From NCBI GenBank assembly GCA_963827235.1, contig CAWHAE010000015.1, forward strand, positions 18,741 through 82,740: a DNA stretch of 64,000 nucleotides. The letters run 5' to 3'. The translations under genes were made by a program, and so were the position numbers. The notes under the pieces were generated by a model. That model worked only from the letters and a program-made list of their open reading frames with translations. It did no database searches and had not been told where the DNA came from. Shown here in pieces: positions 1 to 64,000 of the stretch. This stretch comes from an uncultured bacterium. Lineage in GTDB: Bacteria > Chloroflexota > UBA5177 > JANWHV01. How positions within the stretch are numbered: position 1 is the stretch's first letter; each line of letters starts with the position of its first letter.

Positions 1-1851
1 CTGGATCGTGCTCGGCTCCTGGCTCTGGAGTTGGAGCGAACGCACGCGGCGGAAGAGCTGGCCCGCCTCCGGCAGCAGCAAGCGGAGGAGGCACACGCTC
101 TGGCCGCCATCAGCGGCGCGCTGGCGAGCACGCTCGAGCCCGGCCGGCTCTATGCCGTGATCCTCGAGCAGGCGGTCAAGGTTCTCCCCTGCGACCACGC
201 CGCCGTGCACCTGTACGAGGATGGCTGGGCGGTCGTGGCCGCGAGCTGGGGCGTGCATGCTCAACGGCCGGGCACGCGTATCTTCCCGGTCACGGCGGTC
301 GACCCGATGACCGTCTTTGGATCGGATGGCAAGCCAGCGCTCATTGCCGATACCAGCCGCATCCGCTGGATCGACGTACCGCCGTTTACCGGTGAGCTCA
401 CCATTAGGAGCACGCTGGTCGTGCCGCTCCTCTTCGACAGTGCCGTGGTGGGGACGTTCAACATCGACAGCTTCACGCCCAACTTCTACAGCCAGAGGCA
501 TCTCGACCTGGCAATCGCTCTCGGCGAGCAGGTCGGTCACGCGCTGCGCAACGCCAAGCTCTACGCCAGCGAGCAGGCCAGGGCGCAGACTGCCGAGGAG
601 CTTGCCCGCTTGCGGCAGGTACAGGCGGAAGCAGCCGAGATGCTGGCGCAGGTGAGCAGTGTCCTTGCCAGCACGCTCGAGCCGGCCGAGCTCTACCGGC
701 TCGTCCTCAGCCAGGTCTCACGCGTGATCCCCTGCGATAACGCCGCGGTGGTCCTGTATGAGAACGACTGGGTCGTGCTGGGCGCGAACTGGGGCGATCC
801 GCAGACGCCTCCGGGCACCCGCATGTTTCCCCTGTCGGAAATAGGGAACATGGCTAGCTTTTCGGCGGGCCAATGCGTGCTCATACGCGACACGGCCGAG
901 CAGCCGAGATGGAAAGCGCGTCCCCCATTCACCGGCATCACCGCCATCCGCAGCATACTCTTCGTGCCGCTCCTGCTGGACGGCAGGCTTGTCGGCTCGC
1001 TGAATATTGCCAGCTACACGCCGGGCATCTACGACCAGGGCCACCTTGCTCTGGCCGCGAGATTCGCCGAGCGCGTGCAGCACGCCATGCTCAACGCGCG
1101 GCTGTACCAGGCCGAGCAGCAGCGTGCCCGTGCCGCCGAAGCGCTGGTGCAGCTGCGTGAGGGCTTCGTCGCCTCGATCAGTCACGAGCTCCGCACACCC
1201 TTGACGGCAATCATCGGCTACGGTGAGCTGCTGCAGGCCCGGTGGGCCATGTTCGACGATTCCCAACGTCTGACCAGGATCGGCAGCATCGTGGCCGCCG
1301 CCAACAGGCTGCAGCGCCTGGTAGCCGATCTCCTGCTGCTCAACCAGCTGGAGACCGAGGCCCTGGTGCCGCACTGCCTGCCGGTGCCCCTGGATCCGCT
1401 CGTACGACAGGCGGTCGAGGAGGTGCAAGGCAGCTACGTGGGACAGGAAGTGGAGCTGAGCGGCCCCGGAGACGAGCTCGTGAACGCCGATCCGGATCGC
1501 ACGGTGCAGATCCTGGCCAACATGGTGGATAACGCCGCAAAGTACTCTCCCGAGGGCTGCCCGATCGTCATTAGCTGGGAGATCAAGGACCCGTTCCTGG
1601 TACTGCGTGTGCGCGACCAGGGAGCAGGAATCTCGGAGCAAGGCCGCGAGCACTTGTTCACACGCTTCGGCCGCGCGCCAGGGAGCAAGGTACGCTCCGG
1701 GCACGTCGGCACCGGACTTGGCCTGTACCTGGGGCGTCTGCTCGCCAGAGCCATGGGCGGCGAGCTCGAGCTCTTGTCCACCGGACCGCAGGGCAGCACG
1801 TTCCAGCTGCAACTTCCCAGGCCGACAGAGTGCTATGCTACAGAACGATGA
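1..1851 (+). CDS. Soluble multi-GAF sensor histidine kinase; the 5' end is probably outside the window
   Basis: Track ORF 31..1851, and the same frame has no stop back to base 1. Two ~190-aa linker+GAF-like modules repeat (EELARLRQ.QAE...ASTLEP..LY...PCD.AAV.LYE..W). They are followed by the H-box SISHELRTPL and HATPase_c motifs (DNAAKYSP, DQGAGI, GTGLGLYL). No TM segment. Confidence 0.85.
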   Translation: MDRARLLALELERTHAAEELARLRQQQAEEAHALAAISGALASTLEPGRLYAVILEQAVKVLPCDHAAVHLYEDGWAVVAASWGVHAQRPGTRIFPVTAVDPMTVFGSDGKPALIADTSRIRWIDVPPFTGELTIRSTLVVPLLFDSAVVGTFNIDSFTPNFYSQRHLDLAIALGEQVGHALRNAKLYASEQARAQTAEELARLRQVQAEAAEMLAQVSSVLASTLEPAELYRLVLSQVSRVIPCDNAAVVLYENDWVVLGANWGDPQTPPGTRMFPLSEIGNMASFSAGQCVLIRDTAEQPRWKARPPFTGITAIRSILFVPLLLDGRLVGSLNIASYTPGIYDQGHLALAARFAERVQHAMLNARLYQAEQQRARAAEALVQLREGFVASISHELRTPLTAIIGYGELLQARWAMFDDSQRLTRIGSIVAAANRLQRLVADLLLLNQLETEALVPHCLPVPLDPLVRQAVEEVQGSYVGQEVELSGPGDELVNADPDRTVQILANMVDNAAKYSPEGCPIVISWEIKDPFLVLRVRDQGAGISEQGREHLFTRFGRAPGSKVRSGHVGTGLGLYLGRLLARAMGGELELLSTGPQGSTFQLQLPRPTECYATER

Positions 1852-2291
1852 GCGCCTCAATCGAAGTTGATTTCCTGATCGTGGCCGACCGCGCCGAAGT
1901 GCTGAATGGAAAGCTCTACATGATGGGCGGCGGCTGGGATTCCATCGGCACAACCGGCCCCGACCAGCCCGTGCAGTTCACGGTTGCCGTGGGTCTTCTC
2001 GTTCCCTGGAATGCCACCAACGTGGAGTATCCCTGCGCCATCCGCCTGGAAGACGCGGACGGCGCCGCCGTGCTGAGTGTCAGCTATGCCATCAAGGCGG
2101 GACGACCGCCCAATCTACCCGAGGGCGCGACACAGCGCTTGACGGTCTGCCAGCCCATTGCCGCCATGTTTCCCCGGCCCGGCATGTATGTACTGGTCGC
2201 GACGGCCGGCGCGGACCAAAAACGTACGTCATTTCACGTGCGGCAGGCTCCGGCGCCCACGCCTCAGCCGTTCCGGCCGCCGCAGTCCTGA
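1848..2291 (+). CDS. Hypothetical protein (147 aa), translationally coupled to the kinase
   Basis: Track ORF 1830..2291. The Met7 ATG at 1848 overlaps the kinase stop (ATGA). Beta-rich sequence with a Pro-rich tail. No family recognised with confidence. Confidence 0.55.
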   Translation: MSASIEVDFLIVADRAEVLNGKLYMMGGGWDSIGTTGPDQPVQFTVAVGLLVPWNATNVEYPCAIRLEDADGAAVLSVSYAIKAGRPPNLPEGATQRLTVCQPIAAMFPRPGMYVLVATAGADQKRTSFHVRQAPAPTPQPFRPPQS

Positions 2292-2306
2292 TCCCGCGGA
2301 GCTCGC

Positions 2307-2711
2307 ATGACTGACTCGACCCTGGCCGACATTAGCGCCATGCTGGCCGCCATTGGCACCAGCGTGCTGCGCCTGCCCGAATCCCGCCCTTCCCAATTCG
2401 GCACCGAGTGGACCTCGGCGATCGGCGATCTGCTTCGCGCCTGCGACTCTCTCATCCATGCGCTGACCGGGCGTGGCGAGCAAGAGTCTGGGGCGGATCA
2501 CCTGCTTGCCGAGGCTCGCGCGTACCGCCGGCTGCTCTTCCTGGCCATCGCCGAGGCCGATCCGGATCAGGCAGTGTTCTGGACGGAGGCGTACAAAGAG
2601 AGCGAGCGCGTTTCCGAGGCGCAGACGGCAGCCGGACTGCATCCACGCTATTTCGCCGACCAGCAAGCCGAGTCCGACCTGCGCGCCCGCTGGCTGGGCG
2701 ACGACGCCTGA
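2307..2711 (+). CDS. Hypothetical helical protein (134 aa)
   Basis: Track ORF, 15 nt after the previous stop, same strand, protein-like composition. No recognisable motif. Confidence 0.5.
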   Translation: MTDSTLADISAMLAAIGTSVLRLPESRPSQFGTEWTSAIGDLLRACDSLIHALTGRGEQESGADHLLAEARAYRRLLFLAIAEADPDQAVFWTEAYKESERVSEAQTAAGLHPRYFADQQAESDLRARWLGDDA

Positions 2712-2908
2712 GGCCTAAGCGGCACGAGCACGCCGTGGCTGCAGGAGCTGTTCACCTACCGCGGCGACCAGGTGGGCTATATAGTGCGGTCTTCGGAGCC
2801 TGGTGCTGGCCGGCGCAGGAGACCCCTGGTTCGCGCCGCGGCGCATTTGGCCGCGTAGTCTCCTCCCCTGGACGGCATCGCTCCGGACCCCGGCCGGCGC
2901 CGGTCGGG

Positions 2909-3604
2909 TTACGGCTGTTCCTCCGGCACATCCCGGTCGTGCTCGGGATCGCGCTCGGGCGGCTCGAATCGCGGGCCGGCGGCGCCCTCTTCCTGCGCGA
3001 TGAAGAGCTTCGGGTTGATGATCCGCTTCTCGAAGTCCACCCAGATTCGTGCGTCGTGGCGGCAGTCGTACAGGCGGCAGACGCCCGGCCGGTGCTCGTA
3101 GATCGTGCAGCCGAGGCCGGCCCGATCCTGGTGTACGCAGCGCTTGTCCGGACCAAGGCGATTGACATACGGCTGGCTCAGGTCCCATCGCATCACGCCT
3201 TCCTCGAGGTCTTGCGCTGAGAGCGCGAAGCGCATGGCGCAGCATGCCGCGCGACAGAGCGGAATGCGGTTCTCGCAATCGATCTGCGGCAGAGCATCGG
3301 CGGGGATGGCATATTTGTCCGCGATGCGGATGTCCATCTTGACCCCGATCTGCTTCTCCCGGAACAGCGCGCGGAGCCTCCGTGCGACCACCTCGCGCTG
3401 GGCCTTGAGCTCTTCCCTGGCTATCAGCCCCTTCTCCACGAGCAGGTTCGAGAGTGCGCCTACCTCCGTGGCCGTGACGAAGAGTTGCTGCGCTATGTCG
3501 TTTGCCTGCTCGTTGGCGTGCTGTATGCCGCGGGTGACCTGCGCTTCCTCGCCTTCCATCGGCTGATTGGACGCATGGGTCGTTCTTGTCTGGTCGTCGT
3601 CCAT
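2909..3604 (-). CDS. YkgJ/UPF0153-type cysteine-cluster protein with an N-terminal coiled-coil extension
   Basis: Track ORF 2909..3664; Met21 (3604, MDDDQTR) preferred as start. Cys clusters CENRIPLCRAACC and CVHQ..GCTIYEHRPGVCRLYDC. Confidence 0.7.
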   Translation of the reverse strand: MDDDQTRTTHASNQPMEGEEAQVTRGIQHANEQANDIAQQLFVTATEVGALSNLLVEKGLIAREELKAQREVVARRLRALFREKQIGVKMDIRIADKYAIPADALPQIDCENRIPLCRAACCAMRFALSAQDLEEGVMRWDLSQPYVNRLGPDKRCVHQDRAGLGCTIYEHRPGVCRLYDCRHDARIWVDFEKRIINPKLFIAQEEGAAGPRFEPPERDPEHDRDVPEEQP

Positions 3605-3678
3605 GCTGGTTCTCCTTGAGCGTGCCGGCGCACCCGACGTGCGTCGTCTCCCCGGTGCCGGCACGCTTGCGGTGTTCG

Positions 3679-4872
3679 TTACCTGTTCGTGTTGCGGGCC
3701 CCTTCAGCGGCGGCGGTGACCCGTGCTCGTGCCACCGCGTCGCTCGTCACCACGATCGTGGGCACCACGGGCTGCCTGAAGTACTCTCCCTTGTATTCGC
3801 GCAACAGCTCGTCGCCGTCGTGATCCCAGGAGAAATCCGGCCGGCGCAGCAGGAGCTGGAAGAGCCGGCTCGCTTTGCCGGGATCCCGGGCAGCCAGGCG
3901 GCTGAGCAAGCGCGGCGACGTTGCAGGATCCCGCAGGGAATTGAGCAGCACTTTGCGCGTCCGCCTCAGCACGCTGCGTTCCGGGCGCTCGAACGCCTCC
4001 AGCACACGGCCGAAGTCCGGCAGAAAGCTCAACCCGTCGATCTCGTCGTAAATCAGTCCAACTGTTTCCGATTGGATGAGCTCATCCGGCAGCTCGAGCA
4101 CCGGCACGACGGGCTCCACGCCGTACTTCTCCCTGGCCCGCTCGGCGGCCGTCGTGCCGCTGGCATCTTGCTGCCCATACAGCTCGTAGTGGTGGAATGC
4201 CTGCATGCGCTCGGCGAGCTCGCGTCCGGGTACGACGATCATGTCGGAGCCGAAGAACGTCACGAAGGCCGCCTGGTTCTCTCGCTGCAGCTTCCATCCC
4301 AGCTCCAGCTTGGCTGGATTGCGATAGACGAGCTCGGGATGCTGCAGGGCGATACGGGTCGCCATCTGATACGCAGCCTCTTGCTCGGTGGCGGGCAGCG
4401 TGGCCAGAACGCCGCTGACCAGCCAGGCATCCTCCAGCGGTACCAGACGCCCGATCACGAACGATCCGGCCTCGAGCGGATCGAAGACGGCAGCGCCCAT
4501 GCTCGAATACGTGAGGTAGGGAAGGTCGTCGACCAGGCTGGCAAGCTGCACGGCGTCACCCCGGCGACCTTCGACGGTGAAGATGCCCTCGACCGGCCGG
4601 CACCAGCTCCAAAGCATCTCCCGTTCTTCCTGGGAAAGCTCGGGGTGGGCGTCAAGGAAATGGTCGACGACGCCGCGGCTGTCCCTGAGGCGGTGCTGCA
4701 GTATGAAGTGGTCTAGCGCTGCGATGTCGAACGTGCCGTCGGGCTCGAAGAGCCGGCCGCTTTGCCGTTCTACCAGTCGCAAATCGCGATCGAAGCGACC
4801 GCTCAGGGCGAATGCAACCAACTCTCCCTTGAGATCGCCGCCCCGCTGTACGAGCTCTTCGGTGACCGCCAT
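3679..4872 (-). CDS. Hypothetical protein (397 aa), family not recognised
   Basis: Track ORF with globular, protein-like composition. It ends 74 nt upstream of the YkgJ-type gene on the same strand. Confidence 0.6.
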   Translation of the reverse strand: MAVTEELVQRGGDLKGELVAFALSGRFDRDLRLVERQSGRLFEPDGTFDIAALDHFILQHRLRDSRGVVDHFLDAHPELSQEEREMLWSWCRPVEGIFTVEGRRGDAVQLASLVDDLPYLTYSSMGAAVFDPLEAGSFVIGRLVPLEDAWLVSGVLATLPATEQEAAYQMATRIALQHPELVYRNPAKLELGWKLQRENQAAFVTFFGSDMIVVPGRELAERMQAFHHYELYGQQDASGTTAAERAREKYGVEPVVPVLELPDELIQSETVGLIYDEIDGLSFLPDFGRVLEAFERPERSVLRRTRKVLLNSLRDPATSPRLLSRLAARDPGKASRLFQLLLRRPDFSWDHDGDELLREYKGEYFRQPVVPTIVVTSDAVARARVTAAAEGARNTNR

Positions 4873-5077
4873 GTGCTACCTGCCCTCCTCCCCCAACGTA
4901 TCACGACGCCTGGTATGGGGCCGGATGCACCAGCCGGGGTGTCCGGGGAGGGGCCTACCACTCGTCCAGAGCCGAATGCTCAGGGGCCATCTTGCCACCC
5001 CCTGCAAGCTGTACGTGCACGACGCAGTCCGGGCATCAGACGGTCTATCTCGGGCCGGCATACCACGGGCGCAGTGG

Positions 5078-6301
5078 TCACGCCTTCGCTTCCTGCAGCT
5101 CGTCCCGCGCGGCTGCAAAGGCCTCTGCCGCCCGCAGCAGGTCCTCGGTCGTATGGGCGGCTGAAAGCTGCGTGCGGATGCGAGCCTTGCCGTGCGGCAC
5201 CACCGGGTAGGAAAAGGCGACCACGTACACGCCCTTCTCCAGCAGTCGATCGGCCAATCGCGCCGCTCGCGCCGCGTCCCCAATCATCACCGGCACGATG
5301 GGGTGGTCGCCCGGCAAGATGTCGAAGGCGAGAGCCGTCATGCGCTCGCGGAACAGCGCGGTGTTGGCGCGCAGCCGGGTGCGCAGATCATCCGACGTGG
5401 TCAGCAGATCGAGTGCCGCCAGCGAGGCTGCCACGATTGCCGGCGCCACGGTATTGCTGAAGAGATAGGGACGCGAGCGCTGGCGCAGCAGCGCCACGAT
5501 CTGGCGGCGACCGCTCGTGTAGCCGCCACTGGCGCCGCCGAGAGCCTTGCCCAGGGTACCGGTCACGATATCGACCCGGTCGGCGACGCCGTGCAGCTCG
5601 GGCGTACCCCGTCCGCTGGGACCGACGAAGCCGACCGCGTGGGAGTCGTCTACCATGACCATGGCGCCGTAGCGGTCGGCGAGGTCGCAGATCTCGCGCA
5701 GCGGCGCCACGTAGCCGTCCATGGAGAAGACGCCGTCCGTGGCGATCAGCTTGCGGCGGGCCCCGCCGGCGGACTGCAGCTGAGCCTCCAGATCGGCCAT
5801 GTCGCGGTTCCGGTAGCGGAGGCGGCTCGCCTTGCACAGGCGGATGCCGTCGATGATGCTGGCGTGGTTGAGCTCGTCCGAGATCACGGCGTCCTGCTCG
5901 CCGAGCAGCGTCTCGAAGAGGCCGCCGTTGGCGTCGAAACACGAGCCGTAGAGAATGGTGTCCTCGGTGCCGAGAAAGGCGCTGATCCGTTGCTCCAGAT
6001 CCTTGTGGATCTCCTGAGTGCCGCAGATGAAGCGTACGGAGGAGAGGCCGAAGCCCCAGCGGTCCAGCGCGTCGCGGGCGGCGGCAACCAGAGTCGGGTG
6101 ATCGGCCAGGCCGAGGTAGTTGTTGGCGCAGAGGTTGAGCACGGCCTTGCCGCCGGCCACGCGCACGTGCGCGCCCTGCGGCGACGTCAGGATGCGCTCG
6201 CCCTTGTACAGGCCGGCGGCGCGAATGCCCTCAATCTCGGCGCTGAGCTCGTCACGTAGCGCTGCGAACATGTGGTCCTCCATGTCTAGCCGGCTCGGCA
6301 T
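5078..6301 (-). CDS. kbl: Glycine C-acetyltransferase (2-amino-3-ketobutyrate CoA ligase)
   Basis: Full-length match to the Kbl/AONS class-II aminotransferase pattern ([44 protein letters not shown]). The true start may be Met11 at 6271. Confidence 0.9.
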
Positions 6302-7021
6302 GGCGGGCCGGCTTCCTGTGTGCTCACGTGCTCATGGCGGTCAGTCTACCACCGTCGCCGCGTGGCAAAGCGGCGATGGATCTGTTCACCTGTCTTCCGG
6401 GCGCACCCAAAGAGCTGTCATTTCGCGGGTGATGCGGTGCTCGCACGCGGACACGGGGCGATCATGGCGTCCAGTGCCACTGCAGAATTCCACCGGCCGC
6501 AGTAGCCAAGTACCGGCTATTTCTTCCCGTGGCGGACTTATACACTGCATCACTTGTCGGGCACATGGCGGAAGTCGCCTCAACGGAGTCGTTGCCTGCC
6601 GTGCATGTTCATGCGAGATGGTGATTGCCGCAACCATAAGGTTGGAGAGGTTTTGGAGCTTATTGGCTTCTCTTCCAGCAAGCAAGCGCGATGGGCGCAG
6701 ATCGCTAACTAGATGAGGCCGGCTGAGCCGGATCGGCGCGCCGGTAAGGTCGGATCACAGCCATCGTGTGCGCAGCAGATTACGGCTACAGCTGCGGTCA
6801 GGCCCTGAAGCGAGCAGCGCCGGACCCGGGCAGTCCTCGCAGAGGATGCGGTCACGAATGCCGGCGCGGCGGCCACTTCCTACTAGACAGTCTCCTGGCG
6901 GGCAGACCATACTGGTAGCGGCTAAGCAGGCCGTACCATTCTAGGGCGAGGGGAACGACGCTTCATGTTCCGTGTTCCGCATCGCGTTTCGCGGTTGTCT
7001 CACCCAATCCCACTCGGCCCG

Positions 7022-7318
7022 CTACTGGTCCCGTGTCTCGCCTTCCAGGAACGGTATGACCACGTAGTGATGCTTGCCCTCGCCAAGGGCCGCAAGCAGC
7101 TCGGGCAGGTGCCGGTTGCACAATGACGACAGAAGGCCGGTCTCGCGCGCCAACCACCCCTGGGCCTGGTCCCGTTGCTCGTCCTTCTCGCGGTCGTGCT
7201 TGTGCTCCCGCGCGCTACCACCGGGCTGGTCGCCATCACACGCCGCCGCGCTCCCCAGATACCCCAGCACCGTCGCCACCGCTGCCGCTGCTACGGAGCC
7301 GAGCGTCTGCACGAGCAA
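7022..7318 (-). CDS. Small putative lipoprotein (98 aa)
   Basis: Track ORF with TTG start. N-terminal hydrophobic segment ending in a lipobox-like LGSAAAC. High third-position GC. Confidence 0.4.
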   Translation of the reverse strand: MLVQTLGSVAAAAVATVLGYLGSAAACDGDQPGGSAREHKHDREKDEQRDQAQGWLARETGLLSSLCNRHLPELLAALGEGKHHYVVIPFLEGETRDQ

Positions 7319-7466
7319 GCGCTGGCGCGAGACCTGTCCGTCGCGAGCGCGTTGGGCGGCCGCCGGGGCTCAACGGCCGCTTTCGCCTGCGTCTCAAACC
7401 GGGTCGAGTAGAGGTCGTTCCCTACTCTATGAGCGGTGTTCCGGCGCACAATGAACCGGACGCGTC

Positions 7467-8888
7467 TCACGGCGCCTGGTAGACCGTGACCCGCGCGAAT
7501 CGCCCGACGGTCGCCGCGTTGTCGGGCGCGTCGGCCATGACCCCCCAGTTCCCAGGACCAAGCGGCTGTGGATCCGCATAAGTGTCGAACACGTGGTTGT
7601 TGACGACGGCCGACATGCTGCTGCCCATGACCTGGAGCGTCAGCACGTTGTCGCCAGTGGCGTCGACCCAGCCGACCGTGTCCTGGCAATGCAGCGCGGT
7701 CCAATTGCCAAGGACGTCCTTGAGGAGGCACACCTCACCGTTCGTGGCAATCTCGAGCACGTACATCGAGTTGCCACTTGTGGTCGAGACTGTCTCGCGC
7801 GCGACTACACCTGCGTGCCCTGTGCCCGTGAGGCTCAGCGTTGCGCTGATGGCGCCGTCGGCAAGATTCGAGCCGGTAGTCGCGGTTCGGTAGAAGCCGC
7901 CGGCGGCGACGAGTATATAGCGGCCGTTGGCGTAGCTCGCCGGCCCGCTCGGCCAGTGGATCGTGTCCGGGCCGGCCGAGAAATCGCTGTCCGTCAGGAT
8001 CTGCGAGCCACTGCTCACGCCCATCGGCAAGACCGGCGTGGCTGTGGGAGGCGGCGTTGGTGTCAGAGGCAACGTGGTAGAGGTCGGCAGCGGCGTGGCA
8101 GTGAAGGACGGCGATACCGTCGGCGTGGACGACGGCGTGAGCGTGGCGCTCGGCGTGGCTGTGAGAGACGCCGTCGACGTGGCGGTCGGCGTCTCTGTGG
8201 GCGATGGACTCTTGGTCGACGTCGCTGCTGCCGGTATCGCGACCAACCGCGGTCCGGTGATCGTGATGCTTTCGATGATGCGGCCGAGCGCGCGTGCCTG
8301 GCCCGAGGCACCTGAGCGCGGCTTCCCGTTCGCTACCGTGATGCAGGCGGTGTAGAACGAGTAGATCGTATGCTCGCGAAACGTCGCGAGCGCGCGTACC
8401 TGCACGGCCTGCCCGCGCGGCTCCTGAACTGTCGCGCTCGCTTCGCCGAAGCGCACGTTGCCGATGCTCTGCGTGCTGTAGGCGCTCTTGCCCGCCTTGA
8501 CGTGCCCGTTGGACGTCACCATGCCGATCAGGATGCGTCGCAGGTCGGATGCCGACTGCGAGGTTATGCTGCCCTTGGCATTACCCCGAAACTCGGCGCC
8601 ACCGTCCGCCGTCCGAATGCGCAGCTGCGCGTCCACCGCTTTCACGCGCACCCAGTCTGCTGGATACGACACCGAGTACCCGAACGCGGCATTCTGATAG
8701 ACGACGGTGGGCGACGCGGCCGTGGGAACAACGGCCTCGGCCAGCGTGGAGAAATAGTGAGGCGCGCCGGTCGCGCGTGCCTGGCCCATACCAACCGGTA
8801 GCAGAGCGGGCATGAGCGTGACGATGAGCGCGAGGCGCAAGGTGCCGTGTCGCCGTGGTTCTCTGGGTGACCTGTCGTCGGGCAACAT
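7467..8888 (-). CDS. Exported two-domain protein with a Pro/Thr-rich linker and a C-terminal lectin/LamG-like domain
   Basis: Track ORF 7467..8945. Met20 (8888) is preceded by AGGAGG. Signal-like LRLALIVTLMPALLPVGMGQARA, a ~70-aa PT linker, and a beta-rich C-terminal domain. Confidence 0.7.
   Translation of the reverse strand: MLPDDRSPREPRRHGTLRLALIVTLMPALLPVGMGQARATGAPHYFSTLAEAVVPTAASPTVVYQNAAFGYSVSYPADWVRVKAVDAQLRIRTADGGAEFRGNAKGSITSQSASDLRRILIGMVTSNGHVKAGKSAYSTQSIGNVRFGEASATVQEPRGQAVQVRALATFREHTIYSFYTACITVANGKPRSGASGQARALGRIIESITITGPRLVAIPAAATSTKSPSPTETPTATSTASLTATPSATLTPSSTPTVSPSFTATPLPTSTTLPLTPTPPPTATPVLPMGVSSGSQILTDSDFSAGPDTIHWPSGPASYANGRYILVAAGGFYRTATTGSNLADGAISATLSLTGTGHAGVVARETVSTTSGNSMYVLEIATNGEVCLLKDVLGNWTALHCQDTVGWVDATGDNVLTLQVMGSSMSAVVNNHVFDTYADPQPLGPGNWGVMADAPDNAATVGRFARVTVYQAP
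8025..8231 (-). repeat. Low-complexity Pro/Thr/Ser linker-coding region
   Basis: Encodes AAATSTKSPSPTETPTATSTASLTATPSATLTPSSTPTVSPSFTATPLPTSTTLPLTPTPPPTATP. Confidence 0.8.
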
Positions 8889-9656
8889 CAGGTGACGTTC
8901 CTCCTGTGTACCATCCTCCTCGAGATACAGACTCTTCCATATCATATGTCACGCCACGTCACCGAGAGTGAAGCCATGGTGGAGCGCACGGACTCGCTAG
9001 CGCGCTGGCGAAGGCGGGTGAGACGCCCGTGCTCCCAGGCACGCACGCCTCGGCGCAGATCCGACCGTGGCTTCGGTCTAGACAAGGCGCACACCGGCGG
9101 CCACAGACGAGCCGCCCTGGGGCACCATACCAAGAGAAGCAACAGCACGAACTGGAGGTTTGGAGACGTGCGATGACGGCACCGTGATCTCGCCGAACAG
9201 TGAGACGTAGCATCGGCGCCCACCGGCTCTGAATCTGAGGCGGCCGAGTGCATTTGTATTCATGTGTCCAAGCGCCGCGAGCCGAGCACAGCATAGACCG
9301 GCGGTGGGCCTCAGGAAGCTACCTGACGAACCCGGTATGGGTGCAGGGATCGCGCGACACGAGTGAAGAGCCTGTGCCGTTCACGCACCAACCGAGAGCT
9401 GGACACGTGGCGCCGCGCGGTTCCCAGCTCAACCGAGCACACTCCGCGCGTGTGTGCAGGCGGGTTCATTGAGAGTTTTTGCTAGCGTGTGGCCTGTTGC
9501 TGAGAGTTGGGCACGGCATAGTGTTGAGCTATCGGGATTGACTCGATGTGGCGTTGCCAGACCCCACCATGCCGATGCAGTACGGCGTGGGCTGGCAACA
9601 ACACATTCTGCCACCGTTCGGATTTGTGCGATCGTGAAGCGCTAAAGGAGAAGGTC

Positions 9657-10997
9657 ATGAGGACATCACCTACAATCCTTCGAACAACCGGCTTGGCGAC
9701 GCTCTTCCTGACCATGCTGCTTGCCGGACTGCCACACGCAGGCGCGACAGCACCTGCAGCCCGCAGCGCCCAGATTGCTGTCCACACCGTTGCGGGCAGA
9801 GAGGCTGTGAGTCCGGCGACCGGCCATCTGTTCGTGCTCAGCCAGGACATGCGAAGCTCAACCGCGTTTGCCAGCGCGGTGAACATGCTCGACGCCCGGA
9901 CAGGCAGATTGATACATGCGACGCCGGTGGGCAGTTTCGCGCGGTTTCTCCTCGCCGACGACACGACCCGCCAGGTCTTTGTGCTGAAAGGCGGACTGTC
10001 CGACTCTTCGCCGCATTCCGTGGCATTGGTGGTGTTGGATACCAGGACCGGCGCAATCCTGCGTGCGGTCAATCTCGGCCCTGGAGAGATTCAGCAAGTC
10101 AGGTTGGCGAGCCGGCTCGCACAGCTCTATGTGTTCATCACTCCCGGGACGGTGCCAACGGGTCAGGGCCCGGGAGTCCTCCGCGTGCTTGACACGAAGA
10201 CCGGTGCGACCGTGCACGTCCTTCGCCTCGAGAATGAGGACATCGAGTTCGTTGTCGATCAGACCGCTTCCACGCTCTTTGTGCTCAATTCCGCAGGCAG
10301 CGTGGCACGCCTCTACAACACACGCACCTGGAAGGAGAAAGCTTCGGTGCGCCTCGAAGCACCGCAGGCGGGCATGGCGGATGAAGCCCACGGTCTTGTG
10401 GCGATCGTTTCCGGCAAGGAGCACACCACGATAACCTTCGTCAGTCCGGTGACCGGGGAAGTCCGGCGCACGATGCAACTCAAGGGCTCGACCCTAGTTG
10501 CCAATATAGTGTTCGACGACGGGACCGACCACGCCTTCTTCATCGGCTGGGGCGATGCCGGCAAGTGGCAGCGGCTTCAGGATGGAACAGCCGTCGTTGG
10601 CGGCACTGACGGCATGGTGACCACAGTCGATCGCGCCAGCGGCGCAGTTCTGCATGCACAGTCGGTCGGGCTCGCCGCGATGCGGGCAGCCGTGGACCCG
10701 AGCACCCAGCACCTGTTCGTGTTGAGCCTGGGGAGCATCGGCAAGAGCAAGGGCCGCGTGGTCATCAACTCGTCGCTCGTGAGCGTGCTCGACACGCGCA
10801 CCGGCGTTCTGCTTCGCGCAACCAAGCTTCCGCTTGCCGATGTACTGGATACCACGGATGTCGTCGTCGATGGGCACTCGGGCCGTGCTTACGTAAACGC
10901 TGCTGCCGGACTTTCCCAGCCCAACAGCGTGACGCTGCTCGATACCCATACCGGCGCCGTTGTGCGAACGGTCGTTCTGCCGGAGCCGGTTACATGA
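9657..10997 (+). CDS. Exported YVTN/YncE-like beta-propeller repeat protein
   Basis: Track ORF 9546..10997. Met38 (9657) is preceded by AAAGGAGAAGG. Signal peptide present. 7-8 repeats of the (V/L)LDTRTG..(L/V)R...L type. Confidence 0.7.
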   Translation: MRTSPTILRTTGLATLFLTMLLAGLPHAGATAPAARSAQIAVHTVAGREAVSPATGHLFVLSQDMRSSTAFASAVNMLDARTGRLIHATPVGSFARFLLADDTTRQVFVLKGGLSDSSPHSVALVVLDTRTGAILRAVNLGPGEIQQVRLASRLAQLYVFITPGTVPTGQGPGVLRVLDTKTGATVHVLRLENEDIEFVVDQTASTLFVLNSAGSVARLYNTRTWKEKASVRLEAPQAGMADEAHGLVAIVSGKEHTTITFVSPVTGEVRRTMQLKGSTLVANIVFDDGTDHAFFIGWGDAGKWQRLQDGTAVVGGTDGMVTTVDRASGAVLHAQSVGLAAMRAAVDPSTQHLFVLSLGSIGKSKGRVVINSSLVSVLDTRTGVLLRATKLPLADVLDTTDVVVDGHSGRAYVNAAAGLSQPNSVTLLDTHTGAVVRTVVLPEPVT

Positions 10998-11666
10998 AGG
11001 CTGACGAAAAGCTGAGCATGTCTCGCTCGTCAGGTGCCGGGCAAGCACCCCGTCGCCACTTGCCGCGGCCATTTTGGCACGTCCAGCATGCGAGCGATCG
11101 GCGCCACGATCGCGGTGCGCTCGCGTTCCGTCACTTGTTCGGGACGATGACCGGCACGCTCCTTCGCATGGTTATGCATCAGCTCGCCACTGTAGGCAAG
11201 AGGTTGCCGCCCCACGTCGGCCGTTCGGCCAAGAGCACGGCAGCACACACGGCCGGGGCGCATGTCGATCGCGAGAAGCTCGAGCAGCGCGTACAGAGCA
11301 CGTAGGCGCCTGTTCTGCTGATCCTGCCCAACCGTATGCATAACCCGGGGGAAGCCATCTCGCTAGAGATGGCGGTGCTCGGTGTGGCAGCGCTATCCGC
11401 CGTGAGGTAGACCAGCCGCCACCGCTGCAGCTCTGTAGCCTCGTCCACGACCGAGCTGCTCGAGCCAAGCGTGCTCGGCCCTTGCTCTCGGGAAGGAGCC
11501 GGCGTGGCACCCTGCAGCGATCGCCCGCCGTACGGACCCACTTCACGCCGCAAGTTGCAGCGCGACGGTGCCCCCAGGTGCAAAGCCCCAGACAGCGAAG
11601 GTTGCGCGGCCGCAGGCTGCCGCCACCCGCTGCACATCCGCATATACAGGCAGACCGGGGCGCGCA

Positions 11667-11688
11667 CGGGGAGGATGGTTCCTCCCCG
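11667..11688 (-). terminator. GC-rich hairpin just downstream of the acylase fragment
   Basis: CGGGGAGGA-tggt-TCCTCCCCG: 9-bp stem, 4-nt loop, 21 nt past the stop at 11709. No U-tract. Confidence 0.4.
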
Positions 11689-11708
11689 CACCGGGTAACG
11701 GTTGCAGG

Positions 11709-13253
11709 TCAGGCGTCGGGTAGCAGGTGGAGACGTCCGCCGATGGCGCGATGCGGATCGTCGGTGGGGAGCGTCATCGGGTGGTAGCGTCCGGCCAGCC
11801 AGGCGGCGATCATGTCGTCGTAGTGCGGGCTGGCTGGGTGGCCGGACTGGCCGGTCGTGTGCATGGAGCGGGCGCGGCTGATGTCGGCGAGGTCGATGAG
11901 TTGGCGGTAGGACGCGCCGAGACCGTCCTTGGCGGCGACGGCGACGGTGTCGAAGTCCCCGGGCAGCTCGTAGGGGCCACGGTTGAGCCAGCGGTCGAGC
12001 GGCGGCTTGGCGGCCAGGGGGTGGCGGAAGGTGAAGCGGTTGCGGCGGCCCCAGCGCCAGGTGGCCGGATCAGGTCCGAGTTCGGTGGTGAGCGCTGTCA
12101 GAGTCTGCGTGAAAGCGGTACGCAGGACGGCGGGCCAGGTGAGGTGGGCGAGGCCCATGGTAGCGAACCAGCCGTCGTCGGCCGTGAGGGCGAGGTCGTA
12201 GACGAGGCAGGTGAAGCGGTTAAAGTCTCCGGGGATGGCGGGCAGTACGTAAGGGTTCTTGAGGCCGAGGCAGATGTCCGTGAGGTCGCCGAGGAGTGGG
12301 GTGAGCACGGTCTGGAGCAGATGGTCTTGGAAGCGGAGACAGATCGTCGCGGCGACGCTCTCGCAGGTGAGGCGGCCGTCCCAGCCGGTCAAGTGGGCGA
12401 GGACGGCGCGCTCGGCGTCATTGTCGGGCTGTAGGCGCTGGATGAGCGTGGTGGCGTGGCAGACGGTGGTTGAGTAGACGTCAAGCTGAATGGTCTGGAA
12501 GTCGTCGAGGGTGAGGTCGGTGCGGCTGCTGAGTAGGTCGGTGATGCGCTGGACGCGGTAGGGCGCGGCCCAGTCGTTGCCGAGGTGGTAGGGGTAGTCG
12601 TCGGCGACGAGGCGGTTGTTGGCGGTGACGATCTGGTGGGTGGGTGGGTTGTAGAGGTGTGGGAGTTCGTCGAAGGGTACGAAGCCGGTCCACTCGTACT
12701 CGCCGGTCCAGCCGGGCACCGGCAGCGTGCCGTCGCCTTTGCTGCGGATGGGGGCGAGGCCGGGGGCGTAGAAGCCGATATTGCCGGCCGTGTCGGCGTA
12801 GACGAAGTTGTGGGCGGGTGCGTCCCAGAGGCGCAGGGCAGCGACGAACTCGTCCCATGTGCGGGCGCGCTGGATGGCGTCGACGGCGCGCACGAGGGTG
12901 CCGGGTTGGTTGCCGGTCCAGCGGAGTGCGAGCATGTGCTGCTCGTTAGGCTGCGGCGGGCTAATCACGGGGCCGTGGTGGATGATAAGCACCTGTTCGT
13001 CGTGGGGCTGTGCGCGACCGCGGACCTGGATGGCTTCGTGCAGCACGATGGCCTCGCGCCAGGTGTCGTGGTCGCGGTAGCGTGTGGGATCGCTGGGATG
13101 GAGCTGCTCGATGACGAGATCCTGGACGTCGAAGAAGGGGGTGGTGAGGCACAGGCGGGCGCTGAACGGAGGGGTAGCCGTCGCGGCGAATCGGACGCCC
13201 AGATCGGGGCCATGCGGACAGGTCAACCCCGTGCAACATGTCCTCTCCCCCAA
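11709..13253 (-). pseudogene. Penicillin amidase / AHL-acylase family (Ntn hydrolase) fragment, 5'-truncated
   Basis: About 450 aa resemble the C-terminal part of the beta subunit (DVQDL.IE, FVYADTAGNIGF, PVPGWTGEYEWTGF, TANNR, MHTTGQSGHPASPHYDD). The alpha subunit and the nucleophile Ser region are missing. Homology stops near 13.2 kb, where sequence character changes. Confidence 0.7.
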
Positions 13254-13512
13254 CAGTTCAAACCATTAGTCTGCGTACTGCGCAAACTCATGCGTAGATC
13301 GACACAAGCGCATTAAGCAGAGCCGATATGCTATCCGATTTCTCCAATATGGTGCCATAGTGCCCTAATTGTAGGCCGTCTGGCCCTATCTACGGTGGCC
13401 AACCGCCTGCTACAGTGGTGCCCAGTCGGACCACGGCTTGCGACCAGGTTCCGACTTCGCTGAGTTCTGGATACGGGGCATTGTGACACTGACGTAGGAG
13501 GTCTAGCGTACG

Positions 13513-13915
13513 TCACCGCCGGTGTGGACCGGCGAGGTGGGAGCAGTCGATGGGCAGGCGATCCCTGCCAGTGCGACGACCCGGCCTCTTGTGGTTGGCA
13601 ATGAGCCTGACACTCGTGCCTAGTGCTGTCCGACGTACGCGCTCAACGGCCTCGAGCCATACCAGGGTGATCCCGGCAGGCCCCCTAGCCTCAGGGCAGG
13701 AATCCCCCTCATCGCTCCTGCGCGCCGCCCATGGCCACAGGGGGGCACCGAGCCCCGGCAATACGCTGGCAATCCAGGAAGTGCCTGTTCTCGCCCAGCG
13801 CCATGCACTGCCGGCGAGTCATGCCACCACGACACGCACGATAGTCGTCACCATCGACGCGTCTCCGATCGGCACGCCCCGACGCAACGTGAGCACCCTT
13901 GGGTGCGTTCAACAC
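13513..13915 (-). mobile_element. Degenerate rve-type (IS481/IS3-like) integrase-core remnant, frameshifted
   Basis: Three overlapping minus-strand frames carry pieces resembling the rve C-terminus: DGDDYRAC, GIPALRLGGLPGSPWYG, LEAVERVRRTAL (compare NGKVERFNRTL), ANHKRPG (compare YNhhRPH). No intact ORF and no ends identified. Confidence 0.35.
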
Positions 13916-14187
13916 CCATATGTTTCGTCGGCTTCGCTAGCTGCGCGAGGAGGCCCAGGAACGCGCAGTGGGCGCCCGTCAGAAGCGGCCACTATGTAGC
14001 TGCGCAGTGCGACCCAGAGAGGAGGTCGAAAACGCGCCGCAGTTCTTTGGGGGACGCATCTCGAGAGATCCCCTGGACTACACACACGACATTGTCAGGT
14101 AGGAGGTAGACCATGAGGGAAGGAGCAGGCTAGCGAATAGCGGGAAACACCACATCCCCTGGAGGTGACTCCAGAAAGGAGCAGGTC

Positions 14188-16062
14188 ATGTCTCACCGCG
14201 GGATATCCTATACCTTCCGGCGCTTGATGATCTTGCTGCTCGTCGTCGGCATGACGGCGGAGAGCGCCACGGACGTCCACGCCGCCACACCGCCGGCTGC
14301 CACCGGGGTCTATGGCCAGCCCGACTTCGCGTCCAATACCGTGAACAACGGGGGCGTCAGCGCCACCAGCCTTTGGCAGCCTATCGGCGTGGTGCTCGAC
14401 AGCAGCGGCAACGCCTATGTGGCGGATCAGCTTAATAACCGGGTACTGTACTACCCAGCAGGGAGCACCACAGCTACACGGGTCTATGGTCAGCCCGACT
14501 TCATCTCTAACGCTTATGACAACGGCGGGGTCAGCGCCACCAGCCTCGCCGAGCCAATGGGAGTGGCCCTCGACAGCGGCGGCAACCTCTACGTGGCCGA
14601 TACGGACAACAACCGGGTGGTGTACTACCCGGCGAGCTGCTCGTCAACCCCGTTCAACTGTGCCGCTACCCGGGTCTACGGGCAGGCCGCTTTCTCCGGC
14701 TATGACCAGAACGAGGGGGGGCATCCCACCGCGCCCAGCCTCGTTCTTCCTGATGCACTGGCACTCGACAGCGGCGGCAACCTCTACGTGGCGGACTGGG
14801 CCAACAACCGGGTCGTGTATTATCCGGCGAGCTGCTCGTCCACCCAGTTCAACTGTGCTGCTACCCGGGTCTACGGGCAGGCCGACCTCACCACAAACAG
14901 CCCGAACACTGGGGGCATCAGCGCCACTAGCCTGGACAAACCCAATGGACTGGCCGTCGACAGCACCGGCAACCTCTACGTGGCGGACTTTTCCAACAAC
15001 CGGGTGCTGTACTACCCGGCGAGTTGCTCGTCCACCCCGTTCGACTGTGCCGCTACCCGCGTCTACGGTCAGATCGGCTTTGCTGAGAGCACTGGGGTTG
15101 TCAGCGCCACCAGCCTGTGGCTGCCCACTGAGGTGGCCGTCGACAGCAGCGGCGACCTCTACGTGGCGGATTGGTATAACAGCCGGGTGCTGTACTATCC
15201 GGCGAGTTGCTCGTCCACGCCGTTCGCCTGTGCCGCTACCCGGGTCTACGGCCAGCCCGACTTCACTTCCAGCGCTGCAAACAACGGAGGCATCAGCGCC
15301 ACCAGCCTCGCTGAGCCCTGGGCAGTGGCGCTCGACAGTAGCGGCAACCTCTACGTGTCGGACTTTTCCAACAACCGGGTGCTCGCCTCTTTCAGAGAGG
15401 CGACCAGACAGGCGACCTCCCTGGCTTACACCGGTCCGACGCTCCTGGCTCAGAGTCAGTCTGCCCTCCTCACTGCTACGCTCCACGGCCAGAATCAGCC
15501 GGTGGCCATCGACGACACTGTGACTTTCGCACTCGACGGCCAGAGCTGCACGGCGACAGTTGGCGACAGCTCCGGAACGGTATCCTGTGCGATCATGGTG
15601 AACCAGGCACTCGGTCCGGGGCTCTCGGTACAGGTCAGCTTCGGCGGCGATCAGGACAGCGCGCCCTCGTCCACCAGCGTGCCGGTCATCGTGTACGGGA
15701 CGCTGGCCAGCGGGTCCTTCGTGATCGGTGACCAGAGTGCAACGGTCGGCGCCAGCGTCATGTTCTGGGGCGCTCAGTGGGCCAAGGTGAACGTCCTTTC
15801 CGGCGGCGCGGCGCCCTCCTCGTTCAAGGGTTTCGCGGCCAACGTGAGCGGGAGCCAATGGACCGCTGGTCCGGGCAACAGCTCCGGAGCGCCAAACAGC
15901 GTGCCCACGTATATGGCGGTGGTGGTGTCGTCCTCGGTTACCAAGTCTGGCAGCACCATTTCCGGCAATATCGTGCACGTGATGATTGTCAAGGTCAATC
16001 CCGGCTACGGTCCCGATCCCGGCAGCGCGGGAACCGGCACTAGCGTCGCGCAACTCTCGTAG
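14188..16062 (+). CDS. Exported NHL-repeat beta-propeller protein with C-terminal Ig-like and unknown domains
   Basis: RBS AAAGGAG and a signal peptide. Six NHL-type repeats (LDSSGNLYVAD..NNRV.YYP), then an Ig-like segment and an FWGAQWAKVN...SFKGFA tail. Confidence 0.85.
   Translation: MSHRGISYTFRRLMILLLVVGMTAESATDVHAATPPAATGVYGQPDFASNTVNNGGVSATSLWQPIGVVLDSSGNAYVADQLNNRVLYYPAGSTTATRVYGQPDFISNAYDNGGVSATSLAEPMGVALDSGGNLYVADTDNNRVVYYPASCSSTPFNCAATRVYGQAAFSGYDQNEGGHPTAPSLVLPDALALDSGGNLYVADWANNRVVYYPASCSSTQFNCAATRVYGQADLTTNSPNTGGISATSLDKPNGLAVDSTGNLYVADFSNNRVLYYPASCSSTPFDCAATRVYGQIGFAESTGVVSATSLWLPTEVAVDSSGDLYVADWYNSRVLYYPASCSSTPFACAATRVYGQPDFTSSAANNGGISATSLAEPWAVALDSSGNLYVSDFSNNRVLASFREATRQATSLAYTGPTLLAQSQSALLTATLHGQNQPVAIDDTVTFALDGQSCTATVGDSSGTVSCAIMVNQALGPGLSVQVSFGGDQDSAPSSTSVPVIVYGTLASGSFVIGDQSATVGASVMFWGAQWAKVNVLSGGAAPSSFKGFAANVSGSQWTAGPGNSSGAPNSVPTYMAVVVSSSVTKSGSTISGNIVHVMIVKVNPGYGPDPGSAGTGTSVAQLS
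14308..15384 (+). repeat. Six tandem NHL-repeat coding units (~165-195 bp each) inside the CDS
   Basis: The DNA and protein repeat is visible by eye. Four units carry the insert ASCSST(P/Q)F.CAATRVYGQ. Confidence 0.75.
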
Positions 16063-16111
16063 CTCGCGGGGGGCGCTGCCTGCTACCGTCGGCAGAGCGC
16101 AACACCGCAAA

Positions 16112-16144
16112 AGAGGCCTCCGGCACTTGGCGCCGGAGGCCTCT
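16112..16144. terminator. Strong hairpin between convergent genes
   Basis: AGAGGCCTCCGGC-acttggc-GCCGGAGGCCTCT: 13-bp perfect stem, preceded by AAAA on the plus strand. Confidence 0.6.
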
Positions 16145-16527
16145 GTAGCCTAGGCGCGGCTGCCCGCACACGTATGGGGGGGGGTGTGCCCAGCGGCTCA
16201 AAGCTTTCCTGTACTCGACGAGTGTCTATGCGGGGAATCGCATGGCCATGCAGCAGCCGATAGGTCGATTCCTCGCGCCTCCGCCTGTCCCCCGTGGCTG
16301 TCCGGGAGCCTGTAGTTGCTTCCGTGGCCAGGAGATGGGGTTTGGAAAGGTCCACCTGATCTCGAGTAGCGCCGGCATCGGGAGAAGCCGCCCACTCTCC
16401 AAGGCCGGGTACCGTTCTGCATCTTGGCCACACACCGTTGGGAGCGGCATCTAGGTCGGCTCCTGTTCGCTGTGGCACGGCAGTGGCCGGATCGACGCGA
16501 TCCGGAGGCTGCAGAAATCGTGCCCGC

Positions 16528-17580
16528 CTACGGCACCGCGGCACCGCGTGAGGCGTCGGCCCAGTGCAGCACGACCTTGCCCGCGTTTCCCTGCTCGGCC
16601 ACGGCGAATGCTTCTTCGTAGTCGGCGTAGGGAAAGCGATGGGTGATCACGGGTGAGATGTCGAGACCGGACTGCAGCATGGAGGTCATCATGTACCAGG
16701 TCTCATACATCTCGCGCCCGTAGATACCCTTGATGGTCAGCATGTTGAATACGACGGTATTCCAGTCGATGGCGATCTCGTCCTTTGGAATGCCGAGCAT
16801 GGCGATACGGCCTCCGTGCGCCATGTTGGCGAGCATGTCGCGCAGGGCGGAGGGGCTGCCCGACATCTCCAGTCCAACGTCGAAGCCTTCCTGCATGCCC
16901 AGGGCGGCCTGGGCATCCTTGATCGTCTCGGTGCGGACGTCGAGGGCGCGAGTCACGCCCAGCCGGCGCGCCAGGTCCAGCCGGTACTGGTTGACGTCGG
17001 TGATCACCACGTGCCGGGCTCCGGCGTGGAGGACCACGGCGGCGGCCATGATGCCGATTGGTCCGGCGCCGGTAATCAGCACGTCTTCACCGAGCACGGA
17101 GTACGACAGCGCGGTGTGCACGGCATTGCCGAAGGGATCGAAGATAGCGGCGACGTCGAGATCGATGCCGGGCGCGTGACGCCAGATATTGGTCATCGGC
17201 AGGGCGATGTATTCGGCGAAGGCGCCGGTGCGGTTCACGCCGATGCCTTCGGTGTGCGCGCACAGGTGGCGCCGGCCGGCCATGCAGTTGCGACAGCGCC
17301 CGCATACCACGTGACCCTCGCCGCTGACGATGTCGCCGGGGCTGAAATCGTTGACGTTGGATCCGACCTCCACCACCTCGCCGACGAACTCATGCCCGAT
17401 GGCCAGTGGGACGGACACAGATCGCTGTGCCCAGGCGTTCCAGTCGTAGATATGCAGATCGGTGCCGCAAATGCCGGTGCGAAGCACGCGAATGAGCAGA
17501 TCGTTGATGCCGATAGTCGGCTCGGGCACATCCGCGAGCCACAAACCCTTCTCGGGCCTGCTCTTGACCAGTGCTTTCAT
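16528..17580 (-). CDS. tdh: L-threonine 3-dehydrogenase (Zn-dependent MDR family)
   Basis: Track ORF 16528..18177 is over-extended. Met200 (17580, MKALVKS) gives a 350-aa protein with [22 protein letters not shown] and GAGPIG motifs. Confidence 0.9.
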
Positions 17581-17685
17581 AGCAAAGCCTCTCCCCTCGT
17601 GGGACAGCGCGCGGATATGCGGATATGTGGATCCGCACGGTCCTGTTCCTGAGTATAGCCCGGTCTCCCGCCGCGCCTCACCGGA

Positions 17686-18447
17686 ATGGCGGTCTCGGAG
17701 TGCTGCGCTGTGCCCACCTCGCCAGGCACGAGCTTCTCGACCGGGGAAGTTGATTTGCGTCAGGAACGTGCTACTGAATATCAGCAGGGCACCCACGTGC
17801 ACCACATTCAGCTTCACACTTCCGGTGAGGCGTTCCCGGTGACTCTCGATGCGGAGAGTCTGCATCACGTGGTGGACAACGTGCTCGCCAATGCCATCAA
17901 GTACAGCCCTCTTGGGCGACATCATCCACTCGCAGTCGATCGCCTGGATGAGCCGTCCGGTGCGAAGGCCCGCCTGCGCGTGACCGACCAGGGGATCGGC
18001 ATTCCCCACGCAGACGTACCGCGTGTTTGCGACCAATTCTTCCGTGCCTCGAATGTGGATGGCCTGATAGCGGGCACGGGCATCGGTCTGGCAGCCGTGC
18101 GCCAGCTCGTCGAGCGCCGCGGCGGCACGCTGTCCATCGAGAGCGAGCTCGGCAAGGGTAGCGCGGTCACCATTCACCTGCCTCTCCGCCTAACGGCCAT
18201 CGAGCAGGGGGCCGCCGCGAAGCTCTATCCAGGCAGCCGGGTCGTCGACGGAGTACAACGCGCCCGTTCATGCCGGGTGCAACCGCCCGACGGCGCGGCA
18301 TCTTGTTGCCGGCCCGGCAGCCTTTCAACACCTCCGGGCGGCCGTGGTCCCCCATCCGCTGCCATGCGACCTCAATCGCGGGCCTTACGCGTCGCTCCTG
18401 CCAGCCTCGCCGCGGCTAGAGGCCCATTTCGTCAATTGGCCCGCTAA
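17686..18447 (+). pseudogene. Orphan histidine-kinase HATPase_c fragment with no HisKA or sensor part
   Basis: Residues ~50-168 (about 17835..18190) read [13 protein letters not shown]...[10 protein letters not shown]...FFRAS...[38 protein letters not shown]. There is no H-box upstream. The tail runs antisense into the next gene. Confidence 0.6.
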
Positions 18448-21400
18448 CGCTGCCCTGCCAGGGAGCGGTGGTTACCCAGCGCTCGAGCTCGGCGGCCGGC
18501 ACAGGGTGGCTCATGTGGAAGCCCTGCCCGATGTCGCAGCCCAGCTCGGCCAGCCGCCCCAGCGTTATCTCGTCTTCGATTCCTTCGGCTACCACGGCGA
18601 GGCCGAGGCTGTGACTCAAGTCGATGATCGAGTGCACGAGGGCCTCGTCGCGTCTGCCGGGCGCCATGGTCGAGACGAACGATCGGTCGATCTTGATCTC
18701 GTCTACCGGCAGCTGTTTGAGGAAGGCCAACGAGGAGAAGCCGGTTCCGAAGTCGTCGATGGCAATATGCACGCCCGCTGCCGACAGGGTGGTCAGGACG
18801 TCCAGCGTGTGCTCGAGATCCGCCATCAGGGCGTTCTCGACGATCTCCAGGGTCAGGCAGTAGGGTGGGACTCCGTGCTCGCGTAACGCGGCGAACACCA
18901 TGGTTGCCAGCTCCGGGCTCTGCAGTAGCCGCGCCGAGATGTTGACCGCCACCCTCAGTCCGAGGCCCTTCCGTCGCCACTCGGCACACTGGCGCACCGC
19001 GGTGTCGAGCACCCACCGTGTCAGGGGAATGCCTGCGCCGATGCGCTCGGCAAGGGGCAGAAACCGCGCCGGCGGGATGAAGCCATGGCGCGGATGGTGC
19101 CAGCGCAGCAGCGCCTCAACCGTGGCCACCTGCTTCGTGCCGAGGTCGATCAACGGCTGGTAGTAGAGATGGAGACCGCCGGTATTCAGGGCATGCATGA
19201 ACTCCTGCGGCAGGGCCAGGTAGTCGGGGTTGTGCTCGTCGAGGACGATGTCGTAGAGGGCGTGGCCGCTTCCCGCGTGCTTCGCCGCGTACATTGCTAC
19301 GTCCGCGTGAGCGACGAGGGTCGCGGCATCGTCTCCGTGCAGAGGATAGAGCGCGATGCCGATGCTGGCGGCCATCGTGGGGCAGTGCCCCTCGATCTCG
19401 ATCGGCTTCTGCAGCGCTCTGCCGATCCGCGCCGCGATGTCGACCGCGGTTTGCTCGTTGGCATCCGGCAGAATGATCGCGAACTCGTCGCCGCCCAGGC
19501 GCGCAATCGTGTCCGGCGCACGCACGGCAGCACGCAGGCGCTCGGCGACCACTTTCAGGACAAGGTCGCCGAAGCCATGGCCAAACGCATCGTTGACTTC
19601 CTTGAATCTGTCAAGGTCGAGCAAGCACATGGCGAGCGACGTCTGCTCGCGCCTGGCGACGCGCAACGCTTGCTCGATGCGGTCACCGAACAGGGCGCGA
19701 TTCGGCATGCCGGTGAGCACGTCGTGCATGGCCTGGTGCTGCAGCGCTTCCTCGATCTGCTTCCTCTCGGTGATGTCGCGGCTGTTGAGGATAATGCCCC
19801 TGATAGCGGGATCGGAGCTTCGATCGTTTGCCTTCACCTCGAGGATTCGCCAACTGCCGTCCGCGTGCTGCATGCGGACTTCGCCAACGACGAACGAGCC
19901 GCCGTAGCGCCCCGCGCCGGCGAGGGCGGCAGTGAGATGCTCCGCATCGTCGGGGTGCAGCCAGGCAGCCAGGTGCGTGCCCAGCAAGCGCTGCGCGGAG
20001 ATGCCCAGGAGTGCCTCGTGTGACGGGCTGGCGTAGGTGACCGTCTCCTCGGCGCCGACGATGAGCATCAGGTCGGTGGCATGCTCCACAAGCGCCCTGA
20101 AGTACTGCTCCCGCTGCTGCGCGGCCTGCCGCTGTTGATCGGCCAGGAGGCCAAGCGCCTCCCGCTCCAGGACGACGGTGAGCTGCGCCAGCCACTGTCG
20201 CAGCGAATCGTGTGCTTCGCGAAACTGGCCGCCGGCGGGAAAGACGACCGCGAGATATCCCCATTGCTTTTCCCGCGTGCCGAGCGGGAACACAGACACC
20301 GTCTGCGGCATGGATCGCTCCACGCATGCCTCGAGAAATTCTGCCGGCGGAAACGCCTGCACGGCGACGCGCTTGCCAACCGCGGCGGCCGCGGCACCGT
20401 CGTCTCCCAGGACGGCGCGAATCTCCAGCCGGCGCTCTCCTCCCCTCGTGCCCTCTCGCCAGAGAGCAAGGCAACAGCGCCGGAGGGCCGCCAGGCGCGC
20501 CCATTCGAGATCGCCCGTACTGCCCGAGGAGCGAGCCAGTGCTACGCTCACGTCGTAGGCGCGGTGCATCGTGGTCTCGTGAGTCCGCCTGGCACGTGTG
20601 CCGGCGAACATGGCACTGCGCAGCACCGATAAGCGTGACTGCTCGAGGAACGCGGCCAGCCGGTCGGGCGCGCCTTCGTCCGCGATGTCGCCCTGCTCGA
20701 GACGGGCCTCGCCCGCCTGCTCAATGGTCAACAGCAGGGAATGCAGGGTGTCCGTGCTCGCGGTGGCCGTACAGCCCTGCCGCCATGCCTCGTCCAGGCG
20801 CGCCGTGTCCAGCGGCCCGGCGCCGCGCAGTGCGCCGTCGAACGCCTCCGCGATTGCGCCGACGCCTGGCCAGAGCTGTTCGGCAGACGTAAGCCTGTCC
20901 GGATGGCGCGGCCAGAGGAGCTGAGCGGCGAGTTGATCGGCGAGCCATGCCGGCCAATCCGTGCGCGGCATACCCTGCAGCCGGTCCCGCGCCATGCTGC
21001 CGTCACCCGCGCAGCCGCAGGAGCGGCGGCAGACGAACGTGGTCGGCACCAGCACGACGCCGCCCGAGGCCGACTCGCCGGCGAGCAGGGCGAGCAACTG
21101 TTCGGCGGCCGCGACTCCCAGGGCGCTGAACGTCTGCCGCACACTGGTGAGCGGGGGCGTGCTGTACTGTGCCAGGTCGATATCGTCGAATCCGATAATC
21201 GCCATGTCGTCGGGTACGCGACAGCCTGCTTTCTGCAGCACCTCCAGCGCGCCGATCGCGTTGGCATCGGTGGCAGCCAGGATCGCCGTGCAGGGCATTC
21301 CCGCGGCCAGCATGGCGGTCGCGGCCACCCGCCCGCCTTCTTCGATACAGTCGGAGGCCGCGAAGAAGAGCTCAGAATCGGGACTGATGCCGGCTCCGAG

Positions 21401-21946
21401 CAATGCCGCGCGGTAGCCTTCGTAGCGCTCGAGCGGATCCTCCTGCTCGAGCCAGCCCATGAAGGCAATGCGCCGGTGGCCGTGGGCCAGCAGATGGCGG
21501 ACCGCGGTGGCCGCACCTCCGCGGTTATCGGGCACGACGGACGGAAACAGGGGGACGGGATTGTGGGCGCTCACGGTGACGATCGGCTTGCCCCCGGCTA
21601 CCAGGGCCTGCAGCCCTTCCTCCGTCAGCGAATCCGCGATCACGATGAAGCCATCCATGTGATCCTGGGCGATCGGCAGCAAGGGGGCCGGGTTCATCCG
21701 GTCATAGGCCCACGGCTCGGCTTGCTGAACTGCAACCACTCCCGTGCCGCGCCGGGTAGCAACGGCGTCGATGCCGGCCATGACGTCGCCGTAGTAGAAC
21801 CCGCCCACGAGCGAGGACAGCACGCCGATGGTCCGGCGGCGCGGATGAGCAGGCTGAGCCAAATTCCCACTTGTCGATACGGCACCCATGAGGCGATGAG
21901 TTCCTTTCGACCGTCCGCGGACGCTTGCCGGCGGGACCTCTCTCAC
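18416..21946 (-). CDS. Cytosolic LacI-type sugar-binding (Peripla_BP) domain / PAS / GGDEF / EAL signalling protein
   Basis: N-terminus resembles the LacI/PurR ligand-binding core without an HTH (IGVLSS..., IAFMGW, ATDANAIGALEVL, IIGFDD). It is followed by ~300 aa of unknown sequence, PAS, RLGGDEFAI, and EALLRWHHP...DDFGTGFSSL. Start could be Met20 (21889). Confidence 0.85.
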   Translation of the reverse strand: MREVPPASVRGRSKGTHRLMGAVSTSGNLAQPAHPRRRTIGVLSSLVGGFYYGDVMAGIDAVATRRGTGVVAVQQAEPWAYDRMNPAPLLPIAQDHMDGFIVIADSLTEEGLQALVAGGKPIVTVSAHNPVPLFPSVVPDNRGGAATAVRHLLAHGHRRIAFMGWLEQEDPLERYEGYRAALLGAGISPDSELFFAASDCIEEGGRVAATAMLAAGMPCTAILAATDANAIGALEVLQKAGCRVPDDMAIIGFDDIDLAQYSTPPLTSVRQTFSALGVAAAEQLLALLAGESASGGVVLVPTTFVCRRSCGCAGDGSMARDRLQGMPRTDWPAWLADQLAAQLLWPRHPDRLTSAEQLWPGVGAIAEAFDGALRGAGPLDTARLDEAWRQGCTATASTDTLHSLLLTIEQAGEARLEQGDIADEGAPDRLAAFLEQSRLSVLRSAMFAGTRARRTHETTMHRAYDVSVALARSSGSTGDLEWARLAALRRCCLALWREGTRGGERRLEIRAVLGDDGAAAAAVGKRVAVQAFPPAEFLEACVERSMPQTVSVFPLGTREKQWGYLAVVFPAGGQFREAHDSLRQWLAQLTVVLEREALGLLADQQRQAAQQREQYFRALVEHATDLMLIVGAEETVTYASPSHEALLGISAQRLLGTHLAAWLHPDDAEHLTAALAGAGRYGGSFVVGEVRMQHADGSWRILEVKANDRSSDPAIRGIILNSRDITERKQIEEALQHQAMHDVLTGMPNRALFGDRIEQALRVARREQTSLAMCLLDLDRFKEVNDAFGHGFGDLVLKVVAERLRAAVRAPDTIARLGGDEFAIILPDANEQTAVDIAARIGRALQKPIEIEGHCPTMAASIGIALYPLHGDDAATLVAHADVAMYAAKHAGSGHALYDIVLDEHNPDYLALPQEFMHALNTGGLHLYYQPLIDLGTKQVATVEALLRWHHPRHGFIPPARFLPLAERIGAGIPLTRWVLDTAVRQCAEWRRKGLGLRVAVNISARLLQSPELATMVFAALREHGVPPYCLTLEIVENALMADLEHTLDVLTTLSAAGVHIAIDDFGTGFSSLAFLKQLPVDEIKIDRSFVSTMAPGRRDEALVHSIIDLSHSLGLAVVAEGIEDEITLGRLAELGCDIGQGFHMSHPVPAAELERWVTTAPWQGSVSGPIDEMGL

Positions 21947-22372
21947 GCGGAAATGCAGTCCCGAGCTCGCACGGGACCGGTCGCACGACGAGCGCCGGCC
22001 GCGGCGTCACCGGGTAGCACCAGCATACTTCCTTCGCCGTCGCCGTGCACAACGTATCTGGACAGCCGGGCCGTCCAGGCGTCCCTGAAATCCGCTCCTG
22101 CCGGCCAATAGACGGGCCGGCGACGGCGCACCTGGATCCGGGACCGATCGGACATCTTGCCCGCTCCGTCCGCCGCCAGGAGGCCAGCGAGACGCTCGCG
22201 GTTCCGGTGTGTTTGCCAGCAGTGTCAAATCTGTGATCCGGCGCTTTGGTCCGCCGATCCCGGGATCACTCTTGCCTACCTCCGGACATGTCCGGCATAG
22301 CTGTCATCGTCGCGAGGCGACAGCCCGCTGCCTCACACTCTCCAGGCGTGCCCTCACGGGGTCGAGTGGCGG

Positions 22373-22816
22373 TCAGGAGGCGCGGCAGTCGCCGCAGTAG
22401 CCGAACAGGGTGATCGCGTGGCCCGTTATCTGGTACAGCGTCTGCTGCTCCAGCAGCGGACCGAGGCGCGACAGCAGACAGCCATCCAGATCCTCGACGC
22501 GGCCGCAGCGCGTGCATACCAGGTGGTGATGGTGACGGGGCGAGCAGTAGACGTACTTGCTCTCGTGGTTGTCCTGCGGAAATCTTGTTGCCGCGCCCAC
22601 TTCCACCAGGAGCTCGAGGGTGCGGTACACCGTCGCCTGCCCGATGGCCGGCTGCTCCTCGCGCAGGGCAAGATGCAGCTCGCGAGGCGTGACCGACGTT
22701 TGCTGACTCATCAGAGCGGCGAGAATGGCACGCCGCTGGGGCGTCGCCACGTGGTGCCGCTCCTCTATTCGGCGCATGACGTCGTCCTGCTCGGCTGCCG
22801 CGTGTTGCATACCCAT
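22373..22816 (-). CDS. Fur-family metalloregulator, Zur-like
   Basis: Winged-helix TPQRRAIL...ATVYRTLELL, plus HHHHLVCTRCGRV and GYCGDC metal sites. Last gene of the metal ABC operon. Confidence 0.85.
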   Translation of the reverse strand: MGMQHAAAEQDDVMRRIEERHHVATPQRRAILAALMSQQTSVTPRELHLALREEQPAIGQATVYRTLELLVEVGAATRFPQDNHESKYVYCSPRHHHHLVCTRCGRVEDLDGCLLSRLGPLLEQQTLYQITGHAITLFGYCGDCRAS

Positions 22817-22819
22817 ACT

Positions 22820-23692
22820 TTACCTCGGGGCGATCCTCGCGTGTGTGCGTGCCACCGACACCATGCTCCCGGCCGGCGTCCGTCGATTCCTGAGCCACGG
22901 CGCCAGCAGGCGGGCGGCGAAATATACCGCGCCCACGAGGGCCGAGATCAGAAAGCCGACCGGCCAACCGGTATCGTAGGCGGCGACCATGCCTATCCAG
23001 ACGGCCGACACGGCTATGCCGACCGCGGCCAACAGCGCCCGCCAAGGCGTGCTGGTCAAGTAGGTCGCGGCAGCGGCCGGCCCGATCATCAAGCTGAAGA
23101 TCAGCAGCGTACCGACGGTCGGCACCGTAACGGCGGCGGCCACTCCTACCACGACGAGAAAGCCGACCCCAACCGCCATCGTGGGCACGCCTCGCGCCTG
23201 GGCCAGCTCGTAGTGGAGGGTGGTGAGCAACAGCGGCCGGTAGAGGGCGGCCAGCACGAGCAGGCAGCCGAGCGACAGCAGGGCGGTCTGCCAGACCATG
23301 TCGCGGCTGATGCCCACGATACTGCCGAACAGCAGGCTAAAGGCCGCGGAGGCGTAGGAGTTGTTGAGGCTGAGAAACAGCGCCCCGGCGCCCAGCGCCG
23401 CCACGAGGATGAGGGCCGTCGTCACGTCGCGTCCATGCTCGCGCGCGCCGAGCATGCCCATGCTAACCGCGCCACCGACCGCGAATATCACCAGGCCCCA
23501 GATCGGCTCGATGCCCAGTAGCACTGCCCCGGCCGCCCCGGCGAAGCCAATCTGCGCCAGCGAGTGGGCCGCGAAGCTGAGCCCGCGCAGGACCACGAAG
23601 AAGCCGACCACGCCCGCCACCACGGCGACGATCGTGCCGGTAACCAGCGCGTTCTGCATGAAGGGCTGGCTGAACATCTCAGGATGCAGCAT
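22820..23692 (-). CDS. Metal (Zn/Mn) ABC transporter permease, ABC-3 family
   Basis: Track ORF 22820..23716. Met9 (23692) overlaps the upstream stop by 14 nt. Polytopic; paralogous to the next gene. Confidence 0.85.
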   Translation of the reverse strand: MLHPEMFSQPFMQNALVTGTIVAVVAGVVGFFVVLRGLSFAAHSLAQIGFAGAAGAVLLGIEPIWGLVIFAVGGAVSMGMLGAREHGRDVTTALILVAALGAGALFLSLNNSYASAAFSLLFGSIVGISRDMVWQTALLSLGCLLVLAALYRPLLLTTLHYELAQARGVPTMAVGVGFLVVVGVAAAVTVPTVGTLLIFSLMIGPAAAATYLTSTPWRALLAAVGIAVSAVWIGMVAAYDTGWPVGFLISALVGAVYFAARLLAPWLRNRRTPAGSMVSVARTHARIAPR

Positions 23693-24587
23693 AGCCGTGC
23701 ATCCTCTCGGGGCCACGATCGGTCAGCCGGCCGCGCTTCCGGCGAAATGCCGGGCCCACGGCGCGGGCACAGAGATACGCCAGAAGCGCGAGCGTGCAGA
23801 TGAAGAACGAGACGGGCCAGCCCTTTTCGCCCGGAGGCCAGTAGTAGCTGTCGTAGGAAAGGACGATACCGGCCCAGGTCTCTACGACGCCGATCATGCC
23901 GGCCAGGATCATGCCGGCAGCAGGCCGCGCCGACAGGTAGGAGGCGGTGGCCGGCGGACCGATCAGGAGCGCGGTGCTGAGCAGCACGCCCACCACCTGC
24001 GCGGCCTCGGCCACGGCGACGGCCATGCAGACCAGGAAGAGAGCGGAGACCACGCGCACGGGCACGCCCCGCGCCTCCGCCACCAGGGGGCTGACCGAGC
24101 AGAAGAGCAAGGGCCGGTAGAGCACGGCCAGCACGAGCAGGCAGGCTACGCCGATCACGACCATCACGCGCGTCGTATCGGCATCGATCTCGAAGACCGA
24201 TCCGAAGAGCAGCGTGAACGGCTGGCTGACGAAGCGCGTGCTGATATACAGAAAGAGAGCGCCGATGCCGAGCGCAAGAGCCAGGATCACGCCGGTGGCG
24301 ACATCGCGCTCGCGCGCCCGATCGCCGAGCGAGCCGACGCCGAGCGCCGCCGCGACGCAAAACACCAGCAGACCCCAGAGAGCGTTGATACCCAGAAGCC
24401 CGGCCCCGGCTCCGCCCGTGAAGCCGATGTCCGTCACCGCGTGTCCGATGAAGCTCAGGCCGCGCAGCACGACGAAGAAGCCGATCAGGGCGGAGACGAG
24501 CGCGACCACCGTGCCCGCCTGCAGCGCCGTCACGACCTGGTCGTTCTGCAGCATGTCGAAGATGTTCTGCTGGAGCCAATCACGCAT
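23679..24587 (-). CDS. Metal (Zn/Mn) ABC transporter permease, ABC-3 family (second copy)
   Basis: Track ORF, 302 aa, polytopic. Shares the FFVVLRGLSF and LLFGS motifs with its paralogue. Confidence 0.85.
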   Translation of the reverse strand: MRDWLQQNIFDMLQNDQVVTALQAGTVVALVSALIGFFVVLRGLSFIGHAVTDIGFTGGAGAGLLGINALWGLLVFCVAAALGVGSLGDRARERDVATGVILALALGIGALFLYISTRFVSQPFTLLFGSVFEIDADTTRVMVVIGVACLLVLAVLYRPLLFCSVSPLVAEARGVPVRVVSALFLVCMAVAVAEAAQVVGVLLSTALLIGPPATASYLSARPAAGMILAGMIGVVETWAGIVLSYDSYYWPPGEKGWPVSFFICTLALLAYLCARAVGPAFRRKRGRLTDRGPERMHGYAAS

Positions 24588-24597
24588 AGCAGCCTAC

Positions 24598-25431
24598 TCA
24601 CCCATGAGCGTGGCACTCGCGCTCGAGCTCACCGCCGCCGATCACGTCGCCGCCGGCCACGACCAGTATGCGCCCGTGCACGTGCAGAACGTCGACGGGA
24701 TAGCCGTAGAGCGCGCTCAGCACGTCCGAACGCACCACCTCGTCGACCTGGCCGATGGCCGAACGTCCTTCCGCCAGGTAGAGCACGCGATCCATCACGG
24801 GGAGCAAGGGGTTCATGTCATGAGCGACCAGCATGACGGCCACCGTCTGCTCCCTGCCCAGACGCGCCACCAGCTGCACCACTTCATGCGCGCTGCGCAG
24901 ATCGAGATTGGCCAGGGGTTCGTCGAGCAGCAGCAGCCGCGGCCGCACGAGCAGGGCCTGGGCGATCATCAAGCGCTGCTGCTCTCCGCCCGACAAACGC
25001 CCGACCGGCGCATCCGCGAAATCCAGCGCGTCCACCCACTGCAATGCCTCGTCGATGCGCCGGCGCCTGGCGGCACTGGGGAAGGCGATGCCCCATCGCT
25101 GGCCGTCGAGTCCCAGGGCGACGAGATCGCGGGCGCGCAGCGGCGTGTCGGGATCGAACTGCTGTTTCTGGGGCACGTAGCCCACCGCGGCATTGCCGCG
25201 CTTGGCCGGCTGGCCGAACAGGCGGACCGATCCCGTGCTCGGTCGCAAGAGACCCAGAATCACCCGCAACAGGGTCGTCTTGCCGGCGCCGTTCGTGCCG
25301 ATCACGCCGATGAACTCGCCCGGCCTCACCTCGAGGCAGATGTCACGCAGCACCGGATGGCCGCCAAGGCTCAGACCGGCATGCTCCAGGCTCAACACGG
25401 GAGCGGTCGCGATGGACTGTGACGCCGTCAC
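24598..25431 (-). CDS. Metal ABC transporter ATP-binding protein
   Basis: Lower part of track ORF 24598..26376. GTG at 25431 overlaps the binding-protein stop (GTGA). Walker A GTNGAGKT, signature LSGGEQQR, Walker B LLLLDEP. Confidence 0.85.
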   Translation of the reverse strand: MTASQSIATAPVLSLEHAGLSLGGHPVLRDICLEVRPGEFIGVIGTNGAGKTTLLRVILGLLRPSTGSVRLFGQPAKRGNAAVGYVPQKQQFDPDTPLRARDLVALGLDGQRWGIAFPSAARRRRIDEALQWVDALDFADAPVGRLSGGEQQRLMIAQALLVRPRLLLLDEPLANLDLRSAHEVVQLVARLGREQTVAVMLVAHDMNPLLPVMDRVLYLAEGRSAIGQVDEVVRSDVLSALYGYPVDVLHVHGRILVVAGGDVIGGGELERECHAHG

Positions 25432-26372
25432 TGGATCTTCTCGGTGGAGATGCCCTTGCTCAGTGCCAGCCTGGTGGCCTGGAGCTCGGCAAGCATCCAC
25501 CGCTGGTAGGTCTGGGACGGGGGCTCGGTCTCGTAAACGCCGACCACGGCGATATGGTGGGAGCGTGCCAGCGCGAGCAGCTTGACGGTGATCGGCGCCA
25601 CGGCTTGCTGATTGTAGAAGAAGACCTTGACCTCGTTCTTGGTGAAGAGGTTGATCTCGGTCTGCGCGTCCTGCGGCGCCGGGTCGTTGCCTTGCATGAT
25701 CGCCAGAGCAAACGAGCTGGGCGTCAAGATCTTCAGTCCGAGCGCCAGCGCTTCGTAGCTGAAGACGGGCTCGGTGATGGCGACCGGCGTGCCGGCGTAC
25801 TGCTTTCTCACGGCCGCGATGCCGTCGATCCAGGGCTTGAGCGAGGCGTCGAAGGCACGCAGGTTGGCGGCGAAGGTGGCGGCACCGGCACGATCTTGCC
25901 TGGTCAGCTCGGCGGCTATCAGCGTGGCGACGCGCGGCATGGTCGCCGGATCGTACCAAATATGCGGATTGTCGCCGGCCTTGTACCCGAGCCTGTCGCC
26001 GGCGTCGAGCACGACACGGCCCGCCTTCGGCGAGGCATTCTCCAGCTTGACCATGAACGAGTCGTAGCCGAGGCCGTTCTGCACGATCAGCGTCGCCCTG
26101 GCTACCGCGGCGGCATCGGTGGTGTTGGACTCGTAGGCATGGGGGTCGACATTCGGGTCGCTCAGCATGCTGAACACCGCGACGTGCGCGCCGCCGATTT
26201 GCTTTATCACGTCTCCATAAACGTTGGTCGAGGCGACCGCCTGCACGATCGTGCCGGCAGCACGCGCCGACGGCGCCCGCGGCACCGCTGCGCCGGCGCA
26301 GAGGACCGCTAGAGCCAGGAATCGTAGGACGCGGCGGCGTGCGACGGCATGATTCGGCGATATCAGATGCAT
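25428..26372 (-). CDS. Metal ABC transporter substrate-binding protein (ZnuA/TroA-like)
   Basis: Signal peptide plus cluster-9 SBP pattern (DPHAYE, NGLGYD, DNPHIWYDP, ITEPVFSY). Confidence 0.85.
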   Translation of the reverse strand: MHLISPNHAVARRRVLRFLALAVLCAGAAVPRAPSARAAGTIVQAVASTNVYGDVIKQIGGAHVAVFSMLSDPNVDPHAYESNTTDAAAVARATLIVQNGLGYDSFMVKLENASPKAGRVVLDAGDRLGYKAGDNPHIWYDPATMPRVATLIAAELTRQDRAGAATFAANLRAFDASLKPWIDGIAAVRKQYAGTPVAITEPVFSYEALALGLKILTPSSFALAIMQGNDPAPQDAQTEINLFTKNEVKVFFYNQQAVAPITVKLLALARSHHIAVVGVYETEPPSQTYQRWMLAELQATRLALSKGISTEKIQ

Positions 26373-26385
26373 ACAAGCTCTTCAG

Positions 26386-26416
26386 TGATAATCGTTCTCA
26401 TCGACAACCATTATCA
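26386..26416 (-). promoter_or_regulatory. Two adjacent Fur/Zur-box-like palindromes upstream of the metal ABC operon
   Basis: Minus-strand reading is TGATAATGGTTGTCG-A-TGAGAACGATTATCA, 14-44 nt upstream of the ATG at 26372. It fits the TGAnAAnnnTTnTCA pattern. AT-rich in a GC-rich background. Confidence 0.5.
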
Positions 26417-26479
26417 TAGTGGCCTGGCCGGCAGCCGTCAAGGAGGAGCGCCGCCCCATCCTTCGGAAGCGGGCCCTGG

Positions 26480-26530
26480 TTTACGCGGTGTTTATACGCT
26501 GCCGGCTTCCTGTTTACGCGCTCGTTTATG
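26480..26530 (+). promoter_or_regulatory. Candidate KdpE binding sites (direct-repeat half-sites) upstream of kdp
   Basis: TTTACG-cggtg-TTTATA (26480..26496) and TTTACG-cgctcg-TTTATG (26513..26530). The E. coli KdpE site is TTTATA-N5-TTTACA. A TAGAGT -10-like hexamer lies at 26540..26545. Confidence 0.5.
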
Positions 26531-26667
26531 CCTCGCCCGTAGAGTGTGTTCTGGATGGATGAGGCGAGGGACCCGCCCGGCGAGCCCCTCAACGTCGCTC
26601 GTGGTAATTCCGCGTGCGCAAGGTGCCGCGCGAATCGCCGGAGCGACGGGGAAATGCGGAGGTAACG

Positions 26668-26769
26668 GTGGCATTCGACCTCTGGCTGATGATTGTGACG
26701 GTCCTGTTCTTCCTGGCGACCGTCGTGTTCGCGATTGGCTGCGACCGACTGATGGGGACGAAGCGATGA
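26668..26769 (+). CDS. Unannotated 33-aa hydrophobic peptide, translationally coupled to kdpF
   Basis: GTG start 5 nt after GGAGG (26658..26662). Encodes (M)AFDLWLMIVTVLFFLATVVFAIGCDRLMGTKR. The stop TGA overlaps the kdpF ATG (ATGA at 26766). High GC3. Too short for the ORF track. Confidence 0.4.
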   Translation: MAFDLWLMIVTVLFFLATVVFAIGCDRLMGTKR

Positions 26770-26852
26770 TCCAGAACATTCTGCTGTCTATCGTCTCGCT
26801 GCTCGTGCTCGTGTATCTCTTTGTTGCCTTGATCAGGCCGGAGGTGTTCTGA
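26766..26852 (+). CDS. kdpF: K+-transporting ATPase subunit F
   Basis: 28-aa MIQNILLSIVSLLVLVYLFVALIRPEVF. Its stop overlaps the kdpA ATG (TGATG). Confidence 0.8.
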   Translation: MIQNILLSIVSLLVLVYLFVALIRPEVF

Positions 26853-28606
26853 TGCCTGATTGGTTGACCGGCAACGCCGTGATGCAGTGGGCGCTCTACA
26901 GCGTTATCCTGCTGCTCACGGCGAAGCCCGTCGGCACGCACATGTACCGCGTGTTCACCGGTGGGCGGACCTTTTTGCACCGCCTGGTGCGGCCCGTGGA
27001 AGCCGGGATCTACCGGATGGTGGGGGTCGACGAGCAGGAGGAGATGACCTGGTTCGGCTATCTCCTGGCCTCGTTGTTCTTCAGCGTCGTCGGCCTGATC
27101 CTGACCTACATCATCGAGCGCACGCAACAGTGGCACGGCAGCTTCTTCAATCCGCAGGGCTTCCCCAACGTGCCCTCGCTCCTGGCCTGGAACACCGCCG
27201 CCAGCTTCACCACCAACACCAACTGGCAGAACTACGGCGGCGAGACCACCATGAGCTACCTCACGCAGATGACCGGCCTGGCCATGCACAACTTCTTCTC
27301 GGCTGCAACCGGCATCGTGTGGGCGGTGGCCCTGGTGCGTGGCCTGGCGCGGCGCTCGGCAGGGGCAATCGGGTCGTTCTGGGTCGATCTGGTGCGCTGC
27401 TTGCTCTATATCCTGCTGCCGATCTGTATCTTCTACGGCCTCTTCCTGGTGTGGCAGGGCGCGCCGGAGAACTTCAGCGCCTACACCGTGGTACACACGC
27501 TCGAGGGCGCCAAGCAGGTCATTGCCCAGGGACCAGTCGCCTCACAGGAAGCGATCAAGATGCTGGGCACCAACGGCGGCGGCTTCATGAACGCCAACTC
27601 GGCACATCCCTTCGAGAATCCCACGCCGCTCTCCAACTTCGTCGAGATCCTCTCCATTTTCCTGATCGGCTCCGGTCTGGTCTACATGTTCGGCAAGTGG
27701 GTGGGGAACACCAAGCAGGGCTGGTCCATCTGGGCCGCCATGTTCGTCCTGTTCTCCATCGGCTTCTTCACCGCGGTGGTAGCCGAGCAGAAGGGCGATT
27801 CGCTGATCGCGGGCGCCGCCCACGTGATGACCGCGGCGACCAGCAGCCCCTACCAGCCCGGCGGCAACATGGAGGGGAAAGAGGTGCGCTTCGGCATCGT
27901 CGACTCCGCCCTCTTCGCCACCATCACCACCGATGCCTCATGTGGGGCCATCAATTCCTGGCACGAGAGCTTCACGCCGATCGGCGGTCTGGTACCGCTG
28001 ACCAACATCGCCACGGGCGAAGTGATCTTCGGCGGCGTGGGGGCAGGCATGTACGGCATGCTGATGTACGCCATTCTGGCGGTGTTCATCGCCGGGCTGA
28101 TGGTGGGCCGCACGCCCGAATACCTGGGCAAGAAGATCGAAGCCTTCGAGATCAAGATGGCCAGCATCGCCTTGTTGATTTCACCCGCGAACATCCTGTT
28201 GTTCGCAGGGGCGGCTGTGCTGGGAGCCTGGGGCACGGCGTCGATCTTGAATGCCGGCCCGCATGGGCTCTCGGAGATCCTCTACATCTACACGTCGAGC
28301 AACGGCAACAACGGCTCGGCCTTTGCCGGCCTGACGACGAATACCAACTGGTACAACTGGAGCGGCGGCTTCGCCATGCTGATCGGGCGCTTCGTCTTCG
28401 TGACGCCGCTGATTGCCATTGCCGGCTCCATGGCCAGGAAGAAGACAGTGCCGGCGTCGCTGGGCACGTTCCCCACGGACGGCCCCACCTTCAGCGTGCT
28501 GCTGGTCTTCGTGATCATCATCGTGGCGGCGCTGACCTACTTCCCGGCCTACTGTCTCGGCCCGATCCTCGAGCAGCTGCTGCTCAACGCCCATCACGTG
28601 TTCTGA
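26852..28606 (+). CDS. kdpA: K+-transporting ATPase subunit A
   Basis: 584-aa polytopic protein with typical KdpA sequence ([25 protein letters not shown]). Confidence 0.95.
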
Positions 28607-28622
28607 GAAGGAGTCGAATTCG

Positions 28623-30719
28623 ATGGCTATTCAGGCTCCGCGAATGGAGCAACAGGCGCCGCGACGGCCGCTGGGCGACGAGCGGCGGCGCAGCAAATCG
28701 CTGGCCCTGTTCGACCCGAACATCACGCGGAAGGCAGCCGGCGAGGCCGTCCGGAAGCTCGATCCTCGCGTGCAGCTGCGCAACCCGGTGATGTTCGTGG
28801 TGCTGGTCGGTGCGGTCGTCACGTCCGTGGAGTTCGTGCGATCACTCGTGACCAGCGGGTTGGCCGGCGACCGCGGCTTCACGCTGCAGGTCGCCGTCTG
28901 GCTGTGGTTCACCGTGCTCTTTGCCAATTTCGCCGAGGCCATGGCAGAGAGCCGCGGCAAGGCGCAGGCAGATACGCTGCGCAGGACGCGCACCGACGCC
29001 CAGGCTAAGCGTCTCGACAGCCGCGGCGCCGTGCAGATCGTCTCTGCCACGGAGCTGCGCAGGGGCGACCTGGTGCTGGTCGAGGCCGGCGATCTGATTC
29101 CCGGCGACGGCGATGTGATCGACGGCGTTGCCTCGGTCAACGAGGCGGCGATCACCGGCGAGAGCGCGCCGGTGATCAAGGAACCCGGCACCGACATCCG
29201 TTCGTCGGTGACGGGCGGCACCACGATCCTCAGCGACAGCTTGAAGATCCGCATCACCGCCAACCCGGGCGAGACGTTCATCGATCGCATGATCGCCCTC
29301 GTAGAAGGCGCCAACCGGCAGAAGACCCCCAACGAGATCGCGCTGAACATTCTGCTGGCTTCGCTGACCATCATCTTCTTGCTGGCCGTCTACACCCTGC
29401 AGCCGTTCGCCGTCTACTCCGGCAGCCCCGTGGACGTGACCACCCTGGTGGCCCTCCTGGTCTGCCTCATCCCCACCACGATCGGCGGCCTGCTCAGCGC
29501 GATCGGCATTGCCGGCATGGATCGCCTGGTCCAGTTCAACGTGCTGGCCATGAGCGGCCGGGCGGTGGAGGCGGCCGGCGACGTCGACACGCTGCTGCTG
29601 GACAAGACGGGCACTATCACTTTCGGCAACCGCATGGCCTTCGAGTTCGTGCCCGTCAAGGGCCACACTGAGGCCGAGCTGATCGACGCCGCCCTCCGCT
29701 CGAGCCTGGCCGACGACACTCCCGAGGGGAAGAGCATCGTCACCCTGGCCACCGAGCGCGGTGCCGTCGTGGACAGGGCCTTCCTGGATGGCGCCGAGCT
29801 GGTGCCCTTCACGGCGCAGACGCGCGTGAGCGGCGTGCGCCGCAACGGGCACCAGGTCATGAAGGGTGCCGTGGACGCCATCGTGGCTGCCACGCCCAAT
29901 CCGCCGCCCGATCTGCAGACCATCGCGGACCGCATTGCGAGCGAGGGCGGAACGCCGCTGGCGGTGGCGCGCGACGGCGAGGCGCTGGGCGTCGTGTACC
30001 TGAAAGACACCGTGAAGCCGGGCATGCGCGATCGCTTCGACGAGCTGCGCCGCATGGGCATTCGCACCATCATGGTCACCGGAGACAACAAGCTCACCGC
30101 CGCCACGATCGCCAGAGAGGCCGGCGTCGACGACTTCCAGGCAGAGAGCAAGCCGGAGGACAAGATCGCGCTGATCCGGCGCGAGCAGGCCGACGGCAAG
30201 CTGGTCGCCATGACCGGCGACGGCACCAACGATGCGCCGGCCCTGGCCCAGGCGGACGTCGGCGTGGCCATGAACTCCGGCACCCAGGCGGCCAAAGAGG
30301 CCGGCAACATGGTGGATCTGGACAGCAACCCCACCAAGCTGATCGAGATCGTGGCCATCGGCAAGCAGCTGTTGATCACGCGCGGGGCGCTGACCACCTT
30401 CTCTATCGCCAACGACGTGGCCAAGTACTTCGCCATTCTGCCGGCCATGTTCAGCAGGCAGTTCCCACAGCTCGGCGCGCTCAACGTCATGCACCTGTCC
30501 ACGCCGCACTCGGCGATCACGGCCGCCGTGATCTTCAACGCGTTGATCATCGTGGCGCTGATACCGCTGGCCCTGCGCGGCGTGAAGTATCGCCCGCTGG
30601 GCGCGGCCCAGATCCTGCGCCGCAACCTGTTGATCTACGGCCTTGGCGGGATCATCATTCCCTTCCCCGGCATCAAGATCTGCGATCTGATTCTGACCGG
30701 CCTGCACCTGACCGTGTGA
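28623..30719 (+). CDS. kdpB: K+-transporting P-type ATPase subunit B
   Basis: DKTGTIT phosphorylation motif, [15 protein letters not shown]. 698 aa. Confidence 0.95.
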
Positions 30720-30734
30720 TAAGGAGACAAGCGT

Positions 30735-31376
30735 ATGGAATCAGTAACGACCCTTGCTGAGCGCGAGCGTGGCACGATACGCCCGTCACGAACGTCATTG
30801 GGCAATACACTGCGCATCAGCGTGGCGATGACGATTGTGTTGACCATTCTCGTGGGCGTGATCTACCCGTTCTTCATGACCGGCGCGGCCCAGGTGCTGT
30901 TCCACGACCAGGCCAACGGCTCCCTGATCAAGGGCCCGAACGGCCAGATCGTGGGATCGTCCTTGATCGGCCAGAACTTCACCAAGCCGCAGTACTTCCA
31001 CCCGCGGCTCTCGGCCGCGGGCACCGGCTACGATGCCAGCAACTCCGCCGGCACCAACCTGGGCCCGACCAGCGCCACGCTGTTGAAGAACACAATCGCC
31101 CAGGCCAACGCCATCCGCAAGGAAGACGGGCTGCCGCCCAACTATCCCCTGCCGTCCGATGCGGTATCAACGTCGGCCAGCGGGCTCGACCCCGACATCA
31201 GCCCGGCCTACGCCGCGCTGCAGGTGCCGCGCGTGGCCAGAGTGCGTGGCCTGACGCAGTCCCAGGTGCAGGGCCTGGTGCACAAGTACACCAGCGATCG
31301 CACGCTCGGCGTGCTCGGGGAGCCGCGCGTCAACGTCCTGGAGCTGAACGTCGCCCTGGATCAGCTGGAGAAATAG
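30735..31376 (+). CDS. kdpC: K+-transporting ATPase subunit C
   Basis: Single N-terminal TM and typical KdpC motifs (GSSLIGQ.F, F.PR.SA, SGLDP.ISP..A..Q). Confidence 0.9.
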   Translation: MESVTTLAERERGTIRPSRTSLGNTLRISVAMTIVLTILVGVIYPFFMTGAAQVLFHDQANGSLIKGPNGQIVGSSLIGQNFTKPQYFHPRLSAAGTGYDASNSAGTNLGPTSATLLKNTIAQANAIRKEDGLPPNYPLPSDAVSTSASGLDPDISPAYAALQVPRVARVRGLTQSQVQGLVHKYTSDRTLGVLGEPRVNVLELNVALDQLEK

Positions 31377-31387
31377 CGAGCACGACC

Positions 31388-31972
31388 ATGACCCTTGGCA
31401 GGATTCTCGTCTTGTATGATGGCAGCGAGGCCGCGGACAGGCTGTTGTCCATGGCCTGCGAGGCGGTATGGCAGGCCGGATGCGTCATGCCTCTGTACGT
31501 CACGCGCGTTCCTCCCGTGCTCCCGCTCGCGCCGCTGCCTCGCTGGTACGACGACGAGGGGCAGCAGGCGCTGGATAGGGCCGAGACCGTGGCCTGGCAG
31601 CACGGCTGCAGGGTCGATTCCTGGCTGGTGCGGTCGCGCGAGCCCGCCGATGCGATCGTGTCCGTGGCACGCGACGGGGAAGCCGATGCCATCTTCCTGC
31701 CTCTTGGCGGTTGGCGACATCCGGTCCGGCACCTGCAGGCCCGATTCCAGGCTCGGTGCGTGGCCTGCGCCGCTGCCTGCCCGGTGCTCGTCGGCTCCTC
31801 GCGGGACCTCGGTAGCGCCCGGCGGGCCGATCAAGCAGGCGCCGGCCTGTCCGATCCGCTTGCCATGCTCGGCGGCACCTTGCTGCCGCCGGCGCACGGG
31901 CTGCATTGCCGATTGCTGCAGCCGCGCCAGGGCAGAGTTCACCGCTTGGTGCGCTTGCATGTACCGTACTAA
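31388..31972 (+). CDS. Usp-like (universal stress protein fold) protein with a ~60-aa C-terminal tail
   Basis: ILVLYDGSEAADRLL...ADAIFLPLGG...CPVLV pattern. The ATP-binding G-x2-G-x9-G(S/T) motif looks degenerate. Confidence 0.55.
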   Translation: MTLGRILVLYDGSEAADRLLSMACEAVWQAGCVMPLYVTRVPPVLPLAPLPRWYDDEGQQALDRAETVAWQHGCRVDSWLVRSREPADAIVSVARDGEADAIFLPLGGWRHPVRHLQARFQARCVACAAACPVLVGSSRDLGSARRADQAGAGLSDPLAMLGGTLLPPAHGLHCRLLQPRQGRVHRLVRLHVPY

Positions 31973-32203
31973 GCACATGGTCATCAACTTGGCACGGCTG
32001 CGACGTGCGTCTGCCTGCGGGGTGTATCGCGTCTACTCGCCGGAGCTGCAGGCGGACCAGTGCGAGTCGCCCCGATCTGTGTTCGACGGAGAATGCGCGA
32101 GCTGTTTCCGGCTACCTGCGTTTCCGCGGCGGCGATCGTATGCCGGGTGCATCGCGGCAGTGGACCGGACATCGTTCCGGCCGGGAAGAGGCGCGGCACA
32201 TGT

Positions 32204-33382
32204 ATGGCTAGAGATCTGGAACGGCCCGATCCCGACGAGCTGCTGGCGCGGATCAAGGCCGACGAGCAGCCGGCAAAGGGCAGGCTGCGTGTGTACCTCG
32301 GCGCGGCCCCCGGTGTGGGCAAGACGTTCACCATGCTGCAGGAAGCCCACCGCCGGAAGGAGCGGGGCACGGACGTCGTGATAGGCTTCGTGGAGACACA
32401 CGGCCGGCCGCACACGGCCGAGCAGATCGGGGATCTCGAGGTTGTGCCGCCGCGGGAAGTCCCTTACAAGGGCGTCGTGGTGCGCGAGATGGATACGGAG
32501 GCGGTGATCGCGCGGCACCCGCGCGTGGCGCTGGTCGACGAGCTGGCGCACACCAACGTGGCGGGCTCGCGGCATGCCAAGCGCTACGAGGACGTGCAGG
32601 ATCTGCTCATGGCGGGTATTACTGTGCTCTCCACGCTGAACATTCAGCACATCGAGAGCCTCAACGACGTCGTGCACCAGGTCACCGGCATCAGCGTGCA
32701 CGAGACCGTGCCCGACTGGGTGATCGAAGAGGCCGATCAGGTCGAGCTGATCGACATGGCCCCGGAGGCGCTCATCCAGCGCATGCGCCACGGCAACATC
32801 TATCCTCCGGAACAGGCGAGGCGTGCCCTCGAGAACTTCTTCACCGGCGCCAACCTCACGGCGCTGCGCGATCTGGCGCTGCGTGCCACGGCCAGAGGAG
32901 TGGAGGAGCGCCTCAGCCGGTACATGCGCGGCCGTGACGATCACTACCTCCACGCGGCGGTCACCGATCGCATCATGGTCGCGGTCGATCACCAGCCGGT
33001 AGGCAAGACGCTCATCCGGCGGGGCTGGCGCATTGCCGCCGCCATCAAGGCGGACCTCATCGTGGTGCACGTCCAGCCCGATCGCGGTGCTCGCGCTGCC
33101 CAGACCGTGGAGGACGATCGTCACCTGCGGGCCAATCTGCAGCTTGCCGATGAGCTGGGGGCGCAGATCGTCCGTCTGCGCGGCGACGTGGTGGAGGAGC
33201 TGGTGGCGTACGCGCAGGCCAACAGCGTGACGCAGATCGTGATCGGCCAGCCCCGCCGCGGCCGTTGGGCAGAGCTTCTGCAGGGCTCGGTGACGCACGA
33301 CCTCCTGCGCAAGGTGCGCGACATGGACGTCGTCGTCGTCGCCGATCCGGGCAAAGGATCGCGTCCGGGCAACGGCGCGTGA
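32204..33382 (+). CDS. kdpD: KdpD N-terminal sensor domain plus Usp domain only; no TM, GAF or kinase part
   Basis: Track ORF 32060..33382; Met49 (32204) chosen. GAAPGVGKTF Walker-A-like motif, VDELAHTN and STLNIQHIESLND typical of KdpD_N, then a Usp-like domain. Stops at 392 aa. Confidence 0.85.
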   Translation: MARDLERPDPDELLARIKADEQPAKGRLRVYLGAAPGVGKTFTMLQEAHRRKERGTDVVIGFVETHGRPHTAEQIGDLEVVPPREVPYKGVVVREMDTEAVIARHPRVALVDELAHTNVAGSRHAKRYEDVQDLLMAGITVLSTLNIQHIESLNDVVHQVTGISVHETVPDWVIEEADQVELIDMAPEALIQRMRHGNIYPPEQARRALENFFTGANLTALRDLALRATARGVEERLSRYMRGRDDHYLHAAVTDRIMVAVDHQPVGKTLIRRGWRIAAAIKADLIVVHVQPDRGARAAQTVEDDRHLRANLQLADELGAQIVRLRGDVVEELVAYAQANSVTQIVIGQPRRGRWAELLQGSVTHDLLRKVRDMDVVVVADPGKGSRPGNGA

Positions 33383-33395
33383 AGAGAGAAGGCGA

Positions 33396-33794
33396 ATGGC
33401 CGGCCGGATACTGGTGATCGAAGACGATCCGACGCTGTCACGATCGATTTGCCGCAATCTCACCGCCCGCGGTTACGCGACACAGGCGGCCATGACGGTT
33501 GCCGAAGCCACTGCCGCCATCTCCAGCGATCTGCCGTCGCTGCTGGTGGTGGATATCGATCTGCCGGACGGATCGGGGTGGGAGGTGCTGCGCGGCTTGC
33601 GCGAGGATGGGCACGAGGACGTGCGGGCAATCGTCATGTCCGCGCTCCGGCCCAACCCGCGGCTGGCGCGCGAGCTTGGCGTGATCGGTGTGCTCGAGAA
33701 GCCATTTCCCATCCAGTCTCTGCTGCGCCTGATTACCGGGCAGATAGAGCCACCGGCACGACCGCATTCCGAGGATAATGAAGCAAAGAGCTAG
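33396..33794 (+). CDS. Stand-alone response-regulator receiver domain (CheY-like)
   Basis: ILVIEDD...LLVVDIDLPDGSG...MSA...K pattern. 132 aa with no output domain. Starts 14 nt after the truncated kdpD. Confidence 0.8.
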   Translation: MAGRILVIEDDPTLSRSICRNLTARGYATQAAMTVAEATAAISSDLPSLLVVDIDLPDGSGWEVLRGLREDGHEDVRAIVMSALRPNPRLARELGVIGVLEKPFPIQSLLRLITGQIEPPARPHSEDNEAKS

Positions 33795-33863
33795 CGCCGG
33801 AGCGGCCGGCTGCCGGCGGCGGCGATGCCCGCCCGTGTCCGGCGGATTCGGTGGTGGTGAGGG

Positions 33864-34574
33864 ATGACCGCGGCGCATATCCTCGTGGTCGATGACGAGC
33901 CGGCGATCCTGCGCACGCTGCGCGCCAATCTGGTAGCCCGCGGCTACGACGTGGCGACCGCGGAGAGCGGCGAGGAGGCCGTGGCAAGCGCGCGCGACAC
34001 CGCGCCCGACCTCGTCATCCTCGATCTGATGCTGCCCGGGCTTTCCGGCCTGGAGGTCTGCCGCATCCTGCGCGACGATTCGGACAGCCCCATTCTCGTG
34101 CTGTCCGCGCACGGCGAGGAGCATCTGAAGGTGCGGGCGCTCGACCTCGGCGCCGACGACTATCTCACCAAGCCGTTCAGTATGAACGAGCTTCTGGCCC
34201 GCGTGCGCGCCCTGCTGCGCCGGCACCCAAGCGCGCCCGGCAGGCCGCACGTGCTGGTGCACGGCCCCTTCCACGTCGACCTCGATACACATCAGGCGAC
34301 GCGTGCCGGTCAGGCGCTGGATCTGACGCATCGCGAGCTCGAGATCCTGGCCTGCCTGCTGCGCCACGCCGAACAGGTGGTTACGCACCGCCTGCTACTC
34401 GAGGAGGTATGGGGTCCGGAATATGAAGACGAGACGCAGTACGTCCGCGTGTTCATCAACCGGTTGCGGCACAAGATCGAGCCCGATCCGGCGCATCCCC
34501 GGTACATCCTCACCGTGCCCGGCGTAGGCTACCGGCTGGTTGCCGAGGCCGGAGGGGATCGCGCGCCGGCGTAG
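33864..34574 (+). CDS. kdpE: OmpR-family response regulator, KdpE-like
   Basis: Receiver domain (ILVVDDE, DLVILDLMLPG, SA, YLTKPF) plus a winged-helix output domain (LTHRELEIL...VRVFINRLRHKIE...I.TVPGVGYRL). Confidence 0.85.
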   Translation: MTAAHILVVDDEPAILRTLRANLVARGYDVATAESGEEAVASARDTAPDLVILDLMLPGLSGLEVCRILRDDSDSPILVLSAHGEEHLKVRALDLGADDYLTKPFSMNELLARVRALLRRHPSAPGRPHVLVHGPFHVDLDTHQATRAGQALDLTHRELEILACLLRHAEQVVTHRLLLEEVWGPEYEDETQYVRVFINRLRHKIEPDPAHPRYILTVPGVGYRLVAEAGGDRAPA

Positions 34575-34716
34575 GCCCGAGCGGCATGGCCCCAAGGGAC
34601 AGGCCGGCGGAACGCGTCGCGTGGATCGAGATCCTGCCCTACCCGGCCCGGCAGATCCGTGGCGAGGGCACGGCCATTCGCGGCGACGCCTGCGCACGTC
34701 CGGCGACCGCCCCGCA

Positions 34717-35715
34717 TCAGCGCCTGCTGGTGCTGAAAGGATCGAGCGCGTCGCGCAGGCCATCGCCCAACAGGTTGACGCTCAGCACGGTGAGAAGAAT
34801 CATCAGGCCGGGATAGATGGCAGCCCAGGGAGCGGACGCCATGTTTGCCTGAGCGTCGGCCAGCATACTGCCCCAGCTCGACGTGGGCGGCTGCACGCCG
34901 AAGCCGAAGAAGCTCAGCACCGATTCCACGATGATGTTGTTGCCGACCAGCAGGGTGGCGTTCACCACGATCGGGGCGACGGCATTGGGCAGCAGGTGAC
35001 GGGCGATGATGCCTACCGGACCGACGCCCAGCGCCCTGGCCGCCAGAATGTAGTCGCGCTCCTTGAGCGAGAGAATCTCCGCGCGCACCAGTCGCGCGAT
35101 GTAGGTCCAGCTCACGGCCATGATGATCAGCACGATCATGGCGACATTCTGGCCTCCGGTGTCGCCGGCGATGAACGCGGAGAGTACGAAGAGCAACAGG
35201 TAAAGGGGGAAGGAGAGCATCAGGTCGGTCAGGCGCATCACGAGGTTGTCGACCCAGCCGCCGAAATAGCCGGCCACGGCGCCGAGAGTGGTGCCGAGCA
35301 CGATCGCGCTGAGCATGGAGCCGAAGCCGATCAGCAGCGAAATGCGGCCGCCGTAGAGAACCCTGCTGAACACGTCGCGCCCCGAGAAGTCGAGACCCAT
35401 GATGTGCGCGCTGGTGGGCGGGGCGCCGTCGAAGGCGGCGTAGTTCTCGTAGTTCGGGTCGTAGGGCGCGATCCACGGCGCCAGAATGGCCGAGCCGGCT
35501 AGCAGCACCAGCAGCACAGTGGCGACCAGGGCCAGCCTGTGCCTGCGAAAGCGCCGCCAGGCCAGGCTCAGGAAGCCGAGATGGGCGGTATCTACGCTCT
35601 CCGTTTGCACGGGGGCGTCGACGTGCGCCTCGGCTCTACCGGTTTTCGTATGGTCGACCGTGGTCATGCCATCTTCTCGTATGCGGTGCTCGGGTGGCTC
35701 ACGCGGCGGATTCAT
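34717..35715 (-). CDS. Opp/Dpp-type ABC permease (DppC/OppC-like)
   Basis: Track ORF with N-terminal OppC_N-like segment and an EAA-loop region (ARALGVGP..II.RHLLPN). Confidence 0.85.
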   Translation of the reverse strand: MNPPREPPEHRIREDGMTTVDHTKTGRAEAHVDAPVQTESVDTAHLGFLSLAWRRFRRHRLALVATVLLVLLAGSAILAPWIAPYDPNYENYAAFDGAPPTSAHIMGLDFSGRDVFSRVLYGGRISLLIGFGSMLSAIVLGTTLGAVAGYFGGWVDNLVMRLTDLMLSFPLYLLLFVLSAFIAGDTGGQNVAMIVLIIMAVSWTYIARLVRAEILSLKERDYILAARALGVGPVGIIARHLLPNAVAPIVVNATLLVGNNIIVESVLSFFGFGVQPPTSSWGSMLADAQANMASAPWAAIYPGLMILLTVLSVNLLGDGLRDALDPFSTSRR

Positions 35716-35717
35716 GG

Positions 35718-36668
35718 CTAGGAGTAACGGATGCGGGGGTCGAGCAGACCGTACATGATGTCGGCGATGATGTTGCAGGCGACGATGGTCACCGCCGAAA
35801 GCTCCATCATGGCCATCAAGACTGGGTAGTCACGCGCCTGCAGCGACTCGTAGAACAGCCGGCCCAAGCCCGGCCAGGCAAAGATCGTTTCGGTGATCAC
35901 GGCACCACCGAAGATGGTGCCGCAGTCGAGGGCGACGACCGTCACCAGGGGCGTGAGGGCGTTGCGGAAGGCGTGCTTGATCACGATCGTCACTCGTCTC
36001 ACTCCCTTGGCCCGTGCCGTGCGCAGGTAGTCCTGATGCAGCACCTCGAGCATGCTGGAGCGCAGGTAGCGGCTCCATGCCGCGATGAAGTTCAGCGACA
36101 GCACGACGGCGGGCAGGATCAGGTGATGGATCTGATCCCACAGGGTTGCAGGCACCCCTTCGGTCACCTGGCCGCCGGTGGGAAACCAGTTGTGCTGCAC
36201 GGCAAGACCGAGGATCAGCATCTCGGCGAACCAGAAGACCGGCATGGAAATGCCGATGTACGACAGCACGGTCAGCACGTAGTCGAGGATCGAATACTGC
36301 TTGACCGCGGCGACGATGCCGAGCGGCAAGGCGCAGACGAAAGCGAGCAGGAACCCAGTGCCCAGAAGCTGCAGCGTGGCCGGGATACGATCGCCGATCA
36401 CGGTGGCGACGGGCTGGCCGTTGGTGTACGTGTTGCCAAGATCGAGATGAATCGTACCCCACAGCCATTTCACGTACTGGATGTACCAGGGCTTGTCCAG
36501 CCCCAGATTGACGACCATGTCGTGTTGTGCCTGGGCACTCATGTGCGGGCTGAACGCTACCTGCGCCGGACCGCCTGGGATGAGCTGCAGCAGGAGGAAG
36601 AGTGCCACGCTGATCACGATCAGAAGGGGAACGGCCTGTAGCAGCCGCCGGGCAATGTAGGTGGTCAC
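35718..36668 (-). CDS. Opp/Dpp-type ABC permease (DppB/OppB-like)
   Basis: Track ORF 35718..36728. GTG at 36668 gives the canonical (M)TTYIARRLLQAVPLL start, preceded by AAGGA. TARAKGV EAA motif. Confidence 0.85.
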   Translation of the reverse strand: MTTYIARRLLQAVPLLIVISVALFLLLQLIPGGPAQVAFSPHMSAQAQHDMVVNLGLDKPWYIQYVKWLWGTIHLDLGNTYTNGQPVATVIGDRIPATLQLLGTGFLLAFVCALPLGIVAAVKQYSILDYVLTVLSYIGISMPVFWFAEMLILGLAVQHNWFPTGGQVTEGVPATLWDQIHHLILPAVVLSLNFIAAWSRYLRSSMLEVLHQDYLRTARAKGVRRVTIVIKHAFRNALTPLVTVVALDCGTIFGGAVITETIFAWPGLGRLFYESLQARDYPVLMAMMELSAVTIVACNIIADIMYGLLDPRIRYS

Positions 36669-37175
36669 CGCTGCTGTCCTTATGCACTGCCATTCGAACC
36701 GAGCGCCGTCATCACCGCGTATGACCACAAGCGCTCAGCACGTCGCTAGGCAGGCATTACAGTGCTTGACGCGGCCAGACCGTCCCGGTCGTTCTTTTCG
36801 CTCAACGACCTGATCTTAACTCATGCGAGCGACGTCTTTGCTGAAATGGGGTGAGAGTGTCCGTCGCGCGTTGTACCGCGCCTCATACAAATCAGGGCAC
36901 GCGCCCAACGCGTATGGGCGCGGGAAGGCGCAACCGCACTGTTATGCGGTATGTTCATTGCGTGTAGCCGTGACAGGTGGTGGGAGGAGCCTGCCAGGCG
37001 CCAGGGAGACGCGCAGACGACGCCGCGCCACCCGCTCGACACTCCAAGGAGGTGCTATGCAATAACGCCAGACGGGAGATTCGCCCGTCAACCCGTCGAG
37101 AGCTCGTCATTGTCGCCGTGATCTCCAATTGGATTTCCTGCTCTGAGCTTTGCAGAGTGCGAGGATCGAGACAAT

Positions 37176-38855
37176 ATGGAGTACAATCTCATGAAATTCT
37201 TCCATTCCCGGGGAAAGACCCTGGCAACCGCGGTAGCCATCGTGGCCCTGGTTGCCGGCACGGTGGGACCTGTACACGCGCAACGGCCGTCGCAAGCATC
37301 GCACGCGGACGGCGGTGTCCTGATCGACCCTATCGCGGCCCAGACCTTGTGGGCCGGCACGCTGGATCCGTCGCTCATCACTGCGCTCGTCGACAATGAC
37401 GTGGCACAAAAGCTCTACTCCGGCCTGGTGAAGCAGGCGTATAACGACAAGACCCATCTGTTCGACATCGTGCCCGACCTGGCAGCCGGTATGCCCACGG
37501 TCAGCAAAGACGGCCTCACCTATACGTTCAAGATCCGCTCCGACGCGAAGTTCCAGGACGGCACGTCGATCACGGCGCAGGACTTCGTCTCGAGCTGGAC
37601 CCGCGTCGTCGACCCCAAGGCTAACTCGGGCGCCGAATACTACATGAGCCCGATCCAGGGCGCCGACGCCTATGCCGCCGGCAAGACGAAGACCTGGGGC
37701 GTCAAGGCGATCGACGCCAGCACCCTGCAGGTCACCCTGGCGCATCCTGCCGTCTACTTCCTCTATGACCTTACATACCCGACCTTCTTCGTGCTCAAGG
37801 CAGGTATTCCGGTTGGTGCCAAGCTGACCACCGATCCTTCGTTGGTCAATGCTTCCGGTCCCTGGATGCTGAAGGACCACACCTGGGCGTACCGGAGCAA
37901 GATCACACTGGTGCCTAACCCCAATTACTGGGAATACAGCAAGATCACGCTCAAGGAAATTGACGTCGTCTTCACAGGCACCTACATCACGATGCTCGCC
38001 GCCTACCGCAGCGGCGAGTACCCCATCGCCTGGCTCACTTCGGCCAATCTGAAGACCTACCAGAGTGCGCCTGAGTTCCATAACGTGGCCGTGCTCGGCG
38101 ATGTCTGGCTGGCCATGAACTCGCATATCGCCCCCTTCGACAACAAGAACTTCCGCCTGGCCGTGGCCTACGCCATCAATCGCGATGCCATTACCAAGGG
38201 TGTCGATCGCGGCGAGAACGCGACACTGTATAGCTGGTATCCAAACGGCATCCTGGGCTACGACCCGAACGTGCAAAGCCAGCCCGGCGTGCCTCACTAC
38301 GACCCCGCTATGGCCAAGCAATACCTGGCAGCGGCCATGAAGCAGATGTCGTCGGTTCCCACCATCTCTCTGGAGTACCGGAGCGAGAACCCCGACGTCG
38401 CGCGTGAGATGGCCGAAGTGCAGGCCGAGCTCAAGGCCGTCGGCATCACCATTGCCCTGCACCCGGTGCCTCGTGCCACCTGGATCAGCGACGGCAACAG
38501 CGGCAAGACCCAGTTCATCTGGGCTGATTGGTACGACGACTATCCGGATCCGCAGGATTTCTCCGACTACCTGATCCGCACCAATGCGCCTGAGAATTGG
38601 GGTCGCTACTCCAATCCTGTGGTCGATAAGCTCTTCGACCAGGCCAACGTCACCAGCGATTCCGCCACGCGAACGAAGCTGCTCAAGCAGGCGCAGTTGA
38701 TCATCCTGCGCGACGCGGGCGTGGCCATGCTGTACCAGTTCGGCGATCAGACCCTGATCAGCTCCAAGATCCATGGTATGGAGCTGAATCCGAGCTTCGG
38801 CAACGAGCCAGAGCCCGTCGCCAACGACTGGGCGAACGTCACCGTTTCATCGTAG
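37176..38855 (+). CDS. ABC substrate-binding protein, family 5 (Opp/Dpp-type)
   Basis: Signal peptide (AIVALVAGTVGPVHA) and the SBP_bac_5 pattern over 559 aa. Alternative start is Met6 (37191). Confidence 0.85.
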   Translation: MEYNLMKFFHSRGKTLATAVAIVALVAGTVGPVHAQRPSQASHADGGVLIDPIAAQTLWAGTLDPSLITALVDNDVAQKLYSGLVKQAYNDKTHLFDIVPDLAAGMPTVSKDGLTYTFKIRSDAKFQDGTSITAQDFVSSWTRVVDPKANSGAEYYMSPIQGADAYAAGKTKTWGVKAIDASTLQVTLAHPAVYFLYDLTYPTFFVLKAGIPVGAKLTTDPSLVNASGPWMLKDHTWAYRSKITLVPNPNYWEYSKITLKEIDVVFTGTYITMLAAYRSGEYPIAWLTSANLKTYQSAPEFHNVAVLGDVWLAMNSHIAPFDNKNFRLAVAYAINRDAITKGVDRGENATLYSWYPNGILGYDPNVQSQPGVPHYDPAMAKQYLAAAMKQMSSVPTISLEYRSENPDVAREMAEVQAELKAVGITIALHPVPRATWISDGNSGKTQFIWADWYDDYPDPQDFSDYLIRTNAPENWGRYSNPVVDKLFDQANVTSDSATRTKLLKQAQLIILRDAGVAMLYQFGDQTLISSKIHGMELNPSFGNEPEPVANDWANVTVSS

Positions 38856-39070
38856 GCCACTCGCGGCGTGGTCTGGATTGCGACTCGGGGTACCCGCTTG
38901 CGAGTGCCCCGAGTCGCAGCCGTGCTGCGCTCGCCTGATGTCTTGCTGAGCAGGTTCGAAGGAGGAGGGCGCCAGGAAGCCAGCCCATCCACCTGACAAT
39001 CCTCCGAAAGTCCGATATCTTTTCCAGGTCGAGATACAAGGCACCCATCGAGGCTGATACCATAGGGCTC

Positions 39071-40024
39071 ATGCGACTTCTCAACTTTATCGTCAAGCGA
39101 CTCATCGCCACGGCGTTCATACTGCTCGGCGTGGCAGCCGTCACCTTCTTCCTCGTGCGTCTCGCGCCCGGTGATCCGGTTACGCAGGTACTTGGCCAGC
39201 ACGCCGGTGACCAGGCTACCTATCACCGGATCTACCACCAGATGGGCTTTGACCAGCCTCTGTGGATTCAGTTTCGAACCTACGTCTGGAATGCGCTGCA
39301 CGGCAATCTCGGCACGTCCGTGAACCAGCTTAACGTGCCCGTAACCGACATTCTCGGACAAGGCTTGCCCGTCACCCTCGAGCTCGGCGGTCTCGCCACC
39401 CTCATCGCGCTCTTATTCGGCATCCCGCTGGGCGTCTTGGCCGCCGTGCGTCACAACCGGCTCGTAAGCGACAACGTGAACATGGGTATCATGATGACCC
39501 TGTATTCCCTACCGCCCTTCGTGATCATCCCTGTCGTGTGGATCGTGTTCGGCACTCTGCTCAAGGGCACAATCTTCCATCTTCCGGTCACCGGCTGGGA
39601 TGGGATCGGCGATCCCCAGTACTGGCTGGCGCCAGCTTTCGTGTTCGCCGCCGGTCTGGCCGGTTTCTTTGCTCGATCGATGCGCAGCTTCATGCTCGAG
39701 GAATTGACCAAGGACTATATTCGCACAGCGCGCGCCAAGGGCATGCCGGAGCGCACCGTCATCTACATCCACGCGCTCAAGAACACCCTCCTGCCGTTCG
39801 CTTCGGTACTGGGTCCCACGGTGGCGTTTCTCGTGGTTGGCGCCTTCATCATCGAGAATGAGTTCGGCATTCCCGGCATCGCGCAGATTACCGTGCAATC
39901 CACGCTGTCTAACGATTACTCTGTCACGCTGGGTACCACCCTGATCCTGGCCACGGCAGTGGTACTCGCCAATGCCCTGACGGACATCTTCTACACCATC
40001 GTGGATCCGCGGGTGAGTCTCTAG
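39071..40024 (+). CDS. Opp/Dpp-type ABC permease (B-type)
   Basis: MRLLNFIVKRLIATAFILLGV start and TARAKGMPE EAA motif. Confidence 0.9.
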   Translation: MRLLNFIVKRLIATAFILLGVAAVTFFLVRLAPGDPVTQVLGQHAGDQATYHRIYHQMGFDQPLWIQFRTYVWNALHGNLGTSVNQLNVPVTDILGQGLPVTLELGGLATLIALLFGIPLGVLAAVRHNRLVSDNVNMGIMMTLYSLPPFVIIPVVWIVFGTLLKGTIFHLPVTGWDGIGDPQYWLAPAFVFAAGLAGFFARSMRSFMLEELTKDYIRTARAKGMPERTVIYIHALKNTLLPFASVLGPTVAFLVVGAFIIENEFGIPGIAQITVQSTLSNDYSVTLGTTLILATAVVLANALTDIFYTIVDPRVSL

Positions 40025-41014
40025 ATGCCTGCTTCCGAGGAAACGCTTCGCACCGCCGCGCGGGCCGCTCCGGATCTCTCCCCTTCTGCGGACCCGGGAG
40101 GATCACCTGCGCGGCTGGCAGTCGATCCTGGGGAGCTGAAGCCGATTTCGCTCACTCGCCAGGCCGTCTGGCGCTTCATGGATAACCGCCTGGCAGTGGT
40201 CAGTCTGGTCGTCCTGATCGTCCTGATTCTGCTTGCGCTGCTGGCTAACTTCCTACCGTTGATCGATCCGACGGCCGGCGACCCCTTCAACCAGGATTCC
40301 TTTCCCTCGCGCCTGCATCTGCTGGGCACCGACGCCTCGGGACACGACCTGTTCAGCGCGATCATCTTCGGCCTGCGCCCGGCTCTTGCCGTGGGCATCA
40401 TCGGCCAGGTTATCGCGACGATCATCGGCGTGGCGATCGGCGTGGTGGCCGGGTACTTCGGCGGCTGGGTTGACGCCGTGCTGTCGCGGTTTACGGATCT
40501 CGTCTTCGCCCTGCCCACCTTTCTCATGGCCTTCCTCACCGTTGCCGTGCTGGGCTCGAGCTGGGACAACCTGTTTGGTGGCACCGGCCGCATCGTCCTG
40601 ATCACCATCGTGTTTGGCTTCGTGGGCTGGCCGCCGCTGATGCGCTTCGTGCGCGCGCTCGCCCTGTCGATGAAAGAGCAGCAGTTTATCGAGGCCGCGC
40701 ACAGCATCGGCACGCCACCCTTGAAGATCATCGTCCGGCACATTTTGCCCAACACCTGGGGCCTGGTGCTCGTGCAGGCCACCTTTGGTATTGGCAACTT
40801 CATCTACAACGAGACCACCCTCTCCCTGCTGGGCCTGGGCGTGCAGCCCCCCAATCCGGACCTCGGCTCGCTCATCACCATCGGAGCACAGCAAATCAAC
40901 ATCAACTGGATGGAATCGATTATCCCGGCCGCGTTCTTGGCAGTGCTTGTAGTGGGGTTCGCCTTCCTCGGCGACGGCTTGCGCGATGCCGTGGATCCGC
41001 GCGCCAGTGAATGA
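40025..41014 (+). CDS. Opp/Dpp-type ABC permease (C-type)
   Basis: ATG directly follows the previous stop. Motif EAAHSIGTPPLKIIVRHILPN. Confidence 0.9.
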   Translation: MPASEETLRTAARAAPDLSPSADPGGSPARLAVDPGELKPISLTRQAVWRFMDNRLAVVSLVVLIVLILLALLANFLPLIDPTAGDPFNQDSFPSRLHLLGTDASGHDLFSAIIFGLRPALAVGIIGQVIATIIGVAIGVVAGYFGGWVDAVLSRFTDLVFALPTFLMAFLTVAVLGSSWDNLFGGTGRIVLITIVFGFVGWPPLMRFVRALALSMKEQQFIEAAHSIGTPPLKIIVRHILPNTWGLVLVQATFGIGNFIYNETTLSLLGLGVQPPNPDLGSLITIGAQQININWMESIIPAAFLAVLVVGFAFLGDGLRDAVDPRASE

Positions 41015-41015
41015 C

Positions 41016-42083
41016 ATGACGGTTCAGGAAAGCATCGCCATTCCGGCGGAAGCCCGCGTGCGCGGCGACCTGCTGCTGAGCGTGCAGGATCTGCGCACGT
41101 ACTTCTATACGCGAGCCGGCGTCGTGAAGGCAGTCGACGGAGTAAGCTTCGATCTGCGGCGGGGTGAGAGTCTGGGTATTGTCGGCGAGTCCGGGTCGGG
41201 CAAGACGGTCACCGCTCTCTCGATTATGCGCCTGATTCCCGAGCCGCCCGGGCGCATCGCCGGAGGTCGCATCACATTCGACGGCCGTAACATGCTCACA
41301 CTCGGCACGCACGAGCTGCAGCGGATGCGCGGCAGTGTGATGGGTATGATCTTCCAGGATCCCATGACCTCGCTCAATCCTGTGCTCAGCATCGGTTACC
41401 AGCTCAAGGAGACGCTCAAACGGCACCAGAAGATCTCGGGCAGGAAGGCCGATCTGCGCGCCGCGGAGCTGCTGGAGCGGGTTGGCATTCCGGCGCCGAG
41501 CAAGCGGCTGAAGGATTATCCGCACAACTTCTCCGGCGGCATGCGACAGCGCGTGGTGATTGCCATGGCCCTGGCCTGCAATCCAAAGCTGATCATCGCC
41601 GACGAGCCGACTACCGCGCTCGACGTGACGATCCAGGCGCAGATACTCGATCTCTTGCGCGGTCTGCGCGAGGACTTCGATACGTCGATCCTGCTGATCA
41701 CTCATGATCTTGGCGTAGTGGCCCGACTCTGCGACCGTATCGTGGTCATGTACGGGGGCAAGGTGCTGGAGACCGGCACGGCCCTGGAAACCTTCAAGAA
41801 TGCCAACCAGCCCTACACGGAGGGCTTGCTCCACTCCATTCCACGGCTCGACCGGACGCGAGGCGAGCCCTTGACACCTATTCCCGGCAACCCGCCCAAC
41901 ATGCTGGCTCCGCCGCGAGGTTGCCCCTTCGCGCCCCGTTGCCGGTACGTGCTCGAGCGCTGCACACAGGACATGCCGCCGCTCGGCGCCGTGTCCGGCA
42001 GCACTTCGCACTTTTCGGCCTGTTGGGCCAGCAACCCGCCGGGCTCGTCCGCCGGATCGGCGCCGAGCGCGATTCCGGGGTAG
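41016..42083 (+). CDS. Opp/Dpp-type ABC ATPase (OppD-like)
   Basis: Track ORF 40986..42083; Met11 (41016) chosen. [27 protein letters not shown], and a C-terminal oligopeptide-type Cys motif. Confidence 0.9.
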
Positions 42084-42311
42084 GTGAGGCGACTGGATGA
42101 CGATGCCCAGACGTGGCGGCTCCGTCGGCCCGCTCAACGGATCGGCTGGTTTCGTTGGAGTAGCGCCTCACGGGATGAACCGCGAGGCTCCGTGTCCGTG
42201 GACTACGAGGGCGCGCGGGACGCGCGCGGTCACAGGAGGGGGGACTCAACCTTATCCACAGCCGGTGATTGGTCGAGCAGTGGGTAGGGTCCAAAGAGGG
42301 AGATAGACGAG

Positions 42312-43364
42312 ATGAGTGTTGCCGTGGAGCAGGTACGGCCGCCGGTGGCGGAAGACGACGTGCTGGTGCAGATCGAGGACCTTCAGGTCCATTTCCCTAT
42401 CCACGGCGGTTTCCTGGGCCGGCGGTCCGGCGCCGTGCAAGCGGTCGACGGTGTCAGCCTGCAGATTCGCCGGGGTGAAACGGTAGGCCTGGTAGGGGAG
42501 TCGGGCTGCGGAAAGTCCACGCTGAGCCGGGCAGTGCTTCAGCTGATCAAGCCGACCGGCGGCAGGGTGCTGCTCGACGGTCGAGAGCTGACCGGCATGT
42601 CCCGCGAGCGGCTGCGACCGATGCGCCGACGCATGCAGATGATCTTCCAGGATCCCTACAGCTCGCTCAACGGGCGCATGACCGTGGCCGAGATCGTGGC
42701 GGAGCCTATGAAGAACTACCACGTCACGAGTCGGTCCGCTCGTACTCGTGCCGTGCGGGATCTGCTCAAGATGGTGGGGCTCAGCGACTACCACATGAAC
42801 CGCTACCCCCATCAATTCAGCGGCGGACAGCGCCAGCGGATCGGCATCGCCCGCGCTCTGGCTCTGCGGCCCGACTTCGTGATCTGCGACGAGCCGGTCA
42901 GCGCTCTGGATGTCTCCATTCAGGCCCAGATACTCAACCTATTGGAACAGCTGCAGCGCGATCTCAACCTCACCTACCTGTTCATCGCCCATAATCTGAG
43001 CGTCGTGCGCCACATCAGCGACCGTATCGCGGTGATGTATCTGGGTGAGCTCGTGGAAATCGGGACCGGAGACGAGCTCTTCGTCCAGCCGCTGCATCCA
43101 TACACGCGTGCCTTGCTCTCCGCCATTCCCGTGCCCGATCCGGAGACGGAGCGGCAGCGGCAGCGAATCGTGCTGCAGGGCGACGTCCCCAGCCCGGCGG
43201 CGCCGCCCGACGGCTGCCGCTTCCACACGCGCTGCCCCATCGCTCGGCCCGAATGCGGTCAACTGCGTCCCTCCCTGCAGGGCCGGCCGCACAAGGTGGC
43301 CTGCTGGGCGATCACCGGACTCGAGGGTATGGCGCCCTGGGCGCCCTGGGCCACGACTTCATAG
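42312..43364 (+). CDS. Opp/Dpp-type ABC ATPase (OppF-like)
   Basis: [27 protein letters not shown], and a C-terminal CRFHTRCP motif. RBS AGAGGGAG. Confidence 0.9.
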
Positions 43365-43592
43365 TGCTGAGATGTGCAGCCGGCGAGCCGTCCCCATGCC
43401 GGCGGCCCGGCCGGTGAAGGCCGAATTCAGTATCTACCCGACCGGCGGAGGCTGCAGCTCGCGGTCGAAGTCCCGGTAGACCAGCGAAATCCCGAGCCAG
43501 GCCGGGTACTCCTCGACGAGCTCGAGCACCTGCTCGATGTCCTCGGCTGAGACTGCCTCGGCGAGAGCAATGACGGATGCCAGGCCGCTCGC

Positions 43593-44741
43593 TCAGCTGT
43601 GCCGGGTCGGGGTGCTCGTGGGCACGGGCTTGCCGCCGTAAAGCGGCGAGGCGACGACGGTACGGTATGCCTTGAGCGCAGAGCTGGACGTGTAGACGCG
43701 CCAATCCCCCTTGGCCTTGGACTCGTACCACATCACGGCGCGGATACGCGGCAACAGGCTCGGCAGCTCGTGCAGGAAGCCCTGGAGAATCCAGTTGGCC
43801 TTGCTGCCGCCCTGCTCCACGGATCCGGTCTCGGCGATCATCAGCGGACGCCGTGTGATGGCAGTCACCTCGGCATAGGAAGCGCCGAACACCTGGTACA
43901 GCGTCTGCCACGTGTGGCCGTACGTGGTGCCCCAGTTGTAGCCGTCGAGCGCTACCCAGTCGACGTAGGCGTCGCCCGGGTAGTCGAGAATGTCCGGCGT
44001 GGAGCCGGGGTAGCTGACGTTCACGCACCATACCCACATCGCGTTGTGCACGCCGAGGCTCGTGAAGATGTCGTGCACGTGGCGCCATGCGGCGACGAAG
44101 TCGGCGGGAGTGTTGCCGTCGGGGTTGCCGGGTGTGGTGTTCCAGCTATACCAGTCGCCGTTCATCTCATGTGCGAACCGCAGGTAAAAGGGATGTCCCC
44201 ACGCCTTTGCATCGCCGGCGAAGCGGCGAATATAGGAATCGAATGCGCCGTGTGTGATGGCGCTGAGCTTGTACTTCGGCTGTGAGAGCCCGAGGCTGTA
44301 GTCGTTCGGCTGCCAGGTCCACATCGGAGTACTGCCGCGCGCGCGGATGCTGTTCATCACCCGCGGATCGAAGTTCGCATAGTGCACCCAGTCGCTGCCG
44401 GTGTTGACGATCGCCGGCATGCGACCCACCAGGTGGGCATACCAATCCATGAGTCCAGGATCGCTGGTGACATAGTCCCCGTGCTCGTGGATGTACGCGC
44501 CGAGGGCGATTGGTCCTGCCGGCGCCGTAGGTTGCGCGGCAGCCTTCGTCTGCACCGGGGAGGTCACCACGATCCCGCTGGAGGACGATGGTCCACCGAA
44601 CCTGGTGATCGCGAAGACCGGCAATGCCACGGCAACGAGAAGCAAACCGATCAGGGAGTTCTCCCACCAGGGTCGCTTGATCCGGGCAGGGATGGCGGCG
44701 CGAGCGTTCACAGCAGTAGTGCGGAGCACACGGGTACACAT
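43593..44741 (-). CDS. Glycoside hydrolase family 26-like (beta-mannanase type), membrane-anchored or exported
   Basis: N-terminal TM. Motifs LRFAHEMNGDWYSW (acid/base region), YVDWVALDGYNWG, and PLMIAETGS (nucleophile region). Confidence 0.8.
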   Translation of the reverse strand: MCTRVLRTTAVNARAAIPARIKRPWWENSLIGLLLVAVALPVFAITRFGGPSSSSGIVVTSPVQTKAAAQPTAPAGPIALGAYIHEHGDYVTSDPGLMDWYAHLVGRMPAIVNTGSDWVHYANFDPRVMNSIRARGSTPMWTWQPNDYSLGLSQPKYKLSAITHGAFDSYIRRFAGDAKAWGHPFYLRFAHEMNGDWYSWNTTPGNPDGNTPADFVAAWRHVHDIFTSLGVHNAMWVWCVNVSYPGSTPDILDYPGDAYVDWVALDGYNWGTTYGHTWQTLYQVFGASYAEVTAITRRPLMIAETGSVEQGGSKANWILQGFLHELPSLLPRIRAVMWYESKAKGDWRVYTSSSALKAYRTVVASPLYGGKPVPTSTPTRHS

Positions 44742-45286
44742 CCAGTCGGTTGAGCGATGAGCGTCCTGTTCCAGTGCTTCTATCCTACCTATACCTTGAG
44801 ACTTTCGCTAGTCCATCCGCCGGCCACTGCACGCTATCGAGGGTTGCTGGAATGGCGTGCGCCCGGGGTCCGGAATTGCCGTCTTGCCGTCGTCCTGCGC
44901 ATCGGCTATCCGTCTTGGCTAGCCCGATTGGTCGTGCAATCGTCCATTCTCTATCGTGACTTGCCTTCATCGATCATCATTGTTCTCCCAGCTTTGCCGG
45001 CCGGAATGTCTGCGATCTCTACAAGGATCACCTGTCCATAGTCCTGAACACACCTGAATGGGCTGGCCCATTGGGTTGACGTGTCCGTACCGTTGGTCAT
45101 AAACATATACATCCGTTCCTGCTATCCATACTGGCCATCCAGAATTGGTGATTGGTTTCTTCCTAAAACTCGTCCACAGTACGCATGTGGCTTTACGGCA
45201 GTATGTTCGACGGGTTGCTTGCCCGCCTGCGTGCGGCGGTCTTGCCAAGCCACACCGGCCAGACAGTTTTGGGAGGCAGATTCGAA

Positions 45287-47227
45287 ATGCTATTCATGAA
45301 GTCTCACGGTGGCGCAAGGCTGGCGCTCAGCGCGGCCCTGGTCGCGGGAAGCATAATCGTCGCGACGCTGCCGCGAGCTCTTGCAGCTCCCGCCAGTTAC
45401 AGCGCGACGGCGGCCATGGCAGGCGCGACCGCGGGACAGCTTGCCGCCAGCTCGCCGCTCAGCTTATCCTCCACGACTGTATCGGCCGGTGGTACGATCA
45501 ACGCGTCATTCACCTTGCAGAACCAGGGCAGTGCGTCGGTCGTGGTCACCGGTGCTGCCTTTGCCACGCGCACGCCCAGCGGCGGCAACGCCGATTTCGG
45601 ATGGACATGGAGCACCACGACCCTGGCACCCGGCCAGACCCTACCCATGCAGGGCAGCCGGACGTTCAGCGCCTCGGACGCCCTGGGCATGTGGACGATC
45701 TTCGCCAGCTATCGCACCAGCGATAACGTGTGGCACGACCTGGCGCCGACCCTCTCGCTCACGGTGAGCGCACCGGCTCCGGCCGCTACGGCGACCAAGC
45801 CTGCGCCCACCGCCACGCAGCCGGCGCCCACGGCTACACTGCCCACCGTGGCTCAGCTCTCCGCCAGCTCGCCGCTCAGCTTGTCGTCGACGACGGTATG
45901 CGCCGGCAGTACGATCAACGCGTCGGTCACCCTGCAGAACCTGGGCAGCGCCTCGGTCGTGGTCACCGGTGCCGCCTTTGCCACGCGCACGCCCAGCGGC
46001 GGCAACGCCGATTTCGGATGGACATGGAGCACCACGACCCTGGCACCCGGCCAGACCCTACCCATGCAGGGCAGCCGGACGTTCAGCGCCTCGGACGCCC
46101 TGGGCGTGTGGACGATCTTCGCCAGCTATCGCACCAGCGATAACGTGTGGCACGACCTGGCACCGACCCTCTCGCTCACGGTGAGCGCACCGGCTCCGGC
46201 CGCTACGGCGACCAAGCCTGCGCCCACCGCCACGCAACCTGCCCCCACGGCGACCAAGCCGGCGCCCACGGCGACCAAGCCGGCGGCGACTGCGACGCAG
46301 CCTGCGCCTACGGCCACCAAGCCGGCGCCCACGGCTACAGCCACGACAGTACCTGCGTCTGGTAGCACCATCGCGCTCGGCGCCACGATTCACGACAACG
46401 GCACCTACGTCGGGCCAAGCACCGGCCTCCTCGAGTGGTATACCAGCACTGTCGGCCGTATGCCCGCCATGGTGAATGCCGGGGGCGCCGCGTCGCTGAC
46501 CGCGGCGTTCGACCCCAGCCTCGGCAACTACCTGCTGAGCAAGGGCACGACGTTCATGTGGACCATGATGCCGTCGACGAGCGACGCATCCGTCACCAGC
46601 GGCACCTACGACAGCTACTTCAACACCTTCGCCAAGGCCGTCAAGTCCTGGGGCCACACGCTCTACCTGCGCTTCGCTCACGAGGCGAACGGGAACTGGT
46701 ATCCGTACGGCACAGAGGGCAACCCCAGTGGCGATACCCCGGCGAACTACGTGGCCATGTGGAAGCACGTGCACGACATCTTCACCAACGACGGCGCCAC
46801 GAATGTCAAGTGGGTGTGGTGCATGAATGTGACCAGCAGCGGTATGCCCTCGTACTCCTCGCTCTACCCCGGAGACAACTACGTGGATTGGGTAGCGCTG
46901 GACGGCTATAACTGGGGCACCGACAATGGCAACGCCTGGCAGTCATTCTCCAGCGTGTTCAGCACCTCGTACCAGCAGATCACGGCGCTGACGAGCAAGC
47001 CGCTGATGATCGCCGAGACCGGATCGGCGGAAGACGGCGGCAGCAAGGCGAGCTGGATCACGCAGGGCCTGCTGACCACCATGCCGCAGTCGTTCCCACG
47101 CATCAAGGCGTTGCTGTGGTTCGACTGGAACACCGGACCCGACTGGCGCGTGAACTCTTCCGCTTCGTCGCTGACGGCCTTCCAGTCCGTGGTTGCCTCG
47201 CCGCTGTACAGCGGGTCCATGTCCTGA
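45287..47227 (+). CDS. GH26-like hydrolase with two duplicated N-terminal beta-sandwich (CARDB-like) modules and PT linkers
   Basis: Track ORF 45185..47227. Met35 (45287) follows GGGAGG. Signal peptide present. Two 139-aa repeat modules precede the GH26 core (LRFAHEANGNWYPY, YVDWVALDGYNWG, PLMIAETGS). Confidence 0.8.
   Translation: MLFMKSHGGARLALSAALVAGSIIVATLPRALAAPASYSATAAMAGATAGQLAASSPLSLSSTTVSAGGTINASFTLQNQGSASVVVTGAAFATRTPSGGNADFGWTWSTTTLAPGQTLPMQGSRTFSASDALGMWTIFASYRTSDNVWHDLAPTLSLTVSAPAPAATATKPAPTATQPAPTATLPTVAQLSASSPLSLSSTTVCAGSTINASVTLQNLGSASVVVTGAAFATRTPSGGNADFGWTWSTTTLAPGQTLPMQGSRTFSASDALGVWTIFASYRTSDNVWHDLAPTLSLTVSAPAPAATATKPAPTATQPAPTATKPAPTATKPAATATQPAPTATKPAPTATATTVPASGSTIALGATIHDNGTYVGPSTGLLEWYTSTVGRMPAMVNAGGAASLTAAFDPSLGNYLLSKGTTFMWTMMPSTSDASVTSGTYDSYFNTFAKAVKSWGHTLYLRFAHEANGNWYPYGTEGNPSGDTPANYVAMWKHVHDIFTNDGATNVKWVWCMNVTSSGMPSYSSLYPGDNYVDWVALDGYNWGTDNGNAWQSFSSVFSTSYQQITALTSKPLMIAETGSAEDGGSKASWITQGLLTTMPQSFPRIKALLWFDWNTGPDWRVNSSASSLTAFQSVVASPLYSGSMS
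45437..46255 (+). repeat. Tandem 417-bp direct duplication inside the GH26 gene
   Basis: Copy 1 is 45437..45853; copy 2 is 45854..~46255. They are nearly identical over ~300 bp in the 3' two-thirds and diverge in the first ~100 bp. Each copy encodes a 139-aa module plus an ATKPAPTATQPAPTAT linker. Confidence 0.85.
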
Positions 47228-47309
47228 CGCGCAGGCGAGTCGCCGAGCCCCTGCCTGCAGGCGTTGCGCGCACCGTTTGCACGGCACCAGGGCCGAGCAC
47301 CGGACTGAA

Positions 47310-47348
47310 CACCAAGGGACCGCCAAAGTTGCCGGTCCCTTGGTGTTT
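47310..47348. terminator. Rho-independent-type terminator between convergent genes
   Basis: CACCAAGGGACCG-ccaaagttgc-CGGTCCCTTGGTG (13-bp perfect stem) followed by TTT. Confidence 0.65.
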
Positions 47349-47415
47349 CCTTCTCGGTCGATCTGCTCGGCATGATCCGCGGTGCCGCACCGCTCTGCCG
47401 TACGCGCCCGGAGCG

Positions 47416-48510
47416 CTACCGCGACGGAGCGTAGCGGTACACGCCGTACTGCGTTGCGGCGAGGAGGGTGGGCGTGGCATCCGCCGATGCGCCGGCGAGT
47501 GCCAGGGCAAGAATCGTGTTCTGCGCGCCGATCAAGCCTCGGCCAAGCTGCTGCCAGGCGGAGGTTCCCTGCTTGACGTAGATGCCGTATCCCATGGTCC
47601 CGGCGTAGAGCAGCGGCGGCCCGTGGCCGGCAAGCGCCACCAGAGGCATTGCGTGCCGCTCAGGCAGTCCCTGGCTGATGTCGTGCCAGCTGCCCTCTGC
47701 AGGCCGTTCCCACACGCCGCCGCCCATGGTGGTCAGGATCACGGCAGGCGGCTGTGTGTCAAGAGCAAGGAGGGTCTCGGTCGGCAGCTCCGCGGGCAGT
47801 CCGCCGGCTGCCGCGTGCCAGGTGCTCCCGTCGTCGTCGCTGGCCATTACCGGGGGCGTGACGCCGAACACGCTGGCCATGACGTGACTACCGGTTGCCG
47901 GAAACCAGACGATAGAAGAGATGGAGGCGTCATCCGTGCGCGCGGTACGCTTCCACTGCCATCCGTGCGCGCCGCGGGCGCCGCGATAGAGCGCGCCGGA
48001 CGTCCCTGCCAGGATCACCGGCGGCGCGTGCGCGACGGCGAGGCTGAATATCGGGGTGCCTCCGAGGGGGGAGCTCGCCGCTTGCCACGCAACGCTGCCG
48101 AGGATGCCGCCGGCGGCGTGGACCACGCCGTCCTCGTCGCCGGCATAGAGTGTCGTGCCGCCGGTGTCGACGGCCAGCGCAGTGATTACTCGGCCGCGCA
48201 TGCCGGCGCGCTCCCAGGAAGTACCCGCGTCGAGGGATCGCCAGGCGCCGTCGTCGGTGCCGGCGAACAGCACGGCGGGGCGCGCGGGGTCTGCCAGCAG
48301 GGCGTTGGTCTGCTCCCGCAGTCCGGTAGCCGTCCACAAGCCGCCGGTCCGGGGTCCCGTCCACACCGCGGGCGTAGCCGGCCCCGCGCTTCGGTCGGCT
48401 ACGCCCAGGACGGAGGCGAGGACGGTAATGAGCAGGAGCACGATGACTCCCAGCCGCTTGCCCCGGATGCCGTTCCACCCGGGCCCACCGTCTCCGTCAC
48501 GTATCTTCAT
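47416..48510 (-). CDS. Membrane-anchored BNR/Asp-box beta-propeller protein (Ycf48-like)
   Basis: N-terminal TM (LGVIVLLLITVLASVLGV). Asp-boxes SLDAGTSW and SDDDGSTW. Starts 16 nt downstream of the cupredoxin stop. Confidence 0.65.
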   Translation of the reverse strand: MKIRDGDGGPGWNGIRGKRLGVIVLLLITVLASVLGVADRSAGPATPAVWTGPRTGGLWTATGLREQTNALLADPARPAVLFAGTDDGAWRSLDAGTSWERAGMRGRVITALAVDTGGTTLYAGDEDGVVHAAGGILGSVAWQAASSPLGGTPIFSLAVAHAPPVILAGTSGALYRGARGAHGWQWKRTARTDDASISSIVWFPATGSHVMASVFGVTPPVMASDDDGSTWHAAAGGLPAELPTETLLALDTQPPAVILTTMGGGVWERPAEGSWHDISQGLPERHAMPLVALAGHGPPLLYAGTMGYGIYVKQGTSAWQQLGRGLIGAQNTILALALAGASADATPTLLAATQYGVYRYAPSR

Positions 48511-48526
48511 CTGCAGCTTGAGGAGC

Positions 48527-49591
48527 TCAGCTCGCGTACGTCACGGAGGCCGTCTTCACGGTGGCCGAGACCACGAACTTGTCCCACATGCCGGCCAGTG
48601 CATGCCCGGGGACGCCGCAAATCAGCATGTACGTGCCGGCCTTGTTGGCCACGAACGTGAATGTAGTCGGACCGCTCGTTCTCGGCGGGCGATTGCCGGC
48701 CGGCGGCCGGCCGGAGGACGAGCCGCCGGCGCCGGGCCGGAAGCCCGAGAAGGACGAGCGGGCGCCCGCGAAAGCCGGCGTGACGCTGTGGCTCGGCAAC
48801 GCCCGCATATTGGGGATTACCAGCACGTCGTGCGGCGTGGTCGAGTCATTCTTGAACGTGGCGACCACCTTGGAGCCGAGTGGCACGGTCACGGTCATGC
48901 GGCCGTAGGCGCCGCCGTCGAAGTTGAAGCCGGCATTGGCATTGTTCCAATCCGCCACCAGGGTGAGGTCGACGACATTGCCCTTGGTCGTCACCCAGGT
49001 AGGCGTCTTCGAAGGCGGAGCGGCAGGCGCGCCGGTGGTGGCGAGGTCGGAGCCGTTGAAGGCGACGCTCGCGGTCTTGGCTGAAGACGATACGATCAGC
49101 GTGTCCCACATGCCGGCCAGCGCGTGGCCGGAAATACCGCATACGATCATGTAGGTGCCTGCTGTGCTTGCCACAAATGAGAACGCCTGGGCCGTGCTCG
49201 GCCGCGGCGCGCTGCCGGGGCGGAACTGAGGCAGTGGCGAGGCGGCGCCGGCAAATGCCGGCTTCGTGGCACCGCCGGGAAGTGCCTTCTGGAAGGGAAT
49301 GATTACCGCGTCGTGCAGCGCCCCGGAGCCGGCGTTCTTGAACGTAGCATCCACCGTGTCGCCGAGCGGTATGGTCACCACCATCTGCCCGTGCGCGGCG
49401 CCGTTGAAGTTGAATCCGGCGTTGACGTTGTTCCAGCCCGCGATCAGCGTGAGGTGGACGACCTTTCCCGTCGTGGTCACCCAGGTGGGTGCCTGGGCAG
49501 CCGCCCGCGCCCCGGCCGGGCCGACCAGGCCGGCAAGCACGGCTCCCGCGATCAGACCGCCCTGTATGCAGTGTGTTCTGGACCTTGGCAT
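48527..49591 (-). CDS. Exported tandem (two-domain) sulfocyanin/rusticyanin-type blue copper protein
   Basis: Track ORF 48527..49675; Met29 (49591) chosen, followed by a signal peptide. Each half carries GFNF(N/D)G, a His ligand (LHD / PHD) and C-x4-H-x4-M (CGISGHALAGM, CGVPGHALAGM). Confidence 0.8.
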   Translation of the reverse strand: MPRSRTHCIQGGLIAGAVLAGLVGPAGARAAAQAPTWVTTTGKVVHLTLIAGWNNVNAGFNFNGAAHGQMVVTIPLGDTVDATFKNAGSGALHDAVIIPFQKALPGGATKPAFAGAASPLPQFRPGSAPRPSTAQAFSFVASTAGTYMIVCGISGHALAGMWDTLIVSSSAKTASVAFNGSDLATTGAPAAPPSKTPTWVTTKGNVVDLTLVADWNNANAGFNFDGGAYGRMTVTVPLGSKVVATFKNDSTTPHDVLVIPNMRALPSHSVTPAFAGARSSFSGFRPGAGGSSSGRPPAGNRPPRTSGPTTFTFVANKAGTYMLICGVPGHALAGMWDKFVVSATVKTASVTYAS

Positions 49592-49706
49592 GCTACTGAA
49601 AACCTCCACTCCGGCGGCGAACACACCGCGCCGTTCGGGCAACATCGCCCGACCGTCACGCCGCCCACCGCCCACTCCACTCCTGTCACGGCCGCGCGAC
49701 CATGAC

Positions 49707-49724
49707 TACTACACAAGCGTAGTA
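49707..49724. promoter_or_regulatory. Palindrome TACTAC-N6-GTAGTA upstream of the cupredoxin operon (candidate BlaI-type operator)
   Basis: TACTACacaagcGTAGTA, 116-133 nt upstream of the start at 49591. Same core as the site at 50724..50741. Confidence 0.5.
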
Positions 49725-49913
49725 AATCGTCCGGTAACGATCAATGGCTCCGGCCGAAGGGGCCGTACCCGAGATCCGATCCAGCCCCTCGGTCCGCCGA
49801 TCCGCGGACCGAGGCCGTCGTGCCCGCCTCCCGACGTGCCCGGCATGGCTTCCATCCTCGCAAGACAACAACCCGCTGCATCACACTGTGCAGGGGTTCC
49901 GGCCGGACGCCGG

Positions 49914-50675
49914 CTACCGTGACGCGCCGGCGATACCGCCGGCCAGCAGCGAATACGACTGCTCACCCGAGTCGGCATAGCGAATGATGCCGTTCTTGTC
50001 GAGCACGTAGATCGTGGGGTAGCTGCTCACGCCGTATGTGTTGACCGTTGAGAAATTGGGATCGATCAGTGTCGGGTGCTTGACGCCGAAGTTCTGGATA
50101 AACCAGCTGACGTCGGACTTGGACACGCCGCTGAGGTCGGTGCCGCCGCTCGTGTCGTAGTTGCGGCCGTAGGGACTGGAGAGCACGGCCAGCGTCTGCA
50201 GGCCCTTGGGGCCATAGTTCTTGTCGATCTGGTTCAGGATGCCGGACTCCGCCTGGCAGTACGGGCACCAAACGGCGAAGAACTCGAGCAGCACGGGCCG
50301 GCCCTTCAGCGACGAGAGGCTGTAGCGTTTGCCGTCTATGGTCGAGAGCGTGAAGCCCGGCGCCGCGGTCCCGGTGCTCAGCAGCTGCCCGCTAGGGTTG
50401 TAGGCACTCGCGCTCACCAGGTCACCTGCCGTGCTCGTGGTGCTCCTGGTGGCCAGGATAGCGGCTGCGATGCCGGCGGCGATGAGCACCAGCAGGCCGG
50501 ACGAGAGCAGCACGAAGCGCTTGCGGGCACGCGCCGCCGACGTCCGCCTCATATACCGGGAGCGCACCGGCTTGACGGGGGCTTGCAACGCCGATCGCCG
50601 GGTGGACAGGGTAGCCACACCGTCCTGCGTGCTGGTCGTTCGATCGCTTCTGGCGAGGCTCGATCGCTTGCTCAT
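49914..50675 (-). CDS. Membrane-anchored TlpA/ResA-like thiol:disulfide oxidoreductase
   Basis: Track ORF 49914..50927; Met85 (50675) chosen. One TM, thioredoxin fold with FFAVWCPYCQ and SSYPTIYVLD. Confidence 0.8.
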   Translation of the reverse strand: MSKRSSLARSDRTTSTQDGVATLSTRRSALQAPVKPVRSRYMRRTSAARARKRFVLLSSGLLVLIAAGIAAAILATRSTTSTAGDLVSASAYNPSGQLLSTGTAAPGFTLSTIDGKRYSLSSLKGRPVLLEFFAVWCPYCQAESGILNQIDKNYGPKGLQTLAVLSSPYGRNYDTSGGTDLSGVSKSDVSWFIQNFGVKHPTLIDPNFSTVNTYGVSSYPTIYVLDKNGIIRYADSGEQSYSLLAGGIAGASR

Positions 50676-50720
50676 CTTGTCCTTCTCTGTCCGATAGCAC
50701 CCAACCGGCATTTGGTGAAT

Positions 50721-50745
50721 TTGTACTACGCAAATGTAGTATAAT
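50721..50745. promoter_or_regulatory. Palindrome TTGTACTAC-N6-GTAGTATAA overlapping a TATAAT hexamer in the tlpA/blaI divergent spacer
   Basis: Core TACTACgcaaatGTAGTA at 50724..50741, with 8/9 complementary 9-nt arms. TATAAT at 50740..50745. Confidence 0.55.
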
Positions 50746-50882
50746 TGACCCACAGAACGCGTCAAGACACGATGCCGGCCGGGCCGGTGGTTGTTTCTCT
50801 TCCTCTTCGTTCGTACGATCGAGGGGAACCAGGAATAGGCGGCCCCGCGTGGGCGGGCCTGCAGCGCACGAAGGAATCGCGA

Positions 50883-51317
50883 ATGGTGCGTCGCGGACGG
50901 CGGGATCGGCGTGACCTCGCCGTGCATGGCGAACAGAAGTATCTGGGCGAGCTGCAGGCACAGATCATGGAGATCGCGTGGTCTCGCGCCGCCGTGACCG
51001 TGCGCGAGGTCATGGATGCCCTGGGCGCCGGCCGCGATCTGGCCTATACGACGGTCATGACCGTGATGTCGCGACTGGCGGACCAGAGTATCCTCAGCCG
51101 CGAGCGCGTAGGCAAGACCTATGTCTACCGACCGGCCTGCTCGCGCGATGAGTTTCGAGCCGGCATCGCGGGCACCATCGTCAACGACTTGATCGTCGAC
51201 TTCGGCGATCTCGCTCTATCGCAATTCGTCGACGCGCTCGAGCGTACGGATCCCGGTCGCCTGGAGCGCCTGCGCGTGTTCTTCAATGCCGCCGAGCAGA
51301 CAGATGACCGTCCGTAG
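50883..51317 (+). CDS. BlaI/MecI/CopY-family transcriptional repressor
   Basis: Track ORF 50745..51317; Met47 (50883) gives 144 aa. Winged helix LGELQAQIMEIAW...TVREV...AYTTVMTVMSRL..K..L.RE..G..YVY. No C-terminal CxC Cu motif. Confidence 0.8.
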   Translation: MVRRGRRDRRDLAVHGEQKYLGELQAQIMEIAWSRAAVTVREVMDALGAGRDLAYTTVMTVMSRLADQSILSRERVGKTYVYRPACSRDEFRAGIAGTIVNDLIVDFGDLALSQFVDALERTDPGRLERLRVFFNAAEQTDDRP

Positions 51318-52296
51318 GCCGTTTGCCGGTCTTCTGGCCGTGGCTGCTCTCGGCACGGCCCTTGCCGCCGCTCTGCTGCTGGTTGCTTTCCCTCCGCCCC
51401 CGCTCGGGGAGGCACTCAGACGCTGCTGCGAGTCCGGCAACTTCTGCTCCAGTCTGTTGCGATTCGGGCATCAGGTTGGTACGCCGCTCTTTCTCGCCCT
51501 GCTCCCCTGGTGCCTGCTCCGGGGACTGGGCCATGGCGCGCACCAGTGGTGGCTGACCCACCGCGCCGTCGGGCGCCTGCGAGCGCGCGGCACTTGCGCG
51601 GTGACAGGCGAGGTGCAGGCGCTCTCCTCACGGCTCGGATTGCACCAGCGGCTGACCATCGTCGACATCGACGCGCCGCTCGCCTTCTGCCACGGCCTCT
51701 GGCGACCGTGTGTGTGGTTGTCGACGGGCATGCTGAATCTGCTTTCCATCCCGGAAGCAGCCGCGGTGCTGCGCCACGAGCAGGCGCACCTGCGTCTCCG
51801 GCACCCGTTGCAGCTCCTGGTAGCGCGCTCCCTGGCCGCCGCTTTCCCGTTCCTGCCCGTGCTGCGCGAGCTGACCGAGGCGGTCGTGCGCGCGCAAGAG
51901 CTGGCCGCGGATCGCGCGGTGATCGGTGCCGGCGAGCGCTATGCACTGGGACGTGCGCTGCTGGCTCTGGCTGCCGCGCCGAGAGCGACCGTGAGCGTTC
52001 CGGCCCCGAGCATGGTCGGTGCCCTGGATGCCCGGCTCGATCAGCTTACCGGCGTGAGCTCCGCGCCGCTGCAGCTCTCACGGCGCGCGCTGGTTCTTAC
52101 CTGGCTGGCATTTGCGTTCGGCGTGCTACTGCTTCGCATGAGCAGCATGGCGCTGCCTCCGCAACACACGCTGCTCGGCCTGTTCGAGCTGCCGCCGGTG
52201 CGGCTCGCCGTATCCTGGCCCTGCCTGGCTGCCGCGTGTCTGCTGGCCGGCGCGCTGCAGGCGGCATCCCTGGCGATGGCGCGCGACCCATCCTAA
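51304..52296 (+). CDS. M56-family (BlaR1-type) membrane metallopeptidase without a penicillin-binding sensor domain
   Basis: Track ORF 51286..52296. Met7 (51304) overlaps the blaI stop by 14 nt. HEQAH zinc motif in AAVLRHEQAHLRLRHP, several TMs, Cys-rich loop RRCCESGNFCSS. Confidence 0.75.
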   Translation: MTVRRPFAGLLAVAALGTALAAALLLVAFPPPPLGEALRRCCESGNFCSSLLRFGHQVGTPLFLALLPWCLLRGLGHGAHQWWLTHRAVGRLRARGTCAVTGEVQALSSRLGLHQRLTIVDIDAPLAFCHGLWRPCVWLSTGMLNLLSIPEAAAVLRHEQAHLRLRHPLQLLVARSLAAAFPFLPVLRELTEAVVRAQELAADRAVIGAGERYALGRALLALAAAPRATVSVPAPSMVGALDARLDQLTGVSSAPLQLSRRALVLTWLAFAFGVLLLRMSSMALPPQHTLLGLFELPPVRLAVSWPCLAAACLLAGALQAASLAMARDPS

Positions 52297-52675
52297 AGGC
52301 AAGCCACGCTGGGAACCACAACGGCAGCGCGCGCATACGATGTCCCACAATTCATCACAGGGACCTCGCTGCTGCCCTGCCGACCCACTGCGGCAGGTAT
52401 CCCGATCCCAGCCTGGCGCTAGTGCCGGCGCGGCCATTCACCCCGAGCCCAGAGGGGCTGCGCCGACCGGAATCCCGTGCTATCCTACAAGAAGAGTGTC
52501 CAAACAGTTGAAGCAGTAATTTCCTCCATTCATCGCATCGCGCGCATGCCGGGCGGCAGGGTGATGGTTGCGCCGGCGGACCTCCAGGCAAACAGTGTTG
52601 GCCCCGCATACGGGGTTAGGGTGGGTATCGTCCAAGGTGAGTCAAGAATACGCAGCCCCTGCCGCTGGTCTCCAG

Positions 52676-53641
52676 ATGTCGCATGCCGATGCGAGCATCT
52701 CGGTGATCATTTGCGCCTATGCGGACGCGCGTTCCAGCCTGCTGGCAGCAGCAGTGCAGTCGGTTGGTGCCCAGAGCCTGCCCGCGTGTGAGATCATCGT
52801 GGTCGTCGATCACAACGCCGCGCTCCTCGCCTGGGTGCGTGCCGAGCTGCCCGGCGTCGTGGCACTGGCGAATTGCCACGATCGCGGCCTGAGCGGCGCC
52901 CGCAATACGGGAGTGGAGGCTGCGCGGGGCACGGTCGTGGCTTTTCTGGACGACGATGCCCTCGCGACTCCCGAGTGGCTGCTTCGCCTGCAGGTCTGCT
53001 ACGAGGATGCGCGGGTAGTGGGCGCCGGCGGATCCATCTCGCCGCTGTGGGAAGCCGGCAGACCGACCTGGTTTCCGCCCGAATTCGACTGGGTGGTGGG
53101 CTGCACCTATCGCGGCATGCCCGCTTCGGTCAGCGCGGTCCGCAACCTGATTGGCGCCAACATGTCCTTCCGGCGCGACGCCTGTCTGGAAGTGGGAGGC
53201 TTTCGCAGCGCGCTCGGCCGCGTGGGTGCTTCGGGAGCAGGCTGCGAGGAAACGGAGCTGTGTATCCGCCTCCGGCACCACGATCCGCGTCGCCTCGTGC
53301 TCTACGATCCACGCGCCCGGGTGCTGCATCACGTGCCGAGCGGCCGGACCCGACGCGAGTACTTCATCAAACGCTGCCTTGGCGAAGGCCGCTCCAAGGC
53401 CCAGGTCGCATCCTCGGTAGGGGCCGGCGACGGGCTTTCGGCCGAGCGGGCCTACACACTCAGGACGCTCCCCTTGGGCTGCGCGCGAGGGGTGGCCGAA
53501 GGGGTCGTCAGAGGAGATGCTTCCGGGTTCGCCCGCGCGGGCGCCATCGCCGGGGGCCTCGCCGTCACGACCGTGGGCTACCTGAGCGGCCGGCTGCAGA
53601 GACGATCCGCGCCGGCGGAGATCCTCAATGGCGGCAAGTAG
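52676..53641 (+). CDS. Family 2 glycosyltransferase
   Basis: Track ORF 52568..53641; Met37 (52676) chosen. ISVIICAY..., VVVDHN, LDDDA (DxD), and a hydrophobic C-terminus. Confidence 0.8.
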   Translation: MSHADASISVIICAYADARSSLLAAAVQSVGAQSLPACEIIVVVDHNAALLAWVRAELPGVVALANCHDRGLSGARNTGVEAARGTVVAFLDDDALATPEWLLRLQVCYEDARVVGAGGSISPLWEAGRPTWFPPEFDWVVGCTYRGMPASVSAVRNLIGANMSFRRDACLEVGGFRSALGRVGASGAGCEETELCIRLRHHDPRRLVLYDPRARVLHHVPSGRTRREYFIKRCLGEGRSKAQVASSVGAGDGLSAERAYTLRTLPLGCARGVAEGVVRGDASGFARAGAIAGGLAVTTVGYLSGRLQRRSAPAEILNGGK

Positions 53642-54845
53642 GCCGGACGCCGCGGCGTCCGTTTCTCGTACGGGCGTGACGCGCGTGCTGATGGTGACAC
53701 CCCGCTATTATCCGCTGTCCGGCGGCGTGGAGCATCACGTCCGGCAGGTGGCCGAACGGCTGGCGCGCCTCGGCATCGAGGTCTCCGTGCTGACGACCGA
53801 TCCGTCGGGGCGGCTCCGGCGGCGGGAGCTGCTCGACGGCGTCACGGTGCGGCGTGTCCGGGCGTGGCCGTCCAATCGCGACTACTACTTCGCGCCGTCT
53901 ATCTACACGTCGATCCGCCGCGGGGACTGGGATATCGTGCATTGCCAGTCTTACCACACACTGGTCGCGCCCCTGGCCATGGCCGCCGCGGTGCGGGCCG
54001 GCCTTCCCTACGTGGTGACGTTTCACGGCGGTGGAAGCAGCTCGCGCCTGCGACATGCCGCTCGCGGGCAGCAGCTCCGACTGCTCCGCCCCCTGCTGGC
54101 CCGCGCGGACAAGCTCGTGGCCGTGGCGGGGTTCGAGGTCGATCTGTATGGAAAGCTCCTTGGTGTCCCTCGCGACCGCTTCGCGGTCATTCCCAACGGG
54201 GCGGATGTGACTGCCGTGCCGCATCCCGACGCGCCGCCGCCGTCCGGATCGCTGATCATCTCGATCGGCCGGCTGGAGCGCTACAAGGGGCACCAGCGCA
54301 TTCTCGCCGCCTTCCCCGCCGTTCTGGCCCGGCGTCCCGACGCCCGGCTGTGGATCATGGGAGAAGGCCGATACGAGGGCGCCTTGCGCAAGCAGGCGCA
54401 GGATCTTCGCGTGGCAGATCGGGTAGAGATTCGCGCCATTCCTCCGGGCAACCGTCAGGCCATGGCCGATGCCCTCTCCGGGGCCGCGCTGGTCACCCTG
54501 CTCAGCGAGTACGAGACGCATCCGATCGCCGTGCTCGAGGCGTTGGCGCTCGGGCGATCGGTGCTCGTGGCCGATACGTCGGGTCTACACGAGCTGGCAA
54601 TGAAGGGCCTGGTCCGGGCGATCCCTCTTGTTTCCACACCCCGGCAGGTTGCCGCGGCAGTGCTGGCCCAGCTCGAGCAGCCCCTGCAGCCAAAGGACGT
54701 CGTACTGCCGACCTGGGATAGCTGTACTCATGAGCTTCTGGCACTCTATGATAGGGTATGGCTCGATCGCGCGGCCCGCACAGGCAGCTGCGGAAGTGCA
54801 GCGTCCACACGACATGGGGGTCGGGACGTAGCTCTCCGTGCCTGA
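53628..54845 (+). CDS. Family 4 (GT-B) glycosyltransferase
   Basis: RVLMVTPRYYPLSGGVEHHV N-terminus and E..P..VLEALA.G..V C-terminal motif. Overlaps the upstream gene by 14 nt. Confidence 0.85.
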   Translation: MAASRPDAAASVSRTGVTRVLMVTPRYYPLSGGVEHHVRQVAERLARLGIEVSVLTTDPSGRLRRRELLDGVTVRRVRAWPSNRDYYFAPSIYTSIRRGDWDIVHCQSYHTLVAPLAMAAAVRAGLPYVVTFHGGGSSSRLRHAARGQQLRLLRPLLARADKLVAVAGFEVDLYGKLLGVPRDRFAVIPNGADVTAVPHPDAPPPSGSLIISIGRLERYKGHQRILAAFPAVLARRPDARLWIMGEGRYEGALRKQAQDLRVADRVEIRAIPPGNRQAMADALSGAALVTLLSEYETHPIAVLEALALGRSVLVADTSGLHELAMKGLVRAIPLVSTPRQVAAAVLAQLEQPLQPKDVVLPTWDSCTHELLALYDRVWLDRAARTGSCGSAASTRHGGRDVALRA

Positions 54846-56184
54846 CGCTCTTGGAGACAGGCCGTCCTCCGTCGACGGGGACGAGAACCGGAAGCCTTCA
54901 GCTTCCGGGCCGCAAGATGAGGAGGACAGAGTCATTCGCGTTCTGATGCTCTCGCAGTTCTACCCGCCAACGCTGGGTGGCGAGGAGCAGCACGTGCACG
55001 CGCTGAGTACCTCCCTGGCGGCCCGTGGACATTCAACGTCGGTGGCCACGCTCTGGCGCCCCGGTCTTCCCGAGATCGAGACCGATAAGGGCGTGACCGT
55101 CTACCGCATACGGGGTGTCGCACAGCGCATACCCTGGGCCTACCAGGAGAGCGATCGACGGCACACGCCGCCGGTCCCGGACCCCGAGCTTGCCTGGCAT
55201 CTGCGCACGGTTGTGATGCGCGAGCGACCAGACATCGTGCACGCGCACAACTGGATGGTCCATTCCTTCCTGCCGCTCAAGTCCATGAGCCGCAGCAAGC
55301 TGGTGCTCACGCTCCATGACTACAGTCTGATCTGCGCCCAGAAGCGGCTCATGTACGAGCACACGCCCTGCAGTGGGCCGGGAGCGATCAAGTGCCTGCG
55401 CTGTTGCGGTGCCCACTATGGCACGCTGAAGGGCATGCCGATCGCGGCGGCGAACTGGGTAATGAGCCTCGAAGAGAGGCGGTCGGTCGACTGGTTTCTA
55501 GCCGTCAGCCAGGCGGTCGCCGATCGGAACAGGCTGCCTGTTTCGCGTACGGAGGTGGTGCCGAACCTCGTGCCCGACGAGCTGGGGAATCTGCAGGGCG
55601 ATCCGCCACCCGAGCTGGACCAGCTCCCGCAAGGCGACTTCATCCTCTTCGCCGGCGACCTGAGCGCGGACAAGGGCGTGCCGGTGCTGCTTGCCGCCTA
55701 CGCCAAGCTTTCGTCGCCGCCGCCGCTCGTGCTGCTGGGCCGGCGATGTGCGGACACACCGACCACGCTGCCGCCCGGTGCCAGGATGTTCTTCAGTTGG
55801 CCGCGCCGCTCGGTGCTCTGGGCCTGGAGCCGGTGCATGCTGGCGGTGGTGCCTTCGGTCTGGGAAGAGCCGTGGGGGACGGTGGCGGTGGAAGCGATGG
55901 TCATGGGTAAGCCTGTGATCGCCTCGCGCTTCGGCGGTCTGCCGGACCTCGTTGCCGACGGACTGACGGGTCTGCTCGTACCGCCGGGCGACATCGAGGC
56001 CCTGCGCGCGGCATTGGCGAGGATCCTGAACGACCGCGACGAACGCGAGCGCATGGGCCGGGCCGCACTGAAGCATGCGACCCGGTTCTACGTCAGCTCA
56101 GTAGTCCCGCGCATCGAGCAGGTCTACCGCAGCCTGATGCAGCAGGAGCCGCGCGCTGGGCAGGGCAGCGAACTGGCCGGCTAG
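54838..56184 (+). CDS. Family 4 (GT-B) glycosyltransferase
   Basis: IRVLMLSQFYPPTLGGEEQHV, and EPWGTVAVEAMVMGKPVIASRFGGLPDLV. GTG start overlaps the previous stop by 8 nt. Confidence 0.85.
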   Translation: MPDALGDRPSSVDGDENRKPSASGPQDEEDRVIRVLMLSQFYPPTLGGEEQHVHALSTSLAARGHSTSVATLWRPGLPEIETDKGVTVYRIRGVAQRIPWAYQESDRRHTPPVPDPELAWHLRTVVMRERPDIVHAHNWMVHSFLPLKSMSRSKLVLTLHDYSLICAQKRLMYEHTPCSGPGAIKCLRCCGAHYGTLKGMPIAAANWVMSLEERRSVDWFLAVSQAVADRNRLPVSRTEVVPNLVPDELGNLQGDPPPELDQLPQGDFILFAGDLSADKGVPVLLAAYAKLSSPPPLVLLGRRCADTPTTLPPGARMFFSWPRRSVLWAWSRCMLAVVPSVWEEPWGTVAVEAMVMGKPVIASRFGGLPDLVADGLTGLLVPPGDIEALRAALARILNDRDERERMGRAALKHATRFYVSSVVPRIEQVYRSLMQQEPRAGQGSELAG

Positions 56185-56197
56185 GGACACGCGCGGC

Positions 56198-58060
56198 ATG
56201 GCAAGTGTGAGCTCACGCGATGACGACGCTCAGCTAGAGGCGACGGGGCCCGCTCAGGGTGCTCAGGCTGTCGACCTGGGATGGCTCCCTGCTCTCAGCG
56301 TGGTCGCAGCCGGCGGCCTGCTGCTGGTCGCGCTGGCCGACATGGCCGCGCGCGCGTCCATGCACCTGGCGGCGCTGGTCTTCTGGCTCGGCCTGCTCAT
56401 GCTGATCTGTCCGATTGCCGCGCGTCTGCTCTCCACCGCCGCTTCAGGCGGCGAGCGTCTCGGCCTCGTGGTGTTGCTCGGCATGGGGCTCTACGGCGTG
56501 AAGATGCTGCACAGCCCCCTCTACTTTACGTTCGTGGACGAGCTGCAGCACTGGCCCACGGCCGGCGACATACTGAGCACGAGCCACCTCTTCCACCTCA
56601 ATTCCGTGCTGCCGGTCAGCTCGCTCTACCCATCCCTGGAGATCATCACGGAGGCGCTGTCCGCCCTTGGCGGGCTGTCCATCTTTGCCTCCGGCGTGAT
56701 CGTGATGGCCGTGGCGCGGTTCATGCTCGCGCTGGCGCTGTTCCTGTACTACCGGCAGATCGGCGGCTCGGCTCGGATCGCCGCTTTGGGCGTGATGCTC
56801 TACATGGCCAACCCCAACTTCATCTATTTCGACGCGCAGTTTTCCTACGAATCACTGGCCCTGCCGATAGCCGTTCTCGTGCTCTACGCGCTGGCGCGCC
56901 GCGAAGGAGCGCCGGCCAACCAGATGGCCGGCCTGGCGGCCGTGCTCGTGCTGGGGATCGCCATGATCGTGACCACGCACCACATGACCAGCTACATGCT
57001 GGCTGCCTTTGCCGTGCTCTGGGCTGCCATCGCCGCGCTGAAGGGCGGCGTGCGCGCCGCGGTCGGCCCGGGCGGTGTTGCCGTGCTGACCATTGCCCTG
57101 GCCCTGGCCTGGCTGTGCTTCGTGGCGTCGCTCACGATCAGCTACCTGGCGCCCAACTTCGTCGACGCGATGCAGCAGGTCGTGAAGCTCATAGCGCGAG
57201 AATCGGGGCCGCGGCAGCTCTTTCACTCCTCGACGTCCGGCTACGTGGCACCCGTCTGGGAACGCATCGCCGGCTTCGGCTCGATAGTCTGCATACTGGT
57301 GGGGCTGCCGTTCGGCTGGCTCTGCGTCTGGCGTGGGCGGCCCTGCAGCGCTCCGGTGCTGGCGCACGCGCTCGCCGCCCTGATCTATCCCCCCACGCTC
57401 TTCCTGCGTCTGACGTCCGGGGGCGCCGAGATCTCGAACCGGGCCTCGGAATTCGTGTTCATTCCCGTAGCCTACATCCTGGCCGCCGGCATCGTGGAAT
57501 ACCGCGTCTTCGGGTGGCTCGAGCGCATCAAGCCGGTAGCGCTGCTGCCCTGGGTGGCAGTGATCTTCGTCGGCGGCCTGATCGTGGGATGGCCGCCCTG
57601 GGCGCGACAGCCTGGACCCTACCTGGTGGGAGCCGACTCCCGATCGATCGAGCCCCAGGGCGTCGACGCGGCGGAGTGGGCGGCGAGCGTGCTCGGACCC
57701 GGACACCGCGTGGCGGCAGATCGCACGAACACCCTGCTCATGAACAGCTACGGGAGGCAGTATGTAGTGACGCACCTGGAAGACAACGTGGACGTGTCCG
57801 GCATTTACTTCTCGCCGACCATGGGCTCCAACGAGCTCGACACGCTTCGCAAAGGCAAGATCCGCTATCTGGTGGTGGATATGCGGCTGAGCACGGGAGT
57901 GCCTCAGGGTGGGCCGTTCTTCGAGGTGGATAGTAATGACTCGCATCCCATTGCCGCGGCCGCGCTGGCGAAGTTCGACCAATTCCCCTTGATCGATCGC
58001 GAGTTCGACAGCGGACAGATCGTGGTCTACGACACGCAGGCGCTGAGCAATGCGCCCTAG
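56198..58060 (+). CDS. Large polytopic membrane protein, GT-C / polymerase-like
   Basis: 620 aa with at least 10 predicted TM helices by eye. Acidic motif FVDELQHW in the first loop. Soluble C-terminal domain of ~150 aa. Family not firmly recognised. Confidence 0.65.
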   Translation: MASVSSRDDDAQLEATGPAQGAQAVDLGWLPALSVVAAGGLLLVALADMAARASMHLAALVFWLGLLMLICPIAARLLSTAASGGERLGLVVLLGMGLYGVKMLHSPLYFTFVDELQHWPTAGDILSTSHLFHLNSVLPVSSLYPSLEIITEALSALGGLSIFASGVIVMAVARFMLALALFLYYRQIGGSARIAALGVMLYMANPNFIYFDAQFSYESLALPIAVLVLYALARREGAPANQMAGLAAVLVLGIAMIVTTHHMTSYMLAAFAVLWAAIAALKGGVRAAVGPGGVAVLTIALALAWLCFVASLTISYLAPNFVDAMQQVVKLIARESGPRQLFHSSTSGYVAPVWERIAGFGSIVCILVGLPFGWLCVWRGRPCSAPVLAHALAALIYPPTLFLRLTSGGAEISNRASEFVFIPVAYILAAGIVEYRVFGWLERIKPVALLPWVAVIFVGGLIVGWPPWARQPGPYLVGADSRSIEPQGVDAAEWAASVLGPGHRVAADRTNTLLMNSYGRQYVVTHLEDNVDVSGIYFSPTMGSNELDTLRKGKIRYLVVDMRLSTGVPQGGPFFEVDSNDSHPIAAAALAKFDQFPLIDREFDSGQIVVYDTQALSNAP

Positions 58061-58865
58061 CCGAGCCCTGCTCCTGGCGGCCGTCACCGTCGCGGCGGCG
58101 CTGATCTGCCTGCTGCCTGTGCCGGATGCGCTGGGCTGGCTGCGCGCGGCCTGCGCGGTGCTGCTGGTCCTGGTCCTGCCGGGGCTGGCGGTCACCGCGG
58201 CCCTGTTTCCCTGGCACACGCTCTCCGTCGCGGTGCGCCTGCTCTTCACCGTGGGGCTGAGCGTGTGCATCACGGCCTTGCTCGGCTACGTGCTGAACTG
58301 GAACGGCCCGGGACTGCAGCGCATCTGGTGGATCGGCGCCCTGGGCTACCTGACGCAGCTCGCGGCCGTCATAGCCGTGATCCGCCGGCGCGACGCCGAG
58401 CGTTTCCGCAGCCAGATGACCTCTCTCGCACCGCTACGCGATTTGCCCCCGGCGTGGTCCGCCACTCGCGCGCCGGTGTTTCGCATCCGCCGCGGGGCGT
58501 GCCTTCTCTTTGCCCTGGCGGCACTGATCACCACCACCGCGTTCGCGATCAATTATGTCAACGCGAATGACGAGACCGGTCCCGGCTTCACGCAGTTGTG
58601 GATGCTTCCCACGGCGACCAATGCGGTGAGGCTGGGGGTGACGAATCACGAAGGCCGGACCGTGCGCTACCGGCTCGTGCTCTCCGTTCCCGGCACCTCG
58701 CTGGCTTCCTGGCCGGCCCTGGCACTGCAGCCGGGCCACACCTGGACCGGCACCGTCTCCCTTCCGTCGTGGCTGCCCTTCGGCACCGAGCTGACCGGCA
58801 CGCTCTACCGCGGCAGCGGCCCGCACGCCGTCCCCTACCGGCACGTGACCTACTGGACGCACTAG
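58050..58865 (+). CDS. DUF1616-like membrane protein
   Basis: N-terminal TM bundle, then a beta domain with FTQLWML...VTNHEGRTVRYRLVL, reminiscent of DUF1616 (NhEg...Y). Overlaps the upstream gene by 11 nt. Confidence 0.55.
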   Translation: MRPSRALLLAAVTVAAALICLLPVPDALGWLRAACAVLLVLVLPGLAVTAALFPWHTLSVAVRLLFTVGLSVCITALLGYVLNWNGPGLQRIWWIGALGYLTQLAAVIAVIRRRDAERFRSQMTSLAPLRDLPPAWSATRAPVFRIRRGACLLFALAALITTTAFAINYVNANDETGPGFTQLWMLPTATNAVRLGVTNHEGRTVRYRLVLSVPGTSLASWPALALQPGHTWTGTVSLPSWLPFGTELTGTLYRGSGPHAVPYRHVTYWTH

Positions 58866-59002
58866 GGGCCTGACGGCAGCGAAAGCTCAGGCTTCCCGAG
58901 ACCGCAGCCGCCCCGCTGCTGCGGTGACACCGCCGTGTCAGGCCGCGCTGCACCGTCCGGGGCCATCACGCTCCCCGGGTCGAGCTCCCTGTTCTCCGCC
59001 AT

Positions 59003-59023
59003 GTCGTGCCCGGCCGGCACGAC
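59003..59023 (+). terminator. GC hairpin after the glycosylation operon
   Basis: GTCGTGCC-cggcc-GGCACGAC (8-bp stem) followed by an AT-rich stretch (TGGTACTAATATCGATA). Confidence 0.35.
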
Positions 59024-59116
59024 TGGTACTAATATCGATACGATACTATTGCGTTTCGTTATCTGTTGTGATATACCGGATGGGAAAGGTAGTTGCCAAG
59101 CGGTTTGGAGACCCTC

Positions 59117-60676
59117 ATGCGCGCGCCTTCGAAGTATCTGATCGCTATCGTGGCGGCACTGGCACTCTTCCCCGTCGGCCTTGACAGCATGATCGTCAGC
59201 GTGGCCATCGTGCCGATCAGTCGCTCCATGCATACCACCGCCGACGTCGTGCAATGGATTATGCTCGGTTATCTGCTGGCCAACGCCGCCGTAACTCCCC
59301 TGGGCGGCTACCTGGGCAACCGCCTGGGTGCCAAGCGGCTCTTCCTTCTGGGCATCGCCGTCTTTACGCTGTGTTCGTTCCTCTGCGGCGTGGCGGCCGA
59401 CCAGACCTGGCTCGTGGCTTTCCGCGTGCTGCAGGGCCTCGGCGGCGGGTTCATCATTCCGCTGGGCGTGGCCGTGGCCCTGGCTCAGTTTCCCGCGAAG
59501 GAGCGGGCAAGAGGCATGGCGGCCGTTGCTCTCCCCATGCTGCTTGCGCCGGTGCTCGGTCCAATCGTGGGCGGCGTGATCATCGACAGTTTTAGCTGGC
59601 AGGCTATCTTCTTCGTCAACGTTCCGGTCGGTGCCCTGGCTGTGCTCCTCAACTGGCTCGTCGTACCGGCCGACCAAACGCGCGACGACCAGGCACGCGC
59701 CTCGTTCGATACTCCCGGCCTGGCCCTGTCGATGGTCGGCGTGGCGCTCGTCGTCTACGCCTTCAAGCTGGTGAGCCAGATCGATCCCGGCACCCGGAGC
59801 GCACTGAACCCGGGAGGCAGCATGTATGGCTGGGGCTACTGGCTGGTCTGGCTCCTGTTGGGCATAGGCTCCGCTCTGCTGGCTATCTTCGCCGTGCACG
59901 CCCTGCGCAACGACGATCCGGTGCTGGACCTGCGATTGTTCGCGGACCGCAACTTCACGCTGAGCAATCTGACCCAATGGATACAGGCTACGCTCACCTT
60001 TGGCGTTCTCTTCCTGGTGCCGGTGTACCTGGAGCAGATCCGGGTGCCGAACCTCTCTCCCCTGCACACCGGCCTGGCTCTGCTTCCTCTTGGGCTGGCC
60101 ACGATCGTGGGCATGGTGCTGGCTACTCGGCTCTACCGCCCACTCGGCGTGCGTCCCCTCGTGGTGCTCGGCGGCGCCCTGACGGCCGTGGCAGCCTGGC
60201 AGCTGGCCACCCTCGGTCCCACGACCTCGATCGTCGACTTTTCACCCTGGCTGGCCCTGATCGGCATGAGCACGACGCTGCTCGCCCTGCCGACGAACAC
60301 GCTGGCACTGCAGTCGCTCACCGGCGAAGCACTCAACAAGGCCAGCTCGCTGGTGACGTCGACCAAGCTGCTTTTCGGCGCCATCGGGCCGGCGGTACTG
60401 GTAACCTACTTCCAGCAGCAGACGACCTGGCATGCCAATCGTTTGAGCGTCGTCCTGGCTCATGCACACGGCACAGCAGGAGGGGCCGGCGCGCCGACGA
60501 GCGGGCTGCTGGCCGCGCGGGTGGGATCGAGTGCGCTGCACGACGTCTTCCTGGTCATAGCCTGGATCTCGCTCGTGATAGTTGCCCTGGGTCTGTGCCT
60601 GCCGGGACGTGCGGGGTCGGCGCACAAGGCCGCGGCGGCATGGCGCCTGCCGGAGGCGGCACCGGTATCGCTCTAG
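59117..60676 (+). CDS. MFS transporter, DHA2 (14-TMS EmrB/QacA-like) family
   Basis: Track ORF 59093..60676. Met9 (59117) is 6 nt after GGAG. Motifs LDSMIVSVA, GYLGNRLGAKR, FRVLQGLGGG. Confidence 0.85.
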   Translation: MRAPSKYLIAIVAALALFPVGLDSMIVSVAIVPISRSMHTTADVVQWIMLGYLLANAAVTPLGGYLGNRLGAKRLFLLGIAVFTLCSFLCGVAADQTWLVAFRVLQGLGGGFIIPLGVAVALAQFPAKERARGMAAVALPMLLAPVLGPIVGGVIIDSFSWQAIFFVNVPVGALAVLLNWLVVPADQTRDDQARASFDTPGLALSMVGVALVVYAFKLVSQIDPGTRSALNPGGSMYGWGYWLVWLLLGIGSALLAIFAVHALRNDDPVLDLRLFADRNFTLSNLTQWIQATLTFGVLFLVPVYLEQIRVPNLSPLHTGLALLPLGLATIVGMVLATRLYRPLGVRPLVVLGGALTAVAAWQLATLGPTTSIVDFSPWLALIGMSTTLLALPTNTLALQSLTGEALNKASSLVTSTKLLFGAIGPAVLVTYFQQQTTWHANRLSVVLAHAHGTAGGAGAPTSGLLAARVGSSALHDVFLVIAWISLVIVALGLCLPGRAGSAHKAAAAWRLPEAAPVSL

Positions 60677-60693
60677 CATTCGAAGGAGTGGGC

Positions 60694-61389
60694 ATGGACG
60701 CATTACCGCCGGGAGTCGACGACGCAATCTCCGGCTCGCATGGCGGTGAGCGCCGCACCCGGCCGAAGCGCGACAAGCACGCGACCACCCTGCCCGTGCG
60801 CACACCGGGTCGACCGCGCAGCGCCGAAGCGCACAGGGCGATTCTGGACGCTGCCGTCGAGCTGCTCGCCGAAGAGGGATTCGAAGGCTTGAGCATCGAG
60901 CGAGTGGCGGCGCGCGCCGGCGTGGGCAAGACCACGGTCTACCGGCGCTGGACGACCAAAGAAGCCCTGATCGTGGCCGCGGTCCAGGGACTGCACGCGG
61001 ACTATCCCCTGATCGATACCGGCAACCTGCGCGACGATCTGCAGGCTCTGGCTCGTACCGGCGAACAGCCGCGCGCGCAGGAGTTGTTGCCCCGGCTGCT
61101 GCCGCGCTTCATCAGTCAGGTGGCGGCCAATCCCACGGTATTCGACGCCTTCTGGCAGGCCATGATCATGCCGCGACTGCAGCGGTTGATCGAGATGATC
61201 GAGCGCGCCAAGGCGCGTGGCGAGCTGCGCGCCGACGTAGAGCCCGCCGCGGTGGTCGAGCTGTTCGGCGGTGCCTTTTACTTCCAGATGCTCTTCGGCC
61301 GGCTGCTCGGCCTGCCGCCTTCGGATTTCGCCCGGCGCCTGATCGACACGCTCTGGCAGGGGATCGCGTCTCCCGATCCGGCGCCATGA
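60694..61389 (+). CDS. TetR-family transcriptional regulator
   Basis: Lower part of track ORF 59977..61389. ATG at 60694 follows GAAGGAG. HTH region ILDAAVELLAEEGFEGLSIERVAARAGVGKTTVYRRW. Confidence 0.85.
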   Translation: MDALPPGVDDAISGSHGGERRTRPKRDKHATTLPVRTPGRPRSAEAHRAILDAAVELLAEEGFEGLSIERVAARAGVGKTTVYRRWTTKEALIVAAVQGLHADYPLIDTGNLRDDLQALARTGEQPRAQELLPRLLPRFISQVAANPTVFDAFWQAMIMPRLQRLIEMIERAKARGELRADVEPAAVVELFGGAFYFQMLFGRLLGLPPSDFARRLIDTLWQGIASPDPAP

Positions 61390-61545
61390 CGGGTTCTCTG
61401 CAATGTCCGAAGGATTGTCCCCGCTAAGGGCCGTGGTGTCTAGCGGGGACGGAACCGGCTGCTCGTCCGAGAGCAGCTCGAGGCACGGCGGAGCCGTGCG
61501 GCTGTGGAGGCATGGTGGTGCGATCCAGGCCGCGCTTGTCGGCAC

Positions 61546-62439
61546 TCAGCGATTCGGCGCCACCGGAGCTAGAGTAGCCCGCTCAGCACGCAGCAGTACG
61601 TGCACAATCGACGCATCGGCATCACTACCAACAGCCTGCGCGTACATGGCCTCAAAGGCTGCAGCCAAGGCGGCACCGTAGGGGTGGAGACCGAAGTGCG
61701 GCGTTTGGTGATCGACCGCCCACTGGTAGTATCGATTCGTCGCTTCGCCCGCGCGGGCCAGTGTCGCCAGAGTAGCTCTGCCATGGTGGACGAGATAAGC
61801 ATGGCTCCGAAACGGAAACGAGAGTATGCGCTGAGCCTGCGCAGCCACATCGTGCTGCAGGTGCCGCGCGGGGTCACCGTCTTCCAGAAAAGGACGATGC
61901 CGCGGCTGCCAGACTGCTGCCGGCTCGAACAGCAGGCTGTTCAGGGCTACCGGCCGTTCAGTCAGCTGCGGGCCTTGCGCATCGCCGTCGTCCGGCTCGC
62001 CGGCAAGCACTGCCCCCGTGCTCGCGAGTGCCGCGACGGCCGCGGTCAGGGTGTCCGAGCGGAGGAGATACACGTCCGTATCGAGGACCCACACCAGATT
62101 CAGATCGAGGGCACCGCTGCCCTGCAGCGCCGCGAGGTGGTTGACTCCTTGCGTGAGCGCTGGGCCGTGGTAGCGTTGCTGGTCGTTCACAATCGGTTCG
62201 ACCAGGCCCGCCTCACCCAGCGCGGCGAGCAGCGACCGCGATCCATCAGTCGAGGCATTGTCGACGACGACGACAGCCTGGATTGCTCCGGGGGTAAGGA
62301 CGCATCGGAGGCCGAAGAGCAAGCGGGCGAGCAGGTGCCGGGTATTGTAGTTGACCGCCACCACGCCCACCCTCGGTGGCTCGTCCCGCCGGACGCGTGT
62401 AAGCACTGGCCATGGGCGCATCGGCTCGTCTCCTACCAT
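61546..62439 (-). CDS. Family 2 glycosyltransferase-like protein
   Basis: VGVVAVNYNT..., VVVDNASTDGS, and VLDTDV (DxD-like). Confidence 0.7.
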   Translation of the reverse strand: MVGDEPMRPWPVLTRVRRDEPPRVGVVAVNYNTRHLLARLLFGLRCVLTPGAIQAVVVVDNASTDGSRSLLAALGEAGLVEPIVNDQQRYHGPALTQGVNHLAALQGSGALDLNLVWVLDTDVYLLRSDTLTAAVAALASTGAVLAGEPDDGDAQGPQLTERPVALNSLLFEPAAVWQPRHRPFLEDGDPARHLQHDVAAQAQRILSFPFRSHAYLVHHGRATLATLARAGEATNRYYQWAVDHQTPHFGLHPYGAALAAAFEAMYAQAVGSDADASIVHVLLRAERATLAPVAPNR

Positions 62440-63049
62440 GAGCCGCAGCCTCTCTTTCCATCATGGCACGCCCAGCCGGCTCGTGTGTCAGGAAGCGTGC
62501 TATCTCAGTCCCGACACACAACAGCAACCACCGCGTGACCGGTGCTGTCATTGACGCAGCGACGGCCCGTACGTGCTGCTTGCCGGCGCATTTCATCCCC
62601 GTATCGTATCTCTAGCTGCTATTGGCACGCAGGGCGGTCCTGATACGCTTCACCTCGTCGCACAACACTCCACGCAGAACGATCAGTCCATATCCAGTTC
62701 AGCTAGACTCGCCTGGCGATGTGCAACAGGCGTCTCTGGAAGCACGAGTCTGGCTGCTCGGCACTGCTCGAGCTGTATGCTCAGTGTGGCACGCCACCAA
62801 CGGACAATCATCAGCCGGCGGGCTGAGTAGCACTCGAGACAGGGCAAGTACACTGAGATGAGTTCTGGCGGCTACTCATGGGAGCGCGTAGTGGCTCATC
62901 GCTCGATCGACACCGTACTCGCCGGGCGATCGGACCCTTCGCCGGTGGCCGCCGGCGCGGCTTCAGCTTCGTGGAGTGCGGCCCGCGCCGGTGCTCCGCC
63001 GTGCGGCAGCCCGCCGTGCCCCGATCTCTGCCGGCGACCGCCGAACCGG

Positions 63050-64000
63050 TTGCTGAAGCGCCTGCCCGCAGCGGCACTCGCCGCCGTGCTCGTGTTTTCG
63101 CTGGCGGCCTGCTCCGCCGGCGGCGCCACACCCGCGGCGGCCGGCCCGGCCCTCACCCTCCAGGCCGGTGAGCGAGGGATACCGATCAGTCCGACTCTGT
63201 TCGGCCTCATGTTCGAGGAGATCAACCACGCGGGTGACGGCGGCATCTATGCCGAGCTGCTGGCCAACCGCGCTATGCTCGACAATTCGCCTCGCGCCTC
63301 GCCCGATGAGCAGGATTCGACGCCGAGCACAGATCCGTGGGTGCTGGATTCGACCGGCCAGGCGTTCGGCTCAGTCGGTCTCGACACCCAGGATCCGGTG
63401 AACACGACGGCGCTCACCGAGAGCCTGCGCCTGGGGATCACACGGGTTGGGCCTGGCGAGCGCGTGGGCGTGGTCAATTCCGGCTACGGCGGCATTCCGG
63501 TGTGGCCGCGCACCACCTATCGCGTCTCCTTCTACGCACGCAGCGGGGACGGCTTCAAAGGGCCGCTCACGATCAGCCTGGAGAGCGCGACGACGAACAA
63601 GGTCTTCGTCTCCGCGACGGTACCTGGGGTTACCACCCGCTGGCGACACTATGCGATGACCCTGACCACGCCCGGAGGCTTTGCGCCTAGCGAGGACAAC
63701 CAGTTCGTGATCGCGGCAACCCACATAGGCACGATATGGCTCAGCCTGGTCTCGCTCTTCCCGCCCACGTGGAACGATCGGCCAAACGGCATGCGCATCG
63801 ATCTGATGCGCGATCTGCTGGCCCTTCACCCCGCCTTCCTGCGCATCCCGGGCGGCAACTACCTGGAGGGCCAGACGTTCGCCACGCGGTTCATCTGGCA
63901 GACCACTATTGGCGACCTGTCGTCACGTCCCGGCCATCTCGACGATGCGTGGGGCTACCGCTCCACCGACGGCCTGGGCTTGCTCGAGTACCTGGAATGG
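63050..64000 (+). CDS. GH51-type alpha-L-arabinofuranosidase with an N-terminal CBM-like domain; 3' end outside the window
   Basis: Not in the track because no stop falls in the window. Frame 2 reads a lipoprotein signal (LKRLPAAALAAVLVFSLAAC), then ISPTLFGLMFEEINHAGDGGIYAELLANR...LRIPGGNYLEG. The start is uncertain: TTG at 63050 or ATG at 62858. Confidence 0.7.
   Translation, partial: MLKRLPAAALAAVLVFSLAACSAGGATPAAAGPALTLQAGERGIPISPTLFGLMFEEINHAGDGGIYAELLANRAMLDNSPRASPDEQDSTPSTDPWVLDSTGQAFGSVGLDTQDPVNTTALTESLRLGITRVGPGERVGVVNSGYGGIPVWPRTTYRVSFYARSGDGFKGPLTISLESATTNKVFVSATVPGVTTRWRHYAMTLTTPGGFAPSEDNQFVIAATHIGTIWLSLVSLFPPTWNDRPNGMRIDLMRDLLALHPAFLRIPGGNYLEGQTFATRFIWQTTIGDLSSRPGHLDDAWGYRSTDGLGLLEYLEW

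Follow-up and report, generated by a model that had tools for sequence, protein, structure and literature searches.

Five genes lie at positions 47416-52296 of the stretch of soil Chloroflexota DNA that was analysed (64 kb, hereafter the window). They encode a propeller-like protein, a double cupredoxin, a redoxin, a BlaI homologue and an M56 peptidase (Table 1), and appear to form a BlaI/BlaR1-type switch without an antibiotic sensor, with a blue-copper protein and a thiol reductase under its control. The ORF coordinates placed all five genes where the sequence-only reading had put them, with an overlap of 14 nt between blaI and the M56 gene and a gap of 16 nt between the stop of the cupredoxin gene and the start of the propeller gene. 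Motif scans across the 64-kb window found no other copper genes.

Table 1. Genes and predicted regulatory features of the locus (positions in the window)
Feature	Position	Strand	Remarks
Propeller-like protein	47416..48510	-	ORF, 364 aa; second gene of the cupredoxin operon
Tandem cupredoxin	48527..49591	-	354 aa; mechanical ORF reaches GTG 49675
Operator 1, palindrome TACTACACAAGCGTAGTA	49707..49724	.	exact match, upstream of the cupredoxin operon
Cupredoxin-operon promoter, predicted	49716..49744	-	TTGATC-17 nt-TACGCT, by reading the sequence
G+C-rich hairpin, possible terminator	49787..49814	-	3' of the redoxin gene; inverted repeat I10
Redoxin, WCPYC	49914..50675	-	253 aa; mechanical ORF reaches 50927
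Operator 2, palindrome TACTACGCAAATGTAGTA	50724..50741	.	exact match, divergent redoxin/blaI spacer
Redoxin promoter-like site	50738..50765	-	TTGACG-16-TATACT, consensus scan
blaI-M56 -10 hexamer TATAAT	50740..50745	+	by reading the sequence
BlaI/MecI/CopY-family repressor	50883..51317	+	144 aa, Penicillinase_R
Sensor-less M56 protease	51304..52296	+	330 aa, Peptidase_M56

The encoded proteins

The HMM searches upheld the earlier family calls for the repressor, the M56 peptidase, the double cupredoxin and the thioredoxin-fold protein. The repressor matched Penicillinase_R (E = 1.6e-24) and is of the winged-helix type, with M. tuberculosis BlaI as its nearest solved structure (2G9W, 1.6e-14). 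Its Phe115 was invariant and fell, in the alignment, on the Phe at the cleavage site of BlaI and of the Synechocystis repressor PetR, a residue common to the window family, PetR, BlaI and MecI. The best NCBIfam match of this protein was the CopY/TcrY model (44.8 bits), as might be expected if the repressor sensed copper directly, like CopY, and the M56 protein were a housekeeping or accessory protease. We consider this very improbable: the score is far under the cutoff of 121.95, the repressor sequence has C86 as its sole Cys and lacks a CopY-type CxC or CxCx4CxC motif at the C-terminus, and control by proteolysis is suggested by the translational coupling of the two genes and by the conservation of the scissile Phe.

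The M56 peptidase, which is identical to the database protein P0001, matched Peptidase_M56 at 44.2 bits (cutoff 31) and carries HEQAH at residues 158-162 and a Cys-rich loop, RRCCESGNFCSS, at residues 39-50. Residues C41, C48, H158, E159, H162 and E199 were invariant across 22 orthologues, and the Cys-x5/6-Cys pair, in a TM1-TM2 loop predicted to be extracytoplasmic, was kept in 22/22, whereas C42, next to C41, varied; of the Cys in the loop first noticed, C41 and C48 alone are conserved. The AF2 model (pLDDT 76.6) showed four TM helices, had S. aureus BlaR1 as its best PDB fold match (E = 2e-4, probability 1.0) and placed the TM1-TM2 loop across the membrane from the protease core, but it is unreliable in the loop (pLDDT <50 for most of residues 32-55, C41 and C48 included), so that the closeness of the two Cys and the coupling between loop and protease cannot be judged from it.

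The HMM searches found no transpeptidase or penicillin-binding domain in the 330-aa M56 protein. The absence of a sensor had been read correctly from the sequence; it is not out of the ordinary, the majority of BlaIR-like systems being without one (PMC13492132). Family membership is all that would speak for a classical beta-lactam-responsive BlaI/BlaR1 resistance system, and with such a protease, and no beta-lactamase or PBP gene at the window locus or at any related locus examined, its probability is negligible.

The redoxin, whose likely start is an ATG preceded by GAAGGA, matched AhpC-TSA (E = 1.3e-17) and Redoxin (E = 1.2e-16) and has one TM segment (residues 52-80) N-terminal to the domain. 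It scored under the NCBIfam cutoffs for the ResA subfamily (74.8 bits, cutoff 170) and for TlpA (30.3 bits, cutoff 230), and the nearest solved structure was ResA (4nmu, 1.1e-18). The fold in the original assignment to TlpA was right but the name was too specific; judged by its sequence, the protein is a membrane-anchored thioredoxin-fold oxidoreductase of the ResA/TlpA/CcmG type. The hairpin downstream of its gene (14-nt arms, 93% complementary; RNA fold -32.2 kcal/mol, z = -2.1) may be a terminator that separates this gene from the cupredoxin operon, a possibility weakened by the lack of a U-tract.

The likely start of the cupredoxin is an ATG with GGAGG before it. The protein matched SoxE (PF06525) over four stretches (119.9 bits), corresponding to two domains, and scored 124.7 with the sulfocyanin model TIGR03094, under its cutoff of 168.4. 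Each domain contains the ligand set H...C-x4-H-x4-M, which makes two complete type-1 Cu ligand sets, and the ligands H93/C151/H156/M161 and H254/C325/H330/M335 were invariant in three orthologues. With rusticyanin (1e-6) and auracyanin A (2e-4) as nearest solved relatives and a signal-like hydrophobic segment at residues 8-26, the product is, by these sequence criteria, an exported tandem sulfocyanin/rusticyanin-like cupredoxin.

The family call of the propeller-like protein was weak. It had no significant Pfam BNR match and reached 48.6 bits with NCBIfam F510_1955 (NF045728), for which the cutoff is 175; it does contain two canonical Asp-boxes of the form S-x-D-x-G-x-x-W (SLDAGTSW at residue 92 and SDDDGSTW at residue 224) and one N-terminal hydrophobic segment (residues 14-42), as in a membrane-anchored repeat protein of the Asp-box (BNR-like) kind. 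A single-sequence AF2 run gave no usable model (pLDDT 37.5). Among the related loci an orthologue was found only in L001, the closest relative, and the propeller, counted at first as a member of the circuit, is a lineage-specific add-on outside its conserved part.

Operators overlapping predicted promoter elements and conserved with their targets

The exact 18-bp palindrome TACTAC-N6-GTAGTA was present in two copies in the window, both intergenic, one in the redoxin/blaI spacer and one in the cupredoxin spacer, as had been reported from the sequence. When up to two mismatches were allowed, 3 matches were obtained against 0.18 expected by chance, and 0/100 shuffles gave 3. The third match (position 20540, 2 mismatches) lies within a 1176-aa GGDEF-EAL ORF and is probably due to chance.

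The predicted -10 hexamer of the cupredoxin operon sits inside operator 1. A strict consensus promoter scan did not pick up this predicted promoter; its geometry was kept in L001 (TTGATC-17-TACGCT) and L003 (TTGACC-17-TACTGT). The redoxin promoter-like site agreed at 10/12 positions and was the sole sigma-70-like match in the interval 47000-52800, and its -10 hexamer overlaps operator 2. The TATAAT of blaI-M56 is fused with the right arm of the same operator (GTAGTATAAT), and no good -35 hexamer was found near it. The junction recurs in L008, L012 and L013, with near variants in L005 (TATATT) and L003 (TATGAT). A dimeric BlaI-family repressor would bind both operators; operator 2 would cover the -10 elements, back to back, of blaI-M56 and of the ResA/TlpA-like reductase gene that diverges from it, and operator 1 that of the cupredoxin-propeller operon, so that all three units would be off at rest.

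The organisms compared were uncultured MAGs. In 6/7 relatives with enough flanking DNA (M56 identity 44-77%, contexts otherwise unrelated), the palindrome was located between blaI-M56 and a divergent redoxin and/or cupredoxin gene, and it was exact in the redoxin/blaI-equivalent spacer of L001, L003, L005, L008, L012 and L013. All five genes and the two operators recur in L001, where the counterpart of operator 1 is at the equivalent place (6436-6453). In L003/L004 the tandem cupredoxin alone is divergent from blaI-M56, with the operator but no redoxin, in a neighbourhood otherwise unrelated; the operator 1 counterpart of L003 is upstream of its cupredoxin. The redoxin alone is divergent, with the operator, in L005/L006, L008 and L013. 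In L007 the gene pair was present but neither target gene nor operator was found, and two further M56 orthologues probably have a SoxE cupredoxin on the same contig, to judge from single contigs of equal length. This conservation of palindrome and target genes in otherwise unrelated contexts supports the wiring well, and the BlaI homologue very probably controls the redoxin gene as well as the cupredoxin operon through the two operators, as proposed from the sequence.

The single unbiased check starting from the cupredoxin side, on P0200 (56% identical), found neither the palindrome nor, in the 10 kb upstream, any blaI/M56, which argues that this cupredoxin family is not generally under such control.

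Comparison with PetR/PetP and the nature of the signal

The statement that no BlaR1-type system with such an output had been described has to be withdrawn. In Synechocystis (2021), a BlaI-family repressor, PetR, is paired with a sensor-less M48/M56 protease, PetP; PetP degrades PetR in a step that also requires copper and de-represses plastocyanin, a blue-copper carrier of type 1 that PetR otherwise keeps off (10.1101/2020.07.31.226407; PMC7896320). Identity to the window proteins was 33% over 79 aa for PetR and 25% over 112 aa for PetP, and the PetR operator is GAC-N5-GTC rather than TACTAC-N6-GTAGTA. In the same aligned loop, TM1-TM2, PetP has a conserved pair of Met, proposed as copper ligands (10.1101/2020.07.31.226407), where the window protein has its Cys pair, and the window locus adds a thiol reductase. 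By sequence, the likeness is a distant functional analogy and not orthology.

We give a probability of about 0.5 to a PetR/PetP-like two-component proteolytic switch that responds to copper via the M56 Cys pair and controls the cupredoxin and the redoxin. Repression is deduced from what is known of the family, as is inactivation of the repressor by proteolysis, which is probable. We propose copper as the physiological signal, tentatively and at slightly less than even odds, and the Cys pair as the sensor, both by analogy with PetRP and from the gene content. The co-translated M56 zinc protease would read an extracytoplasmic signal through the short TM1-TM2 loop. Copper might be ligated by the thiolates of the pair, or it might convert them to a disulfide; once activated, the protease domain in the cytoplasm would cleave the repressor close to its conserved Gln114-Phe115. 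Cleavage would de-repress the blue-copper electron carrier, the thiol reductase and the switch itself, and the reductase may keep the cysteines of the cuproprotein, and perhaps of the sensor, reduced for copper insertion.

We infer that copper is the leading candidate and envelope thiol oxidation its main rival. The locus could instead be a copper-independent envelope thiol-disulfide homeostat. The M56 Cys pair would then sense how oxidised or reduced exported cysteines are, and the protease would be switched on when the pair either forms a disulfide or is reduced. The ResA/TlpA-like reductase would be the chief output, acting back on the sensor, with the cupredoxin a side client or an electron sink that some lineages have recruited. 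In clade A the redoxin is the partner found most often (the window, L001, L005, L008 and L013, divergent from blaI in each); in L005, L008 and L013, half of the six linked contexts, it occurs with no recognisable copper protein, and a co-transcribed nitroreductase gene overlaps the M56 stop in L005 and L008, facts that a thiol or oxidant signal fits at least as well as copper does. Among wider relatives, L078/L079 adjoin a triple DsbA protein and cytochrome c maturation genes and L080 adjoins CcdA, Redoxins and MauE, and a C-x5-7-C directly after TM1 was present in 19/127 full-length top representatives of the sensor-less M56 family. However, L003/L004 keep switch, operator and cupredoxin without a redoxin, the DsbA/Ccm-linked clade has only one Cys in the M56 loop, and PetR/PetP, the sole characterised sensor-less relative controlling a cupredoxin, responds to copper. 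The second Cys-pair clade (clade B, CAxxPxxC) also lies among copper-specific genes, namely those for SCO1, CsoR, CopA, CopZ and a Met-rich cupredoxin. SCO1 is fused there to a Redoxin, in a divergent operon that has genes for another Redoxin and for a CcdA/DsbD_TM protein as well; MauE shares a transcript with blaI-M56, CsoR-CopA-CopZ adjoins, and L016 and L018 have the Met-rich cupredoxin at a distance of about 2 kb. On balance we regard the homeostat as unlikely, though a serious competitor of the copper-responsive switch.

The wiring might also be real and serve another signal, the protease responding to envelope stress, to a ligand (lipid or peptide) or to a partner protein in a given state, with the Cys pair a structural disulfide that stabilises the loop and the redoxin and cupredoxin merely the local regulon. 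The signals of sensor-less BlaIR-like systems, the majority, are unknown, as for CenIR (PMC13492132), the loop was modelled at low confidence, and in L020 the same operator, with a related repressor, precedes unrelated genes (for a cNMP-binding protein and an unknown membrane protein). We judge this improbable: L020, a natural control, is the sole relative with unrelated targets and its M56 protein lacks the Cys pair, and in two distinct clades loops that carry the pair keep recurring alongside thiol-oxidoreductase and copper genes.

Genes and domains of the cluster

The coordinates and motifs given by the sequence-only reading were all correct, and the profile searches recovered its Penicillinase_R, Peptidase_M56, SoxE and Redoxin domains, while its propeller had only a sub-threshold NCBIfam match. 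The repressor passed Penicillinase_R (PF03965, Pfam) with 86.9 bits against a cutoff of 22.6 (E = 1.6e-24), and its nearest solved structure was M. tuberculosis BlaI (2G9W, E = 1.6e-14). Residue F115 was invariant across 11 aligned sequences, including PetR, BlaI and MecI, and is predicted to be the Phe that marks the BlaI/PetR cleavage site in the C-terminal dimerisation helix; in S. aureus BlaI the scissile site is N101-F102. The peptidase passed Peptidase_M56 (PF05569, Pfam) with 44.2 bits against a cutoff of 31. It ended at residue 330, past its fourth transmembrane (TM) helix, and Pfam found no transpeptidase domain in it. The penicillin-binding sensor had rightly been reported as missing, an absence that is ordinary among BlaIR-like systems, most of which have no sensor domain (PMC13492132).

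Features of the cluster and of other genomic loci compared with it (L handles)
Sequence	Feature	Coordinates	Strand	Remarks
Window	Gene of 1176-aa protein	18416-21946	-	
Window	Palindrome-like site	20540		Two mismatches
Window	kdpFABC operon	26349-31376	+	Complete
Window	GH26-like gene	43593-44741	-	
Window	GH26-like gene	45185-47227	+	
Window	Asp-box repeat protein gene	47416-48510	-	364 aa; 16-nt gap after cupredoxin gene
Window	Tandem cupredoxin ORF	48527-49675	-	Likely ATG 49591, preceded by GGAGG; 354 aa
Window	Operator 1	49707-49724		TACTAC-N6-GTAGTA
Window	Redoxin-cupredoxin spacer			322 nt, in minus-strand order
Window	Redoxin ORF	49914-50927	-	Likely ATG 50675, preceded by GAAGGA; 253 aa
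Window	Operator 2	50724-50741		TACTAC-N6-GTAGTA
Window	BlaI homologue	50883-51317	+	144 aa; divergent from redoxin gene
Window	M56 peptidase	51304-52296	+	330 aa; 14-nt overlap with blaI; identical to database protein P0001
L005	Secondary operator copy	5496-5513		TACTAC-N6-GTAGGA
L005	Nitroreductase-family gene	7040-7642		Starts 11 nt past M56 stop
L007	blaI-M56 pair	5471-6771		M56 as called starts 96 nt past blaI
L008	Secondary operator copy	4150-4167		TACTAC-N6-GTAGCA
L008	Nitroreductase-family gene	5657-6259		Start overlaps M56 stop
L008	ABM-monooxygenase-like ORF	6271-6597		Small
L016	SoxE/Copper-bind cupredoxin ORF	3099-3839		
L018	SoxE/Copper-bind cupredoxin ORF	3108-3914		
L020	Operator copy	7017-7034		TACTAC-N6-GTAGTA
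L020	cNMP-binding-domain protein	7114-7575		
L020	Operator copy	7821-7838		TACTAC-N6-GTAGTA
L020	Membrane protein	8006-8584		Unannotated; 192 aa
L078	Triple-DsbA protein gene	7008-8915		~630 aa
L079	Triple-DsbA protein gene	7043-8929		~630 aa
L080	Clade B neighbourhood	569-9281		
L082	AhpC-TSA/Redoxin gene	4289-4759		Synechocystis sp. LKSZ1
L083	AhpC-TSA/Redoxin gene	4307-4810		Rippkaea-like contig

Sensing of beta-lactams would be suggested by the families themselves, which are those of the BlaI-BlaR1 and MecI-MecR1 systems of S. aureus and B. licheniformis; there the target and the regulator are also divergent around a common operator, and the repressor is cut at an N-F bond of which the Phe is kept in the window repressor. 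This explanation is effectively excluded because the domains that it needs are missing: the window M56 does not carry the C-terminal penicillin-binding (class D beta-lactamase-like) sensor. The gene order is moreover opposite, and the output is neither a beta-lactamase nor PBP2a. The M. tuberculosis BlaI/BlaR pair (Rv1846c/Rv1845c) is closer in that it has the order blaI-blaR and a BlaR without sensor domain, but its regulon is centred on blaC and is beta-lactam-responsive. Its operator, in the work of Sala et al. from 2009, is reportedly a TAC...GTA-type palindrome, and we know of no cupredoxin or redoxin targets of this BlaI.

Direct sensing of copper by the repressor was weighed in the same way. 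CopY/TcrY of Firmicutes belong to the same winged-helix family and regulate in response to copper, and CopY itself detects Cu(I), by means of a CxCx4CxC at its C-terminus, with no protease required (PMC11672702). The window repressor has neither this motif nor a C-terminal CxC, its sole Cys being C86, and it scored below the CopY/TcrY equivalog TIGR02698 (44.8 bits against a cutoff of 121.95); with the needed motifs missing, this explanation is effectively excluded as well.

The cupredoxin matched SoxE (PF06525) with 119.9 bits over two domains, each with the type-1 Cu set of His, Cys, His and Met, in agreement with the double blue-copper protein first proposed, and both ligand sets were invariant in the alignment of orthologues. 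It remained under the archaeal sulfocyanin equivalog TIGR03094 even when the two domains were summed (124.7 against 168.4 bits) and is better described as sulfocyanin/rusticyanin-like. The mature protein contains exactly two Cys, the ligands C151 and C325. The redoxin matched AhpC-TSA (1.3e-17), Redoxin (1.2e-16) and ResA structures (E = 1e-18), and has a TM segment at residues 52-80. Its thioredoxin fold, CxxC and membrane anchor are the structural marks of TlpA/ResA proteins, but its scores were below the curated cutoffs of both TlpA (NF047696, 30.3 against 230) and ResA (NF002854, 74.8 against 170); the earlier TlpA call thus stands for the fold, the WCPYC active site and the anchor, and not for the curated TlpA family. 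In the Asp-box protein we found two canonical S-x-D-x-G-x-x-W boxes and one N-terminal hydrophobic anchor, with no significant Pfam BNR match and no match in the PDB sequence search; its single-sequence AF2 model had a pLDDT of 37.5. Two GH26-like glycoside hydrolase genes flank the cluster, a synteny kept in L001, and the 680-aa GH26-like protein has an N-terminal module of ~130 aa that is duplicated internally, with long Pro/Thr/Ala-rich linkers between (APTATKPAPTAT...).

Operators and gene neighbourhood

Two exact copies of TACTAC-N6-GTAGTA were found in 64 kb, one in the spacer between the redoxin gene and blaI and one upstream of the cupredoxin gene, as had been reported from the sequence; the number of matches expected by chance in the 64-kb window at two mismatches or fewer is 0.18. 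Operator 2 overlaps the sole sigma-70-like promoter match of the region (TTGACG-16-TATACT, minus strand, towards the redoxin gene), and its right arm joins directly to a perfect TATAAT on the plus strand, towards blaI. Operator 1 holds the -10 of a plausible minus-strand promoter of the cupredoxin operon (TTGATC-17-TACGCT), and the same -35/17/-10 geometry was found upstream of the cupredoxin gene in L001 and, as TTGACC-17-TACTGT, in L003. From the positions of the operators relative to these predicted promoters, the cluster appears to consist of three transcription units with an operator over each predicted -10. A G+C-rich hairpin without a U-tract, 3' of the redoxin gene, is a candidate terminator. 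Rfam matched no RNA family in the window, which leaves the long 5' leaders without a riboswitch as another explanation. A third palindrome-like site with two mismatches was dismissed as chance; it lies within the coding region of a 1176-aa protein with LacI-type periplasmic-binding-like, PAS, GGDEF and EAL domains.

The clade of the window M56 is rare. Among 5.8 billion clustered proteins it had ~27 close relatives (41-77% identity), the named source of which was Chloroflexota MAGs; an exhaustive HMMER scan gave only ~9 representatives at the 50% clustering level above 200 bits (216-479), and a scan of GTDB species genomes gave only three loci, two of them found already. The neighbourhood statistics are drawn from seven contexts whose flanks could be used. 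All five genes and both operators are common to the window and L001 (70% M56 identity). In L003/L004 (52%), whose surroundings are otherwise unrelated, the tandem cupredoxin alone diverges from blaI-M56, and in L005/L006 (51%), L008 (47%) and L013 (52%) it is the redoxin alone. Every locus with a target has the exact palindrome in its divergent spacer, as does the short contig L012. L007 (44%) has neither target nor palindrome, and its M56 looks N-terminally truncated.

This distribution of operators and targets across the loci argues that the regulatory link is real and conserved inside the window M56 clade, and it shows that the regulon is modular: redoxin, cupredoxin or both are present, and the propeller is a local addition. 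The gene neighbourhood proposed by the sequence-only reading is conserved for the operator with its redoxin and cupredoxin genes, but not, outside L001, for the propeller, nor in L007. Two more M56 orthologues are probably on the same contig as a SoxE protein, as the matching lengths of their single contigs suggest. Seen from the side of the cupredoxin, the link to the switch is not universal: ~30 tandem-domain homologues exist, and in the sole one checked without bias (P0200) the 10 kb upstream contained no blaI/M56, and the palindrome was missing too.

Some of these loci showed further features. The M56 called in L007 is without TM1 and begins MKHCMDDGGVC, and the blaI-M56 pair of this locus may be a decaying copy. 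A nitroreductase-family gene is located 3' of M56 in the redoxin-only loci L005 and L008, the latter also carrying a small ABM-monooxygenase-like ORF. L005 and L008 have, near the blaI start, one-mismatch copies of the operator joined to a -10-like hexamer (TAGGAT and TAGCAT, respectively), which suggests a putative second auto-regulated promoter; no clear counterpart of this secondary operator was found in the window.

The loop of the M56 protease and its wider relatives

Alignment of 22 M56 orthologues showed that H158, E159, H162 and E199 (the gluzincin set) are invariant, as are C41 and C48 and, very nearly, C129; C41 and C48 form a C-x5/6-C motif right behind the first hydrophobic helix. 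The Cys-rich first loop noted earlier was therefore borne out for C41 and C48, but not for the extra C42, which is not conserved. The AlphaFold model of the window M56 (pLDDT 76.6, pTM 0.73) has four TM helices (6-28, ~56-78 as part of a long helix, 260-281 and 305-327), with the protease core modelled confidently between TM2 and TM3. Its best fold matches were the cryo-EM structures of S. aureus BlaR1 (E = 2e-4, probability 1.0, TM-score 0.37-0.40). Loop 29-55 was modelled with low confidence, the pLDDT being below 50 at both Cys and over most of the loop; because of Arg4-Arg5 at the N-terminus and of the modelled TM layout, this loop is predicted to be extracellular, on the membrane face opposite the catalytic domain.

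A C-x5-7-C motif after TM1 was present in 19 of the 127 full-length best representatives of the sensor-less M56 family. A second Cys-pair clade (clade B: P0030, P0032, P0033, P0035 and P0042) has the motif CAxxPxxC, and in L080, as in L081, L017, L019 and L025, copper and thiol genes lie on both sides of its blaI-M56 pair. The divergent operon encodes a 209-aa protein without assigned family, a Redoxin-SCO1 fusion, a Redoxin and a CcdA/DsbD_TM protein; at the opposite flank a co-transcribed MauE-like gene overlaps the M56 stop, and CsoR, CopA and CopZ are immediately downstream. Upstream regions of this clade contain TAC...GTA-type dyads of variable spacing, from which no single operator motif was defined. 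Cupredoxin ORFs are also located ~2 kb from clade-B blaI-M56 in L016 and L018; these SoxE/plastocyanin-like proteins are Met-rich, with a Met/Gly-rich stretch (GGMMGGASGTGMMGTGMMGTM) that recalls periplasmic copper-resistance proteins.

In a third clade, whose loop has only one Cys (L078 and L079), blaI-M56 is followed by the gene of a protein with three DsbA/Thioredoxin_4 domains, and CcmE, a dihaem cytochrome c and CcmAB are encoded downstream. L020, a more distant relative, has a related repressor (BlaI, 141 bits), and its M56 carries no Cys pair. Its two exact TACTAC-N6-GTAGTA copies are downstream of M56 and precede a cNMP-binding-domain protein and a membrane protein, so that L020 keeps the operator and changes the regulon. 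Judged from these gene contents, L020 would be the single natural control that ties the Cys pair to thiol/copper outputs.

The redoxin resembles the reductases of the TlpA-ScoI-CoxB (Bradyrhizobium) and ResA/CcdA (Bacillus) pathways in being a membrane-anchored extracytoplasmic protein with a thioredoxin fold and WCxxC, and SCO1 and CcdA are present at related loci of the L080 type; it differs from TlpA and ResA in its NCBIfam scores. We know of no described control of these pathways by BlaI/M56, and a non-exhaustive literature search found no link of BlaI/M56 to TlpA/ResA-type reductases, SCO1 or cupredoxins outside cyanobacteria.

Comparison with PetRP and the candidate signal

The sequence-only reading was aware of no BlaR1-type system whose output is a blue-copper protein. 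On this point it was mistaken, since PetR/PetP of Synechocystis sp. PCC 6803, which links a BlaI/CopY-family repressor to copper, is such a system (Garcia-Canas et al. 2021, 10.1101/2020.07.31.226407; commentary PMC7896320). PetP is the product of an overlapping gene. This M48/M56 protease has four TM helices and lacks a beta-lactam domain, and its proposed copper ligands are two conserved Met (M53 and M58) in the TM2-TM3 loop (10.1101/2020.07.31.226407). PetR is degraded by PetP only when copper is present (10.1101/2020.07.31.226407; PMC7896320), as assayed in vivo and in E. coli extracts (10.1101/2020.07.31.226407). We took the PetR sequence from the supplement of that paper and extracted PetP from cyanobacterial loci. 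The window repressor was 33% identical to PetR over 79 aa, and about as similar to M. tuberculosis BlaI, while the window protease was 25% identical to PetP over 112 aa. Orthology to PetRP (Slr0240/Slr0241) was rejected on the basis of this 25-33% similarity, of the other operator and of the other loop ligands; the analogy was kept, and by it the window locus would work like PetRP without being its orthologue.

The two systems share the order of a repressor gene followed by an overlapping gene for a sensor-less protease (~290-330 aa) with four TM helices and, in the window M56 model, a cytoplasmic protease core. They also share a repressor that is without the CopY Cys motif and keeps the scissile-site Phe, an inverted-repeat operator that lies inside the core promoter of the gene for a type-1 blue-copper carrier (in the window, operator 1 over the predicted -10, kept in L001 and L003), and candidate soft-metal ligands in a short extracytoplasmic loop before the last TM preceding the protease domain. 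They differ in the operator (GAC-N5-GTC for PetR, TACTAC-N6-GTAGTA in the window), in the aligned loop, where the Cys-x5/6-Cys of the window M56 takes the place of the two Met of PetP, and in the output, which is plastocyanin for PetRP and a tandem sulfocyanin/rusticyanin-like cupredoxin with a membrane-anchored thiol reductase in the window. No cytochrome gene with an activating operator site was found in the window, and its host is a non-phototrophic-looking Chloroflexota MAG. Copper dependence was demonstrated by experiment for PetRP only. To our knowledge, PetRP is the sole BlaI/BlaR1-type pair tied to a metal, so far in cyanobacteria only. The window cluster is best read as a switch of the PetRP kind from a Chloroflexota genome: its loop carries a Cys pair, its operator differs, its output is a tandem sulfocyanin-like protein and its regulon includes a thiol reductase.

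In the resting state the repressor would sit on both operators. The Cys-pair loop would read an extracytoplasmic signal and activate the cytoplasmic protease, which would then cut the repressor near Q114-F115 and so lift the repression of the cupredoxin operon, of the reductase gene and of the switch's own genes; the reductase would keep exported cysteines reduced for metal insertion. A C151-C325 disulfide in the apo-cupredoxin is speculation. The wiring of this switch is supported, and as the signal, which we infer, we favour copper by analogy, because the sole characterised analogue is copper-dependent, because one output is an obligate copper protein and because the second Cys-pair clade is embedded among copper-specific genes. 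Motif scans of the window turned up no further copper genes. Its one P-type ATPase is KdpB, which belongs to a complete kdpFABC potassium-ATPase operon and does not pump copper. The strongest competitor of the copper reading is a homeostat of thiol redox state that does not depend on copper, to which the loci with a redoxin only, two of them with a nitroreductase after M56, and the DsbA/Ccm-linked relatives all point. The copper and thiol-redox readings converge if copper oxidises the Cys pair.

The window cluster extends a single-phylum paradigm and brings no new principle: the logic of a repressor, a sensor-less protease and a blue-copper protein is now found in a phylum unrelated to cyanobacteria, with a different candidate ligand pair (two Cys in the same loop) and a thiol reductase in the regulon. 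It suggests that soil Chloroflexota gate the expression of their respiratory cupredoxins according to copper availability or envelope redox state. It also offers a concise hypothesis, open to test with mutants, on how sensor-less BlaR1 homologues detect a signal, in which the TM1-TM2 loop would be the sensor, Cys or Met would set the chemistry and the reductase would provide feedback. Most genomic BlaI/BlaR1-type pairs have no antibiotic-binding domain; according to a review of marine copper signalling, what BlaR homologues do in heterotrophs is still to be worked out (PMC10141476). We put forward tentatively, as a possibility that we consider rather unlikely, that M56 proteases with a Cys-pair loop and their BlaI partners form a hitherto unrecognised class of extracytoplasmic sensors for copper/thiol that is widespread among Terrabacteria. 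Under their control would be the copper-centre machinery (TlpA/ResA-type reductases, SCO1, CcdA and cupredoxins), and the sensor Cys would be clients of the reductase that they induce, making the system a feedback homeostat. If true, this class would give the first chemical answer to what most sensor-less BlaR1 homologues detect.

In published RNA-seq the PetR regulon comprises four genes only. An AhpC-TSA/Redoxin gene is located immediately after petR-petP in Synechocystis sp. LKSZ1 (L082) and in a Rippkaea-like contig (L083), a gene order that possibly parallels the redoxin linkage of the window.
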